Assembly: GCA_964057225.1 (NCBI GenBank)
Contig: OZ059895.1
Coordinates: 4,402,001 to 4,466,000, forward strand
From: Auanema rhodensis
Lineage: Eukaryota > Animalia > Nematoda
Direction of reading: 5' to 3'
DNA: 64,000 nt
The position numbers and the translations under genes are program-made. Within the stretch, counting starts at the first letter, position 1, and each line of letters opens with the position of its first letter. The notes under the pieces were generated by a model. It was not told the DNA's origin. It searched no databases and was given only the letters and a program-made list of their open reading frames with translations. Of this stretch, positions 1 to 64,000 are shown piece after piece.

Positions 1-3000
1 TTTTTCGAAAAATTTCAAGATAATTTAGCAAAAAGTAGATGTTTTTAGATTCCTTTTTTTAAGGCAAAGATGATGGACAATGTTATTCAACGAAAAAATT
101 AATTCTTCAGGGTGAAAATCGAGGATATAAGTGTGAACTTATATCAGTTGATATCTCGGTGAATTTTTAAGCTAGCGCAAATCTGATAAAACAGATCGAC
201 GCAGCTTAAAAATCCGCATCGAATGCACTATACTACATTGAGAAACGCTTAATACAAAAATTAGTTATGATCGTTTGAAAAATGATGCATTAGTGTATGT
301 TGAGTTTCCATGTACACTCAACATTGCTTCCAAAAACATTTTGACAAAAATGTTTTCAAAAAATTTCAAAATAATTTAGCAAAAAGTAGATGTTTTTAGA
401 TTCCTTTTTTTAAGGCAAAGATGATGGACAATGTTATTCAACGAAAAAATTAATTCTTCAGGGTGAAAATCGAGGATATAAGTGTGAACTTATATCAGTT
501 GATATCTCGTTGCATTTTCAAGCTAGCGCAAATCTGATAACACAGATCGACGCAGCTTAAAAATCCGCATCGAATGCACTATACTACATTGAGAAACGCT
601 TAATACAAAAATTAGTTATGATCGTTTGAAAAATGATGCATTAGTGTATGTTGAGTTTCCATGTACACTCAACATTGCTTCCAAAAACATTTTGACAAAA
701 ATTTTTTCGAAAAATTTCAAAATAATTTAGCAAAAAGTAGATGTTTTTAGATTCCTTTTTTTAAGGCAAAAATGATGGACAATGTTATTAAACGAAAAAA
801 TTAATTCTTCAGGGTGAAAATCGAGGATATAAGTGTGAACTTATATCAGTTGATATCTCGGTGCATTTTTAAGCTAGCGCAAATCTGATAACACAGATCG
901 ACGCAGCTTAAAAATCCGCATCGAATGCACTATACTACATTGAGAAACGCTTAATACAAAAATTAGTTATGATCGTTTGAAAAATGATGCATTAGTGTAT
1001 GTTGAGTTTCCATGTACACTCAACATTGCTTCCAAAAACATTTTGACAAAAATTTTTTCGAAAAATTTCAAAATAATTTAGCAAAAAGTAGATGTTTTTA
1101 GATTCCTTTTTTTAAGGCAAAAATGATGGACAATGTTATTAAACGAAAAAATTAATTCTTCAGGGTGAAAATCGAGGATATAAGTGTGAACTTATATCAG
1201 TTGATATCTCGGTGCATTTTTAAGCTAGCGCAAATCTGATAACACAGATCGACGCAGCTTAAAAATCCGCATCGAATGCACTATACTACATTGAGAAACG
1301 CTTAATACAAAAATTAGTTATGATCGTTTGAAAAATGATGCATTAGTGTATGTTGAGTTTCCATGTACACTCAACATTGCTTCCAAAAACATTTTGACAA
1401 AAATTTTTTCGAAAAATTTCAAAATAATTTAGCAAAAAGTAGATGTTTTTAGATTCCTTTTTTTAAGGCAAAAATGATGGACAATGTTATTAAACGAAAA
1501 AATTAATTCTTCAGGGTGAAAATCGAGGATATAAGTGTGAACTTATATCAGTTGATATCTCGGTGCATTTTTAAGCTAGCGCAAATCTGATAACACAGAT
1601 CGACGCAGCTTAAAAATCCGCATCGAATGCACTATACTACATTGAGAAACGCTTAATACAAAAATTAGTTATGATCGTTTGAAAAATGATGCATTAGTGT
1701 ATGTTGAGTTTCCATGTACACTCAACATTGCTTCCAAAAACATTTTGACAAAAATTTTTTCGAAAAATTTCAAAATAATTTAGCAAAAAGTAGATGTTTT
1801 TAGATTCCTTTTTTTAAGGCAAAGATGATGGACAATGTTATTCAACGAAAAAATTAATTCTTCAGGGTGAAAATCGAGGATATAAGTGTGAACTTATATC
1901 AGTTGATATCTCGTTGCATTTTCAAGCTAGCGCAAATCTGATAACACAGATCGACGCAGCTTAAAAATCCGCATCGAATGCACTATACTACATTGAGAAA
2001 CGCTTAATACAAAAATTAGTTATGATCGTTTGAAAAATGATGCATTAGTGTATGTTGAGTTTCCATGTACACTCAACATTGCTTCCAAAAACATTTTGAC
2101 AAAAATTTTTTCGAAAAATTTCAAAATAATTTAGCAAAAAGTAGATGTTTTTAGATTCCTTTTTTTAAGGCAAAAATGATGGACAATGTTATTAAACGAA
2201 AAAATTAATTCTTCAGGGTGAAAATCGAGGATATAAGTGTGAACTTATATCAGTTGATATCTCGGTGCATTTTTAAGCTAGCGCAAATCTGATAACACAG
2301 ATCGACGCAGCTTAAAAATCCGCATCGAATGCACTATACTACATTGAGAAACGCTTAATACAAAAATTAGTTATGATCGTTTGAAAAATGATGCATTAGT
2401 GTATGTTGAGTTTCCATGTACACTCAACATTGCTTCCAAAAACATTTTGACAAAAATTTTTTCGAAAAATTTCAAAATAATTTAGCAAAAAGTAGATGTT
2501 TTTAGATTCCTTTTTTTAAGGCAAAAATGATGGACAATGTTATTAAACGAAAAAATTAATTCTTCAGGGTGAAAATCGAGGATATAAGTGTGAACTTATA
2601 TCAGTTGATATCTCGGTGCATTTTTAAGCTAGCGCAAATCTGATAACACAGATCGACGCAGCTTAAAAATCCGCATCGAATGCACTATACTACATTGAGA
2701 AACGCTTAATACAAAAATTAGTTATGATCGTTTGAAAAATGATGCATTAGTGTATGTTGAGTTTCCATGTACACTCAACATTGCTTCCAAAAACATTTTG
2801 ACAAAAATTTTTTCGAAAAATTTCAAAATAATTTAGCAAAAAGTAGATGTTTTTAGATTCCTTTTTTTAAGGCAAAAATGATGGACAATGTTATTAAACG
2901 AAAAAATTAATTCTTCAGGGTGAAAATCGAGGATATAAGTGTGAACTTATATCAGTTGATATCTCGGTGCATTTTTAAGCTAGCGCAAATCTGATAACAC

Positions 3001-6000
3001 AGATCGACGCAGCTTAAAAATCCGCATCGAATGCACTATACTACATTGAGAAACGCTTAATACAAAAATTAGTTATGATCGTTTGAAAAATGATGCATTA
3101 GTGTATGTTGAGTTTCCATGTACACTCAACATTGCTTCCAAAAACATTTTGACAAAAATTTTTTCGAAAAATTTCAAAATAATTTAGCAAAAAGTAGATG
3201 TTTTTAGATTTTTTTTTTTAAGGCAAAGATGATGGACAATGTTATTCAACGAAAAAATTAATTCTTCAGGGTGAAAATCGAGGATATAAGTGTGAACTTA
3301 TATCAGTTGATATCTCGTTGCATTTTCAAGCTAGCGCAAATCTGATAACACAGATCGACGCAGCTTAAAAATCCGCATCGAATGCACTATACTACATTGA
3401 GAAACGCTTAATACAAAAATTAGTTATGATCGTTTGAAAAATGATGCATTAGTGTATGTTGAGTTTCCATGTACACTCAACATTGCTTCCAAAAACATTT
3501 TGACAAAAATTTTTTCGAAAAATTTCAAGATAATTTAGCAAAAAGTAGATGTTTTTAGATTCCTTTTTTTAAGGCAAAGATGATGGACAATGTTATTCAA
3601 CGAAAAAATTAATTCTTCAGGGTGAAAATCGAGGATATAAGTGTGAACTTATATCAGTTGATATCTCGGTGAATTTTTAAGCTAGCGCAAATCTGATAAA
3701 ACAGATCGACGCAGCTTAAAAATCCGCATCGAATGCACTATACTACATTGAGAAACGCTTAATACAAAAATTAGTTATGATCGTTTGAAAAATGATGCAT
3801 TAGTGTATGTTGAGTTTCCATGTACACTCAACATTGCTTCCAAAAACATTTTGACAAAAATTTTTTCGAAAAATTTCAAAATAATTTAGCAAAAAGTAGA
3901 TGTTTTTAGATTCCTTTTTTTAAGGCAAAAATGATGGACAATGTTATTAAACGAAAAAATTAATTCTTCAGGGTGAAAATCGAGGATATAAGTGTGAACT
4001 TATATCAGTTGATATCTCGGTGCATTTTTAAGCTAGCGCAAATCTGATAACACAGATCGACGCAGCTTAAAAATCCGCATCGAATGCACTATACTACATT
4101 GAGAAACGCTTAATACAAAAATTAGTTATGATCGTTTGAAAAATGATGCATTAGTGTATGTTGAGTTTCCATGTACACTCAACATTGCTTCCAAAAACAT
4201 TTTGACAAAAATTTTTTCGAAAAATTTCAAAATAATTTAGCAAAAAGTAGATGTTTTTAGATTTTTTTTTTTAAGGCAAAGATGATGGACAATGTTATTC
4301 AACGAAAAAATTAATTCTTCAGGGTGAAAATCGAGGATATAAGTGTGAACTTATATCAGTTGATATCTCGGTGAATTTTTAAGCTAGCGCAAATCTGATA
4401 AAACAGATCGACGCAGCTTAAAAATCCGCATCGAATGCACTATACTACATTGAGAAACGCTTAATACAAAAATTAGTTATGATCGTTTGAAAAATGATGC
4501 ATTAGTGTATGTTGAGTTTCCATGTACACTCAACATTGCTTCCAAAAACATTTTGACAAAAATTTTTTCGAAAAATTTCAAAATAATTTAGCAAAAAGTA
4601 GATGTTTTTAGATTCCTTTTTTTAAGGCAAAAATGATGGACAATGTTATTAAACGAAAAAATTAATTCTTCAGGGTGAAAATCGAGGATATAAGTGTGAA
4701 CTTATATCAGTTGATATCTCGGTGCATTTTTAAGCTAGCGCAAATCTGATAACACAGATCGACGCAGCTTAAAAATCCGCATCGAATGCACTATACTACA
4801 TTGAGAAACGCTTAATACAAAAATTAGTTATGATCGTTTGAAAAATGATGCATTAGTGTATGTTGAGTTTCCATGTACACTCAACATTGCTTCCAAAAAC
4901 ATTTTGACAAAAATTTTTTCGAAAAATTTCAAAATAATTTAGCAAAAAGTAGATGTTTTTAGATTCCTTTTTTCAAGGCAAAGATGATGGACAATGTTAT
5001 TCAACGAAAAAATTAATTCTTCAGGGTGAAAATCGAGGATATAAGTGTGAACATATATCAGTTGATATCTCGTTGCATTTTTAAGCTAGCGCAAATCTGA
5101 TAACACAGATCGACGCAGCTTAAAAATCCGCATCGAATGCACTATACTACATTGAGAAACGCTTAATACAAAAATTAGTTATGATCGTTTGAAAAATGAT
5201 GCATTAGTGTATGTTGAGTTTCCATGTACACTCAACATTGCTTCCAAAAACATTTTGACAAAAATTTTTTCGAAAAATTTCAAAATAATTTAGCAAAAAG
5301 TAGATGTTTTTAGATTCCTTTTTTCAAGGCAAAGATGATGGACAATGTTATTCAACGAAAAAATTAATTCTTCAGGGTGAAAATCGAGGATATAAGTGTG
5401 AACTTATATCAGTTGATATCTCGTTGCATTTTCAAGCTAGCGCAAATCTGATAACACAGATCGACGCAGCTTAAAAATCCGCATCGAATGCACTATACTA
5501 CATTAAGAAACGCTTAATATAAAAATTAGTTATGATCGTTTGAAAAATGATGCATTAGTGTATGTTGAGTTTCCATGTACACTCAACATTGCTTCCAAAA
5601 ACATTTTGACAAAAATGTTTTCAAAAAATTTCAAAATAATTTAGCAAAAAGTAGATGTTTTTAGATTCCTTTTTTTAAGGCAAAGATGATGGACAATGTT
5701 ATTCAACGAAAAAATTAATTCTTCAGGGTGAAAATCGAGGATATAAGTGTGAACTTATATCAGTTGATATCTCGTTGCATTTTCAAGCTAGCGCAAATCT
5801 GATAACACAGATCGACGCAGCTTAAAAATCCGCATCGAATGCACTATACTACACTGAGAAACGCTTAATACAAAAATTAGTTATGATCGTTTGAAAAATG
5901 ATGCATTAGTGTATGTTGAGTTTCCATGTACACTCAACATTGCTTCCAAAAACATTTTGACAAAAATTTTTTCGAAAAATTTCAAAATAATTTAGCAAAA

Positions 6001-9000
6001 AGTAGATGTTTTTAGATTCCTTTTTTTAAGGCAAAAATGATGGACAATGTTATTAAACGAAAAAATTAATTCTTCAGGGTGAAAATCGAGGATATAAGTG
6101 TGAACTTATATCAGTTGATATCTCGGTGCATTTTTAAGCTAGCGCAAATCTGATAACACAGATCGACGCAGCTTAAAAATCCGCATCGAATGCACTATAC
6201 TACACTGAGAAACGCTTAATACAAAAATTAGTTATGATCGTTTGAAAAATGATGCATTAGTGTATGTTGAGTTTCCATGTACACTCAACATTGCTTCCAA
6301 AAACATTTTGACAAAAATTTTTTCGAAAAATTTCAAAATAATTTAGCAAAAAGTAGATGTTTTTAGATTCCTTTTTTTAAGGCAAAAATGATGGACAATG
6401 TTATTAAACGAAAAAATTAATTCTTCAGGGTGAAAATCGAGGATATAAGTGTGAACTTATATCAGTTGATATCTCGTTGCATTTTCAAGCTAGCGCAAAT
6501 CTGATAACACAGATCGACGCAGCTTAAAAATCCGCATCGAATGCACTATACTACATTGAGAAACGCTTAATACAAAAATTAGTTATGATCGTTTGAAAAA
6601 TGATGCATTAGTGTATGTTGAGTTTCCATGTACACTCAACATTGCTTCCAAAAACATTTTGACAAAAATTTTTTCGAAAAATTTCAAAATAATTTAGCAA
6701 AAAGTAGATGTTTTTAGATTCCTTTTTTTAAGGCAAAGATGATGGACAATGTTATTCAACGAAAAAATTAATTCTTCAGGGTGAAAATCGAGGATATAAG
6801 TGTGAACTTATATCAGTTGATATCTCGGTGAATTTTTAAGCTAGCGCAAATCTGATAACACAGATCGACGCAGCTTAAAAATCCGCATCGAATGCACTAT
6901 ACTACATTGAGAAACGCTTAATACAAAAATTAGTTATGATTGTTTGAAAAATGATGCATTAGTGTATGTTGAGTTTCCATGTACACTCAACATTGCTTCC
7001 AAAAACATTTTGACAAAAATTTTTTCGAAAAATTTCAAAATAATTTAGCAAAAAGTAGATGTTTTTAGATTCCTTTTTTTAAGGCAAAAATGATGGACAA
7101 TGTTATTAAACGAAAAAATTAATTCTTCAGGGTGAAAATCGAGGATATAAGTGTGAACTTATATCAGTTGATATCTCGGTGCATTTTTAAGCTAGCGCAA
7201 ATCTGATAACACAGATCGACGCAGCTTAAAAATCCGCATCGAATGCACTATACTACACTGAGAAACGCTTAATACAAAAATTAGTTATGATCGTTTGAAA
7301 AATGATGCATTAGTGTATGTTGAGTTTCCATGTACACTCAACATTGCTTCCAAAAACATTTTGACAAAAATTTTTTCGAAAAATTTCAAAATAATTTAGC
7401 AAAAAGTAGATGTTTTTAGATTCCTTTTTTTAAGGCAAAAATGATGGACAATGTTATTAAACGAAAAAATTAATTCTTCAGGGTGAAAATCGAGGATATA
7501 AGTGTGAACTTATATCAGTTGATATCTCGTTGCATTTTCAAGCTAGCGCAAATCTGATAACACAGATCGACGCAGCTTAAAAATCCGCATCGAATGCACT
7601 ATACTACATTGAGAAACGCTTAATACAAAAATTAGTTATGATCGTTTGAAAAATGATGCATTAGTGTATGTTGAGTTTCCATGTACACTCAACATTGCTT
7701 CCAAAAACATTTTGACAAAAATTTTTTCGAAAAATTTCAAAATAATTTAGCAAAAAGTAGATGTTTTTAGATTCCTTTTTTTAAGGCAAAGATGATGGAC
7801 AATGTTATTCAACGAAAAAATTAATTCTTCAGGGTGAAAATCGAGGATATAAGTGTGAACTTATATCAGTTGATATCTCGGTGAATTTTTAAGCTAGCGC
7901 AAATCTGATAACACAGATCGACGCAGCTTAAAAATCCGCATCGAATGCACTATACTACATTGAGAAACGCTTAATACAAAAATTAGTTATGATCGTTTGA
8001 AAAATGATGCATTAGTGTATGTTGAGTTTCCATGTACACTCAACATTGCTTCCAAAAACATTTTGACAAAAATTTTTTCGAAAAATTTCGAAATAATTTA
8101 GCAAAAAGTAGATGTTTTTAGATTCCTTTTTTTAAGGCAAAAATGATGGACAATGTTATTAAACGAAAAAATTAATTCTTCAGGGTGAAAATCGAGGATA
8201 TAAGTGTGAACTTATATCAGTTGATATCTCGGTGCATTTTTAAGCTAGCGCAAATCTCATAACACAGATCGACGCAGCTTAAAAATCCGCATCGAATGCA
8301 CTATACTACATTGAGAAACGCTTAATACAAAAATTAGTTATGATCGTTTGAAAAATGATGCATTAGTGTATGTTGAGTTTCCATGTACACTCAACATTGC
8401 TTCCAAAAACATTTTGACAAAAATTTTTTCGAAAAATTTCAAAATAATTTAGCAAAAAGTAGATGTTTTTAGATTCCTTTATTCAAGGCAAAGATGATGG
8501 ACAATGTTATTCAACGAAAAAACTTCAGGGTGAAAATCGAGGATATAAGTGTGAACTTATATCAGTTGATATCTCGGTGCATTTTCAAGCTAGCGCAAAT
8601 CTGATAACACAGATCGACGCAGCTTAAAAATCCGCATCGAATGCACTATACTACATTGAGAAACGCTTAATACAAAAATTAGTTATGATCGTTTGAAAAA
8701 TGATGCATTAGTGTATGTTGAGTTTCCATGTACACTCAACATTGCTTCCAAAAACATTTTGACAAAAATTTTTTCGAAAAATTTCAAAATAATTTAGCAA
8801 AAAGTAGATGTTTTTAGATTTCTTTTTTTAAGGCAAAGATGATGGACAATGTTATTCAACGAAAAAATTAATTCTTCAGGGTGAAAATCGAGGATATAAG
8901 TGTGAACTTATATCAGTTGATATCTCGTTGCATTTTCAAGCTAGCGCAAATCTGATAACACAGATCGACGCAGCTTAAAAATCCGCATCGAATGCACTAT

Positions 9001-11146
9001 ACTACATTGAGAAACGCTTAATACAAAAATTAGTTATGATCGTTTGAAAAATGATGCATTAGTGTATGTTGAGTTTCCATGTACACTCAACATTGCTTCC
9101 AAAAACATTTTGACAAAAATTTTTTCGAAAAATTTCAAAATAATTTAGCAAAAAGTAGATGTTTTTAGATTCCTTTATTCAAGGCAAAGATGATGGACAA
9201 TGTTATTCAACGAAAAAACTTCAGGGTGAAAATCGAGGATATAAGTGTGAACTTATATCAGTTGATATCTCGGTGCATTTTCAAGCTAGCGCAAATCTGA
9301 TAACACAGATCGACGCAGCTTAAAAATCCGCATCGAATGCACTATACTACATTGAGAAACGCTTAATACAAAAATTAGTTATGATCGTTTGAAAAATGAT
9401 GCATTAGTGTATGTTGAGTTTCCATGTACACTCAACATTGCTTCCAAAAACATTTTGACAAAAATTTTTTCGAAAAATTTCAAAATAATTTAGCAAAAAG
9501 TAGATGTTTTTAGATTTCTTTTTTTAAGGCAAAGATGATGGACAATGTTATTCAACGAAAAAATTAATTCTTCAGGGTGAAAATCGAGGATATAAGTGTG
9601 AACTTATATCAGTTGATATCTCGTTGCATTTTCAAGCTAGCGCAAATCTGATAACACAGATCGACGCAGCTTAAAAATCCGCATCGAATGCACTATACTA
9701 CATTGAGAAACGCTTAATACAAAAATTAGTTATGATCGTTTGAAAAATGATGCATTAGTGTATGTTGAGTTTCCATGTACACTCAACATTGCTTCCAAAA
9801 ACATTTTGACAAAAATTTTTTCGAAAAATTTCAAAATAATTTAGCAAAAAGTAGATGTTTTTAGATTCCTTTATTCAAGGCAAAGATGATGGACAATGTT
9901 ATTCAACGAAAAAACTTCAGGGTGAAAATCGAGGATATAAGTGTGAACTTATATCAGTTGATATCTCGGTGCATTTTCAAGCTAGCGCAAATCTGATAAC
10001 ACAGATCGACGCAGCTTAAAAATCCGCATCGAATGCACTATACTACATTGAGAAACGCTTAATACAAAAATTAGTTATGATCGTTTGAAAAATGATGCAT
10101 TAGTGTATGTTGAGTTTCCATGTACACTCAACATTGCTTCCAAAAACATTTTGACAAAAATTTTTTCGAAAAATTTCAAAATAATTTAGCAAAAAGTAGA
10201 TGTTTTTAGATTCCTTTTTTTAAGGCAAAAATGATGGACAATGTTATTAAACGAAAAAATTAATTCTTCAGGGTGAAAATCGAGGATATAAGTGTGAACT
10301 TATATCAGTTGATATCTCGGTGCATTTTCAAGCTAGCGCAAATCTGATAACACAGATCGACGCAGCTTAAAAATCCGCATCGAATGCACTATACAACATT
10401 GAGAAACGCTCAATACAAAAATTAGTTATGATCGTTTGAAAAATGATGCATTAGTGTATGTTGAGTTTCCATGTACACTCAACATTGCTTCCAAAAACAT
10501 TTTGACAAAAATTTTTTCGAAAAATTTCAAAATAATTTAGCAAAAAGTAGATGTTTTTAGATTCCTTTTTTCAAGGCAAAAATGATGGACAATGTTATTA
10601 AACGAAAAAATTAATTCTTCAGGGTGAAAATCGAGGATATAAGTGTGAACTTATATCAGTTGATATCTCGGTGCATTTTCAAGCTAGCGCAAATCTGATA
10701 ACACAGATCGACGCAGCTTAAAAATCCGCATCGAATGCACTATACTACATTGAGAAACGCTTAATACAAAAATTAGTTATGATCGTTTGAAAAATGATGC
10801 ATTAGTGTATGTTGAGTTTCCATGTACACTCAACATTGCTTCCAAAAACATTTTGACAAAAATTTTTTCGAAAAATTTCAAAATAATTTAGCAAAAAGTA
10901 GATGTTTTCAGATTCCTTTTTTTAAGGCAAAGATGATGGACAATGTTATTCAACAAAAAAATTAATTCTTCAGGGTGAAAATCGAGGATATAAGTGTGAA
11001 CTTATATCAGTTGATATCTCGGTGCATTTTCAAGCTAGCGCAAATCTGATAACACAGATCGACGCAGCTTAAAAATCCGCATCGAATGCACTATACTACA
11101 TTGAGAAACGCTTAATACAAAAATTAGTTATGATCGTTTGAAAAAT
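1..11146 (+). repeat. 351-bp AT-rich tandem satellite array, left block (about 32 monomers; subfamily with TACTACATT and mostly TTTAAGGC)
   Basis: The same sequence recurs at 1, 3511 (10x351) and 7021 (20x351). Monomers differ by a few substitutions. Three monomers carry a 6-bp deletion (near 8522, 9218, 9914). Confidence 0.99.
8470..10200 (+). repeat. 696-bp dimeric higher-order repeat (351-bp monomer plus 345-bp TTAATT-deleted monomer), about 2.5-3 copies
   Basis: CAACGAAAAAA|CTTCAGG deletion junctions at 8522, 9218 and 9914 are spaced exactly 696 bp and are always linked to the CCTTTATTCAAGG variant. Boundaries are approximate. Confidence 0.93.
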
Positions 11147-11527
11147 AGAATTTTTTTACTATAATAAGACGTAAAAAAGAGATTATATTTATTCGACTGT
11201 TAGCTATATTGTTTACATTGACCTCACGTTACAAAAAAAAAAATTTTTTTGAATAGGGTAATAAGACCGTGGGAAAGGCGGGCTTTAAGTATTGGCGGGA
11301 ACCGGGTTCTCAAGTCAATTCTATCAGTAAAACACTTCATAATTTCTAAAAAGTTAAAGGGGACACAAAACGATACTGACAGAGAGATCTTCGGATAAGG
11401 ATGAGCAGGATCTATCTTCTTGGAACTGGGTTCTTCGAGGGGCGTCGGAATCTAAAGAAAAACGTAATCTAGAGAGCGCGAGGAAGGGACTCCGTAGGTG
11501 GAGACCAAGGGGTGGAAGGTGGGACTC
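11147..11527 (-). repeat. 3' non-coding end of copy 1: right ITR plus 3' extension (rE, about 11147-11181). The inner ITR boundary cannot be defined because the left ITR is missing.
   Basis: 11144-11199 is a perfect 56-bp reverse complement of 11528-11583, and 11182-11206 is directly repeated at 11581-11605. This is the pattern expected for rE and the ITR end versus the ICR. Confidence 0.75.
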
Positions 11528-11605
11528 CAGTCGAATAAATATAATCTCTTTTTTACGTCTTATTATAGTAAAAAAATTCTATTATATTTATTCGACTGTT
11601 AGCTA
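11528..11605. other. Internal complementary region (ICR) of copy 1, the template for the circle junction
   Basis: On + it reads [element 3' end ...GTAAAAAAATTCT]-ATT-[ATATTTATTCGACTGTTAGCTA, the predicted 5' ITR start]. It has 18-bp inverted arms at 11528-11545 and 11581-11598 and overlaps the YR stop codon. Confidence 0.88.
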
Positions 11606-12684
11606 GTTAAAGAAAATAAGGAGTCCTGGAAAGAGCGTCTCTTGCAATAGTGTTTGAAGAAGGTGCTTTCCGAGGCCCAGTTAGCTGCGTCTAAGATAGT
11701 TTTGACAGGCAGTCCATTCTTAAAAGCTTTGGACGTAGCGGCAGCACGTACTGAGTGAGCTTTGAATTTTGTGGGGATTCCCGCTTCTTCTAGGCAAGTT
11801 CTAATCCAACCCGCTACCGTAGTTGCGACTACTGGTTCTCCTCTGTTAATGCTAACTAGAAGGTTTCGCGATCGACGAGTATGCATGGTAGCCGTCAGGT
11901 AGGCATTTATGCAATCAATGGGGCAGACAAGAGGGCGTTCTGAATGGCTTTCGAAACAAGCTTCGCGGGGAGGGCCCTTGCCCCTATTCTTGTTCCTGAA
12001 TTCGATGAAGAAGGTGACCCCTCGTGTGTCAAAGCGCATATGGTCGAGTGATAGCGCCGATAGTTCCGATGCTCGTTGAGGGGAGCACATAGCTAAGAGG
12101 GTAGCTAGCTTGCGGGTTAGACAGTCTAAGGACAGCGAATCGTTAGGACCTAGACTTTCTAGGTGAGCCAAGACCGTAGAAGGGTCCCAGATATCCATGT
12201 ATCTAGCGTGTGGAGGCTTGGAACGATATATCCCGCGGAGAAGCTTTTTTAACATCGGATCGTCCCGGAGTGGGGGAGTTACGGAATAGTGTTCAGCGAG
12301 AAGGCAGAGAGCCGCCCTTGCTGTAGCAGCTGAGGAAAAACCGTTGTTCTCTGCTCGATGGGCTAAGAAATTGGCAACATTTTTTGCATTGGGGATGAAC
12401 TCGATCTGGGATAGCTTGCAATAATTCTCCCAAGCTTTGTAAGCCGTGTTATATTGTTTTCGGGTACCAGGAGCGAAAGCGTTTACCAATAGTAGTTTGG
12501 TCTGGTCCGATATTCCTTCTATGTTGGCGGTGAAATCCTCCACGCCGCCAGGAAAAAATTTCTTGTCCCCAGGAGGGGGTGAGAGTTGCCTTTCTTGTCT
12601 TGGAGAAGGCTGGGATGATGGAGGCTCATTGGGGGTTCCTGGACTAGTTGGGACAGAAGGGGAAACCAGATCTGGCTTTTCCAA
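11599..12684 (-). CDS. Tyrosine recombinase of the DIRS element (true start uncertain; annotated start is TTG, first ATG is M144 at 12255)
   Basis: Catalytic signature R (SPQRASEL), HxxR (HSVR, 11746-11757), W and Y (ANWASESTFFKHY). N-terminal core-binding region APGTRKQYNTAYKAW. No internal stops. Confidence 0.95.
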   Translation of the reverse strand: MEKPDLVSPSVPTSPGTPNEPPSSQPSPRQERQLSPPPGDKKFFPGGVEDFTANIEGISDQTKLLLVNAFAPGTRKQYNTAYKAWENYCKLSQIEFIPNAKNVANFLAHRAENNGFSSAATARAALCLLAEHYSVTPPLRDDPMLKKLLRGIYRSKPPHARYMDIWDPSTVLAHLESLGPNDSLSLDCLTRKLATLLAMCSPQRASELSALSLDHMRFDTRGVTFFIEFRNKNRGKGPPREACFESHSERPLVCPIDCINAYLTATMHTRRSRNLLVSINRGEPVVATTVAGWIRTCLEEAGIPTKFKAHSVRAAATSKAFKNGLPVKTILDAANWASESTFFKHYCKRRSFQDSLFSLTS

Positions 12685-15176
12685 AGTGGAGCGATCAGGA
12701 TGGCCTGTCGTCCTGAGTCTGCCAACTTGTTGATGGTCCTCTTGAGGAGGTGGAAGGGCGGGAAGACGAAGAGAAGTCCTTGCGGCAGCAGTTTCCAGCT
12801 GTGAGAGAAGGCGTCTACGCAGAATGCGTTCTCGTCTAGAAGGAAAGAGCAGTAAAGTGGTGCCTTTGCGTTCCAGGAGGATGCAAAAAGATCAAATGAA
12901 GGGGTACCGAATCTTTGGAAAATACTCGCAGTCGTCTCCGGATGGAGGGACCAATCTTCGTGAAGGCATCTACCCCTGGAGAGTTGGTCTGCGATGTGAT
13001 TCAGTCTGCCGGCGATGTGCGTTGCTCTGACTCGGATATTGCGCTCCCTGCAGAAGTGCCAGAGCTTACGGGCTATTTCCGAACCTCGTTCTGAGGCCGA
13101 GCCACCCCGCCTGTTGATGTAAGTTATCGCCGATGTGTTATCGATTAACAGTAACACGTCAATATTGCACCACTCAGTGCCGAAATGGACCAGGGCTTTG
13201 AAGGCCGCAATAAGTTCCAACCAGTTTATGTGATAAGCATATCTCTCCTCGATTGACCATTTCCCTGAGATAGTGTTGCCTTCCCATGATGCTCCATATC
13301 CTTCACCGGAGGCGTCCGATGTAATGGACAGGGATGGAGAGAAGGGTACAAGTGAACTCGGGGAGCCTAGTGTGCAAGATTCTTCTGATAGGAAGGCACG
13401 TAAGGTATCCCGAAGGTCTCCTACAATAGAGACCTGAGCGGGAAGCTCGTTGGGGTCGTTTAGGTTGGGAAAACCTATGTCTCGTAAATCTCTTTGAGTT
13501 TGTCTAACCCAAAAGGAAAAATGTGGGTGTACCACAGTGGCGAAGTTGATTCTCCCGAGGAGGGAGGCCAGTTTCCGGAGTGGGGAGGCCTGGGATCTGA
13601 GAAGGACCGACAGGGAGGTGCTTATAGCCTCCCGTTTCTCTGTTGGCAGGCGCCATTCAAGTGAGCGCGTGTCTATTTCTAAACCTAGAAAATCGAGCGA
13701 TTGGGTAGGGCTTAAGATGGATTTAAGCATGTTAATAGAGAAACCCGCGTCACGGAATAGATCTATAGCACGAGACGCATGATCGGCCACTCTTGTGGCT
13801 GACCTGTCTAGAAAAAGCCAGTCGTCAAGGTAGTTGATTAGGCGAATTCCCTGATCCCTGAGGAGCGCTGCAAGCACCCTCATCAGCTTATGAAACACGT
13901 ATGGGGCTGCGTTTAGGCCGAAAGGAAGGACGCAGAACACGTATGATCTGCCCTCTATATCAAAGCCCAGGTAGGGTTGATGTTCTATTGCCACAGGGAT
14001 AGAATGATAGGCCGACTGGAAGTCCACCTTGCATAACCAATCATTGCGTTGCAACACCGATGGGAGGTCCCTAACGGATTCCAGCTTGAACCGGGGTGTC
14101 TCTATGAAGGTGTTAAGCGTCTTCAAGTTGAGGATAAAGCGGCTGGACCCATCGGACTTGGGTACTAGAAAAGTAGAGGACCGGAAGATCCTTTCCCCAG
14201 GTCTAGCCGGTCTGATTGCCCCCGTCTCCAAAAGCTCCGCAAGGAGAGGGTTAGCCCGAAGGGATTGCGGTAACGATGTCAGATTTGACAGAAGGCGCTT
14301 AGGTTTACTCCCTGCGAAAGGGAGGCGGTAGCCTTTTACCGTCTGAAGGATATCCTGGTCTTTAGAGAGGGAACCCCAAAAGTCTAGGTGGGACGAAAGA
14401 GCACCTGCTCGAAAATGGACGCACCTGCTATAGGAGTTAGCCTTGTGGATGGGTCGTGTTGATGGTCCCGATCGTTGGTTCGATGACGGTCTTGGACGTT
14501 GATGATCTCGGGAACTTGAATTGGTTCTTGAGTTTCTAGAGAGTTCAGAGAAAGCCGAGATTTCTGCCCTTAGCTTCTTTCCGAAGAGTTCCGGGACTGA
14601 GTCCTGAGAATAAAGATTAATAGACGTTGGTCGCTTATGGCATCCTACCTCCTGAGAGTTGTCGAGAGACATGGTAGAACCGTAGAGCGGGGCCCTTTTG
14701 TAGCTAGGCATAGCCTTGATGGGCTGAGAGTACTTCATTTTAAGAAGTGCGATCTCTCTGAGGTGAGTATAATCCGTCTTGATATTGGCGCTGAGGAATC
14801 TTTCTGTCACGTTGATGTATGCCTGTTGTTTGGAGGAAAGTGGAGACTTGTTATCGATCTTCGCAAGTTTCCTGATGATCCGTAGGCCGGCGAGCGCATT
14901 GAGCGTGTTCTCGTAAGAGGCCCTGATGTCAGCCTCGCTTATCTTCACTGATGGCTTGACTGAGCTATCCACGTGGGTGGTGTATTTCTCATCCAGGCAT
15001 GGTAGACGGGCGACTGGAGAATCAAGTATTGGGAGCTCAGATAAGATGTCGGCTCTTTCAGTGTGCGTCATGGAGCAACCGGAGGCAAGACGCTCGAAGT
15101 CGGCAAGTTCGGAACCGGAGAGGCGGACTACAGGCCTGGTTCTAGGTCCTTGAGATTCTGGTTTCATCGAATGCAC
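12519..15176 (-). CDS. DIRS polyprotein: Gag-like N-terminus (about 250 aa), reverse transcriptase, RNase H, N6-adenine methyltransferase-like domain. First ATG at 15167.
   Basis: RT motifs RFILNLK, KVDFQSAY, LPFGL, YLDD (13821-13832). RNase H motifs SDAS, INWLEL, IDN, NHIADQLSR. MT motifs DLFAS, DAF, FPPF, LIAPLW...WF. The Gag assignment is positional only. Confidence 0.95.
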   Translation of the reverse strand: MHSMKPESQGPRTRPVVRLSGSELADFERLASGCSMTHTERADILSELPILDSPVARLPCLDEKYTTHVDSSVKPSVKISEADIRASYENTLNALAGLRIIRKLAKIDNKSPLSSKQQAYINVTERFLSANIKTDYTHLREIALLKMKYSQPIKAMPSYKRAPLYGSTMSLDNSQEVGCHKRPTSINLYSQDSVPELFGKKLRAEISAFSELSRNSRTNSSSRDHQRPRPSSNQRSGPSTRPIHKANSYSRCVHFRAGALSSHLDFWGSLSKDQDILQTVKGYRLPFAGSKPKRLLSNLTSLPQSLRANPLLAELLETGAIRPARPGERIFRSSTFLVPKSDGSSRFILNLKTLNTFIETPRFKLESVRDLPSVLQRNDWLCKVDFQSAYHSIPVAIEHQPYLGFDIEGRSYVFCVLPFGLNAAPYVFHKLMRVLAALLRDQGIRLINYLDDWLFLDRSATRVADHASRAIDLFRDAGFSINMLKSILSPTQSLDFLGLEIDTRSLEWRLPTEKREAISTSLSVLLRSQASPLRKLASLLGRINFATVVHPHFSFWVRQTQRDLRDIGFPNLNDPNELPAQVSIVGDLRDTLRAFLSEESCTLGSPSSLVPFSPSLSITSDASGEGYGASWEGNTISGKWSIEERYAYHINWLELIAAFKALVHFGTEWCNIDVLLLIDNTSAITYINRRGGSASERGSEIARKLWHFCRERNIRVRATHIAGRLNHIADQLSRGRCLHEDWSLHPETTASIFQRFGTPSFDLFASSWNAKAPLYCSFLLDENAFCVDAFSHSWKLLPQGLLFVFPPFHLLKRTINKLADSGRQAILIAPLWKSQIWFPLLSQLVQEPPMSLHHPSLLQDKKGNSHPLLGTRNFFLAAWRISPPT
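12525..12561 (-). promoter_or_regulatory. Putative -1 programmed ribosomal frameshift signal (A_AAU_UUU heptamer plus stem-loop), copy 1
   Basis: Minus strand AGA AAT TTT TTC CTG in the Pol frame; the YR frame is -1. A downstream hairpin TGGCG-GC-GTGGA-GGAT-TTCAC-CGCCA spans 12550-12525. Confidence 0.5.
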
Positions 15177-15933
15177 TATACTACATTGAGAAACGCTTAA
15201 TACAAAAATTAGTTATGATCGTTTGAAAAATGATGCATTAGTGTATGTTGAGTTTCCATGTACACTCAACATTGCTTCCAAAAACATTTTGACAAAAATT
15301 TTTTCGAAAAATTTCAAAATAATTTAGCAAAAAGTAGATGTTTTTAGATTCCTTTTTTTAAGGCAAAGATGATGGACAATGTTATTCAACAAAAAAATTA
15401 ATTCTTCAGGGTGAAAATCGAGGATATAAGTGTGAACTTATATCAGTAGATATCTCGGTGCATTTTTAAGCCAGCGCAAATCTGATAACACAGATCGACG
15501 CAGCTTAAAAATCCGCATCGAATGCACTATACTACATTGAGAAACGCTTAATACAAAAATTAGTTATGATCGTTTGAAAAATGATGCATTAGTGTATGTT
15601 GAGTTTCCATGTACACTCAACATTGCTTCCAAAAACATTTTGACAAAAATTTTTTCGAAAAATTTCAAAATAATTTAGCAAAAAGTAGATGTTTTTAGAT
15701 TCCTTTTTTTAAGGCAAAAATGATGGACAATGTTATTAAACGAAAAAATTAATTCTTCAGGGTGAAAATCGAGGATATAAGTGTGAACTTATATCAGTTG
15801 ATATCTCGGTGCATTTTTAAGCTAGCGCAAATCTGATAACACAGATCGACGCAGCTTAAAAATCCGCATCGAATGCACTATACTACATTGAGAAACGCTT
15901 AATACAAAAATTAGTTATGATCGTTTGAAAAAT
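15165..15933 (+). repeat. Satellite spacer between the two elements (769 bp = 2x351 + 67)
   Basis: Same monomer and orientation as the flanking arrays, left-subfamily type (TACTACATT). Confidence 0.98.
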
Positions 15934-16314
15934 AGAATTTTTTTACTATAATAAGACGTAAAAAAGAGATTATATTTATTCGACTGTTAGCTATATTGTT
16001 TACATTGACCTCACGTTACAAAAAAAAAATTTTTTTTGAATAGGGTAATAAGACCGTGGGAAAGGCGGGCTTTAAGTATTGGCGGGAACCGGGTTCTCAA
16101 GTCAATTCTATCAGTAAAACACTTCATAATTTCTAAAAAGTTAAAGGGGACACAAAACGATACTGACAGAGAGATCTTCGGATAAGGATGAGCAGGATCT
16201 ATCTTCTTGGAACTGGGTTCTTCGAGGGGCGTCGGAATCTAAAGAAAAACGTAATCTAGAGAGCGCGAGGAAGGGACTCCGTAGGTGGAGACCAAGGGGT
16301 GGAAGGTGGGACTC
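15934..16314 (-). repeat. 3' non-coding end of copy 2: right ITR plus rE
   Basis: 15931-15986 is the reverse complement of 16315-16370, as in copy 1. Confidence 0.75.
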
Positions 16315-16392
16315 CAGTCGAATAAATATAATCTCTTTTTTACGTCTTATTATAGTAAAAAAATTCTATTATATTTATTCGACTGTTAGCTA
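16315..16392. other. ICR of copy 2
   Basis: Same sequence as 11528-11605. Confidence 0.88.
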
Positions 16393-17471
16393 GTTAAAGA
16401 AAATAAGGAGTCCTGGAAAGAGCGTCTCTTGCAATAGTGTTTGAAGAAGGTGCTTTCCGAGGCCCAGTTAGCTGCGTCTAAGATAGTTTTGACAGGCAGT
16501 CCATTCTTAAAAGCTTTGGACGTAGCGGCAGCACGTACTGAGTGAGCTTTGAATTTTGTGGGGATTCCCGCTTCTTCTAGGCAAGTTCTAATCCAACCCG
16601 CTACCGTAGTTGCGACTACTGGTTCTCCTCTGTTAATGCTAACTAGAAGGTTTCGCGATCGACGAGTATGCATGGTAGCCGTCAGGTAGGCATTTATGCA
16701 ATCAATGGGGCAGACAAGAGGGCGTTCTGAATGGCTTTCGAAACAAGCTTCGCGGGGAGGGCCCTTGCCCCTATTCTTGTTCCTGAATTCGATGAAGAAG
16801 GTGACCCCTCGTGTGTCAAAGCGCATATGGTCGAGTGATAGCGCCGATAGTTCCGATGCTCGTTGAGGGGAGCACATAGCTAAGAGGGTAGCTAGCTTGC
16901 GGGTTAGACAGTCTAAGGACAGCGAATCGTTAGGACCTAGACTTTCTAGGTGAGCCAAGACCGTAGAAGGGTCCCAGATATCCATGTATCTAGCGTGTGG
17001 AGGCTTGGAACGATATATCCCGCGGAGAAGCTTTTTTAACATCGGATCGTCCCGGAGTGGGGGAGTTACGGAATAGTGTTCAGCGAGAAGGCAGAGAGCC
17101 GCCCTTGCTGTAGCAGCTGAGGAAAAACCGTTGTTCTCTGCTCGATGGGCTAAGAAATTGGCAACATTTTTTGCATTGGGGATGAACTCGATCTGGGATA
17201 GCTTGCAATAATTCTCCCAAGCTTTGTAAGCCGTGTTATATTGTTTTCGGGTACCAGGAGCGAAAGCGTTTACCAATAGTAGTTTGGTCTGGTCCGATAT
17301 TCCTTCTATGTTGGCGGTGAAATCCTCCACGCCGCCAGGAAAAAATTTCTTGTCCCCAGGAGGGGGTGAGAGTTGCCTTTCTTGTCTTGGAGAAGGCTGG
17401 GATGATGGAGGCTCATTGGGGGTTCCTGGACTAGTTGGGACAGAAGGGGAAACCAGATCTGGCTTTTCCAA
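16386..17471 (-). CDS. Tyrosine recombinase, copy 2
   Basis: Protein identical to 11599-12684, with the R...HSVR...W...Y signature. Confidence 0.95.
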   Translation of the reverse strand: MEKPDLVSPSVPTSPGTPNEPPSSQPSPRQERQLSPPPGDKKFFPGGVEDFTANIEGISDQTKLLLVNAFAPGTRKQYNTAYKAWENYCKLSQIEFIPNAKNVANFLAHRAENNGFSSAATARAALCLLAEHYSVTPPLRDDPMLKKLLRGIYRSKPPHARYMDIWDPSTVLAHLESLGPNDSLSLDCLTRKLATLLAMCSPQRASELSALSLDHMRFDTRGVTFFIEFRNKNRGKGPPREACFESHSERPLVCPIDCINAYLTATMHTRRSRNLLVSINRGEPVVATTVAGWIRTCLEEAGIPTKFKAHSVRAAATSKAFKNGLPVKTILDAANWASESTFFKHYCKRRSFQDSLFSLTS

Positions 17472-19963
17472 AGTGGAGCGATCAGGATGGCCTGTCGTCC
17501 TGAGTCTGCCAACTTGTTGATGGTCCTCTTGAGGAGGTGGAAGGGCGGGAAGACGAAGAGAAGTCCTTGCGGCAGCAGTTTCCAGCTGTGAGAGAAGGCG
17601 TCTACGCAGAATGCGTTCTCGTCTAGAAGGAAAGAGCAGTAAAGTGGTGCCTTTGCGTTCCAGGAGGATGCAAAAAGATCAAATGAAGGGGTACCGAATC
17701 TTTGGAAAATACTCGCAGTCGTCTCCGGATGGAGGGACCAATCTTCGTGAAGGCATCTACCCCTGGAGAGTTGGTCTGCGATGTGATTCAGTCTGCCGGC
17801 GATGTGCGTTGCTCTGACTCGGATATTGCGCTCCCTGCAGAAGTGCCAGAGCTTACGGGCTATTTCCGAACCTCGTTCTGAGGCCGAGCCACCCCGCCTG
17901 TTGATGTAAGTTATCGCCGATGTGTTATCGATTAACAGTAACACGTCAATATTGCACCACTCAGTGCCGAAATGGACCAGGGCTTTGAAGGCCGCAATAA
18001 GTTCCAACCAGTTTATGTGATAAGCATATCTCTCCTCGATTGACCATTTCCCTGAGATAGTGTTGCCTTCCCATGATGCTCCATATCCTTCACCGGAGGC
18101 GTCCGATGTAATGGACAGGGATGGAGAGAAGGGTACAAGTGAACTCGGGGAGCCTAGTGTGCAAGATTCTTCTGATAGGAAGGCACGTAAGGTATCCCGA
18201 AGGTCTCCTACAATAGAGACCTGAGCGGGAAGCTCGTTGGGGTCGTTTAGGTTGGGAAAACCTATGTCTCGTAAATCTCTTTGAGTTTGTCTAACCCAAA
18301 AGGAAAAATGTGGGTGTACCACAGTGGCGAAGTTGATTCTCCCGAGGAGGGAGGCCAGTTTCCGGAGTGGGGAGGCCTGGGATCTGAGAAGGACCGACAG
18401 GGAGGTGCTTATAGCCTCCCGTTTCTCTGTTGGCAGGCGCCATTCAAGTGAGCGCGTGTCTATTTCTAAACCTAGAAAATCGAGCGATTGGGTAGGGCTT
18501 AAGATGGATTTAAGCATGTTAATAGAGAAACCCGCGTCACGGAATAGATCTATAGCACGAGACGCATGATCGGCCACTCTTGTGGCTGACCTGTCTAGAA
18601 AAAGCCAGTCGTCAAGGTAGTTGATTAGGCGAATTCCCTGATCCCTGAGGAGCGCTGCAAGCACCCTCATCAGCTTATGAAACACGTATGGGGCTGCGTT
18701 TAGGCCGAAAGGAAGGACGCAGAACACGTATGATCTGCCCTCTATATCAAAGCCCAGGTAGGGTTGATGTTCTATTGCCACAGGGATAGAATGATAGGCC
18801 GACTGGAAGTCCACCTTGCATAACCAATCATTGCGTTGCAACACCGATGGGAGGTCCCTAACGGATTCCAGCTTGAACCGGGGTGTCTCTATGAAGGTGT
18901 TAAGCGTCTTCAAGTTGAGGATAAAGCGGCTGGACCCATCGGACTTGGGTACTAGAAAAGTAGAGGACCGGAAGATCCTTTCCCCAGGTCTAGCCGGTCT
19001 GATTGCCCCCGTCTCCAAAAGCTCCGCAAGGAGAGGGTTAGCCCGAAGGGATTGCGGTAACGATGTCAGATTTGACAGAAGGCGCTTAGGTTTACTCCCT
19101 GCGAAAGGGAGGCGGTAGCCTTTTACCGTCTGAAGGATATCCTGGTCTTTAGAGAGGGAACCCCAAAAGTCTAGGTGGGACGAAAGAGCACCTGCTCGAA
19201 AATGGACGCACCTGCTATAGGAGTTAGCCTTGTGGATGGGTCGTGTTGATGGTCCCGATCGTTGGTTCGATGACGGTCTTGGACGTTGATGATCTCGGGA
19301 ACTTGAATTGGTTCTTGAGTTTCTAGAGAGTTCAGAGAAAGCCGAGATTTCTGCCCTTAGCTTCTTTCCGAAGAGTTCCGGGACTGAGTCCTGAGAATAA
19401 AGATTAATAGACGTTGGTCGCTTATGGCATCCTACCTCCTGAGAGTTGTCGAGAGACATGGTAGAACCGTAGAGCGGGGCCCTTTTGTAGCTAGGCATAG
19501 CCTTGATGGGCTGAGAGTACTTCATTTTAAGAAGTGCGATCTCTCTGAGGTGAGTATAATCCGTCTTGATATTGGCGCTGAGGAATCTTTCTGTCACGTT
19601 GATGTATGCCTGTTGTTTGGAGGAAAGTGGAGACTTGTTATCGATCTTCGCAAGTTTCCTGATGATCCGTAGGCCGGCGAGCGCATTGAGCGTGTTCTCG
19701 TAAGAGGCCCTGATGTCAGCCTCGCTTATCTTCACTGATGGCTTGACTGAGCTATCCACGTGGGTGGTGTATTTCTCATCCAGGCATGGTAGACGGGCGA
19801 CTGGAGAATCAAGTATTGGGAGCTCAGATAAGATGTCGGCTCTTTCAGTGTGCGTCATGGAGCAACCGGAGGCAAGACGCTCGAAGTCGGCAAGTTCGGA
19901 ACCGGAGAGGCGGACTACAGGCCTGGTTCTAGGTCCTTGAGATTCTGGTTTCATCGAATGCAC
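17306..19963 (-). CDS. DIRS polyprotein (Gag-like, RT, RNase H, MT), copy 2. First ATG at 19954.
   Basis: Protein identical to 12519-15176. Confidence 0.95.
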   Translation of the reverse strand: MHSMKPESQGPRTRPVVRLSGSELADFERLASGCSMTHTERADILSELPILDSPVARLPCLDEKYTTHVDSSVKPSVKISEADIRASYENTLNALAGLRIIRKLAKIDNKSPLSSKQQAYINVTERFLSANIKTDYTHLREIALLKMKYSQPIKAMPSYKRAPLYGSTMSLDNSQEVGCHKRPTSINLYSQDSVPELFGKKLRAEISAFSELSRNSRTNSSSRDHQRPRPSSNQRSGPSTRPIHKANSYSRCVHFRAGALSSHLDFWGSLSKDQDILQTVKGYRLPFAGSKPKRLLSNLTSLPQSLRANPLLAELLETGAIRPARPGERIFRSSTFLVPKSDGSSRFILNLKTLNTFIETPRFKLESVRDLPSVLQRNDWLCKVDFQSAYHSIPVAIEHQPYLGFDIEGRSYVFCVLPFGLNAAPYVFHKLMRVLAALLRDQGIRLINYLDDWLFLDRSATRVADHASRAIDLFRDAGFSINMLKSILSPTQSLDFLGLEIDTRSLEWRLPTEKREAISTSLSVLLRSQASPLRKLASLLGRINFATVVHPHFSFWVRQTQRDLRDIGFPNLNDPNELPAQVSIVGDLRDTLRAFLSEESCTLGSPSSLVPFSPSLSITSDASGEGYGASWEGNTISGKWSIEERYAYHINWLELIAAFKALVHFGTEWCNIDVLLLIDNTSAITYINRRGGSASERGSEIARKLWHFCRERNIRVRATHIAGRLNHIADQLSRGRCLHEDWSLHPETTASIFQRFGTPSFDLFASSWNAKAPLYCSFLLDENAFCVDAFSHSWKLLPQGLLFVFPPFHLLKRTINKLADSGRQAILIAPLWKSQIWFPLLSQLVQEPPMSLHHPSLLQDKKGNSHPLLGTRNFFLAAWRISPPT
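17312..17348 (-). promoter_or_regulatory. Putative -1 frameshift signal, copy 2
   Basis: Same heptamer and hairpin as 12525-12561. Confidence 0.5.
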
Positions 19964-22900
19964 TATACTACATTGAGAAACGCTTAATACAAAAATTAGT
20001 TATGATCGTTTGAAAAATGATGCATTAGTGTATGTTGAGTTTCCATGTACACTCAACATTGCTTCGAAAAACATTTTGACAAAAATTTTTTCGAAAAATT
20101 TCAAAATAATTTAGCAAAAAGTAGATGTTTTTAGATTCCTTTTTTTAAGGCAAAGATGATGGACAATGTTATTCAACGAAAAAATCAATTCTTCAGGGTG
20201 AAAATCGAGGATATAAGTGTGAACTTATATCAGTTGATATCTCGGTGCATTTTTAAGCTAGCGCAAATCTGATAACACAGATCGACGCAGCTTAAAAATC
20301 CGCATCGAATGCACTATACTACATTGAGAAACGCTTAATACAAAAATTAGTTATGATCGTTTGAAAAATGATGCATTAGTGTATGTTGAGTTTCCATGTA
20401 CACTCAACATTGCTTCCAAAAACATTTTGACAAAAATTTTTTCGAAAAATTTCAAAATAATTTAGCGAAAAGTAGATGTTTTTAGATTCCTTTTTTCAAG
20501 GCAAAGATGATGGACAATGTTATTCAACGAAAAAATCAATTCTTCAGGGTGAAAATCGAGGATATAAGTGTGAACTTATATCAGTTGATATCTCGGTGCA
20601 TTTTTAAGCTAGCGCAAATCTGATAACACAGATCGACGCAGCTTAAAAATCCGCATCGAATGCACTATACTTCATTGAAAAACGCTTAATACAAAAATTA
20701 GTTATGATCGTTTGAAAAATGATGCATTAGTGTATGTTGAGTTTCCATGTACACTCAACATTGCTTCCAAAAACATTTTGACAAAAATTTTTTCGAAACA
20801 TTTCAAGATAATTTAGCAAAAAGTAGATGTTTTTAGATTCCTTTTTTCAAGGCAAAGATGATGGACAATGTTATTCAACGAAAAAATCAATTCTTCAGGG
20901 TGAAAATCGAGGATATAAGTGTGAACTTATATCAGTTGATATCTCGGTGCATTTTTAAGCTAGCGCAAATCTGATAACACAGATCGACGCAGCTTAAAAA
21001 TCCGCATCGAATGCACTATACTTCATTGAAAAACGCTTAATACAAAAAATAGTTATGATCGTTTGAAAAATGATGCATTAGTGTATGTTGAGTTTCCATG
21101 TACACTCAACATTGCTTCCAAAAACATTTTGACAAAAATTTTTTCGAAAAATTTCAAAATAATTTAGCAAAAAGTAGATGTTTTTAGATTCCTTTTTTCA
21201 AGGCAAAGATGATGGACAATGTTATTCAACGAAAAAATCAATTCTTCAGGGTGAAAATCGAGGATATAAGTGTGAACTTATATCAGTTGATATCTCGGTG
21301 CATTTTTAAGCTAGCGCAAATCTGATAACACAGATCGACGCAGCTTAAAAATCCGCATCGAATGCACTATACTACATTGAGAAACGCTTAATACAAAAAT
21401 TAGTTATGATCGTTTGAAAAATGATGCATTAGTGTATGTTGAGTTTCCATGTACACTCAACATTGCTTCCAAAAACATTTTGACAAAAATTTTTTCGAAA
21501 AATTTCAAAATAATTTAGCAAAAAGTAGATGTTTTTAGATTTCTTTTTTCAAGGCAAAGACGATGGACAATGTTATTCAACGAAAAAATTAATTCTTCAG
21601 GGTGAAAATCGAGGGTATATGTGTGAAGTTATATCAGTTGATATCTCGGTGCATTTTCAAGCTAGCGCAAATCTGATAACACAGATCGACGCAGCTTAAA
21701 AATCCGCATCGAATGCACTATACTACATTGAGAAACGCTTAATACAAAAATTAGTTATGATCGTTTGAAAAATGATGCATTAGTGTATGTTGAGTTTCCA
21801 TGTACACTCAACATTGCTTCCAAAAACATTTTGACAAAAATTTTTTCGAAAAATTTCAAAATAATTTAGCAAAAAGTAGATGTTTTTAGATTCCTTTTTT
21901 TAAGGCAAAGATGATGGACAATGTTTTTAAACGAAAAAATTAATTCTTCAGTGTGAAAATCGAGGATATAAGTGTGAACTTATATCAGTTGATATCTCGG
22001 TGCATTTTCAAGCTAGCGCAAATCTGATAACACAGATCGACGCAGCTTAAAAATCCGCATCGAATGCACTATACTTCATTGAGAAACGCTTAATACAAAA
22101 ATTAGTTATGATCGTTTGAAAAATGATGCATTAGTGTATGTTGAGTTTCCATGTACACTCAACATTGCTTCCAAAAACATTTTGACAAAAATTTTTTCGA
22201 AAAATTTCAAAATAATTTAGCAAAAAGTAGATGTTTTTAGATTCCTTTTTCCAAGGCAAAGACGATGGACAATGTTATTCAACGAAAAAATTAATTCTTC
22301 AGGGTGAAAATCGAGGATATATGTGTGAACTTATATCAGTTGATATCTCGGTGCATTTTCAAGCTAGCGCAAATCTGATAACACAGATCGACGCAGCTTA
22401 AAAATCCGCATCGAATGCACTATACTCCATTAAGAAACGCTTAATACAAAAATTAGTTATGATCGTTTGAAAAATGATGCATTAGTGTATGTTGAGTTTC
22501 CATGTACACTCAACATTGCTTCCAAAAACATTTTGACAAAAATTTTTTCGAAAAATTTCAAAATAATTTAGCAAAAAGTAGATGTTTTTAGATTCCTTTT
22601 TTCAAGGCAAAGACGATGGACATTGTTATTCAACGAAAAAATTAATTCTTTAGGGTGAAAATCGAGGATATAAGTGTGAACTTATATCAGTTGATATCTC
22701 GGTGCATTTTCAAGCTAGCGCAAATCTGATAACACAGATCGACGCAGCTTAAAAATCCGCATCGAATGCAGTATACTTCATTGAGAAACGCTTAATACAA
22801 AAATTAGTTATGATCGTTTGAAAAATGATGCATTAGTGTATGTTGAGTTTCCATGTACACTCAACACTGCTTCCAAAAACATTTTGACAACAATTTTTTC

Positions 22901-25900
22901 GAAAAATTTCAAAATAATTTAGCAAAAAGTAGATGTTTTTAGATTCCTTTTTTCAAGGCAAAGATGATGGACAATGTTATTCAACGAAAAAATTAATTCT
23001 TCAGGGTGAAAATCGAGGATATAAGTGTGAACATATATCAGTTGATATCTCGGTGCATTTTCAAGCTAGCGCAAATCTGATAACACAGATCGACGCAGCT
23101 TAAAAATCCGCATCGAATGCACTATACTTCATTGAGAAACGCTTAATACAAAAATTAGTTATGATCGTTTGAAAAATGATGCATTAGTGTATGTTGAGTT
23201 TCCATGTACACTCAACATTGCTTCCAAAAACATTTTGACAAAAATTTTTTCGAAAAATTTCAAAATAATTTAGCAAAAAGTAGATGTTTTTAGATTCCTT
23301 TTTTCAAGGCAAAGATGATGGACAATGTTATTCAACGAAAAAATCAATTCTTCAGGGTGAAAATCGAGGATATAAGTGTGAACTTATATCAGTTGATATC
23401 TCGGTGCATTTTCAAGCTAGCGCAAATCTGATAACACAGATCGACGCAGCTTAAAAATCCGCATCGAATGCTTTATACTTCATTGAGAAACGCTTAATAC
23501 AAAAATTAGTTATGATCGTTTGAAAAATGATGCATTAGTGTATGTTGAGTTTCCATGTACACTCAACATTGCTTCCAAAAACATTTTGACAAAAATTTTT
23601 TCGAAAAATTTCAAAATAATTTAGCAAAAAGTAGATGTTTTTAGATTCCTTTTTTCAAGGCAAAGATGATGGACAATGTTATTCAACGAAAAAATCAATT
23701 CTTCAGGGTGAAAATCGAGGATATAAGTGTGAACTTATATCAGTTGATATCTCGGTGCATTTTCAAGCTAGCGCAAATCTGATAACACAGATCGACGCAG
23801 CTTAAAAATCCGCATCGAATGCACTATACTTCATTGAGAAACGCTTAATACAAAAATTAGTTATGATCGTTTGAAAAATGATGCATTAGTGTATGTTGAG
23901 TTTCCATGTACACTCAACATTGCTTCCAAAAACATTTTGACAAAAATTTTTTCGAAAAATTTCAAAATAATTTAGCAAAAAGTAGATGTTTTTAGATTCC
24001 TTTTTTCAAGGCAAAGATGATGGACAATGTTATTCAACGAAAAAATTAATTCTTCAGGGTGAAAATCGAGGATATAAGTGTGAACATATATCAGTTGATA
24101 TCTCGGTGCATTTTCAAGCTAGCGCAAATCTGATAACACAGATCGACGCAGCTTAAAAATCCGCATCGAATGCACTTTACTTCATTGAGAAACGCTTAAT
24201 ACAAAAATTAGTTATGATCGTTTGAAAAATGATGCATTAGTGTATGTTGAGTTTCCATGTACACTCAACATTGCTTCCAAAAACATTTTGACAAAAATTT
24301 TTTCGAAAAATTTCAAAATAATTTAGCAAAAAGTAGATGTTTTTAGATTCCTTTTTTCAAGGCAAAGATGATGGACAATGTTATTCAACGAAAAAATTAA
24401 TTCTTCAGGGTGAAAATCGAGGATATAAGTGTGAACATATATCAGTTGATATCTCGGTGCATTTTCAAGCTAGCGCAAATCTGATAACACAGATCGACGC
24501 AGCTTAAAAATCCGCATCGAATGCACTATACTTCATTGAGAAACGCTTAATACAAAAATTAGTTATGATCGTTTGAAAAATGATGCATTAGTGTATGTTG
24601 AGTTTCCATGTACACTCAACATTGCTTCCAAAAACATTTTGACAAAAATTTTTTCGAAAAATTTCAAAATAATTTAGGAAAAAGTAGATGTTTTTAGATT
24701 CCTTTTTTCAAGTCAAAGACGATGGACAATGTTATTCAACGAAAAAATTAATTCTTCAGGGTGAAAATCGAGGATATAAGTGTGAACTTATATCAGTTGA
24801 TATCTCGGTGCATTTTCAAGCTAGCGCAAATCTGATAACACAGATCGACGCAGCTTAAAAATTTGCATCGAATGCACTATACTTCATTGAGAAACGCTTA
24901 ATACAAAAACTAGTTATGATCGTTTGAAAAATGATGCATTAGTGTATGTTGAGTTTCCATGTACACTCAACATTGCTTCCAAAAACATTTTGACAAAAAT
25001 TTTTTCGAAAAATTTCAAAATAATTTAGGAAAAAGTAGATGTTTTTAGATTCCTTTTTTCAAGTCAAAGACGATGGACAATGTTATTCAACGAAAAAATT
25101 AATTCTTCAGGGTGAAAATCGAGGATATATGTGTGAACTTATATCAGTTGATATCTCGGTGCATTTTCAAGCTAGCGCAAATCTGATAACACAGATCGAC
25201 GCAGCTTAAAAATTTGCATCGAATGCACTATACTTCATTGAGAAACGCTTAATACAAAAACTAGTTATGATCGTTTGAAAAATGATGCATTAGTGTATGT
25301 TGAGTTTCCATGTACACTCAACATTGCTTCCAAAAACATTTTGACAAAAATTTTTTCGAAAAATTTCAAAATAATTTAGCGAAAAGTAGATGTTTTTAGA
25401 TTCCTTTTTTCAAGGCAAAGATGATGGACAATGTTATTCAACGAAAAAATTAATTCTTCAGGGTGAAAATCGAGGATATAAGTGTGAACATATATCAGTT
25501 GATATCTCGGTGCATTTTCAAGCTAGCGCAAATCTGATAACACAGATCGACGCAGCTTAAAAATTTGCATCGAATGCACTATACTTCATTGAGAAACGCT
25601 TAATACAAAAACTAGTTATGATCGTTTGAAAAATGATGCATTAGTGTATGTTGAGTTTCCATGTACACTCAACATTGCTTCCAAAAACATTTTGACAAAA
25701 ATTTTTTCGAAAAATTTCAAAATAATTTAGGAAAAAGTAGATGTTTTTAGATTCCTTTTTTCAAGTCAAAGACGATGGACAATGTTATTCAACGAAAAAA
25801 TTAATTCTTCAGGGTGAAAATCGAGGATATAAGTGTGAACTTATATCAGTTGATATCTCGGTGCATTTTCAAGCTAGCGCAAATCTGATAACACAGATCG

Positions 25901-28799
25901 ACGCAGCTTAAAAATTTGCATCGAATGCACTATACTTCATTGAGAAACGCTTAATACAAAAACTAGTTATGATCGTTTGAAAAATGATGCATTAGTGTAT
26001 GTTGAGTTTCCATGTACACTCAACATTGCTTCCAAAAACATTTTGACAAAAATTTTTTCGAAAAATTTCAAAATAATTTAGGAAAAAGTAGATGTTTTTA
26101 GATTCCTTTTTTCAAGTCAAAGACGATGGACAATGTTATTCAACGAAAAAATTAATTCTTCAGGGTGAAAATCGAGGATATAAGTGTGAACTTATATCAG
26201 TTGATATCTCGGTGCATTTTCAAGCTAGCGCAAATCTGATAACACAGATCGACGCAGCTTAAAAATTTGCATCGAATGCACTATACTTCATTGAGAAACG
26301 CTTAATACAAAAATTAGTTATGATCGTTTGAAAAATGATGCATTAGTGTATGTTGAGTTTCCATGTACACTCAACATTGCTTCCAAAAACATTTTGACAA
26401 AAATTTTTTCGAAAAATTTCAAAATAATTTAGCGAAAAGTAGATGTTTTTAGATTCCTTTTTTCAAGGCAAAGATGATGGACAATGTTATTCAACGAAAA
26501 AATTAATTCTTCAGGGTGAAAATCGAGGATATAAGTGTGAACATATATCAGTTGATATCTCGGTGCATTTTCAAGCTAGCGCAAATCTGATAACACAGAT
26601 CGACGCAGCATAAAAATCCGCATCGAATGCACTATACTTCATTGAGAAACGCTTAATACAAAAATTAGTTATGATCGTTTGAAAAATGATGCATTAGTGT
26701 ATGTTGAGTTTCCATGTACACTCAACATTGCTTCCAAAAACATTTTGACAAAAATTTTTTCGAAAAATTTCAAAATAATTTAGCAAAAAGTAGATGTTTT
26801 TAGATTCCTTTTTTCAAGGCAAAGATGATGGACAATGTTATTCAACGAAAAAATCAATTCTTCAGGGTGAAAATCGAGGATATAAGTGTGAACTTATATC
26901 AGTTGATATCTCGGTGCATTTTTAAGCTAGCGCAAATCTGATAACACAGATCGACGCAGCTTAAAAATCCGCATCGAATGCACTATACTTCATTGAAAAA
27001 CGCTTAATACAAAAAATAGTTATGATCGTTTGAAAAATGATGCATTAGTGTATGTTGAGTTTCCATGTACACTCAACATTGCTTCCAAAAACATTTTGAC
27101 AAAACTTTTTTCGAAAAATTTCAAAATAATTTAGCAAAAAGTAGATGTTTTTAGATTCCTTTTTTTAAGGCAAAGATGATGGACAATGTTATTCAACGAA
27201 AAAATCAATTCTTCAGGGTGAAAATCGAGGATATAAGTGTGAACATATATCAGTTGATATCTCGGTGCATTTTCAAGCTAGCGCAAATCTGATAACACAG
27301 ATCGACGCAGCTTAAAAATCCGCATCGAATGCACTTTACTTCATTAAGAAACGCTTAATACAAAAATTAGTTATGATCGTTTGAAAAATGATGCATTAGT
27401 GTATGTTGAGTTTCCATGTACACTCAACATTGCTTCCAAAAACATTTTGACAAAAATTTTTTCGAAAAATTTCAAAATAATATAGCAAAAAGTAGATGTT
27501 TTTAGATTCCTTTTTTCAAGGCAAAGACGATGGACATTGTTATTCAACGAAAAAATTAATTCTTCAGGGTGAAAATCGAGGATATAAGTGTGAACTTATA
27601 TCAGTTGATATCTCGGTGCATTTTCAAGCTAGCGCAAATCTGATAACACAGATCGACGCAGCTTAAAAATCCGCATCGAATGCAGTATACTTCATTGAGA
27701 AACGCTTAATACAAAAATTAGTTATGATCGTTTGAAAAATGATGCATTAGTGTATGTTGAGTTTCCATGTACACTCAACATTGCTTCCAAAAACATTTTG
27801 ACAACAATTTTTTCGAAAAATTTCAAAATAATTTAGCAAAAAGTAGATGTTTTTAGATTCCTTTTTTCAAGGCAAAGATGATGGACAATGTTATTCAACG
27901 AAAAAATTAATTCTTCAGGGTGAAAATCGAGGATATAAGTGTGAACATATATCAGTTGATATCTCGGTGCATTTTCAAGCTAGCGCAAATCTGATAACAC
28001 AGATCGACGCAGCTTAAAAATCCGCATTGAATGCACTATACTTCATTGAGAAACGCTTAATACAAAAATTAGTTATGATCGTTTGAAAAATGATGCATTA
28101 GTGTATGTTGAGTTTCCATGTACACTCAACATTGCTTCCAAAAACATTTTGACAAAAATTTTTTCGAAAAATTTCAAAATAATTTAGCAAAAAGTAGATG
28201 TTTTTAGATTCCTTTTTTCAAGGCAAAGATGATGGACAATGTTATTCAACGAAAAAATCAATTCTTCAGGGTGAAAATCGAGGATATAAGTGTGAACTTA
28301 TATCAGTTGATATCTCGGTGCATTTTCAAGCTAGCGCAAATCTGATAACACAGATCGACGCAGCTTAAAAATCCGCATCGAATGCACTATACTTCATTGA
28401 GAAACGCTTAATACAAAAATTAGTTATGATCGTTTGAAAAATGATGCATTAGTGTATGTTGAGTTTCCATGTACACTCAATATTGCTTCCAAAAACATTT
28501 TGACAAAAATTTTTTCGAAAAATTTCAAAATAATTTAGCAAAAAGTAGATGTTTTTAGATTCCTTTTTTCAAGGCAAAGATGATGGACAATGTTATTCAA
28601 CGAAAAAATCAATTCTTCAGGGTGAAAATCGAGGATATAAGTGTGAACTTATATCAGTTGATATCTCGGTGCATTTTCAAGCTAGCGCAAATCTGATAAC
28701 ACAGATCGACGCAGCTTAAAAATCCGCATCGAATGCAGTATACTTCATTGAGAAACGCTTAATACAAAAATTAGTTATGATCGTTTGAAAAATGATGCA

Positions 28800-31700
28800 T
28801 TAGTGTATGTTGAGTTTCCATGTACACTCAACATTGCTTCCAAAAACATTTTGACAAAAATTTTTTCGAAAAATTTCAAAATAATTTAGCAAAAAGTAGA
28901 TGTTTTTAGATTCCTTTTTTCAAGGCAAAGATGATGGACAATGTTATTCAACGAAAAAATCAATTCTTCAGGGTGAAAATCGAGGATATAAGTGTGAACT
29001 TATATCAGTTGATATCTCGGTGCATTTTCAAGCTAGCGCAAATCTGATAACACAGATCGACGCAGCTTAAAAATCCGCATCGAATGCACTATACTTCATT
29101 GAGAAACGCTTAATACAAAAATTAGTTATGATCGTTTGAAAAATGATGCATTAGTGTATGTTGAGTTTCCATGTACACTCAATATTGCTTCCAAAAACAT
29201 TTTGACAAAAATTTTTTCGAAAAATTTCAAAATAATTTAGCAAAAAGTAGATGTTTTTAGATTCCTTTTTTCAAGGCAAAGATGATGGACAATGTTATTC
29301 AACGAAAAAATCAATTCTTCAGGGTGAAAATCGAGGATATAAGTGTGAACTTATATCAGTTGATATCTCGGTGCATTTTCAAGCTAGCGCAAATCTGATA
29401 ACACAGATCGACGCAGCTTAAAAATCCGCATCGAATGCAGTATACTTCATTGAGAAACGCTTAATACAAAAATTAGTTATGATCGTTTGAAAAATGATGC
29501 ATTAGTGTATGTTGAGTTTCCATGTACACTCAACATTGCTTCCAAAAACATTTTGACAAAAATTTTTTCGAAAAATTTCAAAATAATTTAGCAAAAAGTA
29601 GATGTTTTTAGATTCCTTTTTTTAAGGCAAAGATGATGGACAATGTTTTTAAACGAAAAAATTAATTCTTCAGTGTGAAAATCGAGGATATAAGTGTGAA
29701 CTTATATCAGTTGATATCTCGGTGCATTTTCAAGCTAGAGCAAATCTGATAACACAGATCGACGCAGCTTAAAAATCCGCATCGAATGCACTATACTTCA
29801 TTGAGAAACGCTTAATACAAAAATTAGTTATGATCGTTTGAAAAATGATGCATTAGTGTATGTTGAGTTTCCATGTACACTCAACATTGCTTACAAAAAC
29901 ATTTTGACAACAATTTTTTCGAAAAATTTCAAAATAATTTAGCAAAAAGTAGATGTTTTTAGATTTCTTTTTTCAAGGCAAAGATGATGGACAATGTTAT
30001 TCAACGAAAAAATTAATTCTTCAGGGTGAAAATCGAGGATATAAGTGTGAACATATATCAGTTGATATCTCGGTGCATTTTCAAGCTAGCGCAAATCTGA
30101 TAACACAGATCGACGCAGCTTAAAAATCCGCATCGAATGCACTATACTTCATTAAGAAACGCTTAATACAAAAATTAGTTATGATCGTTTGAAAAATGAT
30201 GCATTAGTGTATGTTGAGTTTCCATGTACACTCAACATTGCTTCCAAAAACATTTTGACAAAAATTTTTTCGAAAAATTTCAAAATAATATAGCAAAAAG
30301 TAGATGTTTTTAGATTCCTTTTTTCAAGGCAAAGACGATGGACATTGTTATTCAACGAAAAAATTAATTCTTCAGGGTGAAAATCGAGGATATAAGTGTG
30401 AACTTATATCAGTTGATATCTCGGTGCATTTTCAAGCTAGCGCAAATCTGATAACACAGATCGACGCAGCTTAAAAATCCGCATCGAATGCAGTATACTT
30501 CATTGAGAAACGCTTAATACAAAAATTAGTTATGATCGTTTGAAAAATGATGCATTAGTGTATGTTGAGTTTCCATGTACACTCAACATTGCTTCCGAAA
30601 ACATTTTGACAACAATTTTTTCGAAAAATTTCAAAACAATTTAGCAAAAAGTAGATGTTTTTAGATTCCTTTTTTCAAGGCAAGGATGATGGACAATGTT
30701 ATTCAACGAAAAAATTAATTCTTCAGGGTGAAAATCGAGGATATAAGTGTGAACATATATCAGTTGATATCTCGGTGCATTTTCAAGCTAGCGCAAATCT
30801 GATAACACAGATCGACGCAGCTTAAAAATCCGCATTGAATGCAGTATACTTCATTGAGAAACGCTTAATACAAAAATTAGTTATGATCGTTTGAAAAATG
30901 ATGCATTAGTGTATGTTGAGTTTCCATGTACACTCAACATTGCTTCCAAAAACATTTTGACAAAAATTTTTTCGAAAAATTTCAAAATAATTTAGCAAAA
31001 AGTAGATGTTTTTAGATTCCTTTTTTCAAGGCAAAGATGATGGACAATGTTATTCAACGAAAAAATCAATTCTTCAGGGTGAAAATCGAGGATATAAGTG
31101 TGAACTTATATCAGTTGATATCTCGGTGCATTTTCAAGCTAGCGCAAATCTGATAACACAGATCGACGCAGCTTAAAAATCCGCATCGAATGCACTATAC
31201 TTCATTGAGAAACGCTTAATACAAAAATTAGTTATGATCGTTTGAAAAATGATGCATTAGTGTATGTTGAGTTTCCATGTACACTCAACATTGCTTCCAA
31301 AAACATTTTGACAAAAATTTTTTCGAAAAATTTCAAAATAATTTAGCAAAAAGTAGATGTTTTTAGATTCCTTTTTTCAAGGCAAAGATGATGGACAATG
31401 TTATTCAACGAAAAAATCAATTCTTCAGGGTGAAAATCGAGGATATAAGTGTGAACTTATATCAGTTGATATCTCGGTGCATTTTCAAGCTAGCGCAAAT
31501 CTGATAACACAGATCGACGCAGCTTAAAAATCCGCATCGAATGCACTATACTTCATTGAGAAACGCTTAATACAAAAATTAGTTATGATCGTTTGAAAAA
31601 TGATGCATTAGTGTATGTTGAGTTTCCATGTACACTCAATATTGCTTCCAAAAACATTTTGACAAAAATTTTTTCGAAAAATTTCAAAATAATTTAGCAA

Positions 31701-33900
31701 AAAGTAGATGTTTTTAGATTCCTTTTTTCAAGGCAAAGATGATGGACAATGTTATTCAACGAAAAAATCAATTCTTCAGGGTGAAAATCGAGGATATAAG
31801 TGTGAACTTATATCAGTTGATATCTCGGTGCATTTTCAAGCTAGCGCAAATCTGATAACACAGATCGACGCAGCTTAAAAATCCGCATCGAATGCAGTAT
31901 ACTTCATTGAGAAACGCTTAATACAAAAATTAGTTATGATCGTTTGAAAAATGATGCATTAGTGTATGTTGAGTTTCCATGTACACTCAACATTGCTTCC
32001 AAAAACATTTTGACAAAAATTTTTTCGAAAAATTTCAAAATAATTTAGCAAAAAGTAGATGTTTTTAGATTCCTTTTTTTAAGGCAAAGATGATGGACAA
32101 TGTTTTTAAACGAAAAAATTAATTCTTCAGTGTGAAAATCGAGGATATAAGTGTGAACTTATATCAGTTGATATCTCGGTGCATTTTCAAGCTAGAGCAA
32201 ATCTGATAACACAGATCGACGCAGCTTAAAAATCCGCATCGAATGCACTATACTTCATTGAGAAACGCTTAATACAAAAATTAGTTATGATCGTTTGAAA
32301 AATGATGCATTAGTGTATGTTGAGTTTCCATGTACACTCAACATTGCTTACAAAAACATTTTGACAACAATTTTTTCGAAAAATTTCAAAATAATTTAGC
32401 AAAAAGTAGATGTTTTTAGATTTCTTTTTTCAAGGCAAAGATGATGGACAATGTTATTCAACGAAAAAATTAATTCTTCAGGGTGAAAATCGAGGATATA
32501 AGTGTGAACATATATCAGTTGATATCTCGGTGCATTTTCAAGCTAGCGCAAATCTGATAACACAGATCGACGCAGCTTAAAAATCCGCATCGAATGCACT
32601 ATACTTCATTAAGAAACGCTTAATACAAAAATTAGTTATGATCGTTTGAAAAATGATGCATTAGTGTATGTTGAGTTTCCATGTACACTCAACATTGCTT
32701 CCAAAAACATTTTGACAAAAATTTTTTCGAAAAATTTCAAAATAATATAGCAAAAAGTAGATGTTTTTAGATTCCTTTTTTCAAGGCAAAGACGATGGAC
32801 ATTGTTATTCAACGAAAAAATTAATTCTTCAGGGTGAAAATCGAGGATATAAGTGTGAACTTATATCAGTTGATATCTCGGTGCATTTTCAAGCTAGCGC
32901 AAATCTGATAACACAGATCGACGCAGCTTAAAAATCCGCATCGAATGCAGTATACTTCATTGAGAAACGCTTAATACAAAAATTAGTTATGATCGTTTGA
33001 AAAATGATGCATTAGTGTATGTTGAGTTTCCATGTACACTCAACATTGCTTCCGAAAACATTTTGACAACAATTTTTTCGAAAAATTTCAAAACAATTTA
33101 GCAAAAAGTAGATGTTTTTAGATTCCTTTTTTCAAGGCAAGGATGATGGACAATGTTATTCAACGAAAAAATTAATTCTTCAGGGTGAAAATCGAGGATA
33201 TAAGTGTGAACATATATCAGTTGATATCTCGGTGCATTTTCAAGCTAGCGCAAATCTGATAACACAGATCGACGCAGCTTAAAAATCCGCATTGAATGCA
33301 CTATACTTCATTGAGAAACGCTTAATACAAAAATTAGTTATGATCGTTTGAAAAATGATGCATTAGTGTATGTTGAGTTTCCATGTACACTCAACATTGC
33401 TTCCAAAAACATTTTGACAAAAATTTTTTCGAAAAATTTCAAAATAATTTAGCAAAAAGTAGATGTTTTTAGATTCCTTTTTTCAAGGCAAAGATGATGG
33501 ACAATGTTATTCAACGAAAAAATCAATTCTTCAGGGTGAAAATCGAGGATATAAGTGTGAACTTATATCAGTTGATATCTCGGTGCATTTTCAAGCTAGC
33601 GCAAATCTGATAACACAGATCGACGCAGCTTAAAAATCCGCATCGAATGCACTATACTTCATTGAGAAACGCTTAATACAAAAATTAGTTATGATCGTTT
33701 GAAAAATGATGCATTAGTGTATGTTGAGTTTCCATGTACACTCAACATTGCTTCCAAAAACATTTTGACAAAAATTTTTTCGAAAAATTTCAAAATAATT
33801 TAGCAAAAAGTAGATGTTTTTAGATTCCTTTTTTCAAGGCAAAGATGATGGACAATGTTATTCAACGAAAAAATCAATTCTTCAGGGTGAAAATCGAGGA
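28800..33900 (+). repeat. 7-mer (2,457 bp) higher-order duplication, 2 copies
   Basis: Private variants recur at +2457: GCTAGAGC 29734/32191, TCCGAAA 30594/33051, CAAGGATG 30681/33138. Boundaries are approximate. Confidence 0.88.
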
Positions 33901-36900
33901 TATAAGTGTGAACATATATCAGTTGATATCTCGGTGCATTTTCAAGCTAGCGCAAATCTGATAACACAGATCGACGCAGCTTAAAAATCCGCATCGAATG
34001 CACTATACTTCATTAAGAAACGCTTGATACAAAAATTAGTTATGATCGTTTGAAAAATGATGCATTAGTGTATGTTGAGTTTCCATGTACACTCAACATT
34101 GCTTCCAAAAACATTTTGACAAAAATTTTTTCGAAAAATTTCAAAATAATATAGCAAAAAGTAGATGTTTTTAGATTTCTTTTTTCAAGGCAAAGACGAT
34201 GGACATTGTTATTCAACGAAAAAATTAATTCTTCAGGGTGAAAATCGAGGATATAAGTGTGAACTTATATCAGTTGATATCTCGGTGCATTTTCAAGCTA
34301 GCGCAAATCTGATAACACAGATCGACGCAGCTTAAAAATCCGCATCGAATGCAGTATACTTCATTGAGAAACGCTTAATACAAAAATTAGTTATGATCGT
34401 TTGAAAAATGATGCATTAGTGTATGTTGAGTTTCCATGTACACTCAACATTGCTTCCAAAAACATTTTGACAAAAATTTTTTCGAAAAATTTCAAAATAA
34501 TTTAGCAAAAAGTAGATGTTTTTAGATTCCTTTTTTCAAGGCAAAGATGATGGACAATGTTATTCAACGAAAAAATCAATTCTTCAGGGTGAAAATCGAG
34601 GATATAAGTGTGAACTTATATCAGTTGATATCTCGGTGCATTTTCAAGCTAGCGCAAATCTGATAACACAGATCGACGCAGCTTAAAAATCCGCATCGAA
34701 TGCACTATACTTCATTGAGAAACGCTTAATACAAAAATTAGTTATGATCGTTTGAAAAATGATGCATTAGTGTATGTTGAGTTTCCATGTACACTCAACA
34801 TTGCTTCCAAAAACATTTTGACAAAAATTTTTTCGAAAAATTTCAAAATAATTTAGCAAAAAGTAGATGTTTTTAGATTTCTTTTTTCAAGGCAAAGATG
34901 ATGGACAATGTTATTCAACGAAAAAATCAATTCTTCAGGGTGAAAATCGAGGATATAAGTGTGAACTTATATCAGTTGATATCTCGGTGCATTTTCAAGC
35001 TAGCGCAAATCTGATAACACAGATCGACGCAGCTTAAAAATCCGCATCGAATGCACTATACTTCATTAAGAAACGCTTAATACAAAAATTAGTTATGATC
35101 GTTTGAAAAATGATGCATTAGTGTATGTTGAGTTTCCATGTACACTCAACATTGCTTCCAAAAACATTTTGACAAAAATTTTTTCGAAAAATTTCAAAAT
35201 AATTTAGCAAAAAGTAGATGTTTTTAGATTCCTTTTTTCAAGGCAAAGATGATGGACAATGTTATTCAACGAAAAAATCAATTCTTCAGGGTGAAAATCG
35301 AGGATATAAGTGTGAACTTATATCAGTTGATATCTCGGTGCATTTTCAAGCTAGCGCAAATCTGATAACACAGATCGACGCAGCTTAAAAATCCGCATCG
35401 AATGCACTATACTTCATTGAGAAACGCTTAATACAAAAATTAGTTATGATCGTTTGAAAAATGATGCATTAGTGTATGTTGAGTTTCCATGTACACTCAA
35501 CATTGCTTCCAAAAACATTTTGACAAAAATTTTTTCGAAAAATTTCAAAATAATTTAGCAAAAAGTAGATGTTTTTAGATTTCTTTTTTCAAGGCAAAGA
35601 TGATGGACAATGTTATTCAACGAAAAAATCAATTCTTCAGGGTGAAAATCGAGGATATAAGTGTGAACTTATATCAGTTGATATCTCGGTGCATTTTCAA
35701 GCTAGCGCAAATCTGATAACACAGATCGACGCAGCTTAAAAATCCGCATCGAATGCACTATACTTCATTGAGAAACGCTTAATACAAAAATTAGTTATGA
35801 TCGTTTGAAAAATGATGCATTAGTGTATGTTGAGTTTCCATGTACACTCAACATTGCTTCCAAAAACATTTTGACAAAAATTTTTTCGAAAAATTTCAAA
35901 ATAATTTAGCAAAAAGTAGATGTTTTTAGATTCCTTTTTTCAAGGCAAAGATGATGGACAATGTTATTCAACGAAAAAATCAATTCTTCAGGGTGAAAAT
36001 CGAGGATATAAGTGTGAACTTATATCAGTTGATATCTCGGTGCATTTTCAAGCTAGCGCAAATCTGATAACACAGATCGACGCAGCTTAAAAATCCGCAT
36101 CGAATGCACTATACTTCACTGAGAAACGCTTAATACAAAAATTAGTTATGATCGTTTGAAAAATGATGCATTAGTGTATGTTGAGTTTCCATGTACACTC
36201 AACATTGCTTCCAAAAACATTTTGACAAAAATTTTTTCGAAAAATTTCAAAATAATTTAGCAAAAAGTAGATGTTTTTAGATTCCTTTTTTCAAGGCAAA
36301 GATGATGGACAATGTTATTCAACGAAAAAATCAATTCTTCAGGGTGAAAATCGAGGATATAAGTGTGAACTTATATCAGTTGATATCTCGGTGCATTTTC
36401 AAGCTAGCGCAAATCTGATAACACAGATCGACGCAGCTTAAAAATCCGCATTGAATGCACTATACTTCATTGAGAAACGCTTAATACAAAAATTAGTTAT
36501 GATCGTTTGAAAAATGATGCATTAGTGTATGTTGAGTTTCCATGTACACTCAACATTGCTTACAAAAACATTTTGACAACAATTTTTTCGAAAAATTTCA
36601 AAATAATTTAGCAAAAAGTAGATGTTTTTAGATTCCTTTTTTCAAGGCAAAGATGATGGACAATGTTATTCAACGAAAAAATTAATTCTTCAGGGTGAAA
36701 ATCGAGGATATAAGTGTGAACATATATCAGTTGATATCTCGGTGCATTTTCAAGCTAGCGCAAATCTGATAACACAGATCGACGCAGCTTAAAAATCCGC
36801 ATCGAATGCACTATACTTCATTAAGAAACGCTTAATACAAAAATTAGTTATGATCGTTTGAAAAATGATGCATTAGTGTATGTTGAGTTTCCATGTACAC

Positions 36901-37349
36901 TCAACATTGCTTCCAAAAACATTTTGACAAAAATTTTTTCGAAAAATTTCAAAATAATATAGCAAAAAGTAGATGTTTTTAGATTCCTTTTTTCAAGGCA
37001 AAGACGATGGACATTGTTATTCAACGAAAAAATTAATTCTTCAGGGTGAAAATCGAGGATATAAGTGTGAACTTATATCAGTTGATATCTCGGTGCATTT
37101 TCAAGCTAGCGCAAATCTGATAACACAGATCGACGCAGCTTAAAAATCCGCATCGAATGCACTATACTTCATTGAGAAACGCTTAATACAAAAATTAGTT
37201 ATGATCGTTTGAAAAATGATGCATTAGTGTATGTTGAGTTTCCATGTACACTCAACATTGCTTACAAAAACATTTTGACAACAATTTTTTCGAAAAATTT
37301 CAAAATAATTTAGCAAAAAGTAGATGTTTTTAGATTCCTTTTTTCAAGG

Positions 37350-40300
37350 CAAAGATGATGGACAATGTTATTCAACGAAAAAATTAATTCTTCAGGGTGA
37401 AAATCGAGGATATAAGTGTGAACATATATCAGTTGATATCTCGGTGCATTTTCAAGCTAGCGCAAATCTGATAACACAGATCGACGCAGCTTAAAAATCC
37501 GCATCGAATGCACTATACTTCATTAAGAAACGCTTAATACAAAAATTAGTTATGATCGTTTGAAAAATGATGCATTAGTGTATGTTGAGTTTCCATGTAC
37601 ACTCAACATTGCTTCCAAAAACATTTTGACAAAAATTTTTTCGAAAAATTTCAAAATAATATAGCAAAAAGTAGATGTTTTTAGATTCCTTTTTTCAAGG
37701 CAAAGATGATGGACAATGTTATTCAACGAAAAAATCAATTCTTCAGGGTGAAAATCGAGGATATAAGTGTGAACTTATATCAGTTGATATCTCGGTGCAT
37801 TTTCAAGCTAGCGCAAATCTGATAACACAGATCGACGCAGCTTAAAAATCCGCATCGAATGCACTATACTTCATTGAGAAACGCTTAATACAAAAATTAG
37901 TTATGATCGTTTGAAAAATGATGCATTAGTGTATGTTGAGTTTCCATGTACACTCAACATTGCTTACAAAAACATTTTGACAACAATTTTTTCGAAAAAT
38001 TTCAAAATAATTTAGCAAAAAGTAGATGTTTTTAGATTCCTTTTTTCAAGGCAAAGATGATGGACAATGTTATTCAACGAAAAAATTAATTCTTCAGGGT
38101 GAAAATCGAGGATATAAGTGTGAACATATATCAGTTGATATCTCGGTGCATTTTCAAGCTAGCGCAAATCTGATAACACAGATCGACGCAGCTTAAAAAT
38201 CCGCATCGAATGCACTATACTTCATTAAGAAACGCTTAATACAAAAATTAGTTATGATCGTTTGAAAAATGATGCATTAGTGTATGTTGAGTTTCCATGT
38301 ACACTCAACATTGCTTCCAAAAACATTTTGACAAAAATTTTTTCGAAAAATTTCAAAATAATATAGCAAAAAGTAGATGTTTTTAGATTCCTTTTTTCAA
38401 GGCAAAGACGATGGACATTGTTATTCAACGAAAAAATTAATTCTTCAGGGTGAAAATCGAGGATATAAGTGTGAACTTATATCAGTTGATATCTCGGTGC
38501 ATTTTCAAGCTAGCGCAAATCTGATAACACAGATCGACGCAGCTTAAAAATCCGCATCGAATGCAGTATACTTCATTGAGAAACGCTTAATACAAAAATT
38601 AGTTATGATCGTTTGAAAAATGATGCATTAGTGTATGTTGAGTTTCCATGTACACTCAACATTGCTTCCAAAAACATTTTGACAAAAATTTTTTCGAAAA
38701 ATTTCAAAATAATTTAGCAAAAAGTAGATGTTTTTAGATTCCTTTTTTCAAGGCAAAGATGATGGACAATGTTATTCAACGAAAAAATCAATTCTTCAGG
38801 GTGAAAATCGAGGATATAAGTGTGAACTTATATCAGTTGATATCTCGGTGCATTTTCAAGCTAGCGCAAATCTGATAACACAGATCGACGCAGCTTAAAA
38901 ATCCGCATCGAATGCACTATACTTCATTGAGAAACGCTTAATACAAAAATTAGTTATGATCGTTTGAAAAATGATGCATTAGTGTATGTTGAGTTTCCAT
39001 GTACACTCAACATTGCTTACAAAAACATTTTGACAACAATTTTTTCGAAAAATTTCAAAATAATTTAGCAAAAAGTAGATGTTTTTAGATTCCTTTTTTC
39101 AAGGCAAAGATGATGGACAATGTTATTCAACGAAAAAATTAATTCTTCAGGGTGAAAATCGAGGATATAAGTGTGAGCATATATCAGTTGATATCTCGGT
39201 GCATTTTCAAGCTAGCGCAAATCTGATAACACAGATCGACGCAGCTTAAAAATCCGCATCGAATGCACTATACTTCATTAAGAAACGCTTAATACAAAAA
39301 TTAGTTATGATCGTTTGAAAAATGATGCATTAGTGTATGTTGAGTTTCCATGTACACTCAACATTGCTTCCAAAAACATTTTGACAAAAATTTTTTCGAA
39401 AAATTTCAAAATAATATAGCAAAAAGTAGATGTTTTTAGATTCCTTTTTTCAAGGCAAAGACGATGGACATTGTTATTCAACGAAAAAATTAATTCTTCA
39501 GGGTGAAAATCGAGGATATAAGTGTGAACTTATATCAGTTGATATCTCGGTGCATTTTCAAGCTAGCGCAAATCTGATAACACAGATCGACGCAGCTTAA
39601 AAATCCGCATCGAATGCAGTATACTTCATTGAGAAACGCTTAATACAAAAATTAGTTATGATCGTTTGAAAAATGATGCATTAGTGTATGTTGAGTTTCC
39701 ATGTACACTCAACATTGCTTCCAAAAACATTTTGACAACAATTTTTTCGAAAAATTTCAAAATAATTTAGCAAAAAGTAGATGTTTTTAGATTCCTTTTT
39801 TCAAGGCAAAGATGATGGACAATGTTATTCAACGAAAAAATTAATTCTTCAGGGTGAAAATCGAGGATATAAGTGTGAACATATATCAGTTGATATCTCG
39901 GTGCATTTTCAAGCTAGCGCAAATCTGATAACACAGATCGACGCAGCTTAAAAATCCGCATTGAATGCACTATACTTCATTGAGAAACGCCTAATACAAA
40001 AATTAGTTATGATCGTTTGAAAAATGATGCATTAGTGTATGTTGAGTTTCCATGTACACTCAACATTGCTTCCAAAAACATTTTGACAACAATTTTTTCG
40101 AAAAATTTCGAAATAATTTAGCAAAAAGTAGATGTTTTTAGATTCCTTTTTTCAAGGCAAAGATGATGGACAATGTTATTCAACGAAAAAATCAATTCTT
40201 CAGGGTGAAAATCGAGGATATAAGTGTGAACTTATATCAGTTGATATCTCGGTGCATTTTCAAGCTAGCGCAAATCTGATAACACAGATCGACGCAGCTT

Positions 40301-43300
40301 AAAAATCCGCATCGAATGCACTATACTTCATTGGAAAACGCTTAATACAAAAATTAGTTATGATCGTTTGAAAAATGATGCATTAGTGTATGTTGAGTTT
40401 CCATGTACACTCAACATTGCTTCCAAAAACATTTTGACAAAAATTTTTTCGAAAAATTTCAAAATAATTTAGCAAAAAGTAGATGTTTTTAGATTCCTTT
40501 TTTCAAGGCAAAGATGATGGACAATGTTATTCAACGAAAAAATCAATTCTTCAGGGTGAAAATCGAGGATATAAGTGTGAACTTATATCAGTTGATATCT
40601 CGGTGCATTTTCAAGCTAGCGCAAATCTGATAACACAGATCGACGCAGCTTAAAAATCCGCATCGAATGCAGTATACTTCATTGAGAAACGCTTAATACA
40701 AAAATTAGTTATGATCGTTTGAAAAATGATGCATTAGTGTATGTTGAGTTTCCATGTACACTCAACATTGCTTCCAAAAACATTTTGACAACAATTTTTT
40801 CGAAAAATTTCAAAATAATTTAGCAAAAAGTAGATGTTTTTAGATTCCTTTTTTCAAGGCAAAGATGATGGACAATGTTATTCAACGAAAAAATTAATTC
40901 TTCAGGGTGAAAATCGAGGATATAAGTGTGAACATATATCAGTTGATATCTCGGTGCATTTTCAAGCTAGCGCAAATCTGATAACACAGATCGACGCAGC
41001 TTAAAAATCCGCATTGAATGCACTATACTTCATTGAGAAACGCTTAATACAAAAATTAGTTATGATCGTTTGAAAAATGATGCATTAGTGTATGTTGAGT
41101 TTCCATGTACACTCAACATTGCTTCCAAAAACATTTTGACAAAAATTTTTTCGAAAAATTTCAAAATAATTTAGCAAAAAGTAGATGTTTTTAGATTCCT
41201 TTTTTCAAGGCAAAGATGATGGACAATGTTATTCAACGAAAAAATCAATTCTTCAGGGTGAAAATCGAGGATATAAGTGTGAACTTATATCAGTTGATAT
41301 CTCGGTGCATTTTCAAGCTAGCGCAAATCTGATAACACAGATCGACGCAGCTTAAAAATCCGCATCGAATGCACTATACTTCATTGAGAAACGCTTAATA
41401 CAAAAATTAGTTATGATCGTTTGAAAAATGATGCATTAGTGTATGTTGAGTTTCCATGTACACTCAACATTGCTTCCAAAAACATTTTGACAAAAATTTT
41501 TTCAAAAAATTTCAAAATAATTTAGCAAAAAGTAGATGTTTTTAGATTCCTTTTTTCAAGGCAAAGATGATGGACAATGTTATTCAACGAAAAAATCAAT
41601 TCTTCAGGGTGAAAATCGAGGATATAAGTGTGAACTTATATCAGTTGATATCTCGGTGCATTTTCAAGCTAGCGCAAATCTGATAACACAGATCGACGCA
41701 GCTTAAAAATCCGCATCGAATGCAGTATACTTCATTGAGAAACGCTTAATACAAAAATTAGTTATGATCGTTTGAAAAATGATGCATTAGTGTATGTTGA
41801 GTTTCCATGTACACTCAACATTGCTTCCAAAAACATTTTGACAAAAATTTTTTCGAAAAATTTCAAAATAATTTAGCAAAAAGTAGATGTTTTTAGATTC
41901 CTTTTTTTAAGGCAAAGATGATGGACAATGTTTTTAAACGAAAAAATTAATTCTTCAGTGTGAAAATCGAGGATATAAGTGTGAACTTATATCAGTTGAT
42001 ATCACGGTGCATTTTCAAGCTAGCGCAAATCTGATAACACAGATCGACGCAGCTTAAAAATCCGCATCGAATGCACTATACTTCATTGAGAAACGCTTAA
42101 TACAAAAATTAGTTATGATCGTTTGAAAAATGATGCATTAGTGTATGTTGAGTTTCCATGTACACTCAACATTGCTTACAAAAACATTTTGACAACAATT
42201 TTTTCGAAAAATTTCAAAATAATTTAGCAAAAAGTAGATGTTTTTAGATTCCTTATTTCAAGGCAAAGATGATGGACAATGTTATTCAACGAAAAAATTA
42301 ATTCTTCAGGGTGAAAATCGAGGATATAAGTGTGAACATATATCAGTTGATATCTCGGTGCATTTTCAAGCTAGCGCAAATCTGATAACACAGATCGACG
42401 CAGCTTAAAAATCCGCATCGAATGCACTATACTTCATTAAGAAACGCTTAATACAAAAATTAGTTATGATCGTTTGAAAAATGATGCATTAGTGTATGTT
42501 GAGTTTCCATGTACACTCAACATTGCTTCCAAAAACATTTTGACAAAAATTTTTTCGAAAAATTTCAAAATAATATAGCAAAAAGTAGATGTTTTTAGAT
42601 TCCTTTTTTCAAGGCAAAGATGATGGACAATGTTATTCAACGAAAAAATCAATTCTTCAGGGTGAAAATCGAGGATATAAGTGTGAACTTATATCAGTTG
42701 ATATCTCGGTGCATTTTCAAGCTAGCGCAAATCTGATAACACAGATCGACGCAGCTTAAAAATCCGCATCGAATGCACTATACTTCATTGAGAAACGCTT
42801 AATACAAAAATTAGTTATGATCGTTTGAAAAATGATGCATTAGTGTATGTTGAGTTTCCATGTACACTCAACATTGCTTACAAAAACATTTTGACAACAA
42901 TTTTTTCGAAAAATTTCAAAATAATTTAGCAAAAAGTAGATGTTTTTAGATTCCTTTTTTCAAGGCAAAGATGATGGACAATGTTATTCAACGAAAAAAT
43001 TAATTCTTCAGGGTGAAAATCGAGGATATAAGTGTGAACATATATCAGTTGATATCTCGGTGCATTTTCAAGCTAGCGCAAATCTGATAACACAGATCGA
43101 CGCAGCTTAAAAATCCGCATCGAATGCACTATACTTCATTAAGAAACGCTTAATACAAAAATTAGTTATGATCGTTTGAAAAATGATGCATTAGTGTATG
43201 TTGAGTTTCCATGTACACTCAACATTGCTTCCAAAAACATTTTGACAAAAATTTTTTCGAAAAATTTCAAAATAATATAGCAAAAAGTAGATGTTTTTAG

Positions 43301-46300
43301 ATTCCTTTTTTCAAGGCAAAGACGATGGACATTGTTATTCAACGAAAAAATTAATTCTTCAGGGTGAAAATCGAGGATATAAGTGTGAACTTATATCAGT
43401 TGATATCTCGGTGCATTTTCAAGCTAGCGCAAATCTGATAACACAGATCGACGCAGCTTAAAAATCCGCATCGAATGCAGTATACTTCATTGAGAAACGC
43501 TTAATACAAAAATTAGTTATGATCGTTTGAAAAATGATGCATTAGTGTATGTTGAGTTTCCATGTACACTCAACATTGCTTCCAAAAACATTTTGACAAA
43601 AATTTTTTCGAAAAATTTCAAAATAATTTAGCAAAAAGTAGATGTTTTTAGATTCCTTTTTTCAAGGCAAAGATGATGGACAATGTTATTCAACGAAAAA
43701 ATCAATTCTTCAGGGTGAAAATCGAGGATATAAGTGTGAACTTATATCAGTTGATATCTCGGTGCATTTTCAAGCTAGCGCAAATCTGATAACACAGATC
43801 GACGCAGCTTAAAAATCCGCATCGAATGCACTATACTTCATTGAGAAACGCTTAATACAAAAATTAGTTATGATCGTTTGAAAAATGATGCATTAGTGTA
43901 TGTTGAGTTTCCATGTACACTCAACATTGCTTACAAAAACATTTTGACAACAATTTTTTCGAAAAATTTCAAAATAATTTAGCAAAAAGTAGATGTTTTT
44001 AGATTCCTTTTTTCAAGGCAAAGATGATGGACAATGTTATTCAACGAAAAAATTAATTCTTCAGGGTGAAAATCGAGGATATAAGTGTGAGCATATATCA
44101 GTTGATATCTCGGTGCATTTTCAAGCTAGCGCAAATCTGATAACACAGATCGACGCAGCTTAAAAATCCGCATCGAATGCACTATACTTCATTAAGAAAC
44201 GCTTAATACAAAAATTAGTTATGATCGTTTGAAAAATGATGCATTAGTGTATGTTGAGTTTCCATGTACACTCAACATTGCTTCCAAAAACATTTTGACA
44301 AAAATTTTTTCGAAAAATTTCAAAATAATATAGCAAAAAGTAGATGTTTTTAGATTCCTTTTTTCAAGGCAAAGACGATGGACATTGTTATTCAACGAAA
44401 AAATTAATTCTTCAGGGTGAAAATCGAGGATATAAGTGTGAACTTATATCAGTTGATATCTCGGTGCATTTTCAAGCTAGCGCAAATCTGATAACACAGA
44501 TCGACGCAGCTTAAAAATCCGCATCGAATGCAGTATACTTCATTGAGAAACGCTTAATACAAAAATTAGTTATGATCGTTTGAAAAATGATGCATTAGTG
44601 TATGTTGAGTTTCCATGTACACTCAACATTGCTTCCAAAAACATTTTGACAACAATTTTTTCGAAAAATTTCAAAATAATTTAGCAAAAAGTAGATGTTT
44701 TTAGATTCCTTTTTTCAAGGCAAAGATGATGGACAATGTTATTCAACGAAAAAATTAATTCTTCAGGGTGAAAATCGAGGATATAAGTGTGAACATATAT
44801 CAGTTGATATCTCGGTGCATTTTCAAGCTAGCGCAAATCTGATAACACAGATCGACGCAGCTTAAAAATCCGCATTGAATGCACTATACTTCATTGAGAA
44901 ACGCCTAATACAAAAATTAGTTATGATCGTTTGAAAAATGATGCATTAGTGTATGTTGAGTTTCCATGTACACTCAACATTGCTTCCAAAAACATTTTGA
45001 CAACAATTTTTTCGAAAAATTTCGAAATAATTTAGCAAAAAGTAGATGTTTTTAGATTCCTTTTTTCAAGGCAAAGATGATGGACAATGTTATTCAACGA
45101 AAAAATCAATTCTTCAGGGTGAAAATCGAGGATATAAGTGTGAACTTATATCAGTTGATATCTCGGTGCATTTTCAAGCTAGCGCAAATCTGATAACACA
45201 GATCGACGCAGCTTAAAAATCCGCATCGAATGCACTATACTTCATTGGAAAACGCTTAATACAAAAATTAGTTATGATCGTTTGAAAAATGATGCATTAG
45301 TGTATGTTGAGTTTCCATGTACACTCAACATTGCTTCCAAAAACATTTTGACAAAAATTTTTTCGAAAAATTTCAAAATAATTTAGCAAAAAGTAGATGT
45401 TTTTAGATTCCTTTTTTCAAGGCAAAGATGATGGACAATGTTATTCAACGAAAAAATCAATTCTTCAGGGTGAAAATCGAGGATATAAGTGTGAACTTAT
45501 ATCAGTTGATATCTCGGTGCATTTTCAAGCTAGCGCAAATCTGATAACACAGATCGACGCAGCTTAAAAATCCGCATCGAATGCAGTATACTTCATTGAG
45601 AAACGCTTAATACAAAAATTAGTTATGATCGTTTGAAAAATGATGCATTAGTGTATGTTGAGTTTCCATGTACACTCAACATTGCTTCCAAAAACATTTT
45701 GACAACAATTTTTTCGAAAAATTTCAAAATAATTTAGCAAAAAGTAGATGTTTTTAGATTCCTTTTTTCAAGGCAAAGATGATGGACAATGTTATTCAAC
45801 GAAAAAATTAATTCTTCAGGGTGAAAATCGAGGATATAAGTGTGAACATATATCAGTTGATATCTCGGTGCATTTTCAAGCTAGCGCAAATCTGATAACA
45901 CAGATCGACGCAGCTTAAAAATCCGCATTGAATGCACTATACTTCATTGAGAAACGCTTAATACAAAAATTAGTTATGATCGTTTGAAAAATGATGCATT
46001 AGTGTATGTTGAGTTTCCATGTACACTCAACATTGCTTCCAAAAACATTTTGACAAAAATTTTTTCGAAAAATTTCAAAATAATTTAGCAAAAAGTAGAT
46101 GTTTTTAGATTCCTTTTTTCAAGGCAAAGATGATGGACAATGTTATTCAACGAAAAAATCAATTCTTCAGGGTGAAAATCGAGGATATAAGTGTGAACTT
46201 ATATCAGTTGATATCTCGGTGCATTTTCAAGCTAGCGCAAATCTGATAACACAGATCGACGCAGCTTAAAAATCCGCATCGAATGCACTATACTTCATTG

Positions 46301-47450
46301 AGAAACGCTTAATACAAAAATTAGTTATGATCGTTTGAAAAATGATGCATTAGTGTATGTTGAGTTTCCATGTACACTCAACATTGCTTCCAAAAACATT
46401 TTGACAAAAATTTTTTCAAAAAATTTCAAAATAATTTAGCAAAAAGTAGATGTTTTTAGATTCCTTTTTTCAAGGCAAAGATGATGGACAATGTTATTCA
46501 ACGAAAAAATCAATTCTTCAGGGTGAAAATCGAGGATATAAGTGTGAACTTATATCAGTTGATATCTCGGTGCATTTTCAAGCTAGCGCAAATCTGATAA
46601 CACAGATCGACGCAGCTTAAAAATCCGCATCGAATGCAGTATACTTCATTGAGAAACGCTTAATACAAAAATTAGTTATGATCGTTTGAAAAATGATGCA
46701 TTAGTGTATGTTGAGTTTCCATGTACACTCAACATTGCTTCCAAAAACATTTTGACAAAAATTTTTTCGAAAAATTTCAAAATAATTTAGCAAAAAGTAG
46801 ATGTTTTTAGATTCCTTTTTTTAAGGCAAAGATGATGGACAATGTTTTTAAACGAAAAAATTAATTCTTCAGTGTGAAAATCGAGGATATAAGTGTGAAC
46901 TTATATCAGTTGATATCACGGTGCATTTTCAAGCTAGCGCAAATCTGATAACACAGATCGACGCAGCTTAAAAATCCGCATCGAATGCACTATACTTCAT
47001 TGAGAAACGCTTAATACAAAAATTAGTTATGATCGTTTGAAAAATGATGCATTAGTGTATGTTGAGTTTCCATGTACACTCAACATTGCTTACAAAAACA
47101 TTTTGACAACAATTTTTTCGAAAAATTTCAAAATAATTTAGCAAAAAGTAGATGTTTTTAGATTCCTTATTTCAAGGCAAAGATGATGGACAATGTTATT
47201 CAACGAAAAAATTAATTCTTCAGGGTGAAAATCGAGGATATAAGTGTGAACATATATCAGTTGATATCTCGGTGCATTTTCAAGCTAGCGCAAATCTGAT
47301 AACACAGATCGACGCAGCTTAAAAATCCGCATCGAATGCACTATACTTCATTAAGAAACGCTTAATACAAAAATTAGTTATGATCGTTTGAAAAATGATG
47401 CATTAGTGTATGTTGAGTTTCCATGTACACTCAACATTGCTTCCAAAAAC
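37350..47450 (+). repeat. 14-mer (4,914 bp) higher-order duplication, 2 copies
   Basis: Private variants recur at +4914: GAGCAT 39177/44091, GCCTAA 39991/44905, TTGGAAA 40331/45245, ATCACGG 42001/46915, CCTTATTT 42251/47165. Boundaries are approximate. Confidence 0.92.
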
Positions 47451-50400
47451 ATTTTGACAAAAATTTTTTCGAAAAATTTCAAAATAATTTAGCAAAAAGT
47501 AGATGTTTTTAGATTCCTTTTTGCAAGGCAAAGATGATGGACAATGTTATTCAACGAAAAAATTAATTCTTCAGGGTGAAAATCGAGGATATAAGTGTGA
47601 ACATATATCAGTTGATATCTCGGTGCATTTTCAAGCTAGCGCAAATCTGATAACACAGATCGACGCAGCTTAAAAATCCGCATCGAATGCACTATACTTC
47701 ATTGAGAAACGCTTAATACAAAAATTAGTTATGATCGTTTGAAAAATGATGCATTAGTGTATGTTGAGTTTCCATGTACACTCAACATTGCTTCCAAAAA
47801 CATTTTGACAAAAATTTTTTCGAAAAATTTCAAAATAATTTAGCAAAAAGTAGATGTTTTTAGATTCCTTTTTTCAAGGCAAAGATGATGGACAATGTTA
47901 TTCAACGAAAAAATCAATTCTTCAGGGTGAAAATCGAGGATATAAGTGTGAACTTATATCAGTTGATATCTCGGTGCATTTTCAAGCTAGCGCAAATCTG
48001 ATAACACAGATCGACGCAGCTTAAAAATCCGCATCGAATGCAGTATACTTCATTGAGAAACGCTTAATACAAAAATTAGTTATGATCGTTTGAAAAATGA
48101 TGCATTAGTGTATGTTGAGTTTCCATGTACACTCAACATTGCTTCCAAAAACATTTTGACAACAATTTTTTCGAAAAATTTCAAAATAATTTAGCAAAAA
48201 GTAGATGTTTTTAGATTCCTTTTTTTAAGGCAAAGATGATGGACAATGTTTTTAAACGAAAAAATTAATTCTTCAGTGTGAAAATCGAGGATATAAGTGT
48301 GAACTTATATCAGTTGATATCTCGGTGCATTTTCAAGCTAGCGCAAATCTGATAACACAGATCGACGCAGCTTAAAAATCCGCATCAAATGCACTATACT
48401 TCATTGAGAAACGCTTAATACAAAAATTAGTTATGATCGTTTGAAAAATGATGCATTAGTGTATGTTGAGTTTCCATGTACACTCAACATTGCTTACAAA
48501 AACATTTTGACAACAATTTTTTCGAAAAATTTCAAAATAATTTAGCAAAAAGTAGATGTTTTTAGATTCCTTTTTTCAAGGCAAAGATGATGGACAATGT
48601 TATTCAACGAAAAAATCAATTCTTCAGGGTGAAAATCGAGGATATAAGTGTGAACTTATATCAGTTGATATCTCGGTGCATTTTCAAGCTAGCGCAAATC
48701 TGATAACACAGATCGACGCAGCTTAAAAATCCGCATCGAATGCAGTATACTTCATTGAGAAACGCTTAATACAAAAATTAGTTATGATCGTTTGAAAAAT
48801 GATGCATTAGTGTATGTTGAGTTTCCATGTACACTCAACATTGCTTCCAAAAACATTTTGACAACAATTTTTTCGAAAAATTTCAAAATAATTTAGCAAA
48901 AAGTAGATGTTTTTAGATTCCTTTTTTTAAGGCAAAGATGATGGACAATGTTTTTAAACGAAAAAATTAATTCTTCAGTGTGAAAATCGAGGATATAAGT
49001 GTGAACTTATATCAGTTGATATCTCGGTGCATTTTCAAGCTAGCGCAAATCTGATAACACAGATCGACGCAGCTTAAAAATCCGCATCGAATGCACTATA
49101 CTTCATTGAGAAACGCTTAATACAAAAATTAGTTATGATCGTTTGAAAAATGATGCATTAGTGTATGTTGAGTTTCCATGTACACTCAACATTGCTTACA
49201 AAAACATTTTGACAACAATTTTTTCGAAAAATTTCAAAATAATTTAGCAAAAAGTAGATGTTTTTAGATTCCTTTTTTCAAGGCAAAGATGATGGACAAT
49301 GTTATTCAACGAAAAAATTAATTCTTCAGGGTGAAAATCGAGGATATAAGTGTGAACATATATCAGTTGATATCTCGGTGCATTTTCAAGCTAGCGCAAA
49401 TCTGATAACACAGATCGACGCAGCTTAAAAATCCGCATCGAATGCACTATACTTCATTAAGAAACGCTTAATACAAAAATTAGTTATGATCGTTTGAAAA
49501 ATGATGCATTAGTGTATGTTGAGTTTCCATGTACACTCAACATTGCTTCCAAAAACATTTTGACAAAAATTTTTTCGAAAAATTTCAAAATAATATAGCA
49601 AAAAGTAGATGTTTTTAGATTCCTTTTTTCAAGGCAAAGACGATGGACATTGTTATTCAACGAAAAAATTAATTCTTCAGGGTGAAAATCGAGGATATAA
49701 GTGTGAACTTATATCAGTTGATATCTCGGTGCATTTTCAAGCTAGCGCAAATCTGATAACACAGATCGACGCAGCTTAAAAATCCGCATCGAATGCACTA
49801 TACTTCATTAAGAAACGCTTAATACAAAAATTAGTTATGATCGTTTGAAAAATGATGCATTAGTGTATGTTGAGTTTCCATGTACACTCAACATTGCTTC
49901 CAAAAACATTTTGACAAAAATTTTTTCGAAAAATTTCAAAATAATTTAGCAAAAAGTAGATGTTTTTAGATTCCTTTTTGCAAGGCAAAGATGATGGACA
50001 ATGTTATTCAACGAAAAAATTAATTCTTCAGGGTGAAAATCGAGGATATAAGTGTGAACATATATCAGTTGATATCTCGGTGCATTTTCAAGCTAGCGCA
50101 AATCTGATAACACAGATCGACGCAGCTTAAAAATCCGCATCGAATGCACTATACTTCATTGAGAAACGCTTAATACAAAAATTAGTTATGATCGTTTGAA
50201 AAATGATGCATTAGTGTATGTTGAGTTTCCATGTACACTCAACATTGCTTCCAAAAACATTTTGACAAAAATTTTTTCGAAAAATTTCAAAATAATTTAG
50301 CAAAAAGTAGATGTTTTTAGATTCCTTTTTTCAAGGCAAAGATGATGGACAATGTTATTCAACGAAAAAATCAATTCTTCAGGGTGAAAATCGAGGATAT

Positions 50401-52200
50401 AAGTGTGAACTTATATCAGTTGATATCTCGGTGCATTTTCAAGCTAGCGCAAATCTGATAACACAGATCGACGCAGCTTAAAAATCCGCATCGAATGCAG
50501 TATACTTCATTGAGAAACGCTTAATACAAAAATTAGTTATGATCGTTTGAAAAATGATGCATTAGTGTATGTTGAGTTTCCATGTACACTCAACATTGCT
50601 TCCAAAAACATTTTGACAACAATTTTTTCGAAAAATTTCAAAATAATTTAGCAAAAAGTAGATGTTTTTAGATTCCTTTTTTTAAGGCAAAGATGATGGA
50701 CAATGTTTTTAAACGAAAAAATTAATTCTTCAGTGTGAAAATCGAGGATATAAGTGTGAACTTATATCAGTTGATATCTCGGTGCATTTTCAAGCTAGCG
50801 CAAATCTGATAACACAGATCGACGCAGCTTAAAAATCCGCATCGAATGCACTATACTTCATTGAGAAACGCTTAATACAAAAATTAGTTATGATCGTTTG
50901 AAAAATGATGCATTAGTGTATGTTGAGTTTCCATGTACACTCAACATTGCTTACAAAAACATTTTGACAACAATTTTTTCGAAAAATTTCAAAATAATTT
51001 AGCAAAAAGTAGATGTTTTTAGATTCCTTTTTTCAAGGCAAAGATGATGGACAATGTTATTCAACGAAAAAATCAATTCTTCAGGGTGAAAATCGAGGAT
51101 ATAAGTGTGAACTTATATCAGTTGATATCTCGGTGCATTTTCAAGCTAGCGCAAATCTGATAACACAGATCGACGCAGCTTAAAAATCCGCATCGAATGC
51201 AGTATACTTCATTGAGAAACGCTTAATACAAAAATTAGTTATGATCGTTTGAAAAATGATGCATTAGTGTATGTTGAGTTTCCATGTACACTCAACATTG
51301 CTTCCAAAAACATTTTGACAACAATTTTTTCGAAAAATTTCAAAATAATTTAGCAAAAAGTAGATGTTTTTAGATTCCTTTTTTTAAGGCAAAGATGATG
51401 GACAATGTTTTTAAACGAAAAAATTAATTCTTCAGTGTGAAAATCGAGGATATAAGTGTGAACTTATATCAGTTGATATCTCGGTGCATTTTCAAGCTAG
51501 CGCAAATCTGATAACACAGATCGACGCAGCTTAAAAATCCGCATCGAATGCACTATACTTCATTGAGAAACGCTTAATACAAAAATTAGTTATGATCGTT
51601 TGAAAAATGATGCATTAGTGTATGTTGAGTTTCCATGTACACTCAACATTGCTTACAAAAACATTTTGACAACAATTTTTTCGAAAAATTTCAAAATAAT
51701 TTAGCAAAAAGTAGATGTTTTTAGATTCCTTTTTTCAAGGCAAAGATGATGGACAATGTTATTCAACGAAAAAATTAATTCTTCAGGGTGAAAATCGAGG
51801 ATATAAGTGTGAACATATATCAGTTGATATCTCGGTGCATTTTCAAGCTAGCGCAAATCTGATAACACAGATCGACGCAGCTTAAAAATCCGCATCGAAT
51901 GCACTATACTTCATTAAGAAACGCTTAATACAAAAATTAGTTATGATCGTTTGAAAAATGATGCATTAGTGTATGTTGAGTTTCCATGTACACTCAACAT
52001 TGCTTCCAAAAACATTTTGACAAAAATTTTTTCGAAAAATTTCAAAATAATATAGCAAAAAGTAGATGTTTTTAGATTCTTTTTTTCAAGGCAAAGACGA
52101 TGGACATTGTTATTCAACGAAAAAATTAATTCTTCAGGGTGAAAATCGAGGATATAAGTGTGAACTTATATCAGTTGATATCTCGGTGCATTTTCAAGCT
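47330..52200 (+). repeat. Second 7-mer (2,457 bp) higher-order duplication
   Basis: The private TTTGCAAGG variant occurs at 47523 and 49980 (+2457), followed by the same order of monomer types. Boundaries are approximate. Confidence 0.75.
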
Positions 52201-55200
52201 AGCGCAAATCTGATAACACAGATCGACGCAGCTTAAAAATCCGCATCGAATGCAGTATACTTCATTGAGAAACGCTTATTACAAAAATTAGTTATGATCG
52301 TTTGAAAAATGATGCATTAGTGTATGTTGAGTTTCCATGTACACTCAACATTGCTTCCAAAAACATTTTGACAACAATTTTTTCGAAGAATTTCAAAATA
52401 ATTTAGCAAAAAGTAGATGTTTTTAGATTCCTTTTTTCAAGGCAAAGATGATGGACAATGTTATTCAACGAAAAAATCAATTCTTCAGGGTGAAAATCGA
52501 GGATATAAGTGTGAACTTATATCAGTTGATATCTCGGTGCATTTTCAAGCTAGCGCAAATCTGATAACACAGATCGACGCAGCTTAAAAATCCGCATCGA
52601 ATGCAGTATACTTCATTGAGAAACGCTTAATACAAAAATTAGTTATGATCGTTTGAAAAATGATGCATTAGTGTATGTTGAGTTTCCATGTACACTCAAC
52701 ATTGCTTCCAAAAACATTTTGACAACAATTTTTTCGAAAAATTTCAAAATAATTTAGCAAAAAGTAGATGTTTTTAGATTCCTTTTTTTAAGGCAAAGAT
52801 GATGGACAATGTTTTTAAACGAAAAAATTAATTCTTCAGTGTGAAAATCGAGGATATAAGTGTGAACTTATATCAGTTGATATCTCGGTGCATTTTCAAG
52901 CTAGCGCAAATCTGATAACACAGATCGACGCAGCTTAAAAATCCGCATCGAATGCACTATACTTCATTGAGAAACGCTTAATACAAAAATTAGTTATGAT
53001 CGTTTGAAAAATGATGCATTAGTGTATGTTGAGTTTCCATGTACACTCAACATTGCTTACAAAAACATTTTGACAACAATTTTTTCGAAAAATTTCAAAA
53101 TAATTTAGCAAAAAGTAGATGTTTTTAGATTCCTTTTTTCAAGGCAAAGATGATGGACAATGTTATTCAACGAAAAAATCAATTCTTCAGGGTGAAAATC
53201 GAGGATATAAGTGTGAACTTATATCAGTTGATATCTCGGTGCATTTTCAAGCTAGCGCAAATCTGATAACACAGATCGACGCAGCTTAAAAATCCGCATC
53301 GAATGCAGTATACTTCATTGAGAAACGCTTAATACAAAAATTAGTTATGATCGTTTGAAAAATGATGCATTAGTGTATGTTGAGTTTCCATGTACACTCA
53401 ACATTGCTTCCAAAAACATTTTGACAACAATTTTTTCGAAAAATTTCAAAATAATTTAGCAAAAAGTAGATGTTTTTAGATTCCTTTTTTTAAGGCAAAG
53501 ATGATGGACAATGTTTTTAAACGAAAAAATTAATTCTTCAGTGTGAAAATCGAGGATATAAGTGTGAACTTATATCAGTTGATATCTCGGTGCATTTTCA
53601 AGCTAGCGCAAATCTGATAACACAGATCGACGCAGCTTAAAAATCCGCATCGAATGCACTATACTTCATTGAGAAACGCTTAATACAAAAATTAGTTATG
53701 ATCGTTTGAAAAATGATGCATTAGTGTATGTTGAGTTTCCATGTACACTCAACATTGCTTACAAAAACATTTTGACAACAATTTTTTCGAAAAATTTCGA
53801 AATAATTTAGCAAAAAGTAGATGTTTTTAGATTCCTTTTTTCAAGGCAAAGATGATGGACAATGTTATTCAACGAAAAAATTAATTCTTCAGGGTGAAAA
53901 TCGAGGATATAAGTGTGAACATATATCAGTTGATATCTCGGTGCATTTTCAAGCTAGCGCAAATCTGATAACACAGATCGACGCAGCTTAAAAATCCGCA
54001 TCGAATGCACTATACTTCATTAAGAAACGCTTAATACAAAAATTAGTTATGATCGTTTGAAAAATGATGCATTAGTGTATGTTGAGTTTCCATGTACACT
54101 CAACATTGCTTCCAAAAACATTTTGACAAAAATTTTTTCGAAAAATTTCAAAATAATATAGCAAAAAGTAGATGTTTTTAGATTCCTTTTTTCGAGGCAA
54201 AGACGATGGACATTGTTATTCAACGAAAAAATTAATTCTTCAGGGTGAAAATCGAGGATATAAGTGTGAACTTATATCAGTTGATATCTCGGTGCATTTT
54301 CAAGCTAGCGCAAATCTGATAACACAGATCGACGCAGCTTAAAAATCCGCATCGAATGCAGTATACTTCATTGAGAAACGCTTAATACAAAAATTAGTTA
54401 TGATCGTTTGAAAAATGATGCATTAGTGTATGTTGAGTTTCCATGTACACTCAACATTGCTTCCAAAAACATTTTGACAACAATTTTTTCGAAAAATTTC
54501 AAAATAATTTAGCAAAAAGTAGATGTTTTTAGATTCCTTTTTTCAAGGCAAAGATGATGGACAATGTTATTCAACGAAAAAATTAATTCTTCAGGGTGAA
54601 AATCGAGGATATAAGTGTGAACATATATCAGTTGATATCTCGGTGCATTTTCAAGCTAGCGCAAATCTGATAACACAGATCGACGCAGCTTAAAAATCCG
54701 CATTGAATGCACTATACTTCATTGAGAAACGCTTAATACAAAAATTAGTTATGATCGTTTGAAAAATGATGCATTAGTGTATGTTGAGTTTCCATGTACA
54801 CTCAACATTGCTTCCAAAAACATTTTGACAAAAATTTTTTCGAAAAATTTCAAAATAATTTAGCAAAAAGTAGATGTTTTTAGATTCCTTTTTTCAAGGC
54901 AAAGATGATGGACAATGTTATTCAACGAAAAAATCAATTCTTCAGGGTGAAAATCGAGGATATAAGTGTGAACTTATATCAGTTGATATCTCGGTGCATT
55001 TTCAAGCTAGCGCAAATCTGATAACACAGATCGACGCAGCTTAAAAATCCGCATCGAATGCACTATACTTCATTGAGAAACGCTTAATACAAAAATTAGT
55101 TATGATCGTTTGAAAAATGATGCATTAGTGTATGTTGAGTTTCCATGTACACTCAACATTGCTTCCAAAAACATTTTGACAAAAATTTTTTCGAAAAATT

Positions 55201-58200
55201 TCAAAATAATTTAGCAAAAAGTAGATGTTTTTAGATTCCTTTTTTCAAGGCAAAGATGATGGACAATGTTATTCAACAAAAAAATCCATTCTTCAGGGTG
55301 AAAATCGAGGATATAAGTGTGAACTTATATCAGTTGATATCTCGGTGCATTTTCAAGCTAGCGCAAATCTGATAACACAGATCGACGCAGCTTAAAAATC
55401 CGCATCGAATGCAGTATACTTCATTGAGAAACGCTTAATACAAAAATTAGTTATGATCGTTTGAAAAATGATGCATTAGTGTATGTTGAGTTTCCATGTA
55501 CACTCAACATTGCTTCCAAAAACATTTTGACAACAATTTTTTCGAAAAATTTCAAAATAATTTAGCAAAAAGTAGATGTTTTTAGATTCCTTTTTTTAAG
55601 GCAAAGATGATGGACAATGTTTTTAAACGAAAAAATTAATTCTTCAGTGTGAAAATCGAGGATATAAGTGTGAACTTATATCAGTTGATATCTCGGTGCA
55701 TTTTCAAGCTAGCGCAAATCTGATAACACAGATCGACGCAGCTTAAAAATCCGCATCGAATGCACTATACTTCATTGAGAAACGCTTAATACAAAAATTA
55801 GTTATGATCGTTTGAAAAATGATGCATTAGTGTATGTTGAGTTTCCATGTACACTCAACATTGCTTCCAAAAACATTTTGACAACAATTTTTTCGAAAAA
55901 TTTCAGAATAATTTAGCAGAAAGTAGATGTTTTTAGATTCCTTTTTTTAAGGCAAAGATGATGGACAATGTTTTTAAACGAAAAAATTAATTCTTCAGTG
56001 TGAAAATCGAGGATATAAGTGTGAACTTATATCAGTTGATATCTCGGTGCATTTTCAAGCTAGCGCAAATCTGATAACACAGATCGACGCAGCTTAAAAA
56101 TCCGCATCGAATGCACTATACTTCATTGAGAAACGCTTAATACAAAAATTAGTTATGATCGTTTGAAAAATGATGCATTAGTGTATGTTGAGTTTCCATG
56201 TACACTCAACATTGCTTACAAAAACATTTTGACAACAATTTTTTCGAAAAATTTCAAAATAATTTAGCAAAAAGTAGATGTTTTTAGATTCCTTTTTCCA
56301 AGGCAAAGATGATGGACAATGTTATTCAACGAAAAAATCAATTCTTCAGGGTGAAAATCGAGGATATAAGTGTGAACTTATATCAGTTGATATCTCGGTG
56401 CATTTTCAAGCTAGCGCAAATCTGATAACACAGATCGACGCAGCTTAAAAATCCGCATCGAATGCACTATACTTCATTGAGAAACGCTTAATACAAAAAT
56501 TAGTTATGATCGTTTGAAAAATGATGCATTAGTGTATGTTGAGTTTCCATGTACACTCAACATTGCTTCCAAAAACATTTTGACAAAAATTTTTTCGAAA
56601 AATTTCAAAATAATTTAGCAAAAAGTAGATGTTTTTAGATTCCTTTTTTCAAGGCAAAGATGATGGACAATGTTATTCAACAAAAAAATCCATTCTTCAG
56701 GGTGAAAATCGAGGATATAAGTGTGAACTTATATCAGTTGATATCTCGGTGCATTTTCAAGCTAGCGCAAATCTGATAACACAGATCGACGCAGCTTAAA
56801 AATCCGCATCGAATGCAGTATACTTCATTGAGAAACGCTTAATACAAAAATTAGTTATGATCGTTTGAAAAATGATGCATTAGTGTATGTTGAGTTTCCA
56901 TGTACACTCAACATTGCTTCCAAAAACATTTTGACAACAATTTTTTCGAAAAATTTCAAAATAATTTAGCAAAAAGTAGATGTTTTTAGATTCCTTTTTT
57001 TAAGGCAAAGATGATGGACAATGTTTTTAAACGAAAAAATTAATTCTTCAGTGTGAAAATCGAGGATATAAGTGTGAACTTATATCAGTTGATATCTCGG
57101 TGCATTTTCAAGCTAGCGCAAATCTGACAACACAGATCGACGCAGCTTAAAAATCCGCATCGAATGCACTATACTTCATTGAGAAACGCTTAATACAAAA
57201 ATTAGTTATGATCGTTTGAAAAATGATGCATTAGTGTATGTTGAGTTTCCATGTACACTCAACATTGCTTACAAAAACATTTTGACAACAATTTTTTCGA
57301 AAAATTTCAAAATAATTTAGCAAAAAGTAGATGTTTTTAGATTCCTTTTTTCAAGGCAAAGATGATGGACAATGTTATTCAACGAAAAAATCAATTCTTC
57401 AGGGTGAAAATCGAGGATATAAGTGTGAACTTATATCAGTTGATATCTCGGTGCATTTTCAAGCTAGCGCAAATCTGATAACACAGATCGACGCAGCTTA
57501 AAAATCCGCATCGAATGCAGTATACTTCATTGAGAAACGCTTAATACAAAAATTAGTTATGATCGTTTGAAAAATGATGCATTAGTGTATGTTGAGTTTC
57601 CATGTACACTCAACATTGCTTCCAAAAACATTTTGACAACAATTTTTTCGAAAAATTTCAAAATAATTTAGCAAAAAGTAGATGTTTTTAGATTCCTTTT
57701 TTTAAGGCAAAGATGATGGACAATGTTTTTAAACGAAAAAATTAATTCTTCAGTGTGAAAATCGAGGATATAAGTGTGAACTTATATCAGTTGATATCTC
57801 GGTGCATTTTCAAGCTAGCGCAAATCTGATAACACAGATCGACGCAGCTTAAAAATCCGCATCGAATGCAGTATACTTCATTGAGAAACGCTTAATACAA
57901 AAATTAGTTATGATCGTTTGAAAAATGATGCATTAGTGTATGTTGAGTTTCCATGTACACTCAACATTGCTTCCAAAAACATTTTGACAACAATTTTTTC
58001 GAAAAATTTCAAAATAATTTAGCAAAAAGTAGATGTTTTTAGATTCCTTTTTTTAAGGCAAAGATGATGGACAATGTTTTTAAACGAAAAAATTAATTCT
58101 TCAGTGTGAAAATCGAGGATATAAGTGTGAACTTATATCAGTTGATATCTCGGTGCATTTTCAAGCTAGCGCAAATCTGATAACACAGATCGACGCAGCT

Positions 58201-61200
58201 TAAAAATCCGCATCGAATGCACTATACTTCATTGAGAAACGCTTAATACAAAAATTAGTTATGATCGTTTGAAAAATGATGCATTAGTGTATGTTGAGTT
58301 TCCATGTACACTCAACATTGCTTACAAAAACATTTTGACAACAATTTTTTCGAAAAATTTCAAAATAATTTAGCAAAAAGTAGATGTTTTTAGATTCCTT
58401 TTTTCAAGGCAAAGATGATGGACAATGTTATTCAACGAAAAAATTAATTCTTCAGGGTGAAAATCGAGGATATAAGTGTGAACATATATCAGTTGATATC
58501 TCGGTGCATTTTCAAGCTAGCGCAAATCTGATAACACAGATCGACGCAGCTTAAAAATCCGCATCGAATGCACTATACTTCATTAAGAAACGCTTAATAC
58601 AAAAATTAGTTATGATCGTTTGAAAAATGATGCATTAGTGTATGTTGAGTTTCCATGTACACTCAACATTGCTTCCAAAAACATTTTGACAAAAATTTTT
58701 TCGAAAAATTTCAAAATAATATAGCAAAAAGTAGATGTTTTTAGATTCCTTTTTTCAAGGCAAAGACGATGGACATTGTTATTCAACGAAAAAATTAATT
58801 CTTCAGGGTGAAAATCGAGGATATAAGTGTGAACTTACATCAGTTGATATCTCGGTGCATTTTCAAGCTAGCGCAAATCTGATAACACAGATCGACGCAG
58901 CTTAAAAATCCGCATCGAATGCAGTATACTTCATTGAGAAACGCTTAATACAAAAATTAGTTATGATCGTTTGAAAAATGATGCATTAGTGTATGTTGAG
59001 TTTCCATGTACACTCAACATTGCTTCCAAAAACATTTTGACAACAATTTTTTCGAAAAATTTCAAAATAATTTAGCAAAAAGTAGATGTTTTTAGATTCC
59101 TTTTTTCAAGGCAAAGATGATGGACAATGTTATTCAACGAAAAAATTAATTCTTCAGGGTGAAAATCGAGGATATAAGTGTGAACATATATCAGTTGATA
59201 TCTCGGTGCATTTTCAAGCTAGCGCAAATCTGATAACACAGATCGACGCAGCTTAAAAATCCGCATTGAATGCACTATACTTCATTGAGAAACGCTTAAT
59301 ACAAAAATTAGTTATGATCGTTTGAAAAATGATGCATTAGTGTATGTTGAGTTTCCATGTACACTCAACATTGCTTCCAAAAACATTTTGACAAAAATTT
59401 TTTCGAAAAATTTCAAAATAATTTAGCAAAAAGTAGATGTTTTTAGATTCCTTTTTTCAAGGCAAAGATGATGGACAATGTTATTCAACGAAAAAATCAA
59501 TTCTTCAGGGTGAAAATCGAGGATATAAGTGTGAACTTATATCAGTTGATATCTCGGTGCATTTTCAAGCTAGCGCAAATCTGATAACACAGATCGACGC
59601 AGCTTAAAAATCCGCATCGAATGCACTATACTTCATTGAGAAACGCTTAATACAAAAATTAGTTATGATCGTTTGAAAAATGATGCATTAGTGTATGTTG
59701 AGTTTCCATGTACACTCAACATTGCTTCCAAAAACATTTTGACAAAAATTTTTTCGAAAAATTTCAGAATAATTTAGCAAAAAGTAGATGTTTTTAGATT
59801 CCTTTTTTCAAGGCAAAGATGATGGACAATGTTATTCAACAAAAAAATCCATTCTTCAGGGTGAAAATCGAGGATATAAGTGTGAACTTATATCAGTTGA
59901 TATCTCGGTGCATTTTCAAGCTAGCGCAAATCTGATAACACAGATCGACGCAGCTTAAAAATCCGCATCGAATGCAGTATACTTCATTGAGAAACGCTTA
60001 ATACAAAAATTAGTTATGATCGTTTGAAAAATGATGCATTAGTGTATGTTGAGTTTCCATGTACACTCAACATTGCTTCCAAAAACATTTTGACAACAAT
60101 TTTTTCGAAAAATTTCAAAATAATTTAGCAAAAAGTAGATGTTTTTAGATTCCTTTTTTCAAGGCAAAGATGATGGACAATGTTATTCAACGAAAAAATT
60201 AATTCTTCAGGGTGAAAATCGAGGATATAAGTGTGAACATATATCAGTTGATATCTCGGTGCATTTTCAAGCTAGCGCAAATCTGATAACACAGATCGAC
60301 GCAGCTTAAAAATCCGCATCGAATGCACTATACTTCATTGAGAAACGCTTAATACAAAAATTAGTTATGATCGTTTGAAAAATGATGCATTAGTGTATGT
60401 TGAGTTTCCATGTACACTCAACATTGCTTCCAAAAACATTTTGACAAAAATTTTTTCGAAAAATTTCAAAATAATTTAGCAAAAAGTAGATGTTTTCAGA
60501 TTCCTTTTTTCAAGGCAAAGACGATGGACAATGTTATTCAACGAAAAAATTAATTCTTCAGGGTGAAAATCGAGGATATAAGTGTGAACTTATATCAGTT
60601 GATATCTCGGTGCATTTTCAAGCTAGCGCAAATCTGATAACACAGATCGACGCAGCTTAAAAATTTGCATCGAATGCACTATACTTCATTGAGAAACGCT
60701 TAATACAAAAACTAGTTATGATCGTTTGAAAAATGATGCATTAGTGTATGTTGAGTTTCCATGTACACTCAACATTGCTTCCAAAAACATTTTGACAAAA
60801 ATTTTTTCGAAAAATTTCAAAATAATTTAGCAAAAAGTAGATGTTTTTAGATTCCTTTTTTCAAGGCAAAGATGATGGACAATGTTATTCAACGAAAAAA
60901 TCAATTCTTCAGGGTGAAAATCGAGGATATAAGTGTGAACTTATATCAGTTGATATCTCGGTGCATTTTCAAGCTAGCGCAAATCTGATAACACAGATCG
61001 ACGCAGCTTAAAAATCCGCATCGAATGCAGTATACTTCATTGAGAAACGCTTAATACAAAAATTAGTTATGATCGTTTGAAAAATGATGCATTAGTGTAT
61101 GTTGAGTTTCCATGTACACTCAACATTGCTTCCAAAAACATTTTGACAACAATTTTTTCGAAAAATTTCAAAATAATTTAGCAAAAAGTAGATGTTTTTA

Positions 61201-64000
61201 GATTCCTTTTTTCAAGGCAAAGATGATGGACAATGTTATTCAACGAAAAAATTAATTCTTCAGGGTGAAAATCGAGGATATAAGTGTGAACATATATCAG
61301 TTGATATCTCGGTGCATTTTCAAGCTAGCGCAAATCTGATAACACAGATCGACGCAGCTTAAAAATCCGCATCGAATGCACTATACTTCATTGAGAAACG
61401 CTTAATACAAAAATTAGTTATGATCGTTTGAAAAATGATGCATTAGTGTATGTTGAGTTTCCATGTACACTCAACATTGCTTCCAAAAACATTTTGACAA
61501 AAATTTTTTCGAAAAATTTCAAAATAATTTAGCAAAAAGTAGATGTTTTTAGATTCCTTTTTTCAAGGCAAAGATGATGGACAATGTTATTCAACGAAAA
61601 AATCAATTCTTCAGGGTGAAAATCGAGGATATAAGTGTGAACTTATATCAGTTGATATCTCGGTGCATTTTCAAGCTAGCGCAAATCTGATAACACAGAT
61701 CGACGCAGCTTAAAAATCCGCATCGAATGCACTATACTTCATTGAGAAACGCTTAATACAAAAATTAGTTATGATCGTTTGAAAAATGATGCATTAGTGT
61801 ATGTTGAGTTTCCATGTACACTCAACATTGCTTACAAAAACATTTTGACAACAATTTTTTCGAAAAATTTCAAAATAATTTAGCAAAAAGTAGATGTTTT
61901 TAGATTCCTTTTTTCAAGGCAAAGATGATGGACAATGTTATTCAACGAAAAAATTAATTCTTCAGGGTGAAAATCGAGGATATAAGTGTGAACATATATC
62001 AGTTGATATCTCGGTGCATTTTCAAGCTAGCGCAAATCTGATAACACAGATCGACGCAGCTTAAAAATCCGCATCGAATGCACTATACTTCATTAAGAAA
62101 CGCTTAATACAAAAATTAGTTATGATCGTTTGAAAAATGATGCATTAGTGTATGTTGAGTTTCCATGTACACTCAACATTGCTTCCAAAAACATTTTGAC
62201 AAAAATTTTTTCGAAAAATTTCAAAATAATATAGCAAAAAGTAGATGTTTTTAGATTCCTTTTTTCAAGGCAAAGACGATGGACATTGTTATTCAACGAA
62301 AAAATTAATTCTTCAGGGTGAAAATCGAGGATATAAGTGTGAACTTATATCAGTTGATATCTCGGTGCATTTTCAAGCTAGCGCAAATCTGATAACACAG
62401 ATCGACGCAGCTTAAAAATCCGCATCGAATGCAGTATACTTCATTGAGAAACGCTTAATACAAAAATTAGTTATGATCGTTTGAAAAATGATGCATTAGT
62501 GTATGTTGAGTTTCCATGTACACTCAACATTGCTTCCAAAAACATTTTGACAACAATTTTTTCGAAAAATTTCAAAATAATTTAGCAAAAAGTAGATGTT
62601 TTTAGATTCCTTTTTTCAAGGCAAAGATGATGGACAATGTTATTCAACGAAAAAATTAATTCTTCAGGGTGAAAATCGAGGATATAAGTGTGAACATATA
62701 TCAGTTGATATCTCGGTGCATTTTCAAGCTAGCGCAAATCTGATAACACAGATCGACGCAGCTTAAAAATCCGCATCGAATGCACTATACTTCATTGAGA
62801 AACGCTTAATACAAAAATTAGTTACGATCGTTTGAAAAATGATGCATTAGTGTATGTTGAGTTTCCATGTACACTCAACATTGCTTCCAAAAACATTTTG
62901 ACAAAAATTTTTTCGAAAAATTTCAAAATAATTTAGCAAAAAGTAGATGTTTTTAGATTCCTTTTTTCAAGGCAAAGATGATGGACAATGTTATTCAACG
63001 AAAAAATCAATTCTTCAGGGTGAAAATCGAGGATATAAGTGTGAACTTATATCAGTTGATATCTCGGTGCATTTTCAAGCTAGCGCAAATCTGATAACAC
63101 AGATCGACGCAGCTTAAAAATCCGCATCGAATGCACTATACTTCATTGAGAAACGCTTAATACAAAAATTAGTTATGATCGTTTGAAAAATGATGCATTA
63201 GTGTATGTTGAGTTTCCATGTACACTCAACATTGCTTACAAAAACATTTTGACAACAATTTTTTCGAAAAATTTCAAAATAATTTAGCAAAAAGTAGATG
63301 TTTTTAGATTCCTTTTTTCAAGGCAAAGATGATGGACAATGTTATTCAACGAAAAAATTAATTCTTCAGGGTGAAAATCGAGGATATAAGTGTGAACATA
63401 TATCAGTTGATATCTCGGTGCATTTTCAAGCTAGCGCAAATCTGATAACACAGATCGACGCAGCTTAAAAATCCGCATCGAATGCACTATACTTCATTAA
63501 GAAACGCTTAATACAAAAATTAGTTATGATCGTTTGAAAAATGATGCATTAGTGTATGTTGAGTTTCCATGTACACTCAACATTGCTTCCAAAAACATTT
63601 TGACAAAAATTTTTTCGAAAAATTTCAAAATAATTTAGCAAAAAGTAGATGTTTTTAGATTCCTTTTTTCAAGGCAAAGATGATGGACAATGTTATTCAA
63701 CGAAAAAATCAATTCTTCAGGGTGAAAATCGAGGATATAAGTGTGAACTTATATCAGTTGATATCTCGGTGCATTTTCAAGCTAGCGCAAATCTGATAAC
63801 ACAGATCGACGCAGCTTAAAAATCCGCATCGAATGCACTATACTTCATTGAGAAACGCTTAATACAAAAATTAGTTATGATCGTTTGAAAAATGATGCAT
63901 TAGTGTATGTTGAGTTTCCATGTACACTCAACATTGCTTACAAAAACATTTTGACAACAATTTTTTCGAAAAATTTCAAAATAATTTAGCAAAAAGTAGA

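Follow-up and report, generated by a model that had tools for sequence, protein, structure and literature searches.

Two DIRS copies in a satellite array

The window (the whole stretch of 64,000 nucleotides that was analysed) contains two copies of a DIRS element within a satellite, and the question raised by this locus is how an element that lacks one of its ends came to lie in two different monomers. Both copies are on the minus strand, measure 4,018 bp, and break the 351-bp satellite at the same ATT, with the same junctions on both sides. The two inserts (11147-15164 and 15934-19951) differ at a single base (11243/16030), which is a homopolymer-boundary shift (A11T7 versus A10T8). The rest of the window is the 351-bp tandem array (31.8 + 2.2 + 125.5 copies). 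The sequence-only reading had reported two DIRS copies in the satellite with the same junctions and four identical 67-bp segments (11080-11146, 15165-15231, 15867-15933, and 19952-20018), and its coordinates were confirmed. The features of the element were as follows.

11147..15164, minus strand: DIRS copy 1, 5'-truncated, 4,018 bp
11144..11146, minus strand: ATT at the right junction, matching the ICR circle-junction triplet (PMC3266345); 15931-15933 in copy 2
11147..11181, minus strand: right extension (rE), 35 bp, complementary to the ICR only
11182..11206, minus strand: outer right ITR, the same 25 nt as the ICR left half (100% match to 11581-11605); the inner boundary of the right ITR cannot be set without a left ITR
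11528..11605, minus strand: ICR, 78 nt; 16315-16392 in copy 2
11528-11583, minus strand: ICR right half, 56 nt, 100% complementary to 11144-11199
11581-11605, minus strand: ICR left half, overlapping the right half at the junction triplet
11599..12684, minus strand: open tyrosine recombinase (YR) ORF with R204, H310-x-x-R313, W336, and Y346
12519..15176, minus strand: open frame of 885 aa (gag remnant, RT, RNase H, and methyltransferase)
15164..15167, minus strand: 5' truncation junction, within gag
15934..19951, minus strand: DIRS copy 2, same truncation; YR 16386-17471, gag-pol 17306-19963

Both copies showed an exact right end, the ICR, and open gag-RT-RH-MT and YR frames. The ICR was complementary to the right end over 56 perfectly matched nucleotides including the ATT, its left half measured 25 nt, and the triplet at which its halves overlap also terminates the element. 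This agrees with published DIRS integration, in which the right end equals the ICR complement and ends in ATT (PMC3266345, PMC7192593). A left ITR was looked for in both copies and not found, as the sequence-only reading had stated, and four relatives (L003, L008, L012, and L013) showed a left ITR matching their own ICR or right ITR. Three relatives (L003, L007, and L008) also showed an RS-rich gag N-terminus upstream of the point where the window copies start, and the missing 5' part, comprising the left ITR and the gag N-terminus, came to ~700-750 bp against intact relatives.

Coding content and relatives

The element showed an RVT_1 domain (E 1e-19) and a Phage_integrase domain (E 7e-12), with a tyrosine recombinase in place of a DDE integrase; together with the ICR these bear out the earlier identification as DIRS. 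The 885-aa frame carries RT YLDD at 449 and methyltransferase motifs DLFAS at 762 and FPPF at 805. In an alignment with relatives (A1), YLDD and the RNase H acidic residues were invariant. The methyltransferase follows RNase H and its DLFAS/FPPF motifs align with those of relatives; homologues have Pfam Dam, and the window protein itself gave no Pfam methyltransferase match. The region of the YR ORF that matches relatives runs from ~12546 down. Codons 1-4 of the 885-aa frame are satellite sequence, the satellite ATG at 15167-15165 being in frame with the remaining gag. A randomly placed junction would have an in-frame ATG exactly there in 2% of cases (calculated post hoc), and the model that we prefer below leaves this coincidence unexplained.

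RT/RNase H, methyltransferase, tyrosine recombinase, ICR, and tree placement were all those of DIRS1-like elements, and the pair of ITRs was incomplete, the left one being absent. DIRS1-like elements are also expected to make no long target-site duplication; here the 67-bp repeat reads equally as a deletion of 284+351n bp, the two being indistinguishable in a tandem array. The window copies share with published DIRS1-like elements (PMC3266345, PMC7192593) the gene order gag-RT-RH-MT then YR, the ICR halves overlapping at a triplet, the right ITR with rE, and the ATT terminus, but differ from them in lacking the left ITR, 5' UTR, and RS-rich gag N-terminus. Both copies are truncated derivatives of the DIRS1-like family and not intact members. 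A PAT/Ngaro structure (split direct repeats A1...B1 A2 B2) was rejected, since the matches were all inverted except for a direct one of 34 nt that follows from the ICR geometry.

A quick tree placed the window element in a clade of 15 rows (SH-aLRT 98), in which all named members are nematode elements. The nearest relative overall was Logan contig L001 (55% pol and 59% YR identity), and the nearest named ones were the Oesophagostomum dentatum KHJ94801.1 locus (L008) and elements of Steinernema and Panagrolaimus. Judged by protein identity (55-59% at best), the lineage is apparently undescribed, and the databases searched contained nothing close to it. Metagenome scans found no relatives, viral contigs gave distant RTs only, Rfam gave no match in satellite or element, and no YR relative was found in the PDB. 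None of the contigs resembled human sequence. The gag-region search, which covers proteins 0.55-1.75 times the query length and is silent on other kin, gave no match. In contrast to the window copies, the relatives with flanks (L008, L012, and L013) were located outside satellite. No paper on a satellite-targeting DIRS was found in an incomplete coverage of the literature.

The 67-bp repeat and the flanking monomers

To place the insertions in the array, we used the following satellite features.

1..11146, plus strand: satellite, left haplotype domain (19A, 195T, 204A/223A, 303T)
10729..11079, plus strand: monomer D, left of copy 1, with rare 227A as in monomer A across copy 1
11032..11146, plus strand: longest identical left flank, 115 bp; partner 15819-15933
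11080..11146, plus strand: 67-bp satellite segment (monomer positions 1-67) at the right end of copy 1
15165..15933, plus strand: spacer of 2 monomers + 67 bp (769 bp), matching neither outer flank
15165-15515 and 15516-15866, plus strand: monomers A and B, parts of the spacer
15165..15278, plus strand: longest identical right flank, 114 bp, containing the 67-bp segment 15165-15231; partner 19952-20065
19952..64000, plus strand: satellite right of copy 2, a transition zone to ~22,000 and then the right haplotype domain (235C, 12G, 132C, 274A)

Taken alone, the 67-bp repeat does not exceed what chance would give. The exact 67 bp was present at 33 of 161 monomer starts and in 22 of the 28 full-length left-domain monomers. 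It does not speak for a target duplication, since an interruption at any point of such an array can be read either as a duplication of k bp or as a deletion of 351-k. As evidence for a target-site duplication or a special motif the repeat was therefore set aside, being explained by array register and found in most left monomers.

The flanks common to both copies extended to at most 115/114 bp, which is within what unrelated monomers show (null medians of 98 and 186 bp). A plain tandem duplication of 4,787 bp gave at best 10 mismatches in the 769-bp spacer versus 1 in 4,018 in the element (P ~1e-7). Since the flank haplotypes reject such a duplication, the element with its 67 bp evidently entered a new monomer as a unit, and on this point the sequence-only reading was right.

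Monomer B was identical to the commonest left haplotype, and the D-A and B-E pairs each showed 4 differing sites. Sharing of rare variants was mostly confined to monomers lying close together, at 0.115 per pair for distance 1 and 0.005 for distances beyond 15; because of this, and of the rare 227A that they share, D and A look like a pair of old intact neighbours. With the elements removed, the order C-D-A-B-E-F forms a plausible gradient. Monomers around the elements showed 0.79 private variants each versus 0.11 per monomer, and turnover at this seam is therefore slow. In pure satellite there were near-exact blocks of 1.2-5.5 kb, some of them non-adjacent, the exact duplicated block had a median of ~1 kb, and offsets of 2-3 monomers were common among identical monomers.

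Origin of the second copy

The second copy is best read as a passenger of array turnover; this reading draws on one window and two copies. We think it probable, by a modest measure, that a normal YR insertion was followed by a 5' deletion and then by a single round of host gap repair that used a misaligned sister as template. A full-length DIRS1-like element would have integrated through its own tyrosine recombinase at the ATT of a satellite monomer; the right end, exact to the base and complete with its rE and ATT, points to this. A deletion would then have taken the left ITR, 5' UTR, and RS-rich gag N-terminus together with 284+351n bp of satellite, so that what remains of the array would look like a direct repeat of 67 bp; comparison with the relatives shows the truncation, and a deletion is its presumed cause. 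Very recently, host homologous recombination would have copied the insert to the monomer boundary two units off. The chromatid would have broken near positions 304-351 or 1-114 of a monomer, and the broken end would have invaded a sister lying two monomers out of register, been extended through the 4-kb insert, and annealed back in the next monomer (gap repair/SDSA). Double unequal exchange would leave an identical structure. The proposed pathway is consistent with the shortness of the shared flanks. By calculation, breaks at positions 1-67 alone (19% of the monomer) yield exactly the element + 67 bp. Gap repair is reported to copy multi-kb inserts in Drosophila and C. elegans. Copy 2, at the seam of the haplotype domains, is weakly favoured as donor.

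The earlier reading had named insertion, deletion, and later copying as its simpler alternative. This scheme became our best model, but it fails if the copying is a tandem duplication, insertion into a new monomer being needed. Standard retrotransposition of the truncated copy was rejected, as the published model needs left-ITR sequence and the satellite showed no match to the predicted left end.

The same product is expected if a 4,085-bp circle re-integrates, and the data favour a local process over a circle. In a recombinase-free version, 67-bp segments of one chromatid would recombine to release the circle, which would re-enter nearby by homology. This predicts the exact product and the short shared flanks, and a circle or conversion that brings one extra monomer from the other copy is disfavoured by comparison, with 3 mismatches in 418 bp. 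However, excision within only ~67-115 bp of homology would be needed and then re-integration, and a free circle would not be restricted to nearby monomers, whereas the copies lie two monomers from each other (P=0.025 under random placement); we regard this route as unlikely. Fairly improbable, too, is a multi-step turnover, either a tandem duplication followed by at least 2 conversions or unequal exchanges, or an older pair recently homogenised by conversion. The array does turn over, monomer B, as the commonest left haplotype, would be an abundant conversion donor, and duplication of A-B-element with later loss of A-B gives the same structure. Such turnover would nevertheless need breakpoints no more than ~115 bp from a junction on both sides with the elements staying identical, in an array where the median block is ~1 kb, at a seam that is slow, and with 227A awkwardly flanking copy 1 on both sides. 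We give a very low probability to an assembly artefact in which two one-copy haplotypes were joined through a common monomer B. The sole difference between the copies is of a kind typical of consensus errors, and many left monomers have exactly the sequence of monomer B, but the element, identical in the two alleles, would have to be flanked on each side by monomers that differ between them, the order without the elements is plausible as it stands, and the 9-kb locus is within the span of long reads.

The sequence-only reading had proposed a self-spreading unit that homes to satellite monomers. Here a YR, its own or from intact relatives, would act at the satellite ATT, by exchange or by cutting, and the unit of element and 67 bp would spread from monomer to monomer without a left ITR. 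The YR frame is open with its predicted catalytic residues present, the ATT (monomer positions 65-67) lies within the inferred exchange window, the satellite supplies the in-frame ATG for gag-pol, DIRS proteins work in trans (PMC7192593), and the copies are without long shared flanks, as homing predicts. Against this, just 2 of the 161 monomers of the window are occupied, and these are near neighbours. Linkage did not drop at the ATT, with a mean |D'| of 0.84 compared with 0.86, in a coarse test across monomer position 65 with ~117 right-domain monomers. The satellite and the left end predicted from the ICR share no 8-mer, the target and the circle junction have just the triplet in common, published work proposes that the left ITR serves as promoter and as template for end repair (PMC7192593), and the flanked relatives reside elsewhere than in satellite. 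We therefore did not retain the homing unit, and consider active homing highly improbable. The same small weight falls on its wider form, in which a DIRS without left ITR would be a DNA-level homing parasite, read from the satellite ATG, with its recombinase acting at the monomer ATT so that element and 67 bp would be copied or integrated into unoccupied monomers without reverse transcription. If a recombinase did drive the copying, a retrotransposon would have turned into a DNA-level homing element and the target choice of a DIRS recombinase could be read in vivo from the locus, a subject that has had no experimental study so far (PMC7192593).

Comparison with other array systems

On the preferred reading, in which host repair copied the insert, the locus would show cleanly, and very soon after the event, how a 4-kb insert was copied into another satellite monomer along with hardly any flank, and disabled transposons could multiply through array repair, beyond unequal crossing-over alone. 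The CENP-A test over the array suggested by the sequence-only reading would be of limited use if the host is a holocentric nematode. Group I intron homing endonucleases home by cut-and-convert, and the product has the same form as here, in that an insert is copied, together with short co-converted flanks, to an equivalent site that was empty. Unlike group I introns, the window element encodes no endonuclease, and it showed no sign of a site-specific break or spread.

Conversion-type turnover of satellite arrays with retrotransposon inserts is described for maize CRM and Arabidopsis CEN178/ATHILA (reviewed in PMC10984392). These arrays resemble the present one in the gain and loss of inserts without exchange of flanking markers and in local duplications of 2-3 monomers. 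CRM and ATHILA are integrase-bearing LTR elements in monocentric plant centromeres, whereas here the setting is a satellite array in a host that is probably a nematode. In Bacillus rossius, 5'-truncated and degenerate R2 copies were multiplied by rDNA turnover (PMC4370867). As here, a non-retrotransposing copy with one shared truncation multiplies via host recombination of a tandem array, although R2 is a site-specific non-LTR element truncated during insertion and the window element is a DIRS. R2 is thought to duplicate with the whole rDNA unit, whereas here at most ~115 bp of flank per side came along, which sets a local bound on the co-copied flank.

Truncated DIRS1-like inserts in the satellite array

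An AT-rich tandem array with a 351-bp monomer fills the window (31.8, 2.2 and 125.5 copies at 98% match), apart from two 4,018-bp inserts of ~50% GC that break it up. The features referred to below are:

10729-11079, satellite monomer D, left of copy 1
11147-15164, minus strand, DIRS insert, copy 1
15165-15515, satellite monomer A, right of copy 1 in the spacer
15165-15933, spacer between the inserts
15934-19951, minus strand, DIRS insert, copy 2

The two inserts differed by one base, a shifted A/T homopolymer boundary. Their junctions were the same and all four 67-bp segments were identical, which bears out the two inserts, shared junctions and 67-bp brackets described in the sequence-only reading. 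An imperfect 14-bp palindrome was present in every monomer just past the insertion site (15245-15272).

The minus strand of the insert carried an open 885-aa frame with a gag remnant and RT, RNase H and methyltransferase motifs, and an open tyrosine recombinase (YR) frame with its catalytic residues. A 78-nt internal complementary region (ICR) was located after the YR; its right half was a perfect 56-nt complement of the right end of the element, ATT included, and its left half repeated 25 nt of the right inverted terminal repeat (ITR). The ICR layout and ATT end were like those of DIRS1-like elements, in which ATT is the commonest terminal triplet (PMC3266345). As the right end, ICR and ATT match this anatomy, the right junction reads as an ordinary recombinase product. 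All coding and ICR features of the family were found, whereas the left ITR was absent from the inserts. The insert is a 5'-truncated DIRS1-like element.

The left ITR was present in all relatives with enough DNA (contigs L003, L008, L012 and L013), and an RS-rich gag N-terminus lay upstream of the start point of the window copies in L003, L007 and L008. We estimated the missing sequence at ~700-750 bp from alignments to L008 (the Oesophagostomum dentatum KHJ94801.1 locus) and L003. The intact element of L008 was seemingly nested in a degenerate inverted-repeat (MITE-like) element (8411-8614 and 14754-14941).

The satellite supplies an ATG (15165-15167) that abuts the truncation junction and is in the reading frame of gag-pol. 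This was noticed post hoc; for a random junction the chance of an ATG exactly there is 2%, and of some in-frame ATG 21%. Microhomology to the sequence that was lost may explain the ATG, but it also leaves room for translation of the copies from transcripts that start in satellite.

Relatives of the element

The closest relative was the Logan contig L001 (55% in pol, 59% in YR). Differences were concentrated at third codon positions (523 vs 213 at second), so selection for function has acted on the lineage. In a quick tree the element fell into a clade (SH-aLRT 98) in which every named member comes from a nematode, pointing to a probable nematode host. It is a member of a new DIRS lineage. None of the contigs seemed to be of human origin. 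L001 starts (1-60) ~50 nt from the gag truncation point of the window copies, probably through an assembly break at an upstream low-complexity region. The pol stop and YR start overlap in L001 (ATGA, 2541-2544); the window copy had no ATG at the matching place (12500-12560). Its gag also contained 15 inserted residues (about 165-179, in the region 12970-15176) that L001 and other relatives lack.

Origin of the second copy

All monomers in the window were typed by variants. At the 4,787-bp offset, identity ended just 115 bp to the left of the element and 114 bp to its right, about as far as between unrelated monomers (null medians 98 and 186 bp). Plain tandem duplication predicts a spacer built from the beginning of the outer right flank and the end of the outer left flank; it was rejected, as its best fit left 10 mismatches in 769 bp, compared with 1 in the 4,018 bp of the element (P about 1e-7). 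A unit with one extra monomer from the other copy was disfavoured (3 mismatches in 418 bp). Rare variants were shared mostly between near neighbours, and 227A was common to D and A, which flank copy 1. Given the short flanks, the tandem-duplication misfit and the shared 227A, the element plus 67 bp entered a new monomer boundary as one unit, the geometry that the sequence-only reading had proposed.

In a tandem array, junctions at different monomer positions read as k bases duplicated or 351-k deleted; here k=67, equivalent to a deletion of 284+351n. The exact 67 bases occurred in 22 of the 28 full-length monomers of the left haplotype domain, so perfect identity is expected and the 67-bp repeat by itself is uninformative on mechanism.

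Routes to the present structure

The same product is expected from each of three routes: gap repair on a misaligned sister chromatid, a 4,085-bp circle that re-integrates, or exchange by the recombinase at ATT. Standard retrotransposition was rejected for both copies because they lack the left ITR, which in the published DIRS model is the promoter and leaves a remnant needed for end rebuilding via the ICR (PMC7192593). The window favours gap repair. Beyond the observed structure, truncation and short shared flanks, we infer the order of events, donor and repair pathway as follows. A deletion would have taken off the 5' end of the element plus satellite; a break at monomer positions 1-67, repaired across the insert on a misaligned sister, would then add exactly the element plus 67 bp. 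These positions make up 19% of the monomer, or a calculated 46% at most with end trimming. Identical monomers often lay two or three monomers apart, and pure satellite also held near-exact blocks of 1.2-5.5 kb, not all of them adjacent. At copy 2, the left variants 204A/223A disappear and the right variant 235C begins, on the flank next to the deleted 5' end. This is a weak hint that copy 2 came first and had a larger deletion.

We lean towards a truncated member of a new DIRS lineage copied once by host recombination. Passive re-integration of the circle into a monomer would give the same structure but is unlikely, as the insert sites are separated by two monomers (P=0.025 if they were placed at random among the 161), which favours gap repair. 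Multi-step array turnover producing the pair has a similarly small chance. Recombinase-driven homing at the satellite ATT, the unit proposed from the sequence alone, matches in the form of the product and would be of far greater interest than host recombination, but this window showed neither spread nor a site hotspot: none of the remaining monomers was occupied and, in a coarse test, satellite-variant linkage showed no drop across ATT. The triplet was the sole sequence shared by the target and the predicted circle junction. We consider homing improbable, and a literature search turned up no account of DIRS elements that home to satellite. Our basis was one window and two copies. We give very little weight to an assembly artefact. 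The case is real and mostly ordinary; the copies behave like truncated R2 copies multiplied by rDNA turnover (PMC4370867) and like retrotransposons gained or lost in satellite arrays by a conversion-type process (PMC10984392).

Haplotype domains and repeat blocks of the array

Two haplotype domains that have expanded recently meet in the region 10378-23800 (distance 8.1 between vs 4.3 and 5.8 within), where the monomers around the elements carry about seven times more private variants (0.79 vs 0.11 per monomer). A 14-monomer (4,914-bp) higher-order duplication lay at 37091-47500, with 5,484 bp at <=1 mismatch, and further duplicated blocks were a 7-mer (about 28,700) and a 6-mer (about 50,300). 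A trimer repeat was found at 5833-7938, and at 8290-10026 a dimer of 345-bp and 351-bp monomers was repeated three times, the 345-bp form having a 6-bp deletion at 234-239.
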